In this document: one piece after another, positions 1 to 39,990 of the stretch
Numbering within the stretch: position 1 is the first letter of the stretch
Layout of the letters: the number at the start of each line of letters is the position of its first letter
Translations under genes and position numbers: made by a program
The notes under the pieces: generated by a model
The model's input: only the letters and a program-made list of their open reading frames with translations
Databases searched by the model: none
What the model was told of the DNA's origin: nothing
Virus record (IMG/VR): IMGVR_UViG_3300040801_000790
Location: 1 to 39,990 of that record
Source: a virus
Reading direction: 5' to 3' (one strand)
Length of the DNA: 39,990 nt

Positions 1-117
1 GATGGTTGGGTAACGCACTACATTCCTTTATTTGAAAGAACAGAGTGAGCGTATGTGCTACAACGAGTTCGGGCTATGAGCCTGTACTTGTATGGCTTAT
101 AGCCCGTGTTGTAGGTA
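1..117. repeat. Terminal direct repeat, copy 1 (identical to 39874..39990)
   Basis: I compared 1..117 base by base with 39874..39990 and found 117/117 identity. It contains the 3' end of the ORF that starts at 39712. Confidence 0.95.
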
Positions 118-127
118 GTAAACCTAC
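58..127 (+). other. Structured intergenic element: long hairpin closed by CTACAAC/GTTGTAG, plus an overlapping second hairpin
   Basis: CTACAAC 58-64 pairs with GTTGTAG 108-114. CGGGCTAT 70-77 pairs with ATAGCCCG 99-106. AGCC 79-82 pairs with GGCT 94-97. GTAGGT 111-116 pairs with ACCTAC 122-127 and shares 111-114 with the first helix. The element starts 10 nt after the TGA stop at 46-48. Confidence 0.5.
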
Positions 128-153
128 GGATTTGAAAACGAAAACTTAATTAT

Positions 154-345
154 ATGAGAACTTTAAATGTAAAAAAGACAACAAAAAAAGAGGTGCAACA
201 AAAATGGAACACACCCCTACCAATAATATGGGATGACACATTGTATATAAGGTGTAACGCAAAAGGAGTGGTTAATTGGGATGTTGCCCCCGTTTTTCGA
301 CCCCAAGAATTAGTGGAACGTGGAAATTATGTAGTACACGAGTAG
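154..345 (+). CDS. Hypothetical early protein (63 aa)
   Basis: ATG-initiated ORF with an A-rich leader and a TAG stop. I recognised no motif. Confidence 0.6.
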   Translation: MRTLNVKKTTKKEVQQKWNTPLPIIWDDTLYIRCNAKGVVNWDVAPVFRPQELVERGNYVVHE

Positions 346-353
346 GCTTATTA

Positions 354-459
354 CCTACAACGTTAAATATACCAACCGTAGGCAATTAAAGCGAATTACT
401 CACGGTTGCAGGCGAGAATCGAAAGATTCCGCCAATGGTTTGGTATATAGTGTTGTAAT
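354..459 (+). other. Intergenic multi-helix RNA-like element of about 100 nt, containing a GNRA-capped hairpin
   Basis: Closing helix: TACAAC 356-361 / GTTGTA 452-457. Second helix: ATATACCAA 367-375 / TTGGTATAT 440-448, then CC/GG with a 1-nt bulge. Internal hairpin: GGCG-a-GAATC GAAA GATTC-CGCC, 411-433. Confidence 0.5.
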
Positions 460-486
460 TTCGTGCGATTTAAACCGATAAAGATT

Positions 487-753
487 ATGAGTAAAATGAA
501 AAATATAACTGCAATGTATGGAGTGATGGCAGCATTAAGTATGGAAAATGAAGGGTATGTAATTGGAAGAGATGTATTTAATGAAGAACCAATAGACATA
601 CAACCTAAACCCCCAACGGGTACAAAAGAATACTTCTTTAATAGTAGTGGTGAGTTTTCAACCGAAAGCATGCTAAAGGAAGATGTGGTTTTTAAATGTT
701 GTGCCATAAATGATAAAAACGCTGTTAGAAAGTTCAAGCGATGGCAAGCATGA
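487..753 (+). CDS. Hypothetical early protein (88 aa)
   Basis: The track ORF 463..753 starts at GTG inside the structured element. The first ATG (487, MSKMKN...) lies downstream of that structure and is the more likely start. Confidence 0.55.
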   Translation: MSKMKNITAMYGVMAALSMENEGYVIGRDVFNEEPIDIQPKPPTGTKEYFFNSSGEFSTESMLKEDVVFKCCAINDKNAVRKFKRWQA

Positions 754-755
754 AT

Positions 756-817
756 TACAACGAGTAAAATGTATGGTGTCGTTTGAGGCACGAAAATGCA
801 TTATACATATTGTTGTG
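756..817 (+). other. Structured intergenic hairpin of the (C)TACAAC family
   Basis: TACAAC 756-761 pairs with GTTGTG 812-817 (one G-U). ATGTAT 769-774 pairs with ATACAT 803-808. It begins 3 nt after the TGA stop at 751-753. Confidence 0.4.
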
Positions 818-852
818 TGTAGTGCGGAATTTAAGAACTAAAATTTAATAAA

Positions 853-1053
853 ATGAAAAATCCAAAAGCGTATAAAATAATAGCTCAAAGATTTGTAGTA
901 AATGTGCTAGAGTGTAATAAGCCTATGCTTGATGAAGAAGGTATAAGTGAAGAAGAAGAAAAAGCCATTATGGACGAGTATGAAAAAATACTAAACAGAC
1001 TTTATAATGTTGCTGTAAAAAATGGCGGTGACTTTAATAGATATACTGGATAG
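853..1053 (+). CDS. Hypothetical acidic early protein (66 aa)
   Basis: ATG ORF preceded by the AACTAAAA leader. Confidence 0.65.
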   Translation: MKNPKAYKIIAQRFVVNVLECNKPMLDEEGISEEEEKAIMDEYEKILNRLYNVAVKNGGDFNRYTG

Positions 1054-1138
1054 CATTACACTCAACGTAACGCAAGTATGAGTAGTGCGCCTTTAAAACT
1101 CGGAACTTTGAATTAAAAACAGAACTAATAATTAAAAA

Positions 1139-1393
1139 ATGACACATAGACAAATTTACAACAAAGCGGCAAAATTGGCTAAGGAACACAAAGCCTTTTG
1201 CGATTTATTAGCAGACATTGAAAATGAAAAATTCGGATTTGAATTCGCTAGTACAGATAGCGATAGAATTATAGATACTATTAACTACGGGATTGATAGC
1301 TATGATTTTGATGAATACCTAAAAGAGATGAAATTTTACGCAAAGTCAGCAAAAGAGAATGATGGAAACGTAAAGGCAAATGGAATTTTTTAA
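1139..1393 (+). CDS. Hypothetical early protein (84 aa)
   Basis: ATG ORF preceded by an AACTAA leader. Confidence 0.65.
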   Translation: MTHRQIYNKAAKLAKEHKAFCDLLADIENEKFGFEFASTDSDRIIDTINYGIDSYDFDEYLKEMKFYAKSAKENDGNVKANGIF

Positions 1394-1455
1394 TTATGGT
1401 ATTTAGAACACTAAACTCGATTTTAATCACGACAGTAAGCATTACTTATACTTGC

Positions 1456-1486
1456 TGTTGTAAAATCGTTTTAATGTTTTACAACA
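1456..1486 (+). terminator. Perfect 10-bp hairpin with conserved 11-nt loop TCGTTTTAATG (copy 1)
   Basis: TGTTGTAAAA 1456-1465, loop 1466-1476, TTTTACAACA 1477-1486. The loop is identical to that of the hairpin at 11688-11716. Confidence 0.45.
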
Positions 1487-1501
1487 ATTCGCTAAACACC
1501 A

Positions 1502-1515
1502 TTGAATATATTCAA
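1502..1515. promoter_or_regulatory. Perfect 14-bp palindrome TTGAATATATTCAA (candidate operator), ending 1 nt upstream of the ATG at 1517
   Basis: The 18-mer CATTGAATATATTCAACA at 1500-1517 recurs exactly at 14138-14155. Confidence 0.35.
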
Positions 1516-1516
1516 C

Positions 1517-1756
1517 ATGGAAAACTTTAAAAATCAATTAGTTAGGTTTAATAGCAATGAATACACTAATGAAGAACTGGTTGAATATTTTCAACTTATA
1601 GGAGAAAAATTAGGTTTTGTAAGCGTGAAAGAATTAGCCGAAAAATTAGGTAAAAGTCAACAAGGAATAAGAGGTAGTAATAATTACATGAAAATAAAAT
1701 TTGGCTCTGTTATATTAGTGACAGATAAATTAAAAGAAAATAAATTCCCGTTTTAA
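1517..1756 (+). CDS. Hypothetical protein, possible HTH (79 aa)
   Basis: The track ORF starts at TTG 1502; the first ATG is at 1517 (MENFKNQ...). The segment VSVKELAEKLGKSQQGI is helix-turn-helix-like. Confidence 0.5.
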   Translation: MENFKNQLVRFNSNEYTNEELVEYFQLIGEKLGFVSVKELAEKLGKSQQGIRGSNNYMKIKFGSVILVTDKLKENKFPF

Positions 1757-1758
1757 TT

Positions 1759-2094
1759 ATGAAAAAAACAACAAACACAATAATAGGGGTGTGCATGGTA
1801 GCTATACTGGTTGCCTATTTTGTCAATCGAAATAAGGATAAACGCGTTCCAACACCTTACGAATCTAAGGCGATAAAATACGCTGATAAGATGGACTCGT
1901 TAAGGATTGAATCTGAAAAAGAGTTAGTAGCTTCTAAGGTTGAAAACGAATTGCTAAAGGAGGCTTTAAAACAAGTTGCCACACAAAAGGAAATAACAAG
2001 GCTTAGCTTAGACTTATCAACTGATAGTATGTTTGTATCGGTTAAGGAAAGAAGTTGTCTTAGAGATAGTTTAAAATTGAAATATAGGTTATGA
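1759..2094 (+). CDS. N-terminally membrane-anchored coiled-coil protein (111 aa)
   Basis: Hydrophobic N-terminus IIGVCMVAILVAYFV followed by a charged helical region. Overlaps the next gene by ATGA. Confidence 0.6.
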   Translation: MKKTTNTIIGVCMVAILVAYFVNRNKDKRVPTPYESKAIKYADKMDSLRIESEKELVASKVENELLKEALKQVATQKEITRLSLDLSTDSMFVSVKERSCLRDSLKLKYRL

Positions 2095-2354
2095 AAAGTA
2101 TTTGGACAGAAGAAGAAAACGAAATTAGAGTTCTTGAAAACCTAATGACCCCAAAAGGAAAATCATGTATGAATTGTCAATGGAGTAACGCCAATAAGGG
2201 TGATGAATTTACTACATGTGGGCACCATGTAGAGAATTTTTCTGTAACTAGCTTTTGTGGTTATTGGACTGATTTAAAAGACCCAAAAGTTAAAGCTTAT
2301 AATGATTTTAGAATTAATGAAATAAAAGATAAACACAGCGAAAAAACAAAATGA
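2091..2354 (+). CDS. Small Cys/His-rich (putative metal-binding) protein (87 aa)
   Basis: CMNC...CGHH...FCGYW pattern. Translationally coupled on both sides. Confidence 0.6.
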   Translation: MKSIWTEEENEIRVLENLMTPKGKSCMNCQWSNANKGDEFTTCGHHVENFSVTSFCGYWTDLKDPKVKAYNDFRINEIKDKHSEKTK

Positions 2355-2842
2355 AAACACTAACAACACTACTAATACTCACTTGCTTGTACTCATTTGG
2401 TCAAGTCAAGGTATTAAAAAACAAACATCTGCCTGGCTATTCACACAAAGACACCATCTTCACCGACCAAGAAGTATGGATTCAAGACTACAACGAAGAA
2501 CTAGACCAACGAGTAGAAATTTTAGACAAACAAAGAAGGATTGATTTTCTACGTGGGGTACTAAAAAAGAAAGAAGTAAGCGAAGGGCAACTTGATTCAG
2601 TATTAACGCTTCTAATCAACGTAAAAAAGGAAAGTGATAGTTTATCCATCGTGATTAATTCGGGGCTTATAGAGGTAGGTAATGAAGTCATAGAGGAGTT
2701 TAAGACGTTAGAGGCTAGATGCTATTCTTTAAAGAGGCAACGAGACGATTTAGTTTTAGAGGTTAATCGATTAAAGAAAGTTAAGTTTTGGCTTTGGGTT
2801 TCGGTAATTAGCGAAGGGATTGCAATAGTCATATTGATTTAG
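2351..2842 (+). CDS. Secreted or membrane protein (163 aa)
   Basis: Signal-peptide-like N-terminus LLILTCLYSFGQ and a C-terminal TM segment FWLWVSVISEGIAIVILI. Confidence 0.6.
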   Translation: MKTLTTLLILTCLYSFGQVKVLKNKHLPGYSHKDTIFTDQEVWIQDYNEELDQRVEILDKQRRIDFLRGVLKKKEVSEGQLDSVLTLLINVKKESDSLSIVINSGLIEVGNEVIEEFKTLEARCYSLKRQRDDLVLEVNRLKKVKFWLWVSVISEGIAIVILI

Positions 2843-2899
2843 AATTGCACTTTTAAAACAAACAATTGTAATTTTTAAAGAATCTTTAATTATTTTACT

Positions 2900-2938
2900 T
2901 TCCATATTTGGAACTATAATTTAATTCCTATACATTTG
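2900..2938 (+). promoter_or_regulatory. Promoter P1 (TTCCATATTTGGAA, 20 nt, TACATTTG)
   Basis: -33 TTTG at 2907-2910 embedded in a TTCC..GGAA inverted repeat. Exact 20-nt spacer. -7 TAnnTTTG at 2931-2938. The ATG is 24 nt downstream. Confidence 0.7.
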
Positions 2939-2961
2939 AATCATACTTAAAAACAAAGATT

Positions 2962-3192
2962 ATGAAAGCATTAGAAACACTAAGAAAAAACAAAATAAGC
3001 AACGGACATTTTAAAATATCAACCGATATAGATGGTAAAGAATATAGCACAACAACAACTAACACAATGGCTATAGATGCTGCTTTTGATGAATGCTATG
3101 ATGATGAAGATAATTCGGGTAGATACTACGAAACAAGAGAAGAGGCGCAAGATGCTTTAATTGATGAAATATTAAGAGATAACGTGTTATAA
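2962..3192 (+). CDS. Hypothetical acidic protein (76 aa)
   Basis: First ORF downstream of P1. Confidence 0.6.
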   Translation: MKALETLRKNKISNGHFKISTDIDGKEYSTTTTNTMAIDAAFDECYDDEDNSGRYYETREEAQDALIDEILRDNVL

Positions 3193-3200
3193 ACATTAGT

Positions 3201-3223
3201 CACCCCGAAACTAAGTAGGGGTG
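3201..3223 (+). terminator. GC-rich stem-loop after the stop codon (CACCCC / GGGGTG)
   Basis: CACCCC 3201-3206 pairs with GGGGTG 3218-3223. There is no clear T-run, so its function is uncertain. Confidence 0.3.
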
Positions 3224-3241
3224 GTGATAAACTAAACAACT

Positions 3242-3409
3242 ATGAGTATAGAAAACCTAAAAAACAACTACGCGATTGAACGTGGTTACGAGTCATGGGC
3301 AAACCTTAGAAGCTGCTTTATTATGAGTCCTTTTGAAATGGGAACACATGAGGATAAATGTATAGAATACTGCATTAAAAGATATATGGAAGCTATAACA
3401 CAGTCATAA
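3242..3409 (+). CDS. Small ORF absent from the track (55 aa, MSIENLKNNYAIERGYESWANL...)
   Basis: I translated it by hand: 56 codons with no internal stop. The leader AAACTAAACAACTATGAGT is nearly identical to the leader of the next small ORF. Confidence 0.4.
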   Translation: MSIENLKNNYAIERGYESWANLRSCFIMSPFEMGTHEDKCIEYCIKRYMEAITQS

Positions 3410-3431
3410 ATCAATTGAAAACTAAACAACC

Positions 3432-3545
3432 ATGAGTTCAAAAAAAGAATACGAAAGAGAGATTAACAGCATAGACAACTTTACTGTGGCTATGATAATA
3501 ATTGTAGCATGCTTAGGGGCTTGGGCTTCTGCGGTGTTGGGGTAA
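3432..3545 (+). CDS. Small ORF absent from the track (37 aa), C-terminal TM segment
   Basis: Hand translation gives MSSKKEYEREINSIDNFTVAMIIIVACLGAWASAVLG. The leader is AAACTAAACAACCATGAGT. Confidence 0.35.
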   Translation: MSSKKEYEREINSIDNFTVAMIIIVACLGAWASAVLG

Positions 3546-3592
3546 CGGACAGGTGTATGGAAAGTACTTTTACGGATTTAAAAACTAAAACA

Positions 3593-3856
3593 ATGACAGA
3601 ACAAGAAGCATTTAATGACCCAGAAATGAAAACTATAATCTTACTTAGTGGATATGTAAGAGAATTGGGTGAAGGAAAAGATTATGAAACCACAACTTAC
3701 AAATTAGCAGAAACGCTAGTAAAAGTATTTTCTATACACCATGTTAGCCAACAACGTGAACTGTTAATTGGCTTATTGACAAAACTTGAAAATGGCGGTG
3801 GAAATGCCTTTATAGATAAAGAACAAATTGTGGACGATTACTTAAAAGCCAATTAA
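3593..3856 (+). CDS. Hypothetical protein (87 aa)
   Basis: The track ORF 3509..3856 overlaps the small TM ORF. The in-frame ATG at 3593 (MTEQEAF...) carries the typical AAAACTAAAACA leader. Confidence 0.5.
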   Translation: MTEQEAFNDPEMKTIILLSGYVRELGEGKDYETTTYKLAETLVKVFSIHHVSQQRELLIGLLTKLENGGGNAFIDKEQIVDDYLKAN

Positions 3857-3864
3857 TTGTGGCT

Positions 3865-3922
3865 AACACGAAAATAAAGATAAGCGTTAAGCGACCCGAT
3901 AGGGTTATCTTTATTTTCTGTT
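3865..3922 (+). terminator. Long A/T-rich hairpin element, copy A (AACA-c-GAAAATAAAGATAA ... TTATCTTTATTTTC-TGTT)
   Basis: A perfect 14-bp helix (3870-3883 / 3905-3918) plus a 4-bp extension. It starts 9 nt after the TAA stop, and the 3' arm is T-rich. Confidence 0.55.
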
Positions 3923-3944
3923 ATAACTTAAACTAACTAATTAT

Positions 3945-4112
3945 ATGAAAAGCAAAGACGACAAGAAAGAAATCATTGACTTGACATTTCCAATAACTAA
4001 AGAAAGAGTTTTTGTAAGTACGTTCGAAAAGCAAAAAAACGGGAAATTTAAAAAAGTTAAGATAATAGAAATTGATGAAAACAAACAAGTAATTAATAAT
4101 CATATTTTATGA
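3945..4112 (+). CDS. Small ORF absent from the track (55 aa, MKSKDDKKEIIDLTFPITKERVF...)
   Basis: Hand-translated. Its stop overlaps the ATG at 4109 (ttATGA coupling). It has an AACTAA leader. Confidence 0.45.
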   Translation: MKSKDDKKEIIDLTFPITKERVFVSTFEKQKNGKFKKVKIIEIDENKQVINNHIL

Positions 4113-5035
4113 AAAACAAAGAAAGAATTGAAAGACTAGAAAAGAAGGTTGACTATTTATATAAAGCAACTAAACTTTTAGAATCAAATATTCCTAATGA
4201 GGAATGGAAAAATGTAACGTGGTCAAGAGAAGATGGTGTTGACAAGAAATTTGAAAACGGAAAACTAATTTATTCATCAGAAAAACTAACCTCGCTAGAC
4301 AATACTAAGATAGCTTTAAACTCACCAGAAGAAAATGAGGAAGTTCAGAAGATGGCTTTTGATTTGGGGTATAAGTATTGGGGGGATAATAAATTTTATT
4401 CTAATTCAGAATTATACGGATTAAAATTTAAAAAAAATGGAGGTACAAAGACAATGTTATGGAGTGAAAAACACGATTTCAAAATATGTTCAGATAAACA
4501 AATAACCATCTCCCAAATCAGAGAACTCCACAAAGAGAAGATGGAAGAAATCCACAAATCAAAAATGGAAAATCTTAGTAAAGCAATAAGTTCTATCGGA
4601 GAAACAATAATCAAGGGTGAAGAACTACCTAAGGATAACTGGTATGTGGTGGAAAATAAAGACAATATAAACATAATAAGATGTTGGTTTGGATACATAA
4701 ACCCTTTTTCATCGTCATATGGTGTTATAAAAGGCGAAAAACACAGTTTATGCGCACATGAGTCATGGGGTGAATCATGCAAAGAAGTAACGACAGAACA
4801 ATTCAAGAAAATAATAGGGTATAAAGAACCTGAAATGTACATGGGCTTCGAAGTAAAGAAATACGAAGAGCCTTACCCTATTGTTGAGGTTAGTGATAAT
4901 GAAGATTTTGTTCAGTTTAAGACAAGAAGATTAATAAGCATAGATGATGATGTTAGTTACCCGATAAATATAGATGATTCAGAGCCTTTCAAATACATCC
5001 GCAGAGTACCTAAAGAGCGTCAAGTGTTTGGGTGA
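4109..5035 (+). CDS. Hypothetical protein (308 aa)
   Basis: Long ATG ORF. I recognised no motif. Confidence 0.7.
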   Translation: MKNKERIERLEKKVDYLYKATKLLESNIPNEEWKNVTWSREDGVDKKFENGKLIYSSEKLTSLDNTKIALNSPEENEEVQKMAFDLGYKYWGDNKFYSNSELYGLKFKKNGGTKTMLWSEKHDFKICSDKQITISQIRELHKEKMEEIHKSKMENLSKAISSIGETIIKGEELPKDNWYVVENKDNINIIRCWFGYINPFSSSYGVIKGEKHSLCAHESWGESCKEVTTEQFKKIIGYKEPEMYMGFEVKKYEEPYPIVEVSDNEDFVQFKTRRLISIDDDVSYPINIDDSEPFKYIRRVPKERQVFG

Positions 5036-5136
5036 TTAAATAATAGAGATATGGCTAGAAAGAAATGATAATCCAACAAAGCATAATCGAAGATTTAAAA
5101 TACTTCAAAAGAGATTCAAATAAAACTAAAAACAAG

Positions 5137-5223
5137 ATGAAAAGAGACTTAGCAATAGTGTCACTATCCGCTATTATATGTAGTGGGTTGTTTACTTATT
5201 TAGTGATTTTAATCTTTGGTTAG
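5137..5223 (+). CDS. Tiny TM peptide (28 aa; possible longer form from ATG 5065, 52 aa)
   Basis: MKRDLAIVSLSAIICSGLFTYLVILIFG, with the AAAACTAAAAACAAG leader directly upstream of ATG 5137. Confidence 0.3.
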   Translation: MKRDLAIVSLSAIICSGLFTYLVILIFG

Positions 5224-5238
5224 AAAAAAAAACCACGT

Positions 5239-5276
5239 TCCAAGTTTGGAAAGTAAAATAATAAATTATACATTTA
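5239..5276 (+). promoter_or_regulatory. Promoter P2 (TTCCAAGTTTGGAA, 20 nt, TACATTTA)
   Basis: Same architecture as P1. The -7 box deviates at the last base. Confidence 0.55.
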
Positions 5277-5280
5277 CATC

Positions 5281-5344
5281 ACTACCCAGTAAAACAGCGA
5301 TTAACGCTAAATAACAGCTGGCTACAAGGCGTAGAACTGGGTAG
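5281..5344 (+). other. 5'-leader stem-loop immediately downstream of P2
   Basis: Perfect 10-bp stem: ACTACCCAGT 5281-5290 / ACTGGGTAGT 5335-5344. It lies between the -7 box and the ATG at 5356. Confidence 0.45.
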
Positions 5345-5355
5345 TATTTTAAATT

Positions 5356-5499
5356 ATGAAATGGTGCAAAAAGAAATCCTCATTCACTTTAGAAAATGTG
5401 ATTAAGAGAGTAAAAGAAATAAACGACAAACATCATTATGATGTGGTAAAGTATTTTAAATGTAAAAAGTGTGTTAAATATCATATAGAAAAGTTATGA
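5356..5499 (+). CDS. Small Cys-containing ORF absent from the track (47 aa)
   Basis: Hand translation gives MKWCKKKSSFTLENVIKRVKEINDKHHYDVVKYFKCKKCVKYHIEKL. ATGA overlap with the next gene. Confidence 0.45.
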   Translation: MKWCKKKSSFTLENVIKRVKEINDKHHYDVVKYFKCKKCVKYHIEKL

Positions 5500-5744
5500 C
5501 TGAATTAGAAATAGAATTTGAAGAATCGCTTACTTTTGTGGAGGATAAAGAATCACAAAACAAGACAATAAGAAAACACCTTGAAAGCGGTCAATTAATT
5601 ACTCCTAGATATGCTGATAGAAAGTATGGTATCATGAGATTGGCAGCAAGGATTAAGGACTTAAGAGACTTAGGGTTAAACATTACAACTACTATGGTAA
5701 GTAGAAATGGAAAAAGATTTGCTGAATATAAATTAGAAAAATGA
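5496..5744 (+). CDS. Winged-helix/HTH DNA-binding protein (82 aa)
   Basis: The motif ITPRYADRKYGIMRLAARIKDLRDLG resembles the HTH family that carries the RLAARI..LR signature. Confidence 0.55.
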   Translation: MTELEIEFEESLTFVEDKESQNKTIRKHLESGQLITPRYADRKYGIMRLAARIKDLRDLGLNITTTMVSRNGKRFAEYKLEK

Positions 5745-6166
5745 TAAACATATTAAACCCAAAAACCCCTATGATAGATAAGATTAGAAACGAGTGGAAC
5801 GCTAAAGTAGATGTACCAATGAATGATAAGCCTACGGTTATACATCGTGACCAAGGAATGTTGATGTTTCATTTAATGTATGAAGAACTATTAGAATTTA
5901 AATACGCTGTTCAAGATGAAGAATTAACCGAGAAAGAAAAGATAGTTTTAATTGCTGATGCTTTGGCTGATGTTCAATACCTATTATTTGGTGCGGTTAA
6001 TCAATACGGTTTACAAGGAGTATGGGATGACATCATGAAAGAAGTACACAGAAGTAACTTAACTAAAATAGTAGACGGGAAGCTACTTAAAAATGATGAT
6101 GGAAAGGTAGTCAAGCAAGAAGGATATAAACCACCTAATTTGAAATCTATAATTTTTGGTAAATGA
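5741..6166 (+). CDS. MazG-like all-alpha NTP pyrophosphohydrolase (141 aa)
   Basis: EELLEF...DALADVQYLLFG...EVHRSNLTKI...GKVVKQEGYKPPNL is the typical acidic-helix and C-terminal pattern of this family. Confidence 0.7.
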   Translation: MINILNPKTPMIDKIRNEWNAKVDVPMNDKPTVIHRDQGMLMFHLMYEELLEFKYAVQDEELTEKEKIVLIADALADVQYLLFGAVNQYGLQGVWDDIMKEVHRSNLTKIVDGKLLKNDDGKVVKQEGYKPPNLKSIIFGK

Positions 6167-6492
6167 AACTATACTCAAAAGAAGACTTCTTAAAAGCTGC
6201 AGAGGAGGGCGAGGTATCCATGATTGATGCGGAACACGTTGTATCTTTGCTTGATGAAGTTCGTAAGCCAGTACCTTTAACGGAGTCTAATATTAGTGCT
6301 TTAGGATTTGAACACAAAAAATCTTACGAACACGACCAATACCATACAAATGTTTTTAAAAAGGGATTTATAAGCGTAGATTTTACTTACGAAGAAGATG
6401 AGTTAGTTGACTTAGAAGCTTCAATATCGGATTGCTATGTATCTGTAAACTTCGAAAAATTAAAAGCACTAAATACTATATTAAATGGATAA
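6163..6492 (+). CDS. Hypothetical protein (109 aa)
   Basis: Coupled ATG ORF. Confidence 0.65.
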   Translation: MKLYSKEDFLKAAEEGEVSMIDAEHVVSLLDEVRKPVPLTESNISALGFEHKKSYEHDQYHTNVFKKGFISVDFTYEEDELVDLEASISDCYVSVNFEKLKALNTILNG

Positions 6493-6605
6493 AGAATTAC
6501 TATGCGACTTCTTTAAGTTCTTTAGAGACAATGGAGAAAATCATATAGGATTAACAATTGAGAAGTTTGTATAGTTGTTTTTGGATAACTATAAAAAGTA
6601 AATTA

Positions 6606-6896
6606 ATGGAAAGACCTAAAGTAGAAAACTACAAAAGAGATAGCAGTAATCCAGTAGTAATAACTAATGATATAAAATCATTCTGTAATGACCAATCTAT
6701 ATATATAGATTACTTAGAAAAAAATCATTCGTATATCAAAGAATTAAAAATTAAATATAAAACTCAATTAAAAACAATTAATGAACTTGTAGGTAATTCA
6801 GAAGATGGTGATACCGCTAAAATACTAGCTGTAAGACGCTTTATAATTTCTTTCATAGATGATTTGGATAAGTTAATTAAAGAAAATAGTAAGTAA
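6606..6896 (+). CDS. Hypothetical protein (96 aa)
   Basis: The track ORF starts at a non-ATG codon (6558). The first ATG is at 6606 (MERPKVENYK...). Confidence 0.55.
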   Translation: MERPKVENYKRDSSNPVVITNDIKSFCNDQSIYIDYLEKNHSYIKELKIKYKTQLKTINELVGNSEDGDTAKILAVRRFIISFIDDLDKLIKENSK

Positions 6897-7028
6897 TCAA
6901 ACCCCACTCTTATCACATGGTAGGGGTGGGTTAAAATAAAGTGAAATAAATGTTGAATAAATACTTAATATACATTATTATTGTAGTGTATTAATCGCTA
7001 GTGCAGAGGCGTAGAAAAATCATTAAAT

Positions 7029-7078
7029 CCATTGCTTAGTAAGGGCTGCACTCCTGAAAAGCAATGGTTTTTTATTTT
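7029..7078 (+). terminator. Intrinsic terminator-like hairpin (CCATTGCTT ... AAGCAATGG followed by TTTTTTATTTT)
   Basis: 9-bp stem 7029-7037 / 7059-7067, with a T-run from 7068. Confidence 0.6.
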
Positions 7079-7112
7079 AAAAGTTACTGGTAAACTTAAA
7101 ACCTTTAATCTT

Positions 7113-7334
7113 ATGGCTAATATAAAACTAGTCTTTCAAGGCACTGAAGAAAGCTCAACAGAAAAAACAGAACTAGAGTGTTTTTTGAATAGTTATGGCA
7201 ATCAAATCACAATATCTTTAATAGACACATCTTGTGGTCAAGATTACAATACACAATTTATATCACTAGATAAAAGCACGGCTATTAAGTTTGCTAAAAC
7301 ACTACGTACTGAAATCAATAAAATACAATCGTAA
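7113..7334 (+). CDS. Hypothetical protein (73 aa)
   Basis: The in-frame ATG at 7113 ([10 protein letters not shown]...) lies downstream of the terminator. The track start at 7032 would run through the hairpin. Confidence 0.55.
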
Positions 7335-8197
7335 TGGCAAGACCTGAAAGAAACAGTGTCGACTACTTCCCTTTTTATTGTGAGGAAGGAGAGAAAATGT
7401 TTTACATCGAACAGACATACGGAAACGATGGTTTTGCAGTCTTCGTTAAGATACTAAGAGAACTTGCAAAAAAGGATTATCACTACTTAAACCTATCGGA
7501 GCAGTCTAGTAAAATGTTTCTAGCTGCAAAGTGTCGGGTAAATATTGAAGTGCTTGAAAGCATAATAAAAGACCTTGTGATGCTAGGTAAGTTTGACAAG
7601 ATGTTATGGGAAGAAAACAGCGTAATATGGTGTCAATCATTTATAGATAGTATTAAGGATGCTTATAGTAAGAGAAATTCAAACTGTATTACTTATGAGG
7701 GTTTGTTACAACTTTTGAGGGGTTTAGGGGTACGGAAACCCCGAAAAGAAACCCTTAAAGGGGTCGATAATCCACAAAGTATATTAGAGTATATTAAAGA
7801 AGATGAAAGAAAAGTAGATAACAAGAACGAAAAGAAAACATATAGAAAATTCGCTCACTTATCTTTATGTTTAGAAGATTTCGACAAGCTGAACAAAGAC
7901 TACTCGATAAAACAAATAGATTCAATTTTAGATAGTATAGAGAACTACAAGAAAAACACGCAATACAAATCGCTATACCTTACTGCTAAGAAGTGGTTAG
8001 AAAGGGAACACCCAAACAAAGTTCTTAAAGGCGAAACAAGTAAGAGTAGTTATAGTTTTCCTATGGGTAGATTTGAAACAAAAGAGCAATTCGATGAATG
8101 GGAAATGATGGTTAAATTCTCGTATGAGAAAAGAGGTGTTAAAGTTCCTTACGATGAATACATAGAAAACAGAATTAAAATAGAATTGAATGAGTGA
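7334..8197 (+). CDS. Replication initiation-associated protein, DUF4373 (Lin1244/Lin1753)-like N-terminal domain (287 aa)
   Basis: The N-terminus [38 protein letters not shown] matches my memory of the DUF4373 signature. It sits directly upstream of the primase-helicase. Confidence 0.55.
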
Positions 8198-10055
8198 TTT
8201 CTTTAGTTGGGATTTAATAGACCTTTCAAAAATAAAAGGGTCAAGTGGTGAGGTTGTGTCACTATGTCCAATATGTTCACACACAAGAAAAAAGAAGTCT
8301 GATAAATGTTTGGGGGTAAACCTTGATGCTGGTTTAGCGCATTGTTGCCATTGTGGTGCTAAATCAAAAAGGAATATAGAGGAAAAGGTTTTTGAGCCGA
8401 AGGAATATGTTATTCCAAAATGGAAAAATAACACCAACCTACCAGACAAAGTAGTTAACTGGTTTAAAGACGAAAGAAATATCTCTCAAAAAACACTTAT
8501 TGACAATAGTATTTCTTACGGCATGGAGTGGATGCCACAAACACAAAAAGAAAGTGGAACTATACAATTTCCATACTTAGCAAAAGGGAAGGTTATCAAC
8601 GTTAAGTACAGAACCGCACAGAAGCATTTTAAGCTATGTAAGGACGCTCAAAAAATACTTTATGGTGTTGACCACCTAAAAGGAAAGAAAGTCGCTTATT
8701 TCGTAGAAGGAGAGATTGATAAATTAAGTTTTTACGAGGCTGGTATTTACAATGTTGTAAGCTGCCCTAATGGTGTTGCTTTATCAATGGATGAGAAGGC
8801 TAGGTTTGAATCGTCAGGACAGTTCAATGATAACAACGTTTTGAACCTAGACTACTTAACTGATTCTATGCAATACATAGACCATGTTGAAAAATGGATT
8901 CTATGTACAGATAAAGACGCTGCAGGTCAAAAGCTTCAAAGGGAACTTATAAGGAGGTTTGGTGCTGAAAACTGTGAGATATTAGATTTGAAAGGATATA
9001 AGGACGCTAATGAGTTATTAGTAAAGGAGGGTGTAACAGCTTTTGAAAAATTGATAAGTGTGCCAGTTCCAATCGATGGGGTTTATTCAATTGAAGATGA
9101 ATGGGATTATATCCAAGACATAAGAGATAATGGATATAAAAAGGGTAGTGGAATAGGGGTTGAGTCTTACGACAAACATTATAAGTATAGATTAGGAGAG
9201 ATAGATTTAATAGGTGGAATACCTAATCACGGTAAAACAACTTTCGTTGCTTGGGAGATAGTTTTAACAGCTAGGTTATTTGGTTGGAAATGGTGTGTTT
9301 ACTCTCCCGAAAACTACCCAGCTGGTGAGTTGTATATTTCATTGATAGAGACATATTTAAACAAAGATGTGTCAAAACAAGGGTATTTACCAGCGTCAAA
9401 TAGCGACATGGAAGAAGCAAAAGAGTTTATACACAACCATGTTTATGTAATAGATTGGGATGAAGATGATGTTTTAGTAAATCCAGAAATGGTTTTAAAC
9501 AAGACTAAAGAACTAATAAAAAGAAAGGGTGTGAATGCTATGTTAATAGACCCTTGGAATGACTTATATCATGAGTTTAAGGGAGGTGAAAACGATGCTA
9601 AATACCTGCAAAGAATACTATCTCAATGTAGAAGATTTAAAAGAAAGTATAATATTAAATTCATAATAAACGCACATCCAATTGTAAGCAAGATAAGAGA
9701 AAGGGAAGAACACCCAGAGCAAGGGGATAGACAGGCTGTAGTTTGGTTTTATGATGTAGATGGAGGGGCGATGTGGGGTAACAGGATGGATAATTGTAGA
9801 ACAATTTACAGGAATGTAACTGATGAATCATACAGAAATACTACAGAGGTTCATGTTCAGAAAATAAAACATCAAAAATTAGTTGGGTTGCCAACAACAG
9901 ACACGCCAATTAAAATGATTTATAGTGGTAAAAGGTTTCTAATAAATGGGTTTGACCCACTAGACATTAAGGTAGAAAAACCAGATTATGTACAAAAAGA
10001 CATATTCCAAAATCACTCAATAGAAGATTTTGAAAACGAAGATTGCCCATTTTGA
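8190..10055 (+). CDS. Bifunctional primase-helicase (Zn-ribbon + TOPRIM + P-loop helicase, 621 aa)
   Basis: CPICSH..-..CCHCG zinc ribbon. TOPRIM motifs [10 protein letters not shown] and CTDKDAAGQ. Walker [11 protein letters not shown]. Walker B-like MLIDPWND. Confidence 0.85.
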
Positions 10056-10056
10056 T

Positions 10057-10215
10057 ATGAACCCATTCGAGCAAAAAATAATACTAGACAAGCTATCTGA
10101 TTTAGAATCAAGATGGAAAATAAAGATATGGAATCAAGACGTTAATAAGATTGAAGATAATAAATCCAAGCATTCAGTTTGGTTGGAAAAGGAGTTTGAA
10201 ATAATTTGTAAATAA
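10057..10215 (+). CDS. Hypothetical protein (52 aa)
   Basis: The first ATG (10057, MNPFEQK...) comes right after the primase-helicase stop. Confidence 0.45.
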   Translation: MNPFEQKIILDKLSDLESRWKIKIWNQDVNKIEDNKSKHSVWLEKEFEIICK

Positions 10216-10250
10216 TACATCTAAAATTATTTTCTTACATGAATAATAAT

Positions 10251-10258
10251 TACCTTTG
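10251..10258 (+). promoter_or_regulatory. Isolated -7-like box TACCTTTG upstream of the XRE gene
   Basis: Perfect TAnnTTTG, identical to the P6 -7 box, but there is no TTTG at the 20-nt spacing upstream. Confidence 0.25.
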
Positions 10259-10279
10259 GTTAAAGTAAACAATATTATT

Positions 10280-10567
10280 ATGAACATAGGGGAATCAATA
10301 AGAATTTTAAGAAAGCGCGAATCAATGAATCAAGAAGAGTTCGCTTCAAGTGTAGGAATAACTCAATCTTACCTTTCGTTAATTGAGAAAGGACACAAGA
10401 AACCAAGCTTAGAAGTTTTACAACAAATGGCGGATATATTGAATGTTCCTCTACCAGTATTGTTTTGGTTTGGGATAGAGAGAGAGGATGTTCCAGAAGA
10501 AAAAAAGTATGCCTTCGATATTTTAAAGCCTTCAATAGACAAGCTAATTAACGAGGTGTTTAATTAA
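10280..10567 (+). CDS. XRE/Cro-family HTH transcriptional regulator (95 aa)
   Basis: IRILRKRESMNQEEFASSVGITQSYLSLIEKGHKKPSLEVLQQMADIL is a canonical HTH_3 pattern. ATG at 10280. Confidence 0.8.
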   Translation: MNIGESIRILRKRESMNQEEFASSVGITQSYLSLIEKGHKKPSLEVLQQMADILNVPLPVLFWFGIEREDVPEEKKYAFDILKPSIDKLINEVFN

Positions 10568-10606
10568 GGAAAAGGAGTTTAATAAAATATGTAACTAAAA
10601 ATTAAA

Positions 10607-10774
10607 ATGGAAAAAGCAATAGAAGCATTACAAGACAAAATAATTTTCATAACTGGTCAGATAGAATTAACTAAATTAAATAGCCAGTTCGCAAAAGATA
10701 CTGTTTTAAGAAAATGGAAAAGCGATATTGAAGAACTTAAAAAAGCGCAATTAATATTACAAAAATCACAGTAA
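10607..10774 (+). CDS. Small helical ORF absent from the track (55 aa, MEKAIEALQDKIIFITGQIEL...)
   Basis: Hand-translated: 56 codons with an AACTAAAAA leader. The overlapping minus-strand track ORF 10657..10887 is probably spurious. Confidence 0.45.
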   Translation: MEKAIEALQDKIIFITGQIELTKLNSQFAKDTVLRKWKSDIEELKKAQLILQKSQ

Positions 10775-10793
10775 CAACTACAACTAATTAGAT

Positions 10794-11096
10794 ATGACAG
10801 CACGAAAAGAATCACAAAGCAAGCTAGATTGGCTTTACATATTAAGGGATGAGGAAGTTTTAGCTTTAGAAAAATTGGATATATCAAGAAGTCTTATTGA
10901 CTCTACGATGCAGATAGAAGCACTCAATGAGCTTCAAAGAATATATACTGACTTTGCATTTGCGGAATATTTATATTCGTTTGGGAATGGACAATACAAA
11001 ATTGATTACTCTTATTATTCAGATTGGAAAAATAATAAAAAAATAAAAACTATACATTCTGAAATTGAAAGAGAGGAAAACAATAGAAAACTATAA
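10794..11096 (+). CDS. Hypothetical protein (100 aa)
   Basis: ATG ORF with an AACTAA leader. Confidence 0.6.
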   Translation: MTARKESQSKLDWLYILRDEEVLALEKLDISRSLIDSTMQIEALNELQRIYTDFAFAEYLYSFGNGQYKIDYSYYSDWKNNKKIKTIHSEIEREENNRKL

Positions 11097-11108
11097 CTAA
11101 TTAATAAG

Positions 11109-11300
11109 ATGGGAAATAAAGAACTAGTAGATTTCGTAAACAATGATTTACCATCAGATGGAGAGTGGTGGTGTGATGGTAATAAAGATAAGTTTCACGA
11201 GGCGTGCGGAACTATGATGGCTTATGGAATGAATAATGACACTATAAAGGAGTTGTTAAGCAATTTGTATTCAGCAGTATCTAGCGAATATGGTTATTAA
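11109..11300 (+). CDS. Hypothetical protein (63 aa)
   Basis: ATG ORF with an AACTAA leader. Confidence 0.6.
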   Translation: MGNKELVDFVNNDLPSDGEWWCDGNKDKFHEACGTMMAYGMNNDTIKELLSNLYSAVSSEYGY

Positions 11301-11314
11301 TTAAAACAAATCAC

Positions 11315-11353
11315 TTCCATATTTGGAAAGTAAATAAAGTTTGTATAGTATTG
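11315..11353 (+). promoter_or_regulatory. Promoter P3 (TTCCATATTTGGAA, 20 nt, TAGTATTG)
   Basis: Same architecture as P1. The ATG is 22 nt downstream. Confidence 0.65.
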
Positions 11354-11374
11354 TATTAACAAAACGAAAACGCA

Positions 11375-11680
11375 ATGAAACACATACACTTAATTCAAAG
11401 AGACAACGTAGACTACTTCAAAAAACAATTGAGTGTAGAAACTTCTAAATCAAATGTAAACCTAAAGCATAGCGATACTATTCACTTAATGTTTGAAGGT
11501 GTAGCTACTTTATTTACTGCAAAAGGAGACGATTTAGAAATGGAGTTAACACCTGGCGAGCGTGAGAAATTCAAATATAGAGAAGATGGATGTTATTATT
11601 TCGATGATAGCGCATTAATTGAAGATTTAAGCAATGATTTGAATTTTGTATTGGAGTTGTATTTTCGGACAAGGGATTAA
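11375..11680 (+). CDS. Hypothetical protein (101 aa)
   Basis: First ORF after P3. Confidence 0.65.
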   Translation: MKHIHLIQRDNVDYFKKQLSVETSKSNVNLKHSDTIHLMFEGVATLFTAKGDDLEMELTPGEREKFKYREDGCYYFDDSALIEDLSNDLNFVLELYFRTRD

Positions 11681-11687
11681 CGACCCT

Positions 11688-11720
11688 TGTAAAAAGTCGT
11701 TTTAATGCTTTTTACATTTT
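11688..11720 (+). terminator. Intrinsic terminator: 9-bp hairpin with conserved loop TCGTTTTAATG (copy 2) plus TTTT
   Basis: TGTAAAAAG 11688-11696, loop 11697-11707, CTTTTTACA 11708-11716, TTTT 11717-11720. Confidence 0.6.
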
Positions 11721-11750
11721 GTTGTAGTGAGTACGGTTAAATTTAAGATA

Positions 11751-11942
11751 ATGAAACAAAAAGTAGTAACACCTAAAATAAAAGATTGCTTCTGTGGCTC
11801 TAAAGCTAAAGTGGTATGGATGGATTATGATAACTTCCAAGCTCACTGCATAGATAATGATCACAGAATAACACCTGAAATGGGTAGTGCACACAGGGCA
11901 GTATGTAGATGGAATAACACTTTAGATAAAATGCAAAAGTAG
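11751..11942 (+). CDS. Lar-family-like (restriction alleviation) small Zn-ribbon protein (63 aa)
   Basis: IKDCFCGSKAKVVW...FQAHCIDNDH...GSAHRAVCRWNN parallels the Lar pattern KPCPFCG..V...C..C...GS..EA..RWN. The second knuckle is C/H rather than C/C. ATG at 11751. Confidence 0.45.
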   Translation: MKQKVVTPKIKDCFCGSKAKVVWMDYDNFQAHCIDNDHRITPEMGSAHRAVCRWNNTLDKMQK

Positions 11943-11952
11943 TATTCACTAC

Positions 11953-12017
11953 AACACGAAAATAAAAGAGCTTGTGCGGTCCGTGCAGCGAAGCGGAATG
12001 GCTTTTTATTTTCTGTT
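11953..12017 (+). terminator. Long A/T-rich hairpin element, copy B (65 nt)
   Basis: AACA-c-GAAAATAAAA-g-AGC ... GCT-TTTTATTTTC-TGTT. It differs at 3 of 65 positions from copy C. Confidence 0.55.
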
Positions 12018-12034
12018 ATATTAAACTAAAAAAC

Positions 12035-12232
12035 ATGAAAGAACAAATAGAAAAAGCACTAGAAGAAGCCCATTAGAAAGTATTTCAAAGAGGGTTAGAA
12101 GTAATGTGTAGTGATAGTATATTGGAGTTAATTTACTCCGCTTCTATAGTCTATAGTGAGGATGATTTTAGGGATTTTACAAGAACACATATAAGAGAAA
12201 GTATAAATCAAGCAATTAAAGAAAGTAAATAG
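12035..12232 (+). pseudogene. Small ORF interrupted by an in-frame TAG (codon 14); alternative 42-aa ORF from ATG 12104
   Basis: Hand translation gives MKEQIEKALEEAH-TAG(12074-12076)-KVFQRGLEVMCSDSILELIYSASIVYSEDDFRDFTRTHIRESINQAIKESK-TAG. ATG 12035 has the canonical AAACTAAAAAAC leader. Confidence 0.35.
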
Positions 12233-12234
12233 TT

Positions 12235-12747
12235 ATGGCAATACATTATTTAAAATCACGAAACAGCGACTACTTAGCTGGTACTGACTTAGAGATATTT
12301 GAATTAGAAGGAAAATCTAAATCATTAACGATTAAAAAAGTAGAGTACCAAGAGAACTTCAAAGTTAACGGAAAGATTAAACCAAAAGGTTTGGTTGCTA
12401 ATTTTCACGAAGAGTACGCAAATCCTTTGATAATCAACCCAACTAATGCACGAATCATTAAATCTTTAACAGGTATAATGGACGCTGAAAAATGGGTTGG
12501 TTTTACGTTGACATTTTGGTTTGATACAAAGGTAGAGATGAAGGTAAGCAAAACGGAAACAATCAAGGGAGGAATAAGAGTTAAATCTGTTAATACAAAT
12601 GGTCTAGTAGCACCTTTAGAAGATATTACCGCTCGTATAGAAGGCTGTACTAACAAAGCTGAATTGATGAATATTTGGCAAGACCTTGACGAGAAGCAAC
12701 AAATAGAATACAAAAATAAATTCACCGAAAAACTAGGTAAGCTATGA
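12235..12747 (+). CDS. Hypothetical protein (170 aa), upstream partner of the nuclease gene
   Basis: ATGA-coupled to the nuclease gene. I recognised no confident motif. A recombination or ssDNA-binding role is only a guess from position. Confidence 0.65.
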   Translation: MAIHYLKSRNSDYLAGTDLEIFELEGKSKSLTIKKVEYQENFKVNGKIKPKGLVANFHEEYANPLIINPTNARIIKSLTGIMDAEKWVGFTLTFWFDTKVEMKVSKTETIKGGIRVKSVNTNGLVAPLEDITARIEGCTNKAELMNIWQDLDEKQQIEYKNKFTEKLGKL

Positions 12748-13655
12748 GATTTGACGACTATTTATTTAGAAGCCATTCAGTAGGTCATATAATAAATGTT
12801 CCAACACCTTTGACGCCTAATCAATTGGAGACTTTAAACGCTTATAATGATAGGTATAATGGTAATGGTAGACCACTAACGCAAAAGCAGCAAGAAGACA
12901 GGATAAGTTTACTACACAAGCAAATAGAAAGCGGTAAGTATAGTATATCTGATGCAACCAAGAAACTACTAAGTCAGCTTGTTTTTGCAAAAAAATACAA
13001 GAGGACTACTGTGTTAAACGCAAATCAAATTAAAAAAGGATTGTCCGAAGAAAAGGAAGCAAGGGATATACTTACAAGGGTATCAGGCTTGTTCTTGACT
13101 GCATCGGAAGAGAGAAAATCTAACAAGTGGGTAACTGGCAAAATAGATATCGAACCAGATGAAGTAATAATAGATATAAAGTCATCTTATAGTTGGGAAT
13201 CATTCTCAAACATCTTACAAGAAAAACCAAATCAAATATACTTGCATCAAGGGGATTCTTACATGGATTTATGGGAGAAAAAACACTTCCTACTTTGTCA
13301 CGTCCTTACAGATACACCTATCAACATTCTACAATCAGAAATAAGAAAAGCAGATTATCATCAAGACTTTATGTCAATAGATGGAAACGTAAGAGACGAA
13401 AAGATTTCAGATGTTAAGCAAATTATAAGCAACCATATATTTTCAAGAAAAGGAATAGAGAATTTTTGTAACTTCTCACCGTTTGCAGAGATTGAATGGT
13501 TTGACGATTTTATAGAGATACCAGAAAAGGATAGGGTTCACATGATAAGTCACGATTACGACCCTGTTAGAATAGAGCAAAGAAACGAGTGTATAAAAAT
13601 ATGTAGAGAGTTTATGAACACAGTAACACCAATAAATAATAGCGACCTTCTCTAA
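12744..13655 (+). CDS. PD-(D/E)xK-type nuclease (YqaJ/lambda-exonuclease-like) (303 aa)
   Basis: GKIDIEPDEVIIDIKSS fits the D...(D/E)xK core. It sits in a replication/recombination context. Confidence 0.45.
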   Translation: MRFDDYLFRSHSVGHIINVPTPLTPNQLETLNAYNDRYNGNGRPLTQKQQEDRISLLHKQIESGKYSISDATKKLLSQLVFAKKYKRTTVLNANQIKKGLSEEKEARDILTRVSGLFLTASEERKSNKWVTGKIDIEPDEVIIDIKSSYSWESFSNILQEKPNQIYLHQGDSYMDLWEKKHFLLCHVLTDTPINILQSEIRKADYHQDFMSIDGNVRDEKISDVKQIISNHIFSRKGIENFCNFSPFAEIEWFDDFIEIPEKDRVHMISHDYDPVRIEQRNECIKICREFMNTVTPINNSDLL

Positions 13656-13683
13656 AAGTATAACAAGTACTATTACTGGAAGA

Positions 13684-13776
13684 GGTAACGGCAAAGTATA
13701 AGGAGAGAAGCCACACCTAGAATTTGGCTATTTATTACAAAACTTTGATGGGCTTTTCACTTTATACAGTGTTACC
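13684..13776 (+). other. 93-nt extended intergenic hairpin
   Basis: GGTAAC 13684-13689 pairs with GTTACC 13771-13776. A 17-position helix (13696-13712 / 13751-13767) has 14 Watson-Crick pairs, 2 G-U pairs and 1 mismatch. The G-U pairs work only in a + strand transcript. Confidence 0.5.
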
Positions 13777-13799
13777 CATCTTTTAAAAATGGCGGACAA

Positions 13800-14102
13800 A
13801 TGAAAGCTAAATTAGATAAGATTAACGGAATTGATTACTTGACTTTTAAGGTGACAGAAGAAATTGGATTGATGCAATTGCCTGTAATAACTAAAGGAAC
13901 AAGACAAGGCACAAATGCTTGGACTTGGAACGGAAGTTTGGAAAGCCCAACACTAAGACCAAGCGTAAGAACAAACTACCACAATGGTAAAGAAATGACT
14001 GAAATACATTACTGGCTTAATGATGGAATTGCTGATTGCTTGGGCGATTGTAAGGACGGAAACGCTGGCAAGAAACTAACTTTATTAGAAGTAGAACAGT
14101 AG
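13800..14102 (+). CDS. DUF6527-like protein (100 aa)
   Basis: AWTWNGSLESPTLRPSV...HYWLNDGIADCLGDC...AGKKLTL resembles the W.fNGd...PT..PS ... G.i.f..D family pattern, from memory. Confidence 0.45.
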   Translation: MKAKLDKINGIDYLTFKVTEEIGLMQLPVITKGTRQGTNAWTWNGSLESPTLRPSVRTNYHNGKEMTEIHYWLNDGIADCLGDCKDGNAGKKLTLLEVEQ

Positions 14103-14139
14103 CCATTTTTTATTGTGGGTAACACAGTTGTATGTGTCA

Positions 14140-14153
14140 TTGAATATATTCAA
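14140..14153. promoter_or_regulatory. Palindrome TTGAATATATTCAA, copy 2
   Basis: The surrounding 18-mer (14138-14155) is identical to the one at 1500-1517. Confidence 0.35.
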
Positions 14154-14218
14154 CAATTAATAAAATAAAAATCAACCAGTTAACAATAAAACAGATGAAT
14201 TAATTTAAGGATATTAGG

Positions 14219-14232
14219 TTGAAAATATTCAA
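14219..14232. promoter_or_regulatory. Palindrome variant TTGAAAATATTCAA, copy 3
   Basis: 13/14 match to the other copies. It lies 79 bp downstream of copy 2 and 18 nt upstream of the ATG at 14250. Confidence 0.3.
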
Positions 14233-14249
14233 CTAAAAATAAATATGTT

Positions 14250-14630
14250 ATGAAGAAATTAAAAGGAATAGACGGAAAACTTGATGACGCATGGAGCTTG
14301 TTAGTAAAATTAAGGGGTGGTAACAAGTGTTCTGTATGTCTTAAGACAAGTCTGCTTAACTCACACCACATTTACAGCAGGTCAAATAAATCTGTGCGTT
14401 GGGATGTGTTAAATGGTATATGTTTATGCGTAGGTTGCCACACGTTCAGCAGTAAGTTTTCGGCACACAAAACACCTACGGAGTTCACGTATTGGCTTGA
14501 AAGAAAGTATGGTAAACCATTCATGGAAAAGTTAATGTTAAAGGCTCATGGGTTAGGTAAGTTTACCCCGTTTGAAAAGGAAATAATGTTGAAAGAATTA
14601 ATGGAAGAAATTAAAACTTATGGGAACTAA
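14250..14630 (+). CDS. NinG/Rap-like HNH-type endonuclease (126 aa)
   Basis: CSVC...NSHHIYSRSNKSVRWDVLNGICLCVGCH matches the NinG/HNH pattern C..C...H...R....RW...N...LC..CH. Confidence 0.5.
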   Translation: MKKLKGIDGKLDDAWSLLVKLRGGNKCSVCLKTSLLNSHHIYSRSNKSVRWDVLNGICLCVGCHTFSSKFSAHKTPTEFTYWLERKYGKPFMEKLMLKAHGLGKFTPFEKEIMLKELMEEIKTYGN

Positions 14631-14988
14631 AAAATGTATGAATGAAGTAAGGATAGCAGCGGACAAGAAGAGGAGAGAAGAAAAAAAGGTTTTTATCGAT
14701 TCTATTAAACCAACATTCTATTCTTTGGAAAATGATATATGCATGATGCTAGGTTTAGATATTAATCTGTTCAAGTCAAGATATCACAAAAGAGAATACG
14801 CAGACGGTAGAGCGATGTTGTTTGCAATCATGAGACCATTAACAAAGGATGTTATAGGGTTAAAATTGCTAGGCGGTATACACCGAAAAGGATACGATCA
14901 CTCAACGCTTAAAACAGCTCTAAAGAAACACGAGGATTTGTACGGTAGTGATAAAAGATATACTCAAATGTTTGATTTATTAAAGTAA
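14620..14988 (+). CDS. DnaA C-terminal-domain-like HTH protein (122 aa)
   Basis: REYADGRAMLFAIMRPLT...LGGIHRKGYDHSTLKTALKKHEDL parallels the DnaA domain IV pattern (R...aR.iamyL.r.lt...IG..f...dHsTV.ha..k). Confidence 0.4.
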   Translation: MGTKKCMNEVRIAADKKRREEKKVFIDSIKPTFYSLENDICMMLGLDINLFKSRYHKREYADGRAMLFAIMRPLTKDVIGLKLLGGIHRKGYDHSTLKTALKKHEDLYGSDKRYTQMFDLLK

Positions 14989-15134
14989 TGCCCAACAGTT
15001 ACGACAAGCCATTAACAGCACAACAGTTCTACGATAGCATTAAAGACAAAGATTCTTACTATTGGAAAACATCAGGAAGGCATACATATGCTGTAATGCT
15101 GGATTGGGAGAAAAATAAAAAGAAGAAAAAATAG
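14988..15134 (+). CDS. Small ORF absent from the track (48 aa, MPNSYDKPLTAQQFYDSIKDKDSYYWK...)
   Basis: Hand-translated. TAATG overlap with the upstream gene. Its stop abuts promoter P4. Confidence 0.4.
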   Translation: MPNSYDKPLTAQQFYDSIKDKDSYYWKTSGRHTYAVMLDWEKNKKKKK

Positions 15135-15173
15135 TTCCATATTTGGAAGGTAAATAAATTATAGTTAGTATTG
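15135..15173 (+). promoter_or_regulatory. Promoter P4 (TTCCATATTTGGAA, 20 nt, TAGTATTG)
   Basis: Same architecture as P1. The ATG is 22 nt downstream. Confidence 0.65.
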
Positions 15174-15194
15174 TCTTAACGAAACAATAAGAAA

Positions 15195-15398
15195 ATGAAT
15201 TACAAATTACTAGGCTTAATAATATGCTTACTTTCTGGAATAGTTTCCTCGGTTGGTTACTTCTTTATCTTTAAAAATATGACAATGCAACAATTAGAAT
15301 TAATAGTTTACTCGGTATTACTTATGATAACAATTCCTTTTGCAATTAAAGCGGTTAGGGATTTGATAAAGGAAGGGTTTGACCATTGGAAGGTTTAA
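15195..15398 (+). CDS. Small two-TM membrane protein (67 aa)
   Basis: Two hydrophobic segments: LLGLIICLLSGIVSSVGYFFIF and LIVYSVLLMITIPFAI. Confidence 0.6.
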   Translation: MNYKLLGLIICLLSGIVSSVGYFFIFKNMTMQQLELIVYSVLLMITIPFAIKAVRDLIKEGFDHWKV

Positions 15399-15405
15399 CG
15401 GCTCT

Positions 15406-15481
15406 AATAAAATGCAGTAGCGCAACCGCTACACTTGAATAGAAGCAATCACGCACCTTGCGCTATTCATTTTATTTTTTT
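15406..15481 (+). terminator. Compound intrinsic terminator-like structure
   Basis: AATAAAATG 15406-15414 pairs with CATTTTATT 15468-15476, followed by a T-run. Internal hairpin GTAGCG/CGCTAC at 15417-15432. Alternative pairing TAGCGCAA 15418-15425 / TTGCGCTA 15458-15465. Confidence 0.55.
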
Positions 15482-15507
15482 GTTGTGGTGCGTTAAATTT
15501 TGAAACA

Positions 15508-15726
15508 ATGACTAAGAAAGAATTTGAAACAACTGATGAACCTTTATGTATGATTGTATCGCTTGACCCCAGCACAGGAAAAGTGCTTTACGATACTTAT
15601 GATTGGCGAACCCAAGATGGATGGCTGATAGACTTTAAAAAGGACTTTCCAAAAATGATGCACTTTTCTACTCTTAACCCTGCTGCCATTCGTGAACGAA
15701 AAAAAATGTTTGGACTGGTGTCTTAA
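15508..15726 (+). CDS. Hypothetical protein (72 aa), flanked by a 15-nt inverted repeat
   Basis: ATG ORF. GTTGTGGTGCGTTAA 15482-15496 is the reverse complement (14/15) of TTAATGCACCACAAC 15723-15737. Confidence 0.6.
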   Translation: MTKKEFETTDEPLCMIVSLDPSTGKVLYDTYDWRTQDGWLIDFKKDFPKMMHFSTLNPAAIRERKKMFGLVS

Positions 15727-15783
15727 TGCACCACAACGTTAAGTATAACCGTTCGGGCGACTGAACAAAAAAAACAATATTAA

Positions 15784-16083
15784 ATGAGCGAAAAGAAAGC
15801 AAAAAATACTAAATCTTCAAAAAAGTCAAACACTAAGCCTGACGGTTATACGTTTTTAGGAACTGTTGTTTGTTTTCCAAAGAACAAAATACATTTTTAT
15901 CAAGATCATAGATTTTGGGAAGGAGTACCGACAGATGTGGAATTTACCGTAAAAGAGGCTTCTACACATGATGACTTTTGGCTGGTAGCTGATGGTTACG
16001 GTAATTTAGAAAAGCCAAATGCCTATGGTAACGGAAGTATTTGTGTGAAAGAAAAAGATATTAGATGGGCGTTATCCCAATAG
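15784..16083 (+). CDS. Hypothetical protein (99 aa)
   Basis: ATG ORF with a Lys/Ser-rich N-terminus. Confidence 0.6.
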   Translation: MSEKKAKNTKSSKKSNTKPDGYTFLGTVVCFPKNKIHFYQDHRFWEGVPTDVEFTVKEASTHDDFWLVADGYGNLEKPNAYGNGSICVKEKDIRWALSQ

Positions 16084-16088
16084 TGCCT

Positions 16089-16153
16089 AACACGAAAATA
16101 AAAGAGCTTGTGCGTTCCGTGTATCGAAGCGGAATGGCTTTTTATTTTCTGTT
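16089..16153 (+). terminator. Long A/T-rich hairpin element, copy C (65 nt)
   Basis: Same arms as copy B, differing at 3 of 65 positions. It lies between a TAG stop and promoter P5. Confidence 0.55.
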
Positions 16154-16170
16154 ATCATTAAAATAATTAC

Positions 16171-16209
16171 TTCCATATTTGGAAGCGATAAGAATAAATA
16201 GTAGTATTG
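16171..16209 (+). promoter_or_regulatory. Promoter P5 (TTCCATATTTGGAA, 20 nt, TAGTATTG), heading the packaging/morphogenesis block
   Basis: Same architecture as P1. The ATG is 23 nt downstream. Confidence 0.65.
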
Positions 16210-16231
16210 AATTAAATAAACTCAAAAACAA

Positions 16232-16540
16232 ATGAAATTCAAAGGAAAAGTAACTCATGTAACACCTACAGAAAATGGTGAGGACAAAAAAGGTAATCAA
16301 ACTATGAAGAACAACTTCGTAGTAGAAGAAACAGAAGGGAAATACCCTAGCAAAATTCTAATCAACCAGTACAAGAGCGGTGAACACGTTCAATACTTTA
16401 AAGAAGTTAACGTTGGTGAGGTGGTCGAGGTTGAATACTCTACAACAGTAAGCGAGTACAATGGTAAACACTACGGAAACAATAACATGTTCAGATTAGA
16501 AGTAATTGAAAAAGCTGACTTTATAGACGCTCCTTACTAA
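16232..16540 (+). CDS. DUF3127-like small OB-fold protein (102 aa)
   Basis: MKFKGKVTHVTP...FVVEETEGKYPSKILI...GEVVEVEYSTTVSEYNGKHYGNNNMFRLEVI mirrors the DUF3127 layout seen in Bacteroidota, from memory. Confidence 0.5.
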   Translation: MKFKGKVTHVTPTENGEDKKGNQTMKNNFVVEETEGKYPSKILINQYKSGEHVQYFKEVNVGEVVEVEYSTTVSEYNGKHYGNNNMFRLEVIEKADFIDAPY

Positions 16541-16604
16541 TTAAAAACTTAACATAATAACGTGAATTTTTCAGATATTGAAATAATAATTAAAAAAATA
16601 GAAG

Positions 16605-17081
16605 ATGCCAGCGCCTAAAGGAAACAACTACTGGGAATTTAGAAACAAGCACGGAGCAAATCACAAGTATACTCCTGAAAATCTGTGGGAAGAAGCAGTA
16701 GCCTATTTTGATTGGATGAAGGAAAGGGTTTGGAACAAGAAGGAAGCAATTAAAAGCGGAGAGCTTGCTGGAAGCGTTATGGATGTGCCTACCCAAACCC
16801 CAATGAGTATAGAGTCGTTTTGTTTGTTCGCTGATATAAGTCGTCAAACCTTAATAAATTATGAAAGTAACAAAGAAGGATACCAAGATTTTTTTGAAGT
16901 CACAACACGCATAAGGAATATTATAGACAGTCAGCAGTTTGAGGGGGCTACTGTAGGCGCTTACAATCCTAATATAATAGCTAGGAAACTAGGTTTAACA
17001 GATAGGAGAGATATTACATCAGACAACAAGCCATTACCACCTACTCAAATCATATTCACAGATGATATAAACGATGTCTGA
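16605..17081 (+). CDS. terS: Terminase small subunit (158 aa)
   Basis: KYTPENLWEEAVAYFDW...PMSIESFCLFADISRQTLINYE...ARKLGLTDRRD fits the small-terminase pattern (HTH followed by a C-terminal LKN/GW.D-like motif). Immediately upstream of, and overlapping, TerL. Confidence 0.75.
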   Translation: MPAPKGNNYWEFRNKHGANHKYTPENLWEEAVAYFDWMKERVWNKKEAIKSGELAGSVMDVPTQTPMSIESFCLFADISRQTLINYESNKEGYQDFFEVTTRIRNIIDSQQFEGATVGAYNPNIIARKLGLTDRRDITSDNKPLPPTQIIFTDDINDV

Positions 17082-18291
17082 GAATGTAAAGAAGATATTC
17101 CTACTACCTCATCAGAAGGAGTTTATTAAGTCTAAAGCTATGCATACAGCCATAGTAGGCGGTTATGGCAGCGGAAAGACTGAGGGAGGTTTATATAAAA
17201 TCTTTTCTGTAATGTTGAGGAACAGGGTTGACACAGGTTATTACCTACCTACCTATGGGCTAGTTGAAGATGTGGCAATCAAGAAAGCTCCAATAGTTCT
17301 AAAGAGAATGGGGATAGACTACTCAATTAAAATGAAGCCTTACAACTTGACTTTAAAAGGGTTTGGTACAATGATGCTTAGATCAATGGAGAAGCCAGAT
17401 TATATAGCTGGGTATGAGGTGGGGTACTCTATCATTGACGAGATTGACAGAATGAGCAAGAAAAAAGCGGAAGAAGCATTTAACGCCATAACTGCTCGTA
17501 ATCGTGCTTTAATGGAGTTTGATAAGAACTCTATTGATTTTGTTTGTACGCCTGAGGGCTATAGTTTCTTGTATGATTTTTTCGTTACCAAGAAAAGCCC
17601 AAACAAAAAGCTTATCAAGGCTAAGACGTCAGATAATCCATTCCTTCCATCTGATTACATAGACCAACTAAGAGAGAACTATACTCCTGAGCAGTTAGAA
17701 GCTTACTTGAATGGTGAGTTTGTTAACATGACTACAGGAAGCGTTTACAGGGATTACAACAAGGAAAAAAACTACTCACCAAGGGAGATATTACACAATG
17801 ATTTGCTGCATGTTGGGGTAGACTTTAATATGGGGAATATGAGCGCGGTGGTACATGTGGTAGATGGTTTGACGGCAACTGCAGTAGCGGAGGTTTCAAA
17901 CTCTTATGATACTAGGTCGTTGGCAGAGGAGTTGAAGTATAGATATCCTAGACATCGAATCGTTATATACCCCGATGCGTCAGGCTCTAACAGGAAGACA
18001 TCAGCATCAAAGACAGACGTTCAAATATTAAAGAGGTATGGTTTTACAGTCAAAAACTTAACAAGAAACCCCTTTGTTAAAGATAGAATCAACACAATGA
18101 ATAATGCTTTCGAAAAAATGCTTTACTTTGTGAACCACATGAATTGCCCTTCATACTCTGAATGCTTACAACAACTACCATACAAGGGTAATGAGCCAGA
18201 CAAGACAAAGGGATTAGATCATTTACCAGATGCTGGTGGGTACTTTGTTTGGTGGATGTTTGGGAAAGGAAAGAAAACAACTAAATTTTAA
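17074..18291 (+). CDS. terL: Terminase large subunit (405 aa)
   Basis: Walker A VGGYGSGKT and Walker B YSIIDEID. The C-terminal nuclease-like motifs are VGVDFN and YPDASG. Confidence 0.85.
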   Translation: MSENVKKIFLLPHQKEFIKSKAMHTAIVGGYGSGKTEGGLYKIFSVMLRNRVDTGYYLPTYGLVEDVAIKKAPIVLKRMGIDYSIKMKPYNLTLKGFGTMMLRSMEKPDYIAGYEVGYSIIDEIDRMSKKKAEEAFNAITARNRALMEFDKNSIDFVCTPEGYSFLYDFFVTKKSPNKKLIKAKTSDNPFLPSDYIDQLRENYTPEQLEAYLNGEFVNMTTGSVYRDYNKEKNYSPREILHNDLLHVGVDFNMGNMSAVVHVVDGLTATAVAEVSNSYDTRSLAEELKYRYPRHRIVIYPDASGSNRKTSASKTDVQILKRYGFTVKNLTRNPFVKDRINTMNNAFEKMLYFVNHMNCPSYSECLQQLPYKGNEPDKTKGLDHLPDAGGYFVWWMFGKGKKTTKF

Positions 18292-18295
18292 TTAT

Positions 18296-18421
18296 ATGAA
18301 AAACAAGTTTATGTATTATATTGGAAGAGCGACAGGGTTTGTTTTGATTTGTCTTGTGTTGCTTACTAGCTATGTAGCTTTAAAGGTGTGGACTGAATGG
18401 TTAATTAAAAACTTATGGTAA
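18296..18421 (+). CDS. Small TM protein (41 aa)
   Basis: ATG 18296 has an AACTAA leader. The sequence is MKNKFMYYIGRATGFVLICLVLLTSYVALKVW.... Confidence 0.45.
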   Translation: MKNKFMYYIGRATGFVLICLVLLTSYVALKVWTEWLIKNLW

Positions 18422-18978
18422 AGAATACAATCTTCACAACGGAGCGATTAATTTCTTACACATTCCCTTCATCTTGGGATGACATAGATTACAGAACATT
18501 TAAGCTTCTTAACTTCGAGGATAAGACTGGTTTGTTTCATTTGCTTACTGGACTGGATAAAGAAGTAATTGAAAACATTCATGTATACAAGCACCTTGAC
18601 AAAGCACTAGATAAGTTAATGAGTGTTGAGTATCCTAAGGAGTTGCCAAGCAGGATAAAAGGGGTTAAGTTGTGTGATAAGATAACGGGGGAATCTATCG
18701 GTCAGTACGAAGATGCTAAACTATCAATTAATCAAGATGGAGTTAACGCGCCTCCGATAGTAGTAGCTATATACCTACAAGAATCAAAGGGGTATGACTA
18801 CGACAAGGCGCTACTATTATCTAAGGAAATAGAGAAGATGCCATTCTACATTGTGGTAAATGCGTACAATTTTTTTTTGACCAAATCAATAAACAAGAGG
18901 ACTACTTGGTTAAGTCGCTTGCTCCTAATAATTCGAAGTATAGCGAAAAGATTAAAGCAGCTGGTTATGAAAAACTAG
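18415..18978 (+). CDS. Structural-module protein, zero-frame product (187 aa); its 3' end overlaps a -1 frame ORF
   Basis: ATG ORF. After the T9 run (18870-18878) the zero-frame tail is Leu/Arg/Lys-rich (LTKSINKRTTWLSRLLLIIRSIAKRLKQLVMKN) and looks like an out-of-frame read. Confidence 0.6.
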   Translation: MVKNTIFTTERLISYTFPSSWDDIDYRTFKLLNFEDKTGLFHLLTGLDKEVIENIHVYKHLDKALDKLMSVEYPKELPSRIKGVKLCDKITGESIGQYEDAKLSINQDGVNAPPIVVAIYLQESKGYDYDKALLLSKEIEKMPFYIVVNAYNFFLTKSINKRTTWLSRLLLIIRSIAKRLKQLVMKN

Positions 18979-19139
18979 GAGAGGTGTTTGGTTTTATGGT
19001 GACTTTAAACGACTTATCAGAGGGATGTATGATAAAACAAAAAAAAATACTTAAATTGCCTGTGTCAGATATACATCAACAAATGATTTATCGAAGTTGG
19101 TTAACACATTGCGACAGGAAGTTTGAAGAAACGCTATGA
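18876..19139 (+). CDS. -1 frame extension reachable by slippage on the T9 run (predicted fusion about 241 aa)
   Basis: The -1 frame is open from 18825 to 19139. After slippage it reads FDQINKQEDYLVKSLAPNNSKYSEKIKAAGYEKLGEVFGF..., which is protein-like. The only start in that frame is TTG 18906. Confidence 0.45.
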   Translation, partial: FDQINKQEDYLVKSLAPNNSKYSEKIKAAGYEKLGEVFGFMVTLNDLSEGCMIKQKKILKLPVSDIHQQMIYRSWLTHCDRKFEETL

Positions 19140-19576
19140 GTGAGAAGTATATAAACGATTTAATCGAACAATCAGTATCACAGTTGCCCATCTCATTAGA
19201 GTTGGGCTTTGGTACTTTAAAAGACTTTGAATTAACTATAGCTTCTGAAAACTACGGTCTTCCGTTAATGTGGATACTGCCACACAATCAGTCAGCATCT
19301 AGCATACAATCTAGTAATGTAATGATAGATTCCCACGCTATATCTGGAATACTTCTAACAGATGATGATGTTGACCAAACAGCACAATCAAGACGTGAGA
19401 ATGCTGAGTTCGCTGATAGCTTCATAGATACATTCGTATCAAAGCTAAATGAGAGTGATAAAATTACGATTAACTCTATAAGTAAATCTCCAATATATCG
19501 TGTTCATAATTCAATATCACAAGGAAAAGCCTTTGTTATCAATTTAACCATGCCAAAACAAACGCAATGTTGTTAG
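19136..19576 (+). CDS. Hypothetical virion-module protein (146 aa)
   Basis: Coupled ATG ORF in the structural block. Confidence 0.6.
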   Translation: MSEKYINDLIEQSVSQLPISLELGFGTLKDFELTIASENYGLPLMWILPHNQSASSIQSSNVMIDSHAISGILLTDDDVDQTAQSRRENAEFADSFIDTFVSKLNESDKITINSISKSPIYRVHNSISQGKAFVINLTMPKQTQCC

Positions 19577-20022
19577 ATGATTTAAAAGACATCGGAGACA
19601 AGTCAGTAAAATCATTGAGGCAACAACTCAAAGATAAGGATAGGGTCGCTACTGGAAAAACTTCTGAAAGCATTAAATCAATCATAACAGAAGAAGGAAC
19701 TAATATCATCTTCAAGATAATCGCTAGGGAGTTTACTAACTTATTGGAGAAGGGCAGACCATCTACTGGGGTTGGTGTTAATCCATCAAAGGAATTTGTA
19801 GATAAGATTCAAGAGTGGATAGATGCCAAAGGGCTTGATTTACCAGCTTATGCGGTAGCAAAGAAGATTCACGACAAGGGTTATAAGGGTACTGACGGCT
19901 TGATAACTATACCGTTGCAAGAAATACTTACTGATATAAAAATAGCAGTAAGAAGGCATTATAAGGAAATAACTAAAACAAATATAATCAATGGGCTTCG
20001 AGGTAATTCAACGACCGTCTAG
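19567..20022 (+). CDS. HK97 gp10-like head-tail / tail-completion protein (151 aa)
   Basis: The pattern L..QL......ATGKTSESIKS...... LEKGRP resembles the HK97 gp10 family. Confidence 0.4.
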   Translation: MLLDDLKDIGDKSVKSLRQQLKDKDRVATGKTSESIKSIITEEGTNIIFKIIAREFTNLLEKGRPSTGVGVNPSKEFVDKIQEWIDAKGLDLPAYAVAKKIHDKGYKGTDGLITIPLQEILTDIKIAVRRHYKEITKTNIINGLRGNSTTV

Positions 20023-22987
20023 ATACATTTTTGAAAGCGGACAAAGTTTTTCGGTGCAAAAGCATGTGTTTGAAGGGTCTACATACTTCGGAGGCTCGGG
20101 GTTAACGCTTGGGAATAGGTTAACAGTCTCTTTTTGGGTTGAATTAACTGGTATAGGTGATAATCCTATAGTTTCTTTTATTGATTCTTTAAACGCGAAT
20201 AACAATTTTGTAATTTATGGGTCTGTAGTAGGTGGTAATTTAACTATAAACGCTGGTAATTTAACCAATATAGACACTAGTATAGCTCTTGATGGACTGA
20301 CTCATGTTGCTGTAACTGCTAACGGGACTAGCGGAAAAGTTTATATTAACGGTGTATTTGTGGTTAATATAACAATACCAGTTTCTAAATGGTTAACACA
20401 TGATGAGTTTTATATTGGTTACGATGGAACAGAGTTTTTAGATGGTATAGTTGATGATGTGGTTGTGTTCAATGGTGATTTATCAAAGGACGAGATTTCA
20501 AAGCTTGCTTTATCACCTTCTTTGTATCAATTAAAAAAATGGGGTGCGCTATATTCGTTTAAAAACAGAGAAGAGGTAATAGATGAAATTAACGGGCTTG
20601 AATTAACAGTAGTAAGCCCTAACCTTTCAGTATTTGGCAAGGAAGGGATAAACGAAACACCTCAATTTTTGTCACGATGGAATGCTGGTGGTGGAGAACT
20701 ACCTTTGCTTTATAAGATTGAAAACGATTTATTTCCTACCAACAAAGTAGATACAGTTTTTGATATAATAGGCGCAACGGAGTCACTAGGAAGAACATCA
20801 ATAGAGACTAGTGCAGACCATTTGTTAGACATTGGAGACTTAGTTTTTCACAAAGACTGCGAAAATGAAAGTTATAATGGCACTTACAGGGTTGTACAGA
20901 TAGACTCTCCTACTGTTTACATTGTCGGTGTTGCATTTGTTGGCGATGAAACACAAGGAAGCACACAAAAACGATACGAGAACTACGCAATAAACGTAAC
21001 TGTTTACGCTGGTTTATCAGATACGCACCCATTGAGTGAATTAAAACCAATAGAAGAGATAGGTAAGCTTAGCGTACAGCCAGACACAGACAACATATCT
21101 TACATTGATATAGTAGAGTTAGTTAAATCAAAACTATCCATTCAAAACCCATTATTTAAAGAGTATTACCCAGTTGATTTGAGTGCTTTCACTTACTTTT
21201 ATGTAGAAGTAAGTGAGACGTACAGGGTGGGTGGTATAACTATCTTTGAATCAACGCCAACTGTAGACTCTATTAATAGTTGCGCAATAGATACTGAATT
21301 ATTTACCGACCCTAACTTTGATAACGAACTAACATCATGGGAGCAGCTATGGACACAAGAGGAGTGGATTGCTGGGGTTAACGAGGTGACTAGTTCTTTC
21401 AGTACTCAACCAGTCACAAAGACACTAACACAGACGGGTGTTACTATCAGAAGCGGTGTAGGTTATAGGATAGAATGGGATAGTGATTTTGAAGGTTATA
21501 AGGAAGTTGTTTTGTTGTTTGTGTCATATAAGGGTGGTGTTCTTAGAATACGATCTAGCGATAAATCTGGTGTAATAAACAGAACTTTTTTAGGAGATTA
21601 TCCATTAGTTGGTATATATATAGTAAGCTTAAACGGTATTGATTCAAGCGATGTTTCTTTATCAAAATTTTCAATAACAGAGTCTAGTTGTAATGTTTTC
21701 CTGTTTGCCACTAATTCAACTAAGCAGTTTCAAAACAAAACAGGAGGGTCTATGGGTGATTATGAAATTCACCAACTAGCCGAATCTAAGTTTATGACTG
21801 ATTTTGATAAGCCTGTTTTATTTAAGGGCTATCCTTTTGCTTTATCTACCATAATAACAAAGGAGTCATTAGAAGGGTCTTTGAACGCAGATTCTTTATA
21901 TATACGCAATATCACAGAGGGGGTAGATTACAAGATAGACACTTACGGTGACGGCGTTTACAGGGTTGGCGGTGACTTAGATAGTGACTTAGAAGAGATT
22001 GATGTTGAAATATATTCAGTGCCTCAGAACTACTTCACACTTTATTCTAACGGTACTTTTGAAGATAATACAGAGGTCGGTATTGTTAATTTCAACAGCC
22101 CTGAAACGGGCACGGTGAACATTCTTAAAGGAATATCATTATCGAACGCTTACTCTGGAAGACATTCCTATTTAGTATCTTCACCAGAATTTACATTTAG
22201 CCCATTGCTTGGTGGTTCTTTATTCCCTGTTCAGGATATAGTTGGTGGTCTTGATTATATAGTAAGTGCTAAAATACAAATCAACAATTTCAATCAAAAC
22301 GATTTAGACGATACTTACCTTACATTATGGGTTTTAGATAGTTCAAACAATCGTATATGCGAAGATGAAGTGTTTATACCTTACAACGGTGGGGGTTGGC
22401 AATCATTTTCTAAAAAAGTATCTATACCAGAGGGTGTCACTTCTTATAAGATAGCATTCTTTAAGGGAGGCACTACATCGGCATACGGGGTATTGTCAGC
22501 CAATATTGACAACATACAAGTGGTAGGTCCATACGAAAAGGTTTCTGAAACTAAAACAATTCGAATAGACAATGAATGTGGAAATAGCGAGATATATTTA
22601 ACATGGTTTAACTCATTAGGTGGTTGGGAGCAATACGTATTCAAGGCTAAAAAGGCATACAAGAGAACAATCGAGGGCAGCAAGTCTATTCGTAGGGATG
22701 TGTTTAATGACTGGGACAACTCCTTTATAAATGGGGAGTCTGATTTTGATTTTACGGAAATTGACACTTACAAAACCATCACGGTAAGAAGTCAGCACAT
22801 ATCACTATCTGAAAAATTAGCTGTAGAAAAGATAAAGACTAGCATTAAAGTACAAATGTTAGTTGACGACACGCTAACAACTGTAAGAGTAGACAAGGGG
22901 TCCTTCACCATATACGAAGACGTAGACAAGCTTCACACGATAGAATTTGACATTGATTTACCATTGGAATACATTCAAACTATATGA
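19991..22987 (+). CDS. Large tail / receptor-binding protein with an N-terminal LamG (concanavalin-like) domain (998 aa)
   Basis: THVAVTANGTSGKVYINGVFV...LDGIVDDVVVFNGDLSKDEISKL is a classic LamG_3 C-terminal signature. The size and position fit a tail protein. Confidence 0.65.
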   Translation: MGFEVIQRPSRYIFESGQSFSVQKHVFEGSTYFGGSGLTLGNRLTVSFWVELTGIGDNPIVSFIDSLNANNNFVIYGSVVGGNLTINAGNLTNIDTSIALDGLTHVAVTANGTSGKVYINGVFVVNITIPVSKWLTHDEFYIGYDGTEFLDGIVDDVVVFNGDLSKDEISKLALSPSLYQLKKWGALYSFKNREEVIDEINGLELTVVSPNLSVFGKEGINETPQFLSRWNAGGGELPLLYKIENDLFPTNKVDTVFDIIGATESLGRTSIETSADHLLDIGDLVFHKDCENESYNGTYRVVQIDSPTVYIVGVAFVGDETQGSTQKRYENYAINVTVYAGLSDTHPLSELKPIEEIGKLSVQPDTDNISYIDIVELVKSKLSIQNPLFKEYYPVDLSAFTYFYVEVSETYRVGGITIFESTPTVDSINSCAIDTELFTDPNFDNELTSWEQLWTQEEWIAGVNEVTSSFSTQPVTKTLTQTGVTIRSGVGYRIEWDSDFEGYKEVVLLFVSYKGGVLRIRSSDKSGVINRTFLGDYPLVGIYIVSLNGIDSSDVSLSKFSITESSCNVFLFATNSTKQFQNKTGGSMGDYEIHQLAESKFMTDFDKPVLFKGYPFALSTIITKESLEGSLNADSLYIRNITEGVDYKIDTYGDGVYRVGGDLDSDLEEIDVEIYSVPQNYFTLYSNGTFEDNTEVGIVNFNSPETGTVNILKGISLSNAYSGRHSYLVSSPEFTFSPLLGGSLFPVQDIVGGLDYIVSAKIQINNFNQNDLDDTYLTLWVLDSSNNRICEDEVFIPYNGGGWQSFSKKVSIPEGVTSYKIAFFKGGTTSAYGVLSANIDNIQVVGPYEKVSETKTIRIDNECGNSEIYLTWFNSLGGWEQYVFKAKKAYKRTIEGSKSIRRDVFNDWDNSFINGESDFDFTEIDTYKTITVRSQHISLSEKLAVEKIKTSIKVQMLVDDTLTTVRVDKGSFTIYEDVDKLHTIEFDIDLPLEYIQTI

Positions 22988-23193
22988 TATACTTAGAAGT
23001 GTTTTGGCAGATAATACAGGGGTGGTTTCTTTACTTGTCCCCATCAAAGGAGTCTAAGGAAAGAAGGGCTGAAAGGATGAAGCATTGCAAACCATGCGCT
23101 AACAATGTAAAGGGTGTTTGCGTTTCTTGTGGGTGTGTGTTAAAGGCAAAGACACTAGTTAAAGACGCTAAATGTGACTACGGTAAATGGTAA
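22984..23193 (+). CDS. Small Cys-rich protein (69 aa)
   Basis: CKPCANNVKGVCVSCGCVLKAK...KCDYGKW is a multi-Cys, zinc-ribbon-like motif. Confidence 0.55.
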   Translation: MIYLEVFWQIIQGWFLYLSPSKESKERRAERMKHCKPCANNVKGVCVSCGCVLKAKTLVKDAKCDYGKW

Positions 23194-25145
23194 GAATAAA
23201 GATAAACAACACCTTCTTAGAACTAGAGAGAGACTTTCAGATAGCCCTTAACTTATCAGTAGGTGACATTGCCGAACTACAATCTAGAGCTGGAAACCAT
23301 ACCTATTCTATTCAGATACCTTGGACAAATAACAACGCTAAGGCATTTAATTTTGTAGCCACTAACAACATTGATTTTAAAGGGTCTAAGAAGGTAGATG
23401 CAGAGATTTACCAAGGTCAAAACAGGGTACTAAAAGGATTTATAATAGTAAAATCGTACTCAGAAAAAATCTTAAAGGCTGTATTTTACTCGGGAAATAG
23501 TTTCTGGATAGACGCGCTAGGACAGCTAAAACTTACAGATATAGATTTTAGTGAGTTAGAACACCTTTGGAATGAGGATTCAATACTGAATAGTCTTTCG
23601 AACGGATGGGAGGATGGATATACGTATCCTTTTATAAATTATAACGACAAAAGCAATACTTCGTCCACCGAGTTCACAGCCAAACAATTTAGACCTTGTA
23701 TGTTTGCTAAGTATTTGCTAAACAGAATTTTTAACGACATATACATAATTCCTAAAGGTCAGGTTTTATCAAATCCTGTTTTTGAAAAGATGATATTAGC
23801 ATCTTCTAAGATAGATGAAAGCTCTTTTAAACCAGTCAAGTATAACTTTTTAGGAAAACCGATAGGAAGTTCAGACGTAATAAGTACCGAGAGTGAAAAG
23901 AAATGGATTTATGACCCCCAGGATTTAGGTGTTTTCGACATTAAGTATAAGTATTTTAACGAAAAAACAACTGGATATACAACAACACTAATGAATGCTT
24001 CTGATGGTAGATATACTGCTCAGACTAGAATTAATGTAAGGATAAAAGCCGAATCTATTAAGTGGAGAAATGCTGGCAATTTTGTGGGGGATAGCTATTA
24101 CAAGTATATAGCAGCCTACTCTATATCTGTTAGGCGTAACGGAACAGAAATAATTGATAGTCAGGTTATAAATGAAGTTATTACTTTAGATGCTGGTGAC
24201 TATATAGAGGTTTTCACAAAGAACAATAGCGATGTTTATAGTATCCTGTTCAATCCTAATGAGAATTTTCTAGTTAACTATTTAGATATTAGTTTAGATA
24301 GTCCAGTAACAGGAACAGCTATTACACCAGCATCATTTATACCAGACATGACTCAGTTAGAGTTTGTTAAAGATATAATGCTCATGTTTGGTTTGCAAGC
24401 TGACTACAATGAGACCACAAGGGCGATAGACTTCTTTAGTTACGAAGAGGTAATGCTTAATGAGGCTGTAGATTGGAGTAACAAGATAGACGGAAAGCCA
24501 TCGTTTGATTATACAGCACTAACATCTAGGTATTCACAAGTAAACAACTTGAAGTGGTCAGAAGATGACAAGGACTTAGTATTAGAAGCTTATAAAGCAG
24601 CTAACAATAAAGGAGTTGGCGAAGGGTTTATAATCATTGATGATGATTCATTAAAAAAAGAATCTGATTTAATCACATTGAAAGCGTCCCCTACTTATGG
24701 AGAATTTACGCAGAATTGGAACGGATTAAACATACCATTCATACCAGAAGAGGGTAAGTACAGATACTTGTTGGTTAATCAAAACGTAGATACTATAGAT
24801 GTGTTAGGTGTTGCCAATATAAGTATTGAAGGAGAAAACACAACGAAGGTTAATTATGCTTTCTTCGATGACTTATCGCACTTGAATAATGAGTTTTACG
24901 AGTCGCTAAGTTTTGAGGAAAAATTTAATAGAAGTTCATTAAAGGAAAATTATAGAGTTCTTGAAAACATTCTTAACAATGGATACATAATGAAGGTTAA
25001 TGTGTTCTTAAAACCACAAGATATAACCTCGATTGATTTTAAGCGACCTAGATACATAAGACCTTTAGGGTTGTTTGCAATAAACAAAGTGAATAAATAT
25101 GACTTCTCAAACAACTCAACTGAAGTTGAACTAACTAAGCTATAA
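23187..25145 (+). CDS. Tail structural protein (652 aa)
   Basis: Large ORF between the LamG tail protein and the tape measure. I recognised no enzymatic motif. Confidence 0.55.
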   Translation: MVRIKINNTFLELERDFQIALNLSVGDIAELQSRAGNHTYSIQIPWTNNNAKAFNFVATNNIDFKGSKKVDAEIYQGQNRVLKGFIIVKSYSEKILKAVFYSGNSFWIDALGQLKLTDIDFSELEHLWNEDSILNSLSNGWEDGYTYPFINYNDKSNTSSTEFTAKQFRPCMFAKYLLNRIFNDIYIIPKGQVLSNPVFEKMILASSKIDESSFKPVKYNFLGKPIGSSDVISTESEKKWIYDPQDLGVFDIKYKYFNEKTTGYTTTLMNASDGRYTAQTRINVRIKAESIKWRNAGNFVGDSYYKYIAAYSISVRRNGTEIIDSQVINEVITLDAGDYIEVFTKNNSDVYSILFNPNENFLVNYLDISLDSPVTGTAITPASFIPDMTQLEFVKDIMLMFGLQADYNETTRAIDFFSYEEVMLNEAVDWSNKIDGKPSFDYTALTSRYSQVNNLKWSEDDKDLVLEAYKAANNKGVGEGFIIIDDDSLKKESDLITLKASPTYGEFTQNWNGLNIPFIPEEGKYRYLLVNQNVDTIDVLGVANISIEGENTTKVNYAFFDDLSHLNNEFYESLSFEEKFNRSSLKENYRVLENILNNGYIMKVNVFLKPQDITSIDFKRPRYIRPLGLFAINKVNKYDFSNNSTEVELTKL

Positions 25146-27304
25146 TGGAAGAGGAAATAATATCGGTAACTATTGACAACGCATCTGCTATTAAGAAAAT
25201 TGAAGAGCAGACCGAAGTATTGAGGCAAGTCAATGAGCAAACAAAACAGCTTACTGAGCAAAACAAGGCTTTAACCAAAGCTAATAAAACGTTAGCTGAC
25301 GAGTTTAAGACTGGTAAGATAACACAACAGCAGTTTAATGCAGCGGTAGCAGAAAACAACGCACAAATAACTCAGAATTCAACCAAAATAGCGTTAAACA
25401 AAAAAGAAACTAGCGACCTAACAAGCACTAGGAAGAATCTAATCAAGTCTTTAGACGTTGAGAAAGGAAGTCTTGAAGACATGAGGGCGGAACTATCACG
25501 CCTAACAAGTGCTAGAAACAAAATAAACATCTCAACAGAAGAGGGACGTAAGAAATTCGATGCTTACAACAAGACTATTAAGACGCAGAATGACGCTATT
25601 CTTGATTTAGAAAAGGCTGGAGGTAGTTATCAAAGACAAGTAGGTAACTACGAAAAGGGATTAAATTCTGTTAACCCAGCAATAGGCTCATTTATATCAG
25701 GGATCAAGGCTTCGACCACCGCAGCATTAGCATTTATAGCAACACCATTAGGGGCAGTACTAGCAGCTTTAGGGCTGGCTCTTGCTGCTGTGGCACAATA
25801 CTTTACTAGAACAGAAGAGGGTGCGGAGAAGCTCAGGATAATAACAGCAACTTTAACGGTCGCATTTCAAAAGTTCCTTGATATAGTTGCAAGTATAGGA
25901 GGTGTTATAGTTAAGGCTTTCGAAGACCCACAACAAGCAATCAAAGACTTTTCAAACTTAGTAAAGGAAAATATTAGCGACAGGATAGAAGCTTTGTTTG
26001 ATGTGTTCGGGCTGCTTGGTGAAGCAGTAAAGAAAGCTTTTGAGGGAGATTTTGAGGGTGCTTTAGAGAGTGCTAGTAAAGCTGGAAAGAAATATATCAC
26101 AGAGGTTGATTTGATTGGTAGTGCTGTCGCTGGTGCTACTAAGATAGTCGGTGAAATGAGTGACGAGATTTTAGAGTCTGCAAAAAATACCTCAACATTA
26201 GAACGCGCTTTAATTAATTTAGAAAAGAAAGAAAACGATTTAATACTTACTAGAGCTAAAGCTAACTCCATTGTAAAGGAACAAAACAAGATAGCAGAGG
26301 ACTTAACTAAGTCACTTGAAGAGAGAGAGGCAGCAGCATTAAAGGCTATTGAAGCCGACAACTTAGTCCTACAACAAGAGCTTCAAATAGCAAGAGAAAG
26401 GGAAAGAATCATTAAGGCTCAAAACGAGCAAACAAATAGTTTAGAGGCAGACCGAAAGAGAGAGATTGAAGCAGAAGCAAAAGTATTTGAGTTAAGAACG
26501 AGAAGTGCAGAACTTCAAACAACTTTACAAAACAAGCTTAACACTATACGAGCGCAAGATGCAGCCCAAAAGAAAAAAATATCCGATGAAGAAACGGCAC
26601 GATTGGAGAAAGAAGCTGCGCAACTTGAAGCTAACGCAGAACTAGAAGCCCAGAGAATTGAAAAGGAAAAGCAAACACTCTTTGAATTAGAACTATTCAA
26701 GAAGGAATTAGCAGCACAAGCAATTGAAGACGAGATTATAAGAGCGGACGCGTACGTAGAGATAGAAAGATTTAAACTAGAAAGAATCCTACAAAATGAA
26801 GAGCTTACCAACGCACAAATATTATTAGCAAAAACAAAAGCGGCAGCAGCAGAGAAAAGCATTGAAGACTCAAAGCTGGCTATAACTAAGAAAAGAGAAG
26901 AAGAAAAGCAAGCGGTACAACTTCAAACTGTTAATGCAGTATCTGGATTCCTTAACGAAGCTTTCGGAAACTTCAAGCCTATTGCAATAGCTACGGCTAC
27001 AATAGACGGTATACTTGCAGCGCAGAAAGCATTAGCGCAAGGAGGTATCTTTGGGGCAATAGCTGCAGCAACTATTGGGGTATCAACAGCAAAAAATATA
27101 TCTTCAATTAAAAATACGAAACCAGCTAGCGGAGGGGCTTCACCCTCAACGCCAAGTAGTGCTAACAGCTTAATTAATCAATCGAACCAAACTAATAGGG
27201 TAACAGAAAGCATAGAGAACGCACCTAGACCAGTGGTATCGGTTGAAGAAATAACTTTAAGACAAAGACAAGTAGCAGAAATAAAAGAAACGGCAAGAGC
27301 ATGA
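25145..27304 (+). CDS. Tape measure protein (719 aa)
   Basis: Long coiled-coil (Ala/Glu/Lys/Gln-rich) protein with hydrophobic Gly/Ala segments: AALAFIATPLGAVLAALGLALAAVAQYF and ATIDGILAAQKALAQGGIFGAIAAATIG. Confidence 0.7.
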   Translation: MEEEIISVTIDNASAIKKIEEQTEVLRQVNEQTKQLTEQNKALTKANKTLADEFKTGKITQQQFNAAVAENNAQITQNSTKIALNKKETSDLTSTRKNLIKSLDVEKGSLEDMRAELSRLTSARNKINISTEEGRKKFDAYNKTIKTQNDAILDLEKAGGSYQRQVGNYEKGLNSVNPAIGSFISGIKASTTAALAFIATPLGAVLAALGLALAAVAQYFTRTEEGAEKLRIITATLTVAFQKFLDIVASIGGVIVKAFEDPQQAIKDFSNLVKENISDRIEALFDVFGLLGEAVKKAFEGDFEGALESASKAGKKYITEVDLIGSAVAGATKIVGEMSDEILESAKNTSTLERALINLEKKENDLILTRAKANSIVKEQNKIAEDLTKSLEEREAAALKAIEADNLVLQQELQIARERERIIKAQNEQTNSLEADRKREIEAEAKVFELRTRSAELQTTLQNKLNTIRAQDAAQKKKISDEETARLEKEAAQLEANAELEAQRIEKEKQTLFELELFKKELAAQAIEDEIIRADAYVEIERFKLERILQNEELTNAQILLAKTKAAAAEKSIEDSKLAITKKREEEKQAVQLQTVNAVSGFLNEAFGNFKPIAIATATIDGILAAQKALAQGGIFGAIAAATIGVSTAKNISSIKNTKPASGGASPSTPSSANSLINQSNQTNRVTESIENAPRPVVSVEEITLRQRQVAEIKETARA

Positions 27305-27561
27305 TCATATTTGACACTGTAAAAGAACAAGTTCCTAGTTTAAGCAGAGAGGAATTTAACAAAATCATAAACATCTTAATAAGAGATGGTGCTATATCTT
27401 ATACATACTCATACCATCAAGAGGTATATGATGATTTTAAAAAGTACCTTGAATTATATGGAGATGATACACAAGGAAGAGTACAGGCTAGGGATAGGGT
27501 TTGCAAGGAAAGAGGTTTCTCTAAAGTTACCCTATGGCGAATAGTCAAGAGGTTTAATTAA
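27301..27561 (+). CDS. Small protein with a C-terminal HTH-like motif (86 aa)
   Basis: The C-terminus RGFSKVTLWRIVKRF resembles a resolvase/terminase-type HTH. Confidence 0.45.
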   Translation: MIIFDTVKEQVPSLSREEFNKIINILIRDGAISYTYSYHQEVYDDFKKYLELYGDDTQGRVQARDRVCKERGFSKVTLWRIVKRFN

Positions 27562-27616
27562 GCACACGGTTAACTCATAGCACTTTTTAATACTTTTTTA
27601 TGTCTAAAATTAAGGC

Positions 27617-28690
27617 ATGAACAATGAAATATTTATTTACTCATTTATAGGAGACGAGGAAAGCGGAGGTGTTACGGCTTCTCAGGTGCATCAATCTTTG
27701 TCTAAAATGGATGGTGATGTAGATGTATATATTAATTCACCCGGGGGAGATGTGTTTGCAGGTCGTACAATCTACCATGCTATTAAAGGCTACTCTAAAG
27801 GAACTGTAACTGCTCACGTAGTAGGTTACTGTGGGTCTATTGCTACTCTAATAGCCTTGGGGTGTAAAAAGATTGTGATGTATGACGGTGCAAAATTCAT
27901 GATACATCAATCTTCTGTTGGTCAAATGAGCGGACGTTCAAGCGAGTTGAAGAGCATGGCAGATGAGCTTGAAGGAATCAATAATGATTTAGTAGAAGCA
28001 TACCATGAGAAGACAGGCTTACCAAAAGAGCAAATCATTGCTATGATGGATAAAGAAACCACAATGAACGCACACACAGCTAAGGAATTAAAGTTTGTAG
28101 ATGAAGTAAAAAAGTCGCTAAAAATTAGCGCAAGATATAATCACGTAATAAATAACAACATGGACAAAAAAGCAAAGTCAGCTAAGGAATTGCTTGCTTC
28201 TTTCACTAATTCTTTTTCTAAAATCTTTGGAGAAGGAGAGGAAGCTGAGGTATCAAACTTAGCTATGAAAACATCAGAGGGTAAAAACATTTACATTGAA
28301 TCTGACGACATTGAGACTGCAGTTGGTAAAGCTGCATACATGGCAGACGAAGAAGGTAATAAGACAGAAGAGTTACTGCCTGACGGGGAATTAAGTCTAG
28401 AAGGTGGTGTAACATTGGTCATTGAGGGAGGAGTAGTTTCTGAAATCAAATCTTCTGAATTGGAAGAGGCTAGAAAAGAAATTGAAAACTTAAAGGCTCA
28501 AATCGAACAAATCACAGCACAAAAAACCACAGCAGAATCTAAAGTTGAAGAAGCCAAGATAGAGATGTTGGCGTTCAAAAAGCAGCTTGACGAATTCCAA
28601 GAGATGCCAGCATTCACATCAAAGGCTAAAATGATAGTTGTAAACGAGCAAAAGAAAAAGGAAAATAAATTAAAATTTGTAAACATTTAA
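27617..28690 (+). CDS. ClpP-family (S14) prohead protease fused to a coiled-coil scaffold-like C-terminus (357 aa)
   Basis: YINSPGGDVFAG, GYCGSIATLIAL (Ser) and MIHQ (His) motifs. The C-terminal half is Glu/Lys-rich coiled coil. Confidence 0.8.
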   Translation: MNNEIFIYSFIGDEESGGVTASQVHQSLSKMDGDVDVYINSPGGDVFAGRTIYHAIKGYSKGTVTAHVVGYCGSIATLIALGCKKIVMYDGAKFMIHQSSVGQMSGRSSELKSMADELEGINNDLVEAYHEKTGLPKEQIIAMMDKETTMNAHTAKELKFVDEVKKSLKISARYNHVINNNMDKKAKSAKELLASFTNSFSKIFGEGEEAEVSNLAMKTSEGKNIYIESDDIETAVGKAAYMADEEGNKTEELLPDGELSLEGGVTLVIEGGVVSEIKSSELEEARKEIENLKAQIEQITAQKTTAESKVEEAKIEMLAFKKQLDEFQEMPAFTSKAKMIVVNEQKKKENKLKFVNI

Positions 28691-28694
28691 TACA

Positions 28695-29672
28695 ATGGCA
28701 GTAACGGTAGATTTAGATTATACATACAATGGGCAAGAGGTCTTTGATGTTCTCTTAGAACCAGCATTACAGAACGAGGACATCTTAAAGATGTTTAACG
28801 TTCTAACAAACATTCGCTCAAAGCGACAAATGATAACAGCCGACCAGTTCGGTAGGGTTTCATTTGCTGGGGATGGTACTTGCGATATTCCAACACCTGT
28901 AGGAAGTACCGTGTTAAAAAACAGAACGCTTGAAACAGGGGAGGTACAAATTTACATGACTCAATGCGCGAGAGAATTTTCCGAAGTTCTAGCAGAAGAG
29001 GCATTGAATACAGGGATTGAAATATATGACCTTTCACAAACTGAAATCAATAACAAAATAATTCTTCCATTGTTACAAGAAGCAGCGAAGAGAGATTTAT
29101 TTTACTTGATAAGCTTCGGTGATTTAGATAGTGCTGATGAGTTACTTTCAGCTGCTCATGGCTTATGGCCGACATTAATTGACGGTGTTGATGACTATAC
29201 TGTTATTGATGCAGAAGTTACATTTAACGCTATACTTGAAGAAGATGAAGCTTTAGAGGCATTTGAAAAAATGTGGTCACTTGCCCCTCAGAAGTTAAAG
29301 GCAATGAAAGACAAGATTGTTCTTGCGGTTACTGGTAGCTTATATGACAACTATGAGAAGTCGTTAAGAGACAAGGGGATAGACAACGGTTGGACAAGAC
29401 TACAAGAAGGTACTCCAAGCTTGAAATTCAACGGAATTGAAGTAGTTCCAATGAGAGGATGGGATAATGGAATCGCAGAATTTGAACTTGATAATCCTCA
29501 CAGAGCATTGTTGACGGTAAAAGAAAATCATTACATCGGAGTTGAGGACATGAAGAAAACAGCTACTCTAAGCTTTTTCTATGATAGAAATTCTCGATTA
29601 AACAAATACGAGGGTAGATACCGAGTAGGTTATCAGTTTGTTCATAAGGATTTACAGGTAATAGCTTACTAA
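28695..29672 (+). CDS. Major capsid protein (325 aa)
   Basis: It lies directly after the protease/scaffold, and its size and composition are typical of HK97-fold capsid proteins. This is a positional inference. Confidence 0.65.
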   Translation: MAVTVDLDYTYNGQEVFDVLLEPALQNEDILKMFNVLTNIRSKRQMITADQFGRVSFAGDGTCDIPTPVGSTVLKNRTLETGEVQIYMTQCAREFSEVLAEEALNTGIEIYDLSQTEINNKIILPLLQEAAKRDLFYLISFGDLDSADELLSAAHGLWPTLIDGVDDYTVIDAEVTFNAILEEDEALEAFEKMWSLAPQKLKAMKDKIVLAVTGSLYDNYEKSLRDKGIDNGWTRLQEGTPSLKFNGIEVVPMRGWDNGIAEFELDNPHRALLTVKENHYIGVEDMKKTATLSFFYDRNSRLNKYEGRYRVGYQFVHKDLQVIAY

Positions 29673-30217
29673 TGGGGTGTAGATTAACAGGAGGTATCAT
29701 CGCAGAGTGCGATGACCTCATACAAATTGGGGGTCTGTATAAGAAATCATGGCTTGGTAACGTAGAAGACTTGACGTTAGATTATGATGAAGACGGTTAT
29801 GTTAATGACATCACCATGGCAGAGTACGGGTTTCTTTACGCTTTTGAAAGCAAGAAGAACAGTTTTAGTGCTGGACACTCCACTGGTGACTCTGGGGCAG
29901 GGGCTAATAAATTCTTTATACACACAGGGGTATTAAAGCTATTCCCTAACACACCAGCAGAAGACGAGGCGATAAAAGACCTACTAGTTTCTAGTGTGTT
30001 TATGATTGTTAAGACTCAGAATGATAAGTTTTTAATCTACGGTGCTAAGAATGGTATGAATGCGGTTACTGAGCAGAACTCAGGACAAGAGGCTGGCAGC
30101 GACATCACAGAGATTGTAACACTTAAGGGCGAAGAGAAAACTAAGCCTTTGAGAATCAAGATAGGCGCGGATGCAGCAGCAACAGAGGCGGTGCTTGATG
30201 GGTTGCTAGAAGCATAA
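29672..30217 (+). CDS. Virion protein, possibly major tail/tube protein (181 aa)
   Basis: Coupled to the capsid gene and followed by a strong terminator, which suggests high expression. The sequence layout resembles small tail tube proteins. Uncertain. Confidence 0.35.
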   Translation: MGCRLTGGIIAECDDLIQIGGLYKKSWLGNVEDLTLDYDEDGYVNDITMAEYGFLYAFESKKNSFSAGHSTGDSGAGANKFFIHTGVLKLFPNTPAEDEAIKDLLVSSVFMIVKTQNDKFLIYGAKNGMNAVTEQNSGQEAGSDITEIVTLKGEEKTKPLRIKIGADAAATEAVLDGLLEA

Positions 30218-30238
30218 TTAAAAAAAACAAAATAAATG

Positions 30239-30278
30239 AAAGGCTATGTATTAATTTATGTAGCCTTTTTGTATTTTT
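30239..30278 (+). terminator. Rho-independent terminator
   Basis: AAAGGCTA 30239-30246 pairs with TAGCCTTT 30261-30268, followed by TTGTATTTTT. Confidence 0.7.
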
Positions 30279-30283
30279 AACCA

Positions 30284-30487
30284 ATGAACCATTCAGAGGC
30301 ATTAGAACTATTCAAACAGATAGACGGCAAGATAAGTTGTAAAGCATCATTTGGAGATGTGGCTAAATTTATTAAGCTTGTTAAGTACGTTAATCAATTT
30401 AAGAAAGTAAAGCTATCTACTTCAAAATGTCAGTTTAGATCAACCATGAATGAGATTAAATTCTTCTTAGAAAAGGTAAATGATTAA
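30284..30487 (+). CDS. Hypothetical protein (67 aa), first gene of the AT-rich cassette
   Basis: ATG ORF immediately after the terminator. Confidence 0.55.
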   Translation: MNHSEALELFKQIDGKISCKASFGDVAKFIKLVKYVNQFKKVKLSTSKCQFRSTMNEIKFFLEKVND

Positions 30488-31079
30488 AATTATACAGATT
30501 TGTTTTGATGAAGAATCAAAAGCTAATTGCTTCAATCATGAGAATGTAGAAGTATTTTTTAACGAAGAAAACCCCCACCCATATTTCGAGAATAAAATAA
30601 TAGCTGACAAAGTTCCTAATATAGAAGCTGATTATATAGGTGTTTTTTCACACGCATTTAAAAAGAAAAGAAAAAAGGATATTGATTTTATAATTAGGAA
30701 AATAAACAAAAATCCTGTTTACTCATTCTTTAGCAATATAAAGGATAAGAACGTGATTAGTCACATGGAGAGCTTACACACAGGCAGCAAAGAGATACTA
30801 AACTATATTTGTTTAAGGATTGGATTAACTCCATCAAACAAGCTTGCACCAATATATCAAAACCACTTTATAGCAAGAAAGGAAATATATAACGATTATG
30901 TGACATATCTAACCCATGCAATTGATTTGATGAATAATGATAAGTGGTTAATTGATAGGTGCAACAAACCAGCTATGAGAACGGGAAAGTACGCAACATA
31001 TACGCTTCATACATTTGTGTTAGAGCGTTTATTTTCAGTATATTGTAAAAACAAAAACATTAAAATTGAAATGATATGA
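30480..31079 (+). CDS. Hypothetical protein, possibly glycosyltransferase-like (DUF4422-like?) (199 aa)
   Basis: Only a weak resemblance: ENKIIADKVPNIEADYIGVFSHAF versus the DUF4422 ...DYVGLCHYRRYF region. Low confidence in the function. Confidence 0.5.
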   Translation: MIKIIQICFDEESKANCFNHENVEVFFNEENPHPYFENKIIADKVPNIEADYIGVFSHAFKKKRKKDIDFIIRKINKNPVYSFFSNIKDKNVISHMESLHTGSKEILNYICLRIGLTPSNKLAPIYQNHFIARKEIYNDYVTYLTHAIDLMNNDKWLIDRCNKPAMRTGKYATYTLHTFVLERLFSVYCKNKNIKIEMI

Positions 31080-31789
31080 AAATCACACACCATTTAAATA
31101 TAATCAATACAACAGCTAAGGTAATCAACGCTAGGACTTACCTAGAGATAGGTGTATGTACAGGTTCTAATATTAACAACGTAAGGATAGGAGCAAAGAC
31201 TGGTGTAGACGTTAACGATATTCGTGGAATAAAGGAAGGTATAGAGATGATTAAATCATCTTCTGATGACTTTTTCAGAACCAATGAAAGGAAGTTTGAT
31301 TTGATTTTTATTGACGGTGACCACTCACAAGAGCAGTCAATGAAAGATTTTGAGAACGCTTTAAAATGCGTGAGTAATAAAGGTCTAATCTTACTTCATG
31401 ACGTCTACCCTCCGAATTTAAAGCACATGGAATTAAACTTATGTGGTGGTGTTTACTTGAATGCTCAGGATATAAACAATAGATTTAAATGCGTTGTGTT
31501 TCCTTATGATTACGGAGTGATGATAGTTAATCCAAGAGTGACAAAAAACAAGAAAACACCTATTTTTGAAGGCAATGACTTCTTAGAGATAAAGGATGAT
31601 GTGTTTAACTATGGTCACGAGGTAAGAGATATTTCAAACTTAATCACAGAGGACAAAAAAAGCTTTGATTTGTACGAAAAATCAGACGAAGAAATTAAGG
31701 ATATACACCAAGAGGTATTCGGAAACAAGCCGAAAGGGAGGTATATAAGAGAAAATGTAATTGCTAAAATTGAAGCCTTTGGAAAATAA
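31076..31789 (+). CDS. Class I SAM-dependent methyltransferase (Methyltransf_24 / O-MTase-like) (237 aa)
   Basis: Motif I YLEIGVCTGSN. The DLIFIDGDHS and LILLHDV motifs are typical of this family. Confidence 0.7.
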   Translation: MKITHHLNIINTTAKVINARTYLEIGVCTGSNINNVRIGAKTGVDVNDIRGIKEGIEMIKSSSDDFFRTNERKFDLIFIDGDHSQEQSMKDFENALKCVSNKGLILLHDVYPPNLKHMELNLCGGVYLNAQDINNRFKCVVFPYDYGVMIVNPRVTKNKKTPIFEGNDFLEIKDDVFNYGHEVRDISNLITEDKKSFDLYEKSDEEIKDIHQEVFGNKPKGRYIRENVIAKIEAFGK

Positions 31790-32321
31790 GATAATAATCA
31801 CAGGTACGGGTAGGGCTGGAACTACATTTCTAGTTCACCTACTTACCCTTTGTGGTGTAGATACTGGATTTAAGAAAGAAAATGCGGACATCTTTATAGA
31901 TAATAAATCCTTTGGAGGGCTTGAATCATCAAGTCACGATCCCTATGTCTTGAAGTCTCCACACTTCTGTGATAAGATTGAAGATTTAAATAGTAAATAC
32001 TTCATTGACTACGTTATAATACCTATAAGAAGCCTAGAAAAGGCTGCCTCATCAAGAATTAGGGTTGGAAATAGCAATGGTGGTTATTGGGAGGCAACAA
32101 GTCAAGTTGGTCAAGAAATTGTTCTTTTAGAAAATTTTTATAAAGCGATTCACTCATGTGCAAAATTAAACATAGATGTTATACTGATTGACTTCGATGT
32201 AATTATGAGTGAAAAGGATGTGTTGTTTGTCACTTTAAGAAAGCCCTTCCCTAAATTAGATTACAACACTTTTATTAAATCTTACGATGAAATTTTTGAT
32301 AAGAGAAAGATTACGCAATAG
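31761..32321 (+). CDS. Sulfotransferase-family-like P-loop protein (186 aa)
   Basis: ITGTGRAGTTFL resembles the PAPS 5'-phosphosulfate-binding loop (G.xRSGTT.L; it lacks the Walker Lys). IIPIRSLEKAASS resembles the 3'-phosphate motif (R-x7-S). There is no ATG before the loop; the track start is TTG. Confidence 0.5.
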   Translation: MLKLKPLENKIIITGTGRAGTTFLVHLLTLCGVDTGFKKENADIFIDNKSFGGLESSSHDPYVLKSPHFCDKIEDLNSKYFIDYVIIPIRSLEKAASSRIRVGNSNGGYWEATSQVGQEIVLLENFYKAIHSCAKLNIDVILIDFDVIMSEKDVLFVTLRKPFPKLDYNTFIKSYDEIFDKRKITQ

Positions 32322-32387
32322 TTAAGCGGTTAGTTAACCGAAACAAAACCAACCTTTAAAAATCTTATCTTAGCGTAAATTGATAAG

Positions 32388-33590
32388 ATGATTAAGATTA
32401 TAAATAGGTCATACAATGATACAAAGGTCGACCAGTCTGCGGAATGGAATGAAAACCTAGGTATACTTAATTTTGGCAGAGGTAACGCTTTCCCTACGCA
32501 TCTAATTAGCGAGATAGAATTTTCGTCTTGTGCAAACGCTTGTTTATCTGCTAAACATAAATTTGTAAGAGGTGGAGGTTTTGAGAATGAGTTTTTAAAC
32601 ACATTTTTAATAAATAGAAGCGAAGTTATTTCTAAGGTTGACAACAAAATAAGTCAAGATTTATCGTTTTTTGATGGTGCTTATGTGCTATTAACATTCA
32701 ATTTTAAAGGTGTAATTAACGAGATAAGACACTTACCATTCGAGAACACTAGAATAGGTAAGATTGATGAATTTGGCAATCCTAAATCATTCAAGTATAG
32801 CCCTAAATGGGGGCATAAAGGGGATGAAGAAAACCCAGATGCTGATTTCATAACTGAATATGACGCATTAAATCTTGATAAAGAATATATATTAGAAAAA
32901 ATAAAAACCACGACAGGAGGCTATAGTGGTCAGGTTGTATATTTGAGTTTTGAAAGACCTTCTAAGAGAATCTATCCTGTTCCATTTTGGTATTCTGCAA
33001 TTAATTGGATAGGTATAGACGCTGCAATATCTGAATTTCACAAAAACAACATTGATAACGAGTTTCTTCTATCATACATGATCAAAATGGTAGGAGACCC
33101 TGATGAGTTGTTAAGAGACGCAGAAGGAAAAGAGACTAAGCAAACTAAGGGGGAAGCGTTTAATGAGTATTTGACCACTCAATTTGCTGGAACAAAAAAA
33201 GGGGGTAAAACTATTACTCTCTGGTCAGATGACTCACAAAACTTTCCATCAATAGAGGCGTTTCCAAACTCAAACAATGAGAAGCTGTTTATAGCTATGG
33301 AGGAATTGACAAAGAAAAACATAGTGCAAGCTTTCGGAATACCTAACCTAATAGCGAACATTGAGACGGCTGGAAAGCTTGGGGGGTCGGATGAAATTAA
33401 CAACGCAGTCGCTTTGTTTAATGGTAATACAGAGATGTATAGAACGTTGCGTGAAGAAATGTGGGAGTTAATACTACAATTCTACAAAACACCATATAAA
33501 GGCGGTGTAAAAATTAAAGAATTTGAATTTAAAAATATAGCAAATGCTAATAACACTGGAGGATTTCAAGGAGCAAGTTCTAATTTCTGA
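32388..33590 (+). CDS. Putative portal protein (400 aa)
   Basis: It is the only portal-sized ORF without another assignment, and it lies directly upstream of a connector-like gene. I recognised no diagnostic motif. Confidence 0.45.
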   Translation: MIKIINRSYNDTKVDQSAEWNENLGILNFGRGNAFPTHLISEIEFSSCANACLSAKHKFVRGGGFENEFLNTFLINRSEVISKVDNKISQDLSFFDGAYVLLTFNFKGVINEIRHLPFENTRIGKIDEFGNPKSFKYSPKWGHKGDEENPDADFITEYDALNLDKEYILEKIKTTTGGYSGQVVYLSFERPSKRIYPVPFWYSAINWIGIDAAISEFHKNNIDNEFLLSYMIKMVGDPDELLRDAEGKETKQTKGEAFNEYLTTQFAGTKKGGKTITLWSDDSQNFPSIEAFPNSNNEKLFIAMEELTKKNIVQAFGIPNLIANIETAGKLGGSDEINNAVALFNGNTEMYRTLREEMWELILQFYKTPYKGGVKIKEFEFKNIANANNTGGFQGASSNF

Positions 33591-34047
33591 TAAGCTACCA
33601 GAAAAGGAAATAATTCCTCACATAAAACACGCTGAGGAAAGGTATTTAAAGTCTACTCTATGTAATGATTTGTACAGAGAGATAAGCGAATCAGTTATAA
33701 ACTGCGACATGGACGCTAAGCAAGAAGAACTTATGACGTTTATAAGACCGTTCTTGATTCAAAAATCATACGTTCGGTATATTTCTTTCAATGGAGTAAA
33801 GGGAACGTCTCAGGGGCTTGTGACCATAACTGGTGACAACACAGCTACACTAACAGACAATCAATTGAACACTATTAAAAAAAGAGCTGAATCTGATAGC
33901 GAGTATTACGAAAATGAATTAATTAATTATTTAGAAAAAAATAAAGAAGTGTTTACTAATTACAACTGTAAAGGGTGTGTGGTTAACAAACAATCATTTA
34001 AAATAACAGCAATAGGCAAAAACCACGAAGGAGGCAAATTATTATGA
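33544..34047 (+). CDS. Head-tail connector (gp6-like) protein (167 aa)
   Basis: The N-terminus MLITLEDFKEQVLIS...IIPHIKHAEERYL resembles gp6-like connector N-termini. Confidence 0.45.
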   Translation: MLITLEDFKEQVLISDKLPEKEIIPHIKHAEERYLKSTLCNDLYREISESVINCDMDAKQEELMTFIRPFLIQKSYVRYISFNGVKGTSQGLVTITGDNTATLTDNQLNTIKKRAESDSEYYENELINYLEKNKEVFTNYNCKGCVVNKQSFKITAIGKNHEGGKLL

Positions 34048-35555
34048 TTTACTATTTAGACAAAGCAAACAAATTAAGGATACCGACAGCCACAGAGGCT
34101 TATGTTCTGGTTAGATTTCAAAGAGAGTGTGGTGAGCATCTCTTTATAGGAACGGTTATAGAGTGTAACGGATACCAAGCAATTGAAGTGCCTATAGACT
34201 CTATTGATTTTGAAAAGAAGGGAAGATGGGAAGTTGATTTCTACGAGCAAGCCAGCGCGGTAAATGAAGATATAGAGTCTGCTTTGTTTATTGGAGATGA
34301 TGAAATTTGGGTAGTACAAAACTCTCCTAGTTCATTACCTATACCACCTTCTAACGATGGGGGTCATGTAATTGAATACGAAGGAGAGGCACTAACTCAA
34401 AGGTCAAAATTAAACTTTATTGGAAATGTAGAGATAACTGATGAGGGAGACACAACACAAGTAAATGTTGGAAAAGTTCCTATTATTACAGAACTACCCG
34501 TAGGAGGTATAGTTGCAGACGCAAATAAACTTTATGTGTTACCTATAGGTGATGATACTATTACTATTGCTGATAGCGGTCATGACAACACTGGTAAATT
34601 GATTGAAATACCTATTATTAAATCGGTAGGTAGTGATGATGATTATACTGCTAATTTAGCGAATAAGAAAGGTATAATTAACATAAATGGAGTTATTGAA
34701 ACAAGTTTATACAACTATACATTTGACCAAGCAAGTAATAGTAATTCAACAAGATATCATACAACAGTTTTAAAAATGCTTAATGGAAACATTATTAGCA
34801 TTACTAACGAAACACAAGAGGATACACAACCAATTGATTATGTTACCCCTCTTGACGAGCCTAGCAACTTCGTTTGGTGGAAGTTTAACACAGGATTTTC
34901 TGGTTCGACAAACTTGTTATGGACTGACGTTATCAGTTCTCTAATAGCTACTAGTGTGGGAGAAGGTAAGCCACTTAACACGGGAGGAGAGGTATTGTAT
35001 GACGGTGTAGATGATGGAATGAAAAATGGTGATGCAGCAATTATCAATTTGTTTGGCTCATTCCCTCTAAACGCAGCAGTTCACACCGTTGTGAAGTTTG
35101 ATGATTTAGGAGGTACAAACGCACCACTATACTTAACTAATACTGGCAATGTAGATCCAGCACTTATACTCTGTGCCGCTAATAGTTCAGGACAACTTCT
35201 CTTCAATTTCAGAACAGACCAATCGCCAACAGATGCTGTGTCAGCGACTAGCACGGAGACCGTCAATAACACTACATACTACGTTGTTAGCTATGTGTTT
35301 AAAACAGCAAGTTCTTTAGACGTTGCTGGTAGTTTCGTTGATGTTTATTTAAACGGTGTATTGACATCAATAGCTGATTTAGACATCTCTTCAATAACTG
35401 ACGCAACGCCATTGTTTAATGAACTTGGGTTAGGTTATCGCGACATCAATGGTGCTTCAAGTTTCTATGACAGCACATTAAGAGACGTGTTGATTCAGTC
35501 TTCGTTGACTAACCTTCAAGAAAACATGGATTACTTAACCGCAACCTTACCATAA
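34044..35555 (+). CDS. Tail fibre/spike protein with a C-terminal LamG-like domain (503 aa)
   Basis: The C-terminal region YYVVSYVFKTASS...FVDVYLNGVL...YDSTLRDVLIQSSL is LamG-like. Its position fits a fibre. Confidence 0.55.
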   Translation: MIYYLDKANKLRIPTATEAYVLVRFQRECGEHLFIGTVIECNGYQAIEVPIDSIDFEKKGRWEVDFYEQASAVNEDIESALFIGDDEIWVVQNSPSSLPIPPSNDGGHVIEYEGEALTQRSKLNFIGNVEITDEGDTTQVNVGKVPIITELPVGGIVADANKLYVLPIGDDTITIADSGHDNTGKLIEIPIIKSVGSDDDYTANLANKKGIININGVIETSLYNYTFDQASNSNSTRYHTTVLKMLNGNIISITNETQEDTQPIDYVTPLDEPSNFVWWKFNTGFSGSTNLLWTDVISSLIATSVGEGKPLNTGGEVLYDGVDDGMKNGDAAIINLFGSFPLNAAVHTVVKFDDLGGTNAPLYLTNTGNVDPALILCAANSSGQLLFNFRTDQSPTDAVSATSTETVNNTTYYVVSYVFKTASSLDVAGSFVDVYLNGVLTSIADLDISSITDATPLFNELGLGYRDINGASSFYDSTLRDVLIQSSLTNLQENMDYLTATLP

Positions 35556-36718
35556 TGCCAAAGAGACACACAGAGCCGATAGGTGATTTATTTAACTGGA
35601 CTGCTGGCGGAGAGGACTTCCCATTTATTGGCGGTCACGAAGTTTTAGTCGTTAAACCTGTAAGCGATGGGGTTAAAACCTACGCGCATCATCCTATAGG
35701 TATTGATTTCTATGGCAAAAAATACATAAGCCACACTAGGGCAGACGAAGATGAAGAGCAGCCTGGCATGCACACCATACTCCAAGTGAGTGATAATGGC
35801 GGTAATTCATTTAGTGAGGTTGGAGAGATACTTCCTGAGATGTCTCCTAAGCCATTAAGGTCTGCATTTGGAGCAGGTAGAATAAACTATCCTACTAAGT
35901 TTGTACCTATTGGTAGTCAGTTATATATGATTAGCGAGGTTAATGATAGAGATTATGCAGGGGGTGGTAATGTTCGTACACCTGTAGGAGTGTTAGCAAC
36001 GCCTATTAATTCTGATGACTCTATTGGTACGCCAAAATGGGTGAATGCATATAATCCTAACACAGGAGAGGGTATCGCATCAAGGGGCGCACCTTATTCA
36101 TCGTCTTATCCGTGGTACGATTTCGATGCTGATTTAAGAAAAAAGGTAAAAGAATACATTAACAGACCAAACTATTTTCCTAAGATACTATTCTCGTGGG
36201 CGGATGTGTTTAACCCTAATGGCGAATGGGCTGGGGAGGCGCTTGGTGAGCCTCAAAGCATTCAACCAATAGGTTATAAAAATTACTGGATTTATTGGAA
36301 GGACAACGGGAACGAGTTTAAGCCAGCTCAAAGAGGTAAGGATGGCGATTTCTTTCTCTCTTCTGTACCTGAAGAATACGCATCTACATCTATTCGTTTT
36401 ATAAATTATAGAGAAGATATAATTTTCTTAATTGGCAATAGTCAGCGTAGTGATAGGGATGAAATATTTTTCGCTATAGGTAGAAGAAGTGTAAGTGATG
36501 GACGATTTAATGTAGTTAACGGAGACGTGTACAGTATTACAAACAATCAACGAATACTACCGCTTTTTGACGGTTTAAATAAGGATGATGGTGGCGAGCA
36601 GTTGCCTCACGCATGGATGTCAGCTAATGGTGATTTAAACCTGACATGGGACGTCACCAAAGAAGAGGTTTATTATAAAAAAATAAAGCATCAAAGATTA
36701 ATTGAGTTAATAGGATGA
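35555..36718 (+). CDS. BNR/Asp-box (sialidase-superfamily-like) protein, candidate glycan depolymerase (387 aa)
   Basis: One clear Asp-box, VSDNGGNSF (S-x-D-x-G-x-x-F/W). It sits between the fibre and the lysis genes. Confidence 0.4.
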   Translation: MPKRHTEPIGDLFNWTAGGEDFPFIGGHEVLVVKPVSDGVKTYAHHPIGIDFYGKKYISHTRADEDEEQPGMHTILQVSDNGGNSFSEVGEILPEMSPKPLRSAFGAGRINYPTKFVPIGSQLYMISEVNDRDYAGGGNVRTPVGVLATPINSDDSIGTPKWVNAYNPNTGEGIASRGAPYSSSYPWYDFDADLRKKVKEYINRPNYFPKILFSWADVFNPNGEWAGEALGEPQSIQPIGYKNYWIYWKDNGNEFKPAQRGKDGDFFLSSVPEEYASTSIRFINYREDIIFLIGNSQRSDRDEIFFAIGRRSVSDGRFNVVNGDVYSITNNQRILPLFDGLNKDDGGEQLPHAWMSANGDLNLTWDVTKEEVYYKKIKHQRLIELIG

Positions 36719-37164
36719 AAAACATAACTGAAATAAAGACTACATTAATAGGGATAGCTTTGATATGGCTTGCTTACATGTTTTATACACAGGTAGAAAA
36801 TCATAACGAAGTAAACCCTTTAGGGTTTCAAGCTATAATAATTTATGCTTTGTTATTGTTGGGATTTATAACAGTCGTAGCAAAAGATAGGCATTTGGAT
36901 AGTTTTTTTGGTATCTTTAAAGATATAATGACAAGTATGATAAGTGAGAAGTTTGTTACGTATTTTGCTAGGTTTGTTGGTGTTGCTACCGTGTTAGTTA
37001 CCTTTCTTTACTGGATGGGTATATTAATACTACCGCACCCAGAATGGACTAACATGACTATTAGAATAGGGTTACCAATGCTTATAGGTTGGGTTCTTAT
37101 TATCTTTGACATTACAACTATTAAGGGTTTTATACTTAAGTTTATAACAAAAAAATGGCTTTAA
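36715..37164 (+). CDS. Four-TM membrane protein, holin-like (149 aa)
   Basis: Four hydrophobic segments. Adjacent to a second small membrane protein and the putative lysin. Confidence 0.5.
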   Translation: MKNITEIKTTLIGIALIWLAYMFYTQVENHNEVNPLGFQAIIIYALLLLGFITVVAKDRHLDSFFGIFKDIMTSMISEKFVTYFARFVGVATVLVTFLYWMGILILPHPEWTNMTIRIGLPMLIGWVLIIFDITTIKGFILKFITKKWL

Positions 37165-37167
37165 ATT

Positions 37168-37365
37168 ATGGCGCACCACGAGGGAAATAACGTAACAGGA
37201 GTAGTATTATTTGTGATTGGATGGGTTACTAAGTGGATTCACGAGATAGAAAGCCTTAATACTATGCTTGATTTAGGTTTAAAAATAACTTCTTACATAT
37301 CGTTTGGTTTGTTCATAATTATAAATTGGGATAAGATTAAAAGGTTCTTTAAAAAAACAAGTTGA
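37168..37365 (+). CDS. Two-TM small membrane protein with a basic C-terminus, holin-like (65 aa)
   Basis: VTGVVLFVIGWVTKWI and ITSYISFGLFIIINW segments, then KIKRFFKKTS. Confidence 0.55.
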   Translation: MAHHEGNNVTGVVLFVIGWVTKWIHEIESLNTMLDLGLKITSYISFGLFIIINWDKIKRFFKKTS

Positions 37366-37838
37366 TGAAAGTAATTAACATCTATCTAAAGCGTAAATTC
37401 CTAACCAAGGAAAGCACTACAGGAGACTTCTTTTGTAAGGATTTAGGATTTCATTATGCAAGCATAGAAGACCCAGTTAGAGATGTTAAAATCCCTAAGT
37501 TAACCGCGTTTCCAGAGGGGGTTTATGAATTAGGTTTAAGAGATTTTAACGAAGATAGACCCGACTTATATAGCTTTAAAACTAAACAATATCAAAAAAG
37601 GTTTGATTGGTTTAAATGGCATATATGGATTAAGGATGTACCTAATTACAATTACGTTTATATACACATTGGAAACACTCACGAAGATACAGACGGCTGT
37701 GTATTACTAGGAATGTCAAGAAGCAAGAATAAAGTAAACAGTAGTGTTGACGCGTTTCATTCATTCTACGAGAAGATATACCCTTATTTAGAAGATGAAG
37801 ATACCAAAGTATGTTTACACGTTGAGAACTGCTATTAA
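37362..37838 (+). CDS. DUF5675-like protein with a YkuD-like H/C signature, candidate endolysin (158 aa)
   Basis: YIHIGNTHEDTDGCVLLG resembles the L,D-transpeptidase/peptidase catalytic H...(S/T)xGC motif. It is the last gene of the late block, after the holin-like genes. Confidence 0.45.
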   Translation: MMKVINIYLKRKFLTKESTTGDFFCKDLGFHYASIEDPVRDVKIPKLTAFPEGVYELGLRDFNEDRPDLYSFKTKQYQKRFDWFKWHIWIKDVPNYNYVYIHIGNTHEDTDGCVLLGMSRSKNKVNSSVDAFHSFYEKIYPYLEDEDTKVCLHVENCY

Positions 37839-37950
37839 CGGCTACCATATAACACAGATTATTATTTTGTTGTTTATATTAGTGTTGATGTTTGGTAAGT
37901 GTTTTATTTAGTACTTTAGATTAATTCATAGACTTTTACACTCTTTTTCA

Positions 37951-37989
37951 TTCCTTATTTGGAAAGCATTTTTATTTAGTTTACCTTTG
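37951..37989 (+). promoter_or_regulatory. Promoter P6 (TTCCTTATTTGGAA, 20 nt, TACCTTTG), heading the early region
   Basis: Same architecture as P1, with a perfect TAnnTTTG. The ATG is 60 nt downstream. Confidence 0.65.
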
Positions 37990-38048
37990 GGATAAATTAA
38001 ATGTTATGATAACACATAAAAAATATATAAAAGCACAAAAATATTAGA

Positions 38049-38246
38049 ATGAAAAAAGACAAGAGAATAGAGAAGATGCAAAACTTCTTCGATATGGGAA
38101 TAAAGAAAACGGTATTCGCTAAAAAGATTAATGTGTCAAGGCAACACATAAACTGGCTATTGAGAACTAACGGAACAGAAGATTTTAGAATGTCGGGTAG
38201 TTTGTGGGATAAGATTGACAAAGGAATGAAGAGCTATAAGGCTTAA
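38049..38246 (+). CDS. Small HTH DNA-binding protein (Cro-like) (65 aa)
   Basis: KTVFAKKINVSRQHINWLL is an HTH motif. It is the first gene after P6. Confidence 0.55.
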   Translation: MKKDKRIEKMQNFFDMGIKKTVFAKKINVSRQHINWLLRTNGTEDFRMSGSLWDKIDKGMKSYKA

Positions 38247-38249
38247 CGC

Positions 38250-38621
38250 TTGGACTATGAATTGAAGCCCAATAACAAATGTTCAATTTACAAATTAACC
38301 TTGACAGGGCTTTTATTTATAGCCTTTGTTAGCATTAGTTTTTGTATGGGAATTAAGAAAGTAGCAAGACCAATGAATAAGGCAAAAAATGCTTTTGTTA
38401 AATGGCTTAAAGACAATAACGCTGATAATATTGATGGTTTAAAAGACCAACCTTCTGACAATGAATGGGATTATTATATGGCTATTTCTGGATTTATAAA
38501 TGATAGTCTTTATTCTGTGTCATTTATGGTGTGGCAAGGACAAGAAAGTATTGATTATAGCGATGAGGAAAATCGATATACTAATATGAGTATAGATGAA
38601 TTTATGCAGTTAGTAAATTAA
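38250..38621 (+). CDS. Membrane-anchored protein (123 aa); non-ATG (TTG) start
   Basis: The N-terminal TM segment LTLTGLLFIAFVSISFCMG requires a start upstream of the first in-frame ATG. Confidence 0.5.
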   Translation: MDYELKPNNKCSIYKLTLTGLLFIAFVSISFCMGIKKVARPMNKAKNAFVKWLKDNNADNIDGLKDQPSDNEWDYYMAISGFINDSLYSVSFMVWQGQESIDYSDEENRYTNMSIDEFMQLVN

Positions 38622-38634
38622 TGCTAACGGGCTA

Positions 38635-38710
38635 GCGGTATGGTTATGTAAGCCTACAACACCGCACCCAATTAGCAGATAAAATTTCAAAGGCTTATTA
38701 AATATACCGC
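38635..38710 (+). other. 76-nt nested intergenic hairpin
   Basis: GCGGTAT 38635-38641 pairs with ATACCGC 38704-38710. TAAGCCT 38649-38655 pairs with AGGCTTA 38691-38697. It contains a CTACAAC motif at 38654-38660. Confidence 0.45.
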
Positions 38711-38751
38711 TTGTTATGCACTGGCACGGGCGGTTTAACGAAAATTTAATT

Positions 38752-39210
38752 ATGAAATACGACAGCAAAGCAGATACTCTACTGCACATTAAAAGAGTAG
38801 CACAACTACTAACGGAAGCATCAAGTGAATTGATTAGACGTGCTAATGTTCACGATGATTCAAAACTTGAAAGCCCTGAAAAGGAGTTGTTTGATGAGTT
38901 TACCCCAAAACTCAAAGATTGCACCTATGGAAGTGATGAATACAAAGAGTATTTAAAGGGCTTAAAAGTAGCCCTTGACCATCATTACGCAAATAACAGC
39001 CACCACCCCGAACATTACGGAAATGGTGTAAATGGATTTGACTTATTTGACTTAATTGAAATGTTTTTTGACTGGAAGGCTGCAACCGAAAGGCACGCTG
39101 ATGGAAACATTATGAAATCCATTGAGATAAATAAAGGGCGTTTTGAATTATCTGAACAGCTTTGCGACATTATGAGAAACACGGCAGTTCGTTTAGGATA
39201 CGATAAGTAG
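38752..39210 (+). CDS. HD-superfamily-like (DUF5662-like) protein (152 aa)
   Basis: HDDSKL...EY..YL......HH...N.HHPEHY...D..EM..DW resembles this phage-associated family, from memory. ATG 38752 lies downstream of the hairpin. Confidence 0.45.
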   Translation: MKYDSKADTLLHIKRVAQLLTEASSELIRRANVHDDSKLESPEKELFDEFTPKLKDCTYGSDEYKEYLKGLKVALDHHYANNSHHPEHYGNGVNGFDLFDLIEMFFDWKAATERHADGNIMKSIEINKGRFELSEQLCDIMRNTAVRLGYDK

Positions 39211-39281
39211 TGCTTGTGCATAATGGCTAAGGCTATGTTTCGGGATTGATTGCGGACAAATAACCACTAAAACAGAAGATA

Positions 39282-39578
39282 ATGAAAACACCAGAAGATA
39301 TAGTAAACAGATTTATAAAAGAAGAGGGAGTAGAGTTTGATCAGGAAAGAGATGATTGGGTACTTGAAGCCATGAGGGAATATGCTGAAATAGCAAGCAA
39401 TACTGAAATCATAGGTAGTGTTATGCCTTGTTTTGAGTTTAGTGGTAAAGCTACTAAGTATAACCAAGGTGTAGCAGTAGATACAGACGGTATAGCACTA
39501 TCAAATGACATACTACCTCATAAAGCTTATACACTTGAAGAAGGTGTTGAATATACAGTAAAATTGTATAAGGTATAA
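39282..39578 (+). CDS. Hypothetical protein (98 aa)
   Basis: ATG ORF with an ACTAAAACA leader. Confidence 0.6.
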   Translation: MKTPEDIVNRFIKEEGVEFDQERDDWVLEAMREYAEIASNTEIIGSVMPCFEFSGKATKYNQGVAVDTDGIALSNDILPHKAYTLEEGVEYTVKLYKV

Positions 39579-39651
39579 CGACGGTTTGGCTAAACGCTGG
39601 CTGAACCCTGACTTTGATTAAATAACTGAACTTAAAAATTAAATATTAACC

Positions 39652-39693
39652 GCTACAAGGCACTGACAGCTTGCGTTTAGGTGTTGTTGTAGC
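39652..39693 (+). other. Intergenic hairpin closed by GCTACAA/TTGTAGC
   Basis: 7-bp closing helix 39652-39658 / 39687-39693, 18 nt upstream of the ATG at 39712. Confidence 0.4.
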
Positions 39694-39711
39694 ATCGTAA
39701 AGCGAACGGAA

Positions 39712-39921
39712 ATGAATAACGAAAATTGGATTGAAAGCAGTAATCCACCAAAACCAAACACACAATGCAAGGCAAAAACACCTGCTGGAACTGATGAAGT
39801 TGGACAGGCTTGGTTTGATGGAAAAAAATGGTGGAACTGGGAACAAGGTTCAAATGTAAAATTTGGATTGAAAGATGGTTGGGTAACGCACTACATTCCT
39901 TTATTTGAAAGAACAGAGTGA
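39712..39921 (+). CDS. Hypothetical Trp-rich protein (69 aa); its 3' end lies in the terminal repeat
   Basis: ATG ORF. The last 48 nt are duplicated at 1..48. Confidence 0.6.
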   Translation: MNNENWIESSNPPKPNTQCKAKTPAGTDEVGQAWFDGKKWWNWEQGSNVKFGLKDGWVTHYIPLFERTE

Positions 39922-39990
39922 GCGTATGTGCTACAACGAGTTCGGGCTATGAGCCTGTACTTGTATGGCTTATAGCCCGTGTTGTAGGTA
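39874..39990. repeat. Terminal direct repeat, copy 2 (identical to 1..117)
   Basis: 117/117 identity with the window start. Confidence 0.95.

Follow-up and report, generated by a model that had tools for sequence, protein, structure and literature searches.

We found that a phage genome carries six copies of a promoter-like element of fixed geometry, each consisting of a 14-bp inverted repeat built on TTCC-N3-TTTGGAA and, 17 nt further on, an 8-mer -7 box resembling that of the primary-sigma promoters of Bacteroidota. Our preferred reading, to which we assign a probability of roughly 0.5, is that the host sigma-A reads these sites as promoters and that their -33 element lies within an operator, TTCCA-N4-TGGAA, bound by a dimer of a small phage (w)HTH protein. 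New relative to the initial annotation of this DNA are the division of the -7 boxes into two classes, the orthologues of three of the sites in a related phage, and the absence of the motif from the other phages that were sampled.

In the window (the whole stretch of 39,990 nucleotides that was analysed), the core TTCCNNNTTTGGAA matched exactly at six positions, all on the + strand and all between + strand genes, in the gaps upstream of genes (Table 1). This bears out the initial annotation, which had listed six intergenic copies in a single orientation; its coordinates held for five of them, and P2 starts at 5238 instead of 5239. With 100 dinucleotide shuffles of the window as the chance level, we obtained 13 matches to TTCCNNNTTTGGAA at up to one mismatch versus a shuffle mean of 1.2, and none of the 100 shuffles reached 13. 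Beyond the six exact matches, those with one mismatch were reverse reads of the same near-palindromes plus two near-misses in coding regions. Upon scanning for the composite pattern TTCC-N3-TTTGGAA-N17-TA-N3-TT, zero-mismatch matches were found at the same six sites only, and the shuffles yielded a mean of 0.5 matches with up to two mismatches allowed. The distance from TTTG to the box was exactly 20 nt in all six copies, as had been claimed, and likewise in three out of three copies from the related phage described below. Among the intergenic gaps, this family was the most repeated 9-mer family.

Table 1. Positions of the promoter-like sites, their orthologues in the related phage, terminator modules and candidate regulator genes. 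Positions refer to the window unless prefixed by the locus label L038 (related phage).
Feature	Position	Strand	Predicted +1	Composition and context
P1	2900-2938	+	~2943	class A: TTCCATATTTGGAA-N17-TACATTTG
P2	5238-5276	+	~5281	class A: TTCCAAGTTTGGAA-N17-TACATTTA
P3	11315-11353	+	~11358	class B: TTCCATATTTGGAA-N17-TAGTATTG
P4	15135-15173	+	~15178	class B: TTCCATATTTGGAA-N17-TAGTATTG
P5	16171-16209	+	~16214	class B: TTCCATATTTGGAA-N17-TAGTATTG
P6	37951-37989	+	~37994	class A: TTCCTTATTTGGAA-N17-TACCTTTG
P3 orthologue	L038:5813			
P4 orthologue	L038:12340			begins CTCC...
P5 orthologue	L038:12684			upstream of SSB gene
Terminator module	16089-16155	+		A-rich arm, hairpin, U-rich arm; directly upstream of P5
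Terminator module, second copy	11953-12019	+		96% identical to 16089-16155; ends P3 unit
Terminator module, third paralogous copy	3865-3925			
Arm-less promoter-like site	10251-10258			-7 box TACCTTTG, upstream of XRE gene
Arm-less promoter-like site	6953-6983			
HTH_39 (Pfam) winged-helix protein, 82 aa	5496-5744	+		P2 operon
XRE/Cro-type HTH protein, 95 aa	10280-10567	+		own arm-less promoter-like site

The layout of the sites agrees with that of Bacteroidota primary-sigma promoters, -33 TTTG / -7 TAnnTTTG (PMC6847099, PMC2483708, PMC9723704), as the initial annotation had recognized. In Flavobacterium johnsoniae, the box is made up of T-12 A-11 .. T-8 T-7 T-6 G-5, with the consensus TAHHTTTG and with G nearly missing at -10 and -9, while the start site lies 4-5 nt past the box and the -33 signal is weak (Baez 2019, PMC6847099). 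On the F. johnsoniae scale, in which the last G of the box is position -5, the box spans -12 to -5, TTTG spans -36 to -33, and the dyad covers -43 to -30, with its centre at -36.5. The usual spacing from TTTG to the -7 element, reportedly given by Bayley in 2000, is 19-21 nt, and the TTTG of the six copies lies at such a distance upstream of the box; promoters of this sigma-ABfr type are also said to have been treated by Vingadassalom in 2005 and by Chen in 2007. The TTG that is conserved at the 3' terminus of the box marks Bacteroidota promoters and not sigma-70 ones. With this geometry, and with all copies placed upstream of genes and oriented along them in a phage genome of Bacteroidota type, the six sites are likely to be sigma-A-type promoters, from which we infer both sigma-A usage and the start sites given in Table 1.

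The -7 boxes fell into two classes. Class A (P6, P1 and P2) follows the near-consensus TAC(A/C)TTT(G/A), where the match is full for TACATTTG at P1 and TACCTTTG at P6 and lacks the G at -5 in TACATTTA at P2. Class B (P3, P4 and P5) always has the box TAGTATTG, which keeps TA and TTG at the right spacing; its G at -10 and its A at -8, where T is nearly invariant, are bases that the F. johnsoniae consensus TAHHTTTG disfavours. The description of the boxes as TAnnTTTG-like in the initial annotation masks this division.

Several other assignments were tried and rejected. Read as a sigma-70 promoter (-35 TTGACA, spacer of 16-18 nt, -10 TATAAT), TTGGAA-17-TAGTAT scores 8/12 only, which is under the scan threshold and leaves the conserved 3' TTG unexplained, and matches to sigma-70 promoters of the E. 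coli type showed no enrichment in the genome. Guided by the SM4-SM6 motif descriptions for F. psychrophilum (PMC9723704), we discarded sigma-54, as no copy has GC 10 nt past GG and the layout is unlike -24/-12, as well as ECF sigma factors, which use a CGT-containing -10 with a GGAAC-type -35, as no copy has a CGT box; class B also does not fit the SM5 box TAnnTTGY of that species (PMC9723704). A promoter for a single-subunit phage RNAP was rejected for want of an RNAP gene, and a role of the 14-mer as RNA hairpin or terminator was rejected since its stem would have 5 bp only and is not followed on the + strand by a U-tract.

Direct repeats of 117 bp at the termini of the window show it to be a circularly assembled or terminally repeated genome of ~39.87 kb; the same genome is deposited as NCBI contig CAZXIS010000018.1. 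All called genes lie on the + strand and include a replication initiator, primase/helicase, exonuclease, NinG-like protein, SSB-like DUF3127 protein, TerS, TerL, portal, protease and tape-measure protein, no integrase was detected in the genome, and this content fits a siphovirus-type phage that looks virulent. Homologues of TerL at 45-58% identity were found in Flavobacterium, Xanthomarina, Aquimarina, Leeuwenhoekiella and other Flavobacteriia genomes or prophages, and DNA matches to isolated phages were short only, involving Olleya phage Harreka_1 and Flavobacterium phage morran9-1. A Shine-Dalgarno (SD)-like motif precedes 3 of the 69 genes, and positions -13 to -11 and -6/-5 upstream of the starts are A-rich; such A-rich, SD-poor upstream regions are as described for Flavobacterium (PMC6847099). 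Judging from the terminase relatives, the short DNA matches, the scarcity of SD motifs and the unenriched E. coli-type promoters, a Bacteroidota host of Flavobacteriaceae type is a reasonable if indirect conclusion, in line with the host first proposed from the promoter consensus. The INPHARED phages contained no close relative: megablast and distant blastn searches with large parts of the window gave no matches or matches of 60-80 nt, tblastn with a 503-aa structural protein gave none, and tblastn of TerL against phages returned <41% identity only, to enterobacterial and other phages. Scanning the window against Rfam and for tRNAs gave no matches.

P6 follows the last late gene and precedes ~17 small orphan genes that cross the circular junction to 2842, and their designation as early in the initial annotation is plausible; here the gap from box to first gene is 59 nt, with a predicted 55-nt leader to the gene at 38049. 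P1, with an ATG at 2962 that lies 23 nt past the box, is followed by small genes and a 308-aa protein without assigned function (its single-sequence AlphaFold model reached a pLDDT of 39 and was unusable). Downstream of P2 are an uncalled 47-codon Cys-rich ORF, after 79 nt, and then HTH_39, MazG and replication genes. The P3 unit, with an ATG at 11375 and 21 nt past the box, comprises two small genes and is closed by the terminator module at 11953-12019. P4 is located directly 3' of the stop codon of the gene at 14988-15134, such that its upstream flank is coding, and it heads a moron-like cassette with a 67-aa ORF with two TM segments (15195-15398) that was missed by annotators. P5, which starts 16 nt past a terminator module, is followed by an ATG at 16232, the SSB-like DUF3127 gene, TerS, TerL and ~21 kb of structural genes, within which no further copy of the family occurs; the initial annotation had rightly placed P5 at the head of the packaging and morphogenesis block. 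At P1, P3, P4 and P5, the gap from box to ATG amounts to 21-23 nt, slightly less than the 22-24 nt first reported, and the leaders predicted at these four sites are indeed short, at 17-19 nt, as well as A-rich and SD-less.

A division of the genome into six transcription units, as proposed initially, is too simple, because the genome also contains three copies of a terminator module, ~3 kb of genes (12104-15134, past the module at 11953-12019) for which no promoter could be recognised, and two arm-less promoter-like sites (Table 1). The terminator module also precedes the P5 orthologue in the related phage.

This sole relative with the family, ENA ERZ25039505 contig_31631 (loci L008 and L038; Logan copy L039), was sampled over 13777-41947, that is, 28 kb. 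It is a mosaic. TerL (57%) and MazG (81%) are common to it and the window, as are HTH_39 (in a partial view), the P3 gene and the P4 ORF, the NinG and terminator-P5 modules and one block of non-coding DNA, and beyond these the sampled regions share little with the window. In the P4 cassette, the homologous stretch runs from ~10 nt before the dyad as far as the stop codon, a moron-like pattern. The relative carries three class-B copies, orthologous to P3, P4 and P5, and the box TAGTATTG is hence found in all six class-B copies across the two phages. Upon comparing the three ortholog pairs, we found 1 of 66 positions changed in the 14-mer plus -7 box versus 8 of 51 in the spacers (Fisher p=0.01), and for the arms alone, in the same three pairs, 1 of 24 versus 28 of 111 in spacer plus upstream flank (p=0.026). 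There were no indels and the spacing was the same. The initial annotation had tied its proposal to the fate of arms and spacing in relatives, and in this one relative both were kept while the spacers diverged.

Outside this pair of phages, the motif was absent from 24 TerL-related loci in GTDB genomes, from three contigs with NinG-like homologues at 72-74% identity and from Olleya phage Harreka_1, and the dyad was absent from a distant HTH_39-bearing phage contig (GC 54%). Scans for the promoter pattern in IMG/VR and JGI metagenomes gave one chance-like match and then zero, searches of IMG/VR with conserved sRNA-like and terminator strings gave zero matches, and a MazG-anchored search of JGI metagenomes gave zero. 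As the TTCC/GGAA arms were missing from every other flavobacterial phage or prophage sampled, they are not a general host requirement, and on this sampling they are a lineage-specific feature. An underpowered scan of ~334 kb of Bacteroidota loci showed no extended -33 signal at the level of the host in front of TAHHTTTG boxes. In the literature, we found no published description of the motif or of promoter classes in flavobacterial phages.

The inverted repeat noted initially as TTCC...GGAA exists, but its form is better given as 5+4+5 (TTCCA-N4-TGGAA) in five copies, extending to 6+2+6 in P2 (TTCCAA-GT-TTGGAA, the longest dyad of the six) and covering 4 bp in P6. Among perfect 5-4-5 palindromes in the window, the only recurrent arms are TTCCA, with five occurrences that all belong to the promoters and none away from them, and TTGAA, with four; the TTGAA dyads form two paired sites, 1502/1581 and 14140/14219, with TTGAATATATTCAA at 1502 and 14140. 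Across the six copies and the three from the relative, information content is limited to the 14-mer and TA...TTG, with the 17-nt spacer and both flanks variable. An inner TAT is also common to all copies, and a pattern of conserved arms around a free centre is hence seen only weakly. The probability that the consensus forms a 5-bp dyad by chance is ~1e-3 per register, which becomes modest once alternative registers are allowed. Taken together, a regulator site in the dyad is a tentative proposal, at best about as probable as its negation.

The main rival to it, which we regard as somewhat unlikely, is that these are plain strong promoters in which the 14-mer is a phage-specific extended -33 element contacted by sigma region 4 and/or alpha-CTD, with incidental symmetry and with copies that are alike through duplication or recombination. 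The two halves of the dyad bear on this in opposite ways. TTTGGAA is unchanged in 9/9 copies, but two changes occur in the left arm, TTCCT in P6 and CTCCA in the relative, a pattern that counts against an operator and that contact with polymerase would explain no less well than a symmetric dimer would. The TCC at -42 to -40, however, is also constant in 9/9 copies, complements the downstream half exactly and lacks A/T-richness; with its G/C content and its position upstream of TTTG, it would sooner be an operator half-site than an A/T-rich UP-type contact. The fixed register to the -7 box is what a polymerase contact would be expected to show, P3, P4 and P5 have extended similarity (the 82-nt repeat family D1), and the cassettes are clearly mobile between phages, all of which would suit plain promoters. 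In phages such as T4 and T5, the early promoters often form families that show stronger conservation than the consensus of the host. Given that the host -33 signal is weak (PMC6847099), a strong upstream element could moreover compensate for the off-consensus TAGTATTG. Against this rival stand the arm-less promoter-like sites, which occur in this genome and, as the ordinary sites TATATTTG, TAACTTTG and TAAATTTG, in contig_31631, together with the lack of arms in any other related phage or prophage sampled.

If the dyad is an operator, HTH_39 appears to be the best candidate for binding TTCCA-N4-TGGAA; P2, the site in front of its gene, is also the one with the longest dyad. Its AlphaFold model (pLDDT 91) shows a long N-terminal helix and a winged helix, and its Foldseek neighbours are generic dimeric wHTH regulators (Stf76, PadR, MarR), none at E<=0.001. 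The protein is common to the window and the dyad-bearing relative, at 78% over 27 visible residues, and neither the XRE/Cro-type protein, the second candidate regulator, nor the TTGAA dyad was found in the 28 kb of the relative that were seen; this co-occurrence of regulator and dyad rests on n=2 genomes, the relative being partly sampled.

In the mechanism that we favour, all six promoters would be read by the RNA polymerase of the host together with the primary sigma factor of Bacteroidota, and the 14-bp dyad would be the operator for a small (w)HTH dimer encoded by the phage, most plausibly HTH_39. As the dyad is centred on the -33 element, a protein bound there should either compete with sigma region 4 or remodel it, which would be closer to control by repression or appropriation than to class II activation, and a single protein sitting squarely over this element could gate every phage promoter. 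The two classes would probably differ in their response: class A may fire on naked host polymerase and then be damped, whereas class B may lean more on the upstream element and the bound protein while driving the two promoter-gene-terminator cassettes and the SSB/packaging/morphogenesis operon. A more specific version, in which the HTH_39 dimer acts as a bifunctional switch that shuts P6, P1 and P2 (its own promoter included) and enables P3, P4 and P5, strikes us as rather unlikely. A repressor site on every promoter, the late one included, is unusual.

A quite improbable alternative is that the phage redirects the polymerase, either through a phage protein that replaces or remodels sigma region 4, much as T4 appropriates sigma with AsiA/MotA, or through an unrecognised phage sigma factor that reads the dyad in combination with TAGTATTG, such that TTTG would not be read as a host -33 element. 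It would account for the constancy of the non-consensus TAGTATTG in class B, present in 6/6 copies from two phages, and for a conserved element exactly at the position bound by sigma region 4, and many early proteins are without detectable function. Yet in the proteins scanned, Pfam, PHROGs and NCBIfam revealed no sigma, RNAP, AsiA, MotA or Mor-like domain, the class A boxes are near-perfect matches to the host consensus, and the 14-mer also lies on presumptive early promoters, of which at least one must work with unmodified host polymerase; the layout is furthermore unlike that of sigma-54 (-24/-12), ECF (CGT box) or SM5 (TAnnTTGY) promoters. That the sites are not primarily promoters but conserved boundaries or linkers that act as recombination joints when modules are exchanged, or else sites of proteins for replication or packaging, is scarcely credible: promoter/terminator modules do border the segments swapped with the mosaic relative, and several further families of repeats and dyads occur in the genome, but the strict single orientation, the 21-23 nt to start codons at four copies, the host-type -7 box at exact spacing, the terminator immediately upstream and a conservation that is specific to the boxes and not spread over whole segments would make any use as linkers secondary to promoter function.

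In comparison with known systems, the sites share with Bacteroidota sigma-ABfr promoters the TA at -12/-11, the TTG at -7 to -5, a TTTG 20 nt upstream and short, A-rich, SD-less leaders, here in the context of a Flavobacteriaceae phage. They differ in that the host promoters have a weak -33 element without TTCC/GGAA flanks, whereas the phage 14-mer is nearly invariant and 3/6 copies carry TAGTATTG, which TAHHTTTG disfavours. Beyond the host, the motif appears to resemble known phage strategies, namely promoter families more conserved than the host consensus, dyads over the upstream element, and morons. Among middle/late phage promoters, T4 MotA-box promoters and Mu Mor/C promoters have a phage-specific upstream element, in Mu a dyad over -35, and depend on small phage-encoded HTH effectors. 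The combination of a host-type downstream element with a conserved phage-specific upstream element is similar here, but the dyad holds a perfect host -33 TTTG and is found on presumptive early promoters too; no homologue of MotA, AsiA, Mor or C was detected, and any activator role is putative. In lambda, 434 and P22, Cro/CI operators overlap promoters, and those of 434 are 14-bp dyads. The present sites are likewise 14-bp dyads that lie over the upstream promoter element, their arms short and their centre A/T-rich, in a genome that encodes both an XRE/Cro-type HTH protein and a winged-helix protein; unlike Cro/CI operators, they occur once per promoter instead of in tandem and on all promoters including the late one, and the genome has no divergent repressor gene, no integrase and its genes on one strand. 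Morons, reportedly described by Juhala and Hendrix, are cassettes of promoter, gene and terminator that occur in phage genomes. Similar self-contained units are formed by P4 and its 67-aa membrane ORF and by P3, its two small genes and terminator; they show 80-88% DNA identity with an otherwise divergent phage, yet they use the promoter type of the main late operon and not a promoter independent of the programme.

To our knowledge, very little work has been done on how phages of Bacteroidota and Flavobacteriia control their transcription, and the promoters of their hosts are unlike the E. coli paradigm. With six promoters in two classes set apart by the -7 box only, a shared 14-bp dyad over the -33 element and two candidate regulators, the genome offers a compact test set for this question. 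If confirmed, the sites could provide portable strong or regulated promoters for flavobacterial genetics and a model for the timing of phage genes on a sigma-ABfr polymerase. Even if the dyad is an extended -33 element only, it would still inform on the upstream contacts of a divergent sigma factor. The HTH_39 switch, if true, would be the first-described temporal control for Bacteroidota phages, built on the -33/-7 architecture.

Between coding sequences of the window lies a non-coding block that is 94.6% identical to its counterpart in a locus (L038) of the relative, a mosaic and partly sampled phage (ENA ERZ25039505 contig_31631), while the flanking genes are less conserved. Within it we found a promoter-like site lacking the TTCC/GGAA arms, TTGAAT-N17-TATTATTG, and a terminator hairpin followed by U6, and we consider the block to encode a candidate sRNA of ~90 nt, for which Rfam returned no match. 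A called ORF with a TTG start overlaps the block, and its 5' end may be mis-called. The candidate sRNA has AGGCGTAGAA in common with the leader of P2, the promoter-like site heading the HTH_39 operon. Folding predicted that this leader forms a branched hairpin (10 bp closing stem; dG -23, z -3.84) beginning at the predicted +1, followed 3' by AUUUUAAAUU and then by the ATG that starts an uncalled ORF of 47 codons; this ORF carries a CxxK...CxxC pattern and overlaps the HTH_39 start. The P2 leader could function in attenuation or as a regulatory leader.

The other candidate regulator, the XRE/Cro-type protein, may be expressed from its own, differently controlled promoter, because the site 21 nt upstream of its gene, with a -7 box TACCTTTG, is arm-less and has neither a TTTG at -33 nor a dyad. 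A second operator-like family is formed by a 97-nt repeat, whose two copies share 70% identity and which carries two perfect 5-4-5 dyads, TTGAATATATTCAA and TTGAA(A/T)AT(A/T)TTCAA, 79 bp apart; the XRE protein is possibly their binder. One copy starts upstream of a gene and extends into it, the other occupies the gap preceding a NinG-like gene, and the family was not found in the sampled part of the relative.

Coordinates of the features (window unless marked L038)
Feature	Coordinates	Remark
Conserved non-coding block	6893-7078; L038:1480-1665	
Arm-less promoter-like site	6953-6983	within block
Terminator hairpin + U6	~7029-7073	within block
TTG-start ORF	7032-7334	
P2 leader hairpin	5281-5345	predicted
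47-codon ORF	5356-5499	uncalled
Region with XRE promoter-like site	10216-10279	-7 box at 10251-10258
97-nt repeat	1500-1596	into gene 1517-1756
97-nt repeat	14138-14234	
Orphan-block gap hairpins	346-462; 754-852; 1394-1516; 39922-39990	z -4.2; -2.9; -5.3; -4.95
Late-operon hairpin	30238-30269	gene 29672-30217 just 5'
Direct repeat	1-117; 39874-39990	
67-aa ORF	15195-15398	
Terminator modules	3865-3925; 11953-12019; 16089-16155; L038:12602-12674	

In the orphan-gene block downstream of P6, no -7 box was found in the four tabulated intergenic gaps or in the other gaps between the small genes. Folding predicted long stable hairpins in these gaps, with common feet CTACAACG/TGTTGTAG, and the hairpins bring to mind the RNase III processing sites that separate early genes of T7. 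Within the long late operon, a strong hairpin with a T-run (13 bp) may, judged by its position, act as an attenuating terminator. The window termini carry an exact 117-bp direct repeat, which is either circular assembly or terminal redundancy, and the version of this genome at NCBI is circularly permuted relative to the window.

Directly 3' of P4 we found an ORF of 67 aa with two predicted hydrophobic segments, not called in public annotations, whose product has the look of a small membrane protein of the moron type. The relative keeps this ORF at 77.6% amino acid identity, and the homology stops at the stop codon. The terminator modules share the layout AACACGAAAATAAAGA-[variable hairpin]-TTTATTTTCTGTTAT, in which the U-rich arm is predicted to pair with the A-rich arm (z -5.5, -2.2 and -4.3), and two of the copies share 96% identity. 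These modules and the promoters bracket the segments exchanged between the window and the relative.

Follow-up and report, generated by a model that had tools for sequence, protein, structure and literature searches.

In tailed phages, programmed frameshifting has come to mean little else than the G/GT genes of the tail assembly chaperones, the only place where annotation pipelines join ORFs. Such chaperones are required for building the tail, bind its tape measure and major proteins, and are not part of the virion. In phage lambda these genes lie between those for the major tail protein and the tape measure, G ends a few codons after its slip site, and phage P2 has an analogue in E/E', where the shift takes place on TTTTTTG. 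The direction of the G/GT shift is conserved (−1, rarely +1) and serves as a criterion of membership. What the shift achieves is a fixed ratio between the two products (PMC5009743). Among other −1 systems, a Shine-Dalgarno (SD) stimulator 5' of the slip site is known for dnaX and for ~56% of IS elements, E. coli ribosomes shift comparatively poorly on U_UUU_UUU, and bacterial RNA polymerase (RNAP) slips efficiently once a run of A's or T's reaches nine, as it does productively at such a run in Thermus dnaX (PMC5009743).

The gene analysed here directly follows TerL in a 39,990-nt stretch of viral DNA (positions 1 to 39,990 of IMG/VR record IMGVR_UViG_3300040801_000790, hereafter the window). 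Like lambda G/GT, it is a phage late gene with two predicted products that have a common N-terminal part and would arise from infrequent −1 shifts at a simple heptamer that lacks strong downstream structure, and the sizes are also alike (~150 aa shared plus an extension of ~90 aa). At the same time, it has no sequence, profile or fold similarity to G/GT, and the zero frame of its family continues for 12–67 codons past the slip site, not just a few as in lambda G, and this tail appears to be under selection. Comparison with Thermus thermophilus dnaX and Shigella mxiE/spa shows other likenesses: nine T's within a coding region, two expected C-termini and, in the window, a third-frame stop directly after the run. 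Here too there is a difference, since no long homopolymer is needed for the −1 shift in homologues from sister lineages, and slippage is therefore not the defining mechanism of the family.

A similar arrangement is found in two cultured Nonlabens (Persicivirga) phages, the Inhavirus isolates P12024S and P12024L (genes P12024S_38/_39), where TerL is followed by a split T9 gene, two genes of ~150 aa, large tail genes, protease, capsid and portal. The N-domain of P12024S matches our family HMM (E=6.5e-8), and pairwise BLASTP of the window protein against the Nonlabens phage protein gave no significant similarity. The T9 of these phages starts at codon position 2, as opposed to position 3 in the window. 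In GenBank the gene stands as two hypothetical proteins without a frameshift annotation, which exemplifies how the family is currently annotated, if at all.

Judging from comparative sequence analysis, we put at roughly 85% the probability that this is programmed −1 recoding, real and conserved, of an uncharacterised phage gene family. The TerL-adjacent gene (18415–19139) would then be expressed by recoding at T9: most ribosomes would read straight on and make a 187-aa protein, consisting of an acidic N-domain and a long basic helix, and a fraction would switch to the −1 frame at the U-run, giving a 241-aa protein in which the N-domain is joined to a helical C-domain via a continuous helix. 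The two isoforms would come from one message in a fixed ratio, as in lambda G/GT. Such a reading would correct how this gene is annotated in phages from marine and fresh waters; Flavobacteriia are the hosts of at least some of them. A literature search found no paper on this TerL-adjacent gene family.

The split gene and its predicted products

The T9 run (18870–18878, plus strand) lies, as an earlier sequence-only reading of this DNA had it, inside the overlap of an ORF at 18415–18978 (stop TAG 18976–18978), which would encode the 187-aa short isoform, and a −1 frame that is open from 18825 to a TGA at 19137–19139. The codons of the ORF across the run are AAT TTT TTT TTG, with the first T at codon position 3. 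Besides the U_UUU_UUU heptamer that the same reading had picked out (T_TTT_TTT, 18870–18876), we found a second X_XXY_YYZ heptamer in phase, T_TTT_TTG at 18873–18879. It was also right that the −1 frame has no ATG; the sole conventional start listed for it is TTG 18906.

A −1 shift or one added T yields a 241-aa fusion that reads ...NAYNFFFDQINKQEDY..., and the junction (NFFFDQ...) is the same whether it is reached via a ribosomal shift or via RNAP slippage. Residues 1–154, the acidic N-domain, are common to both isoforms. In the short form they are followed by a basic tail of 33 residues with a net charge of +9, LTKSINKRTTWLSRLLLIIRSIAKRLKQLVMKN, and in the long form by the 87-residue C-domain encoded in the −1 frame (18876–19139, 87 codons and the TGA), whose counterpart in single-ORF relatives is their homologous C-terminal part. 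The 33 tail codons of the zero frame thus lie over the first part of the C-domain, forming a dual-coded overlap (18879–18975), and the next gene starts with an ATG at 19136 that overlaps the TGA closing the −1 frame. The predicted diagnostic tryptic peptides are MPFYIVVNAYNFFLTK for the short form and MPFYIVVNAYNFFFDQINK for the long form.

By itself the T9 is unremarkable: three A/T runs of at least nine were observed in the window, compared with 9.4 expected from shuffles. The significance is carried by the contents of the frames and by their conservation. The −1 frame stays open for 87 codons after T9 (P ~6e-4 by base composition) and also encodes a homologous domain, and therefore the arrangement of T9 and two open frames exceeds chance. 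Rfam and tRNA scans of the window gave no matches.

The AF2 model of the fusion has a pLDDT of 94.9 and a pTM of 0.88, with a helix (residues 144–168) that spans the junction; in the model of the short form (pLDDT 89.8) the tail extends this helix to residues 144–186. A search of BFVD matched the fusion to uncharacterised single-ORF proteins of ~240 aa from uncultured Caudovirales (TM ~0.7) and to the Nonlabens protein I6R9M9 (Foldseek E=4e-5 for the Nonlabens fold match). The confident predicted fold, the helix across the junction and the single-ORF matches, together with the homology of the C-domain, suggest that the fusion is a real protein, in agreement with the sequence-only reading, which had called it protein-like at about 241 aa. 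Foldseek searches of PDB with both models gave no match with E <0.5, and a PDB profile search gave no match either, so the predicted fold appears to be one without a solved relative. Neither the fusion nor any of the 48 family members (see below) has a match in Pfam or PHROGs.

Relatives of the gene and selection on both frames

An alignment-based, word-indexed protein search returned only four proteins, and the near-identical P0001 was the only close relative of the fusion found in this way; its contig (L001; JGI, 1456 bp) differs from the window by one SNP and has T9 too. A related-locus search with the single window protein found none, and megablast and tblastn searches of INPHARED with window sequences gave no matches. 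On the other hand, with the fusion as query an exhaustive phmmer search brought up 50 matches, and 48 of them were kept as family members after the rejection of two spurious ones (P0005 and P0006, internalin-like Ig-repeat proteins with 12-fold matches). We scored the remaining matches with separate HMMs for the N-domain and the C-domain. Fifteen representatives proved to be single ORFs of 225–276 aa covering both domains, 26 had the N-domain only, followed by an unaligned off-frame tail of 30–60 aa, and six were separately called fragments of 65–107 aa that match the C-domain only. The N-domain is homologous across 41 distant relatives. About two thirds of the representatives, which are less than 50% identical to one another, are split at the same alignment column, pointing to a second, widespread recoded family in tailed phages.

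The same picture was obtained from DNA. A degenerate pattern that is neutral with regard to frame (at least T7, a gap of variable length and the AG[FY]-x6-FGF motif of the C-domain) found 37 loci in IMG/VR, 18 of which are family members by HMM; all 18 need a −1 shift and none is in frame. At every split locus for which the DNA was read (22/22), the C-domain lies in the −1 frame, and an in-phase heptamer with a homologous −1 ORF is kept. The sequence-only reading had proposed comparing this locus in related phages, looking for either a single ORF or a conserved overlap with a slippery site, and had named the lack of the −1 extension in relatives as speaking against recoding; it is the conserved overlap that we found, and the extension is present. 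For example, L004, L005, L006/7 and L008/9 share only 25–36% protein identity with the window, and in all of them the T9 starts at codon position 3 and the −1 frame encodes a homologous C-domain. T9 recurs in many relatives at this level of identity.

Three relatives with long runs are single ORFs: L011 (T10), and L010 (T10) and L174 (T11), the last two on long-read contigs. The single-ORF state of L010 and L174 probably reflects assembly errors, given the long-read origin of the contigs (L010 at ~2x coverage) and a second apparent indel in L010. A query based on L034, and no other query, reached Elizabethkingia phage TCUEAP1 in INPHARED; together with L175 this phage belongs to a more distant clade without any slippery run. 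Degenerate DNA patterns on genome contigs gave chance matches only, with no prophage or host information, and a search for source names of family members found none.

The zero-frame tail had been taken by the sequence-only reading for out-of-frame sequence, a view that our results contradict. Depending on the locus, the zero frame runs on for another 12–67 codons past the slip site (33 in the window). When the −1 frame was randomised synonymously and the open length of the zero frame was compared, the 33 codons of the window stood against a random median of 10 (P=0.019), and the observed length was at least the random median in 22/22 loci and above it in 21/22; combined over 14 lineages, the avoidance of stops has P=5e-5. 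Synonymous sites were compared in five independent pairs of related loci, between the overlap and the region downstream of the zero-frame stop. Synonymous differences in the −1 frame amount to 32/178 (18%) in the overlap and 69/132 (52%) downstream (P=2e-10), and third-position substitution rates in that frame are 0.23 and 0.51, respectively (P=2e-9). Such suppression of synonymous change is the signature of dual coding and, together with the longer-than-expected open zero frame, indicates that the zero-frame tail and the −1-frame C-domain are both under selection. Phage frameshifts seldom involve a long overlap in which both frames are selected, and the family would provide a clean example of it in a dsDNA phage.

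Similarity among the amino-acid sequences of the zero-frame tails was rejected as independent evidence because it is partly a by-product of conserved −1-frame motifs (for example, IExW gives xxG, and EEEQAGF gives KKNRPVL). The tails are strongly basic, with charges of +5 to +15 across the loci, and sit on an acidic N-domain, the −1 domain being roughly neutral. The Nonlabens phage is an exception, with a short tail (25 aa) that is not basic.

Slip sites and the route into the −1 frame

The slip site varies by lineage, but no split locus lacks an X_XXY_YYZ heptamer in phase with the zero frame. Nine loci have T7 (xxT TTT TTT C/A), many have T9 (xxT TTT TTT TTR), L173 has T10 (AAT TTT TTT TTT ACC), and L012 has a heteropolymeric site, GTG GGA AAT TTT, which can be read as G_GGA_AAU / A_AAU_UUU. 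T8 was never seen. In all but one of the loci with T9 or longer, the run is in the same codon phase as the T7 heptamer.

A second feature goes with the type of slip site. GGAGGT is present at exactly −21 to −16, with a 15-nt spacer, in 10/10 loci of the T7 and GGGAAAT types (nine T7 plus GGGAAAT), compared with only 2/13 loci with T9 or longer (P=7e-5 by locus, Fisher's test; P=0.007 by lineage, with lineages delimited by eye and not by phylogeny). The window is among those that lack it: upstream of its T9 there is no SD-like motif, the best anti-SD duplex reaching only −2.9 kcal/mol. The motif is written NNG GAG GTN in genes where GAG makes up only 31% of Glu codons and only ~24% of codons end in G, and by its distribution and codon usage it appears to be selected at the nucleotide level. 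Part of it may be a protein-coding legacy, since GGAGGT recurs at the homologous Glu-Val of L175, a single-ORF relative without a slippery site.

The T7 and GGGAAAT members thus share with E. coli dnaX and the IS3 family an upstream SD-like GGAGGU before an X_XXY_YYZ heptamer (PMC5009743). They differ from these systems in that no downstream stem-loop was found in the phage loci: across 22 loci no downstream structure was more stable than shuffles, and the z-scores of the downstream MFE in the window are −0.46 and −0.92. Their 15-nt spacer is also somewhat longer than that of dnaX, where the SD lies ~10 nt from the slip site. The canonical stimulators of −1 frameshifting are a stem-loop or pseudoknot downstream of the slip site and an SD-like element upstream of it, and none of these could be recognised in the window. 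A further difference is that no SD was seen at the gene starts in these phage contigs, and the hosts may therefore not use the SD for initiation.

Taking the apparent nucleotide-level selection on GGAGGT together with the known 5' SD stimulators, we regard ribosomal −1 frameshifting as shown, in the comparative sense, to be the ancestral and family-wide route, by tandem slippage on the in-phase X_XXY_YYZ heptamer; the T7 and GGGAAAT sites themselves argue for it. In the window, U_UUU_UUU and U_UUU_UUG would be the sites of slippage. Whether ribosomal shifting is also the main route in the window is, in our view, evenly poised, with transcriptional slippage as the main route there a strong minority candidate. 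At T9 the two routes are inseparable by computation because both give the same protein. The upstream GGAGGU is gone from most lineages with T9 or longer, and slippage has its threshold at nine T's; for these two reasons insertion of one U into the mRNA by RNAP, yielding an identical protein, probably contributes in the window, and slippage at T9 may contribute or dominate.

In its strongest form, transcriptional slippage would be the sole or dominant route: RNAP would stutter on the nine A's of the template and add one U to part of the transcripts, making the mRNA heterogeneous in run length, and the U10 mRNAs would be translated normally with no ribosomal shift. We consider this a reasonable possibility, though on balance not the probable one. 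The length of the run is that of efficient slippage, put to productive use in Thermus dnaX, and ribosomes of E. coli shift only weakly on U_UUU_UUU (PMC5009743); however, the length is weak evidence, because a third TTT codon for Phe in an AT-rich genome explains it, and T8 is missing from the series. Similarly, the GA that follows T9 makes U8 or U11 transcripts stop at once at a TGA, as in Thermus dnaX, but this stop arises automatically from a conserved Asp/Glu codon in the −1 frame. The scarcity of GGAGGT in the lineages with T9 or longer, against its presence at every T7 and GGGAAAT site, would fit slippage, as would the window's want of downstream RNA structure. Nevertheless, the site that takes relatives into the same −1 frame can be T7 or GGGAAAUUUU, on which RNAP is unlikely to slip, and the codon phase of the T7 heptamer is kept at nearly all the longer runs. 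The sites form a natural comparative series (T7 with SD, T9/T10 without SD, GGGAAAT with SD) for studying how ribosomal and transcriptional routes substitute for each other.

A broader and more tentative proposal, which we think rather unlikely to hold in all its parts, is that the family comprises unrecognised recoded genes of tailed phages, distinct from tail chaperones, that switch between an SD-stimulated shift on U_UUU_UUU or G_GGA_AAU and RNAP slippage on a bare T9 or T10. Both C-termini, the basic helix and the helical domain, would be functional and encoded in a dual-coding overlap of 100–200 nt. The conserved internal GGAGGU could represent a rare case of anti-SD pairing during elongation, in hosts that would probably be Bacteroidota without SD initiation; if they are, the motif bears on the role of their sequestered anti-SD.

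Two further explanations place the change of frame in the DNA. Phase variation by slipped-strand mispairing, in which genomes with T9 (short form) and genomes with T10 (long form) would coexist in one population, is suggested by the mutability of long homopolymers and by the relatives, which include T9/T10 split members and T10/T11 fused ones. Even so, we find it very unlikely: the split is kept at T7 and GGGAAAT sites, which are not hypermutable, T9 is found in two near-identical assemblies and in two sister phage isolates, and if both isoforms are required, as the dual selection suggests, each virion needs both from one genome. Least credible is a sequencing or assembly error that hides a T10 or T7 genome with one plain ORF of 241 or 240 aa, an idea that draws on the error-prone nature of homopolymers, the three single-ORF relatives with T10 or T11 and the very good predicted fold of the fusion, and that comparison has largely refuted, as T9 recurs in the independent contig L001 (with its SNP elsewhere) and in two cultured, separately sequenced phages, exactly −1 is needed at every split locus examined, the T7 and GGGAAAT members keep a conserved GGAGGT stimulator, the zero-frame tail appears to be under purifying selection, and two of the in-frame relatives are long-read contigs, that of L010 having its second apparent indel near the 3' end. 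P12024S and P12024L are 98.4% identical at this locus and both have T9 at the equivalent point, in a gene after TerL, so that run length is the same across independent assemblies and the split is kept in relatives. From the three readings that had been offered from sequence alone (programmed frameshift, transcriptional slippage and homopolymer error), recoding emerges strengthened by the conserved split, with its ribosomal and transcriptional forms both retained, and error drops out.

Position in the genome and comparison with tail chaperones

Recoding at T9 resembles G/GT in its logic, as had been suggested, and the resemblance does not extend to sequence or fold. Four features of tail assembly chaperones were tested; the family has one of them, two products via a conserved −1 shift, and differs in position, sequence and fold. 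None of the 48 family members matches a TAC PHROG, and the only TAC in the BFVD search was N15 GT, at E=0.88 and TM 0.35. The lambda genes lie next to the tape measure gene, whereas the window gene directly follows TerL (17074–18291). The tape-measure-like gene (25145–27304) is ~6 kb further downstream, with four ORFs (146, 151, 998 and 652 aa) between, and the sequence-only reading, which had remarked on this placement, is borne out in every relative examined, with the same distance.

By its position and by the G/GT precedent, the gene product may be a virion-morphogenesis factor that opens the neck and tail block, its two isoforms being presumably needed in a set ratio. The gene order is constant: TerS, TerL, often a small membrane ORF, the recoded gene, two genes of ~150 aa and the large tail genes (tape-measure-like included), with protease and capsid next and portal far downstream. 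PHROG 5, tail completion/Neck1, is matched by two orthologues of the 151-aa neighbour.

Sequence elements within the recoded gene

An internal GGAGGT, positioned 21-16 nt 5' of the slip site, is perfectly conserved in contigs of the group that carries T7 or GGGAAAT at that site (L015, L016, L018, L025, L031, L035, L036, L046, L049 and L012), and no Shine-Dalgarno sequence was found at the gene starts of these same contigs. If the hosts are Bacteroidota, GGAGGT would be a Shine-Dalgarno-like element serving elongation, on ribosomes that do not use such sequences in initiation.

The gene has a second long homopolymer, an A9 run at 19039-19047 of the window, within the C-terminal domain encoded in the -1 frame. 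Its codons read CAA AAA AAA ATA, giving an in-phase A_AAA_AAA heptamer, with the stop about 30 codons further on. The run is identical in L001, the JGI contig that differs from the window by a single SNP in 1456 bp, and the relatives' sequences have no comparable run at this position.

Two ENA long-read contigs carry the recoded gene as a single ORF, ctg30109_2x_l (L010, positions 1261-2016) with T10 and ctg112055l (L174, positions 1501-2331) with T11. A further frame break lies close to the 3' end of the gene in L010. The T10 and T11 runs probably reflect miscalled homopolymers, and it would be wrong to count either as a natural fused allele.

Flanks of the recoded gene

Between TerL and the recoded gene lies a small ORF of 41 aa (18296-18421, counted from the ATG at 18296; the ORF listing of the window gives its frame as 18230-18421), whose product has a clear hydrophobic helix, GFVLICLVLLTSYVALKVW, and whose 3' end, with the TAA, overlaps the recoded gene's ATG at 18415. 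The same slot in relatives often holds a small ORF, as in the contigs L008 (54 aa), L006 (60 and 78 aa) and L046 (101 aa).

Immediately 3' of the recoded gene, relatives have accessory genes inserted: a Tad2-like (anti-Thoeris) gene directly downstream in L006 (3093-3383) and in the contig L007 (1715-2005), and a YopX gene in L008 (3407-3748). The site has the look of a hot spot for insertions.

Structural gene order

The structural genes of the window (16605-33590) stand in an unusual order, shared with the Nonlabens phage P12024S (Inhavirus), L046 and L049: TerS, TerL, the recoded gene, neck-like genes, a 998-aa protein with Laminin_G_3, a tape-measure-like protein (25145-27304), a protease (27617-28690) and a capsid-like protein (28695-29672). 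The portal comes as late as 32388-33590, 14 kb after TerL. The 151-aa protein at 19567-20022 gave no direct family match itself, and two of its seven syntenic orthologues matched PHROG 5 (tail completion/Neck1; E=4e-4). The protein probably serves in the neck or in tail completion. A 237-aa ORF (31076-31789), placed after the capsid block and ahead of the portal gene, has weak matches to DNA methyltransferase PHROGs. The annotated DNA methyltransferase of P12024S is encoded at another location and on the opposite strand.

Follow-up and report, generated by a model that had tools for sequence, protein, structure and literature searches.

Putative glycan-building genes form a lineage-wide island between capsid and portal genes in an uncultured phage of the Bacteroidota type

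Phage enzymes acting on glycans are known from three settings: seroconverting prophages, phages that glucosylate their DNA and, recently, mycobacteriophages whose virions are glycosylated. The membrane proteins of seroconversion cassettes (gtrABC, Oac) are made by the prophage, and their genes lie beside attachment sites and an integrase gene. In cluster O mycobacteriophages, an O-methyltransferase gene is followed by three glycosyltransferase genes, and capsid and tail-tube proteins are modified, according to PMC11600133, which cites Freeman et al. (2023). In the Bacteroides phages of the 'Gratiaviridae', a glycosyltransferase, an AAA-ATPase and a HipA kinase are encoded in the interval between portal and capsid gene (Benler et al. 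2021, PMC8008677). What sulfotransferases do in phages has been described as unclear (PMC10580990).

We describe here a four-gene island in IMGVR_UViG_3300040801_000790, a complete genome of ~39.9 kb that has a terminal repeat of 117 bp and comes from an uncultured phage of the Bacteroidota type; the window is the whole stretch analysed, 39,990 nucleotides long. Its likeness to mycobacteriophage virion glycosylation (cluster O, e.g., Corndog; F1, e.g., Che8; PMC11600133, PMC11256854) lies in the soluble glycosyltransferase or glycosyltransferases, and its likeness to cluster O, by enzyme type, in a putative O-methyltransferase beside a putative glycosyltransferase with no export machinery. The mycobacteriophage systems belong to Actinobacteria hosts and their virion proteins are modified, whereas this island belongs to a Bacteroidota-type phage and its action on the virion is a proposal. 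Unlike those cassettes, it has a fixed site between capsid and portal genes, is hypervariable in content and includes a sulfotransferase-like enzyme. Like the 'Gratiaviridae' block, it consists of genes for nonstructural, glycan-related enzymes that a Bacteroidota phage carries between its portal and its major capsid gene; it has no HipA kinase, and its genome is smaller (~40 kb), with no tail sheath seen in it. The seroconversion cassettes are likewise phage gene sets for glycan modification that differ in content from one relative to another. In contrast to them, its proteins are soluble, it lies in a presumably late structural operon, and family searches of the ORFs of this phage revealed no integrase.

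The order in the head region is protease, capsid protein, ~180-aa protein, terminator, island, portal and DUF6712 protein, with these coordinates.

27617-28690, + strand: ClpP-type head maturation protease (Pfam and PHROG matches; synteny with relatives)
28695-29672, + strand: major capsid protein (Pfam and PHROG matches; synteny with relatives)
29672-30217, + strand: conserved 181-aa protein, role unassigned (synteny; alignment of the 180-aa family)
30238-30278, + strand: intrinsic terminator ending the operon of the protease, capsid and 181-aa genes
30284-30487, + strand: orf1, 67 aa
30480-31079, + strand: orf2, 199 aa, putative glycosyltransferase
31076-31789, + strand: orf3, 237 aa, predicted methyltransferase
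31761-32321, + strand: orf4, 186 aa from a TTG start, sulfotransferase-like protein
32388-33590, + strand: portal protein (phrog_11226, E 2.5e-57)
33544-34047, + strand: DUF6712 protein (DUF6712, E 9e-18)

The upstream frame (27617-30217) is syntenic in the related contigs L003-L006, L010, L016, L022, and L028, and the portal is distantly related to those of phiST-like and Bacteroides phages. A first-pass annotation had reported four overlapping ORFs from 30284 to 32321; the ORF list confirms them, all on the + strand, and the motifs that it quoted (LEIGVCTGSN, DLIFIDGDHS, GTGRAGTTFL, and IRSLEKAASS) are all found in the translations. Successive overlaps measure 8, 4, and 29 nt, the last being reduced to 11 nt if orf4 starts at an alternative TTG at 31779. 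This start, which gives 180 aa and fits the homologues better, is the more likely one. The overlaps are compatible with translational coupling of the four genes, and orf4 is separated from the portal gene by 66 nt. The strong terminator reported ahead of the cassette was borne out: a 13-bp stem (30238-30269) is followed by a T-run, and its folding energy of -14.9 kcal/mol (z = -4.9) was matched by 0 of 200 shuffles.

Eight independent related phage contigs share the succession of protease, capsid protein, ~180-aa protein, terminator, small ORF, orf2-like gene, variable genes, and portal; where a complete genome is available, the genome size in the lineage is ~40 kb. A hairpin with a T-run lies directly 3' of the ~180-aa gene in L004, L005, L006, L010, L011, L016, L022, and L028. 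The number of variable glycan genes per island ranges from 0 to about 10, and they encode GT2 and GT11 proteins, methyltransferases, a sugar-nucleotide dehydratase and sometimes a sulfotransferase-like protein. The islands are listed here by size.

L010/L011, 0.9 kb: small ORF and orf2-like gene only
this phage, 2.2 kb: orf1 to orf4
L005, 4.0 kb: orf2-like, MTase_24, two GT2, orf4-like, 246-aa protein
L022, 4.4 kb
L004, 4.9 kb
L028, 6.3 kb: includes TylF
L016, 6.7 kb
L006, 7.8 kb: GT11, GT2, Epimerase/GDP_Man_Dehyd-domain protein, three methyltransferases, GT2_4

L005 keeps the relative order of orf2, methyltransferase and sulfotransferase-like gene; identities to its counterparts are 30% for orf2, 34% for orf3 and 44% for orf4, and 29%, 32%, and 33% for the capsid, portal, and protease genes of the frame. 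Among the relatives as a group, orf3 and orf4 show 34-44% identity, and the capsid, portal, and protease genes 29-39%. Both orf3 and orf4 are absent from L010, L011, and L016, L022 has no orf4, and L004 encodes at most a marginal Methyltransf_24-like protein (E 0.042). A Kyte-Doolittle scan found no segment hydrophobic enough for a membrane span in 37 of 39 island proteins, the exceptions being a 46-aa peptide and a borderline 247-aa protein in L004; the four proteins of our phage have no hydrophobic segments. No flippase, polymerase, GtrA/B/C-type or other membrane transferase was found in any island. Glycan tailoring, which had been suggested from the cassette by itself, is strongly reinforced by these islands in the same position, rich in glycosyltransferases, methyltransferases and sugar-nucleotide dehydratase. 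We regard it as highly probable that the locus is a glycan-tailoring island, native to this lineage and conserved in it.

orf1 fills the slot held in relatives by a 57- to 74-aa protein with CxxC/CxC motifs, which in all of them is encoded directly upstream of the orf2-like gene. Homology of orf1 to this small-ORF family was not demonstrable, 311 of 2000 shuffles scoring equally, and family searches with orf1 gave no matches; it is also called as a gene in public annotations. An orf2-like gene occupies this position in every relative with enough flanking sequence. orf2 is therefore the core gene of the island, and orf3 and orf4 are accessory.

The AlphaFold model of orf2 (pLDDT 86.6) points to a soluble putative glycosyltransferase of GT-A fold, nearest to WbbM (GT111/DUF4422). 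WbbM (6u4b) is the top PDB match in Foldseek (E 3.9e-5, TMq 0.58) and is followed by other GT-A enzymes; WbbM also has a GT8 domain, and the match is not split by WbbM domain. The likeness may be to the N-terminal DUF4422/GT111 galactofuranosyltransferase of Klebsiella O2a, a glycosyltransferase acting on cytoplasmic glycan intermediates (PMC12269835). The glycosyltransferase resemblance proposed at first sight holds for the modeled fold; the DUF4422 likeness fails at the level of Pfam: orf2 has no Pfam match above threshold, the DUF4422 model does not find it, and in its family the DUF4422 signal is limited to 1 of 40 members (E 0.006). No DxD motif is recognizable in orf2, and no UDP-galactopyranose mutase gene was found near it. 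The family is large (913 representative clusters, ~900 at 50% identity), and some members are fused to GT2 and methyltransferase or to GT1 domains.

orf3 is by its sequence a class I SAM-dependent methyltransferase of the Methyltransf_24 family, as the first-pass annotation had it in part: PF13578 matches well above threshold (E 2.6e-12, 48 bits against a cut-off of 26.3) and is found in 61 of 61 homologues. It carries the SAM-binding motif I (LEIGVCTGS) and the D-x-x-F-I-D-G-D-H segment (DLIFIDGDHS), followed by a C-terminal extension of ~100 aa that its phage relatives also have. Its nearest full-length homologues are encoded in the same island of L005 and L022. Among solved structures, the nearest in sequence is 6g7d (deposited title, 'Methyltransferase domain protein'), which we take to be a mannoside 1-O-methyltransferase. 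This relative and the neighboring genes suggest that orf3 is probably a sugar O-methyltransferase.

We propose, with a probability of about 45%, that the island is a native, lineage-wide, late-expressed locus building a short methylated or sulfated glycan, probably on virion proteins. It would be expressed late with the portal operon, at a level attenuated by the upstream terminator. orf2 would move a sugar from a nucleotide sugar to an acceptor in the cytoplasm, orf3 would O-methylate the resulting glycan using SAM, and orf4, drawing on PAPS from the host, would O-sulfate it; the product would be a short capped glycan. Genes for PAPS synthesis were not seen in the phage. The acceptor would most likely be a virion protein, either the capsid protein or the ~180-aa protein, whose genes lie immediately before the island. 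A virion target, which we favor only tentatively, is suggested by two points: a conserved priming transferase combined with variable elaborating enzymes is what would be expected for a conserved phage acceptor, and the flippase, polymerase, or membrane transferase needed to act on an exported host polysaccharide is missing. The adjacency of the island and the capsid gene is circumstantial in this respect. In F1-cluster mycobacteriophages, the virion glycosyltransferases are encoded far from the capsid genes, according to PMC11256854.

The same enzymes might instead act, late in infection and at the cytoplasmic face of the membrane, on host envelope glycans (LPS, capsule, or other glycopolymer intermediates). 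Masked receptors would then exclude competing phages or prevent the loss of progeny on debris. TarP provides a precedent, as one of the soluble transferases of prophages that act on wall teichoic acid while it is still in the cytoplasm. Soluble phage transferases could equally modify lipid-linked host glycan intermediates at the inner membrane face. The content of the island varies among relatives like that of bacterial O-antigen or capsule loci, and bacterial homologues of orf4, on Opitutaceae-type contigs, adjoin genes for a GT9 heptosyltransferase, a GT2 and an MsbA-like ABC transporter. Host capsule modification was also suggested, there too as a proposal, for the portal-capsid enzyme block of the 'Gratiaviridae' (Benler et al. 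2021, PMC8008677). However, the orf2-like transferase is conserved although the islands, and presumably the hosts, differ, and it is the only enzyme in L010/L011, so that a conserved phage acceptor fits better than diverse host glycans. The lack of export and membrane proteins in the islands argues in the same direction. Furthermore, no lysogeny genes were seen in the phage and no prophage relatives were found; as it has no lysogeny genes, any benefit would be limited to the late lytic cycle. We consider an envelope target, the chief competitor of the virion reading, unlikely, although it retains an appreciable share of the probability.

The sulfation step of the proposed pathway is assigned to orf4, whose model (pLDDT 91.8) indicates a minimal sulfotransferase-like protein of a large uncharacterized family without Pfam domain. 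Its top PDB matches in Foldseek are mostly sulfotransferases: TPST2 (E 3.3e-4, TMq 0.61), TPST1, CurM ST, SULTs, StaL, Teg14, and Stf0, with TMq of ~0.6, and its BFVD matches include viral sulfotransferases. With these PAPS-dependent enzymes (TPST1/2, CurM ST, StaL/Teg14, Stf0, cytosolic SULTs) it shares the fold, a loop of the PSB type and an Arg...Ser motif. The PSB (5'-phosphosulfate-binding) loop is of the type G-x-x-[KR]-[SA]-G-T-T, without the Walker A lysine. In orf4, the loop G15 T16 G17 R18 A19 G20 T21 T22 is invariant or nearly so among 41 family members, has Thr in place of the Walker A lysine and, we assume, fits the PSB-loop pattern of TPST and bacterial sulfotransferases. The invariant residues are G15, T16, G17, R18, G20, T21, T22, E55, K65, P88, R90, and R99; S98, eight residues after R90, is conserved in at least 90% of members, and this spacing presumably corresponds to the 3'-phosphate-binding motif of sulfotransferases (SULT, TPST). 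The conserved Glu and Lys could serve as catalytic base and partner.

Homologues of orf4 are numerous (247 found; the family has more than 240 clusters at 90% identity), and weak Sulfotransfer_3 matches were obtained in 32 of 41 family members (best E 2.4e-4) and Sulfotransfer_1 matches in 8. orf4 itself is below the Pfam threshold for Sulfotransfer_3 (E 0.31, 11.7 bits against a cut-off of 27), its weak match sitting on the loop (residues 11-29 against profile positions 2-20). Neither its sequence nor its family profile gave a sequence-level match to solved sulfotransferases. In L027 and L035, the orf4 homologues have surroundings without glycan genes. The unrelated phage L007 has, within its tail-gene operon, an orf4-like gene together with a GT2 gene and a gene for a GT2-MTase_24 fusion.

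It is quite improbable, in our view, that orf4 is another P-loop-derived enzyme, such as a sugar or nucleotide kinase or a phosphotransferase, and that the island phosphorylates rather than sulfates. At 180-186 aa, orf4 is far shorter than known sulfotransferases, ~60% of the normal length, and covers ~40% of a typical one (TMt ~0.4). Its Pfam score is subthreshold, its Foldseek list includes nucleotide monophosphate kinases (1uke, E 6.6e-4), and two family members give weak AAA_18 matches. However, TMq is only 0.40-0.45 for the nucleotide kinases against the ~0.6 of the sulfotransferases, and the missing Walker A lysine, the invariant Arg18, Gly20, Thr21, and Thr22, the Arg90...Ser98 pair and the family-wide Sulfotransfer matches all speak against a kinase. 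The sulfotransferase-type PAPS loop recognized in the first-pass annotation is thus upheld by fold and loop motifs, with no kinase Walker A motif, and orf4 is probably a true PAPS sulfotransferase.

The same annotation had taken the cassette, AT-rich and inserted in the morphogenesis module, to be consistent with horizontal acquisition as a moron. Such a moron would be a recent arrival with its own transcription. Three observations agree with this: orf3 and orf4 are missing from several relatives, a strong terminator precedes the cassette, and its GC content is locally below that of the capsid genes. However, the cassette is not AT-rich for this genome. Its GC content is 32.4% against 34.8% for the whole window, and among windows of the same size (sd 2.4%) 23% are equally low or lower, placing it at the 23rd percentile; the minima lie elsewhere, near 6300-6700, 3900, and 10500. 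GC3 is 0.30-0.35 (typically ~0.30), and the codon-usage z-scores of the cassette genes, -0.6 to +1.6, are typical of the genome, so that neither composition nor codon usage is atypical. The local contrast arises because the capsid genes, chiefly the 181-aa gene, are richer than average: this gene is the GC outlier (43.4%, codon z = -2.1). Of the two sampled lines cited for the contrast, the count of 27 G+C in 60 at 29701-29760 is correct, and 30661-30720 has 11 in 60 rather than 12. The cassette is not an autonomous transcription unit either: no terminator was found between orf4 and the portal gene, so that it has none of its own, and promoter-like sites in it are no commoner than in shuffles. 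As the terminator and the slot are kept in all relatives, they do not represent an insertion scar. The nearest homologues of orf3 and orf4 are found in the same island of related phages, diverged to about the same degree as the core genes, and no relative with sufficient flanking sequence lacks orf2. The annotation had itself set its reading against a universally conserved cassette of native composition. Half of that description applies, orf2 being conserved and orf3 and orf4 variable. Recent acquisition is thus largely refuted and very improbable.

Least probable of all is a role in modifying phage DNA bases by glycosylation or methylation, or in making a small molecule: DNA hypermodification by phage glycosyltransferases is a familiar phenomenon (Pyle et al. 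2024, cited by PMC12619734), the PHROG families matched by orf3 are labeled 'DNA methyltransferase', and the phage encodes a MazG-like nucleotide pyrophosphohydrolase, but its ORFs of at least 250 aa include no hydroxymethylase or thymidylate-synthase-like match (nor a phage DNA polymerase), the Methyltransf_24 family is of the O-methyltransferase type and the nearest solved relative of orf3 is not a DNA enzyme, the GT11, Epimerase/GDP_Man_Dehyd-domain and multiple GT2 genes of relatives are typical of oligosaccharide assembly, and the island lies in the presumably late structural operon, outside the replication module.

What is new here is a lineage-wide slot between the capsid and portal genes, dedicated to such enzymes and opened by a conserved terminator and a conserved putative glycosyltransferase, with a turnover of the other genes like that in a bacterial O-antigen locus. 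Two large uncharacterized families meet in the island, one GT-A/WbbM-like and the other minimal sulfotransferase-like. A more speculative reading, to which we attach a low probability, is that the lineage coats its capsid or another virion protein with short glycans whose makeup depends on a hypervariable 'viral serotype' island, with a conserved priming glycosyltransferase as its anchor; in this phage the glycans would be O-methylated and O-sulfated. A bolder variant is that orf4 would sulfate a virion protein directly, since the top structural match of its model is a tyrosylprotein sulfotransferase. If the virion is coated in this way, it would be the first phage particle to carry sulfate, and virion glycosylation would for the first time be seen outside actinobacteriophages. 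A virion target would have consequences for the interactions of phages with mucus, grazers, and immune systems, and a host-envelope target would instead amount to a late-acting receptor-masking system in lytic phages.

The window carries an exact 117-bp direct terminal repeat (bases 1–117 are identical to 39874–39990), showing that the phage genome, about 39.87 kb long, is complete, being either circularly closed or terminally redundant. All its large ORFs lie on the + strand. We found no integrase family match among the ORFs of at least 250 aa, and a scan of GTDB genomes with portal patterns revealed no prophage relatives; the phage is probably lytic. Between the capsid genes and the portal gene, the following features were characterized.

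Upstream of the cassette: ClpP-type maturation protease gene, then major capsid protein gene
29672–30217: gene for a 181-aa protein
30238–30278: intrinsic terminator ending the three preceding genes, 13-bp stem and T-run, −14.9 kcal/mol, z = −4.9
Within 30284–32321, +: orf1, 67 aa
Within 30284–32321, +: orf2, 199 aa
Within 30284–32321, +: orf3, 237 aa
TTG start at 31761, +: orf4, 186 aa; an alternative TTG at 31779 gives 180 aa

The 180-aa form of orf4 is the one called in the public annotation and better matches the N-termini of the homologues. Overlaps of 8, 4, and 29 (or 11) nt link the four ORFs, and the portal gene starts 66 nt past orf4, after a gap devoid of terminator. The first-pass annotation, made from the sequence alone, was accurate on this layout: the four ORFs, the terminator ahead of them, and each of the motifs that it quoted are present. 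An antisense ORF of 105 aa (32330–32647, −) overlapping the start of the portal gene is most likely spurious. Elsewhere in the genome, the early region encodes a MazG-like nucleotide pyrophosphohydrolase (5741–6166; phrog_671, E 1.8e-22), and an A-rich stretch (26100–27300, AT skew 0.36–0.43) lies inside a 719-aa ORF, whose weak, tape-measure-like PHROG matches may reflect composition and not homology. An Rfam search returned only a subthreshold chance match to a snoRNA, NCBIfam gave nothing useful, and the PADLOC defence models yielded a single weak match (HEC-02B, E 0.004).

The portal protein shares 25–27% identity with its counterparts in Cellulophaga/Tenacibaculum Cbastvirus phages and in Bacteroides phage BS-TP3. 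The latter has a matching gene order, in which protease, capsid protein, and a ~200-aa protein are followed by one unrelated gene, the portal, and a ~170-aa gene occupying the position of the DUF6712 gene of the window. The single gene in its island slot, gp5, was considered as a homologue of orf2 or orf4 and is unrelated to both. A DNA-level search of positions 27617–35555 against 50,697 GenBank phage records gave no match, and scans of IMG/VR contigs with the portal, as a single protein or as a three-sequence alignment, yielded no confirmed loci. Closer relatives were obtained from contigs carrying homologues of orf2, orf3, or orf4 and by scanning metagenomes with the portal and genome collections with the orf2 family. 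All eight independent loci with sufficient flanking sequence share one frame: a ~180-aa gene, a strong terminator, an ORF of 57–74 aa, an orf2-like gene, a variable block, and the portal gene. Phage-like contigs sharing this frame were binned with Chitinophagaceae, Cyclobacteriaceae, and Ohtaekwangia MAGs, a weak hint that the hosts are Bacteroidota.

Size and content of the island in the window and in related phage contigs
L010/L011: 0.9 kb; small ORF and orf2-like gene, nothing more
Window: 2.2 kb; variable block with MTase_24 and sulfotransferase-like gene
L005: 4.0 kb; variable block with MTase_24, two GT2, orf4-like gene, 246-aa protein
L022: 4.4 kb; variable block with MTase_24, two GT2-type genes, unknowns, 238-aa protein
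L004: 4.9 kb; variable block with two GT2-type genes, unknowns, 247-aa protein
L028: 6.3 kb; variable block with three GT2, TylF methyltransferase, unknowns
L016: 6.7 kb; variable block with GT2-type genes, unknowns
L006: 7.8 kb; GT11, GT2, Epimerase/GDP_Man_Dehyd-domain protein, two MTase_24, MTase_21, GT25-like (weak), GT2_4, HNH endonuclease

As an orf2-like gene is present in all eight frames, orf2 is a core gene of the lineage, and orf3 and orf4 form the variable part. Most of the larger islands also contain, just upstream of the portal gene, a conserved protein of ~240–260 aa devoid of Pfam match (L004 5638–6381, L005 8558–9298, L013 558–1304, L016 7740–8507, L018 1445–2221, L022 6772–7488, and L028 7579–8364), which neither the window nor L010/L011 encodes. 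The HNH homing-endonuclease gene of L006 (15733–16185) lies in the largest island, at the end nearest the portal, and may drive island turnover. In L009, the contig of one relative, an orf2-like gene (3–407) adjoins the portal gene at the contig end on the opposite strand; there, the island may be inverted.

This conservation bears on the origin of the cassette, which the first-pass annotation regarded as an AT-rich, horizontally acquired moron. Its G+C content is 32.4% versus 34.8% for the genome; same-size windows have a standard deviation of 2.4%, and 23% of them do not exceed the cassette value. The cassette is typical of the genome in GC3 and codon usage, and the GC minima are located outside it. 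The local contrast that had been noted (11/60 versus 27/60 G+C) is sharp because the capsid genes are unusually GC-rich, and the strongest compositional outlier is the 181-aa gene (43.4% GC, codon-usage z −2.1). The closest database relatives of orf3 and orf4 are island genes of L005 and L022, with the relative gene order kept in L005. Identities of orf3 and orf4 to their relatives (34–44%) are no lower than those of the capsid, portal, and protease proteins (29–33%). Given this native composition, the shared frame, and a divergence no greater than that of core genes, the moron reading is most probably wrong; the cassette resembles a pared-down L005-type island more than a recent acquisition.

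Three of the cassette proteins could be related to enzyme families. The predicted SAM methyltransferase was confirmed: orf3 matches Methyltransf_24 with 48 bits (cut-off 26.3), which identifies it at the sequence level as a genuine class I enzyme of this family. All 61 orf3 homologues contain PF13578, one of them fused to a GT2 domain. The nearest solved relative by sequence is 6g7d, which we take to be a mycobacterial mannoside 1-O-methyltransferase.

For orf2, 13 homologues were retrieved by word index and 913 representative clusters by full profile search, some of them fused to GT2 and methyltransferase domains or to GT1-type domains. Its structural model (pLDDT 86.6) is closest to WbbM (E 3.9e-5, TMq 0.58), followed by other GT-A enzymes. 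Family GT111 was founded on the N-terminal DUF4422 domain of WbbM, a bifunctional O-antigen polymerase (PMC12269835). The earlier suggestion of a glycosyltransferase finds support in the fold; the DUF4422 sequence signal in orf2 and its family is nearly nil. A sub-cut-off Pfam match of orf2 to "Evf virulence factor" (E 3.5e-4) is spurious, as it recurs in none of 12 other close and none of 39 distant members. On a 361-kb Chryseolinea contig (L030), an orf2-family gene (6992–7693) adjoins an AbiEi-type antitoxin gene and no polysaccharide locus, so the family is not restricted to phage islands or obvious glycan clusters.

The orf4 family comprises at least 247 clusters lacking a Pfam domain. 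In its alignment, the loop G-T-G-R-x-G-T-T is invariant, with a threonine where the Walker lysine would be, as are E55, K65, P88, R90, and R99; S98 is conserved in at least 90%. The AlphaFold model built from 41 sequences (pLDDT 91.8) has mostly sulfotransferases as top PDB matches (TPST2/1, CurM ST, S4, SULTs, StaL, Teg14, and Stf0; TMq ~0.6), nucleotide kinases reaching only 0.40–0.45, and viral sulfotransferases head its BFVD match list. Weak Sulfotransfer_3 matches occur in 32 of the 41 family members and Sulfotransfer_1 matches in eight; orf4 itself falls under the Pfam sulfotransferase threshold and has only ~60% of the usual sulfotransferase length. A profile search of orf4 against solved sulfotransferases gave no match, and PDB sequence and profile searches with orf2, orf4, their families, and the 180-aa family gave chance-level matches only. 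On the strength of the modeled fold, the invariant loop, and the Sulfotransfer_3 matches, orf4 is probably, as first guessed, a minimal sulfotransferase of an uncharacterised family. Gene contexts of bacterial orf4 and orf2 homologues are mixed and tell only part of the story. In a hydrothermal-vent metagenome phage unrelated to the window (L007; Phage_cap_E capsid, tube_2, tape measure), a GT2-Methyltransf_24 fusion, an orf4-like gene, and a 509-aa GT2 lie between the tape-measure region and the baseplate genes (7592–11060). The grouping of methyltransferase, sulfotransferase-like, and glycosyltransferase genes in virion operons therefore recurs.

No relative of orf1 was detected in Pfam, PHROG, NCBIfam, and PADLOC searches. 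In every relative, a strong hairpin with T-run directly 3′ of the ~180-aa gene is followed by the 57–74-aa ORF (L004 1515–1766, L005 5238–5484, L006 8599–9000, L010 3724–3974, L016 3209–3497, L022 3036–3273, and L028 2005–2374). Five of these slot proteins clearly belong to one family, sharing P-x-W-K-x-A-F and CxxC/CxC motifs. Encoded in the same slot, orf1 has no significant similarity to them and no cysteine pair, and a leave-out HMM did not separate it from shuffled sequences (p about 0.16); we equate it with the small ORFs by position only.

These features fit a native set of soluble enzymes encoded between terminator and portal gene, with overlaps compatible with translational coupling. 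Hydrophobic segments are missing from nearly all island proteins, and no flippase, polymerase, or membrane transferase is encoded in any island surveyed. The genes would be expressed late, behind an attenuating terminator. The orf2 product would glycosylate a cytoplasmic acceptor, orf3 would then methylate the sugar product using SAM, and orf4 would sulfate it with host PAPS. We tentatively favor virion proteins as the acceptor (probability of about 0.4), because a first transferase that is conserved while the elaborating enzymes vary points to a conserved acceptor encoded by the phage, because L010/L011 encode a lone transferase, and because there is a direct precedent: in mycobacteriophages, capsid and tail-tube proteins are modified by an O-methyltransferase and glycosyltransferases (PMC11600133, PMC11256854). 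The 181-aa protein is a candidate target. Its family, conserved throughout the relatives, has an N-terminal M-x-x-C...C-x-D pattern, and its BS-TP3 counterpart is annotated "head-tail adaptor." The main alternative, somewhat less probable, is the host envelope, whose glycans would be modified at a late stage of infection. Such a host-glycan role was proposed by Benler et al. for glycosyltransferases encoded between portal and capsid genes in "Gratiaviridae" (PMC8008677), and Opitutaceae-type bacterial homologues of orf4 adjoin LPS-core genes; the lone transferase of L010/L011 and the mycobacteriophage precedent speak for virion proteins. DNA modification by the island is unlikely.

The role of phage sulfotransferases is described as unclear (PMC10580990), and tblastn searches of 50,697 GenBank phage records detected no homologue of orf2 or orf4. 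Throughout this lineage, the region between terminator and portal gene holds a hypervariable glycan island with a conserved putative glycosyltransferase as its anchor, to which this phage adds a methyltransferase and a minimal sulfotransferase-like protein.
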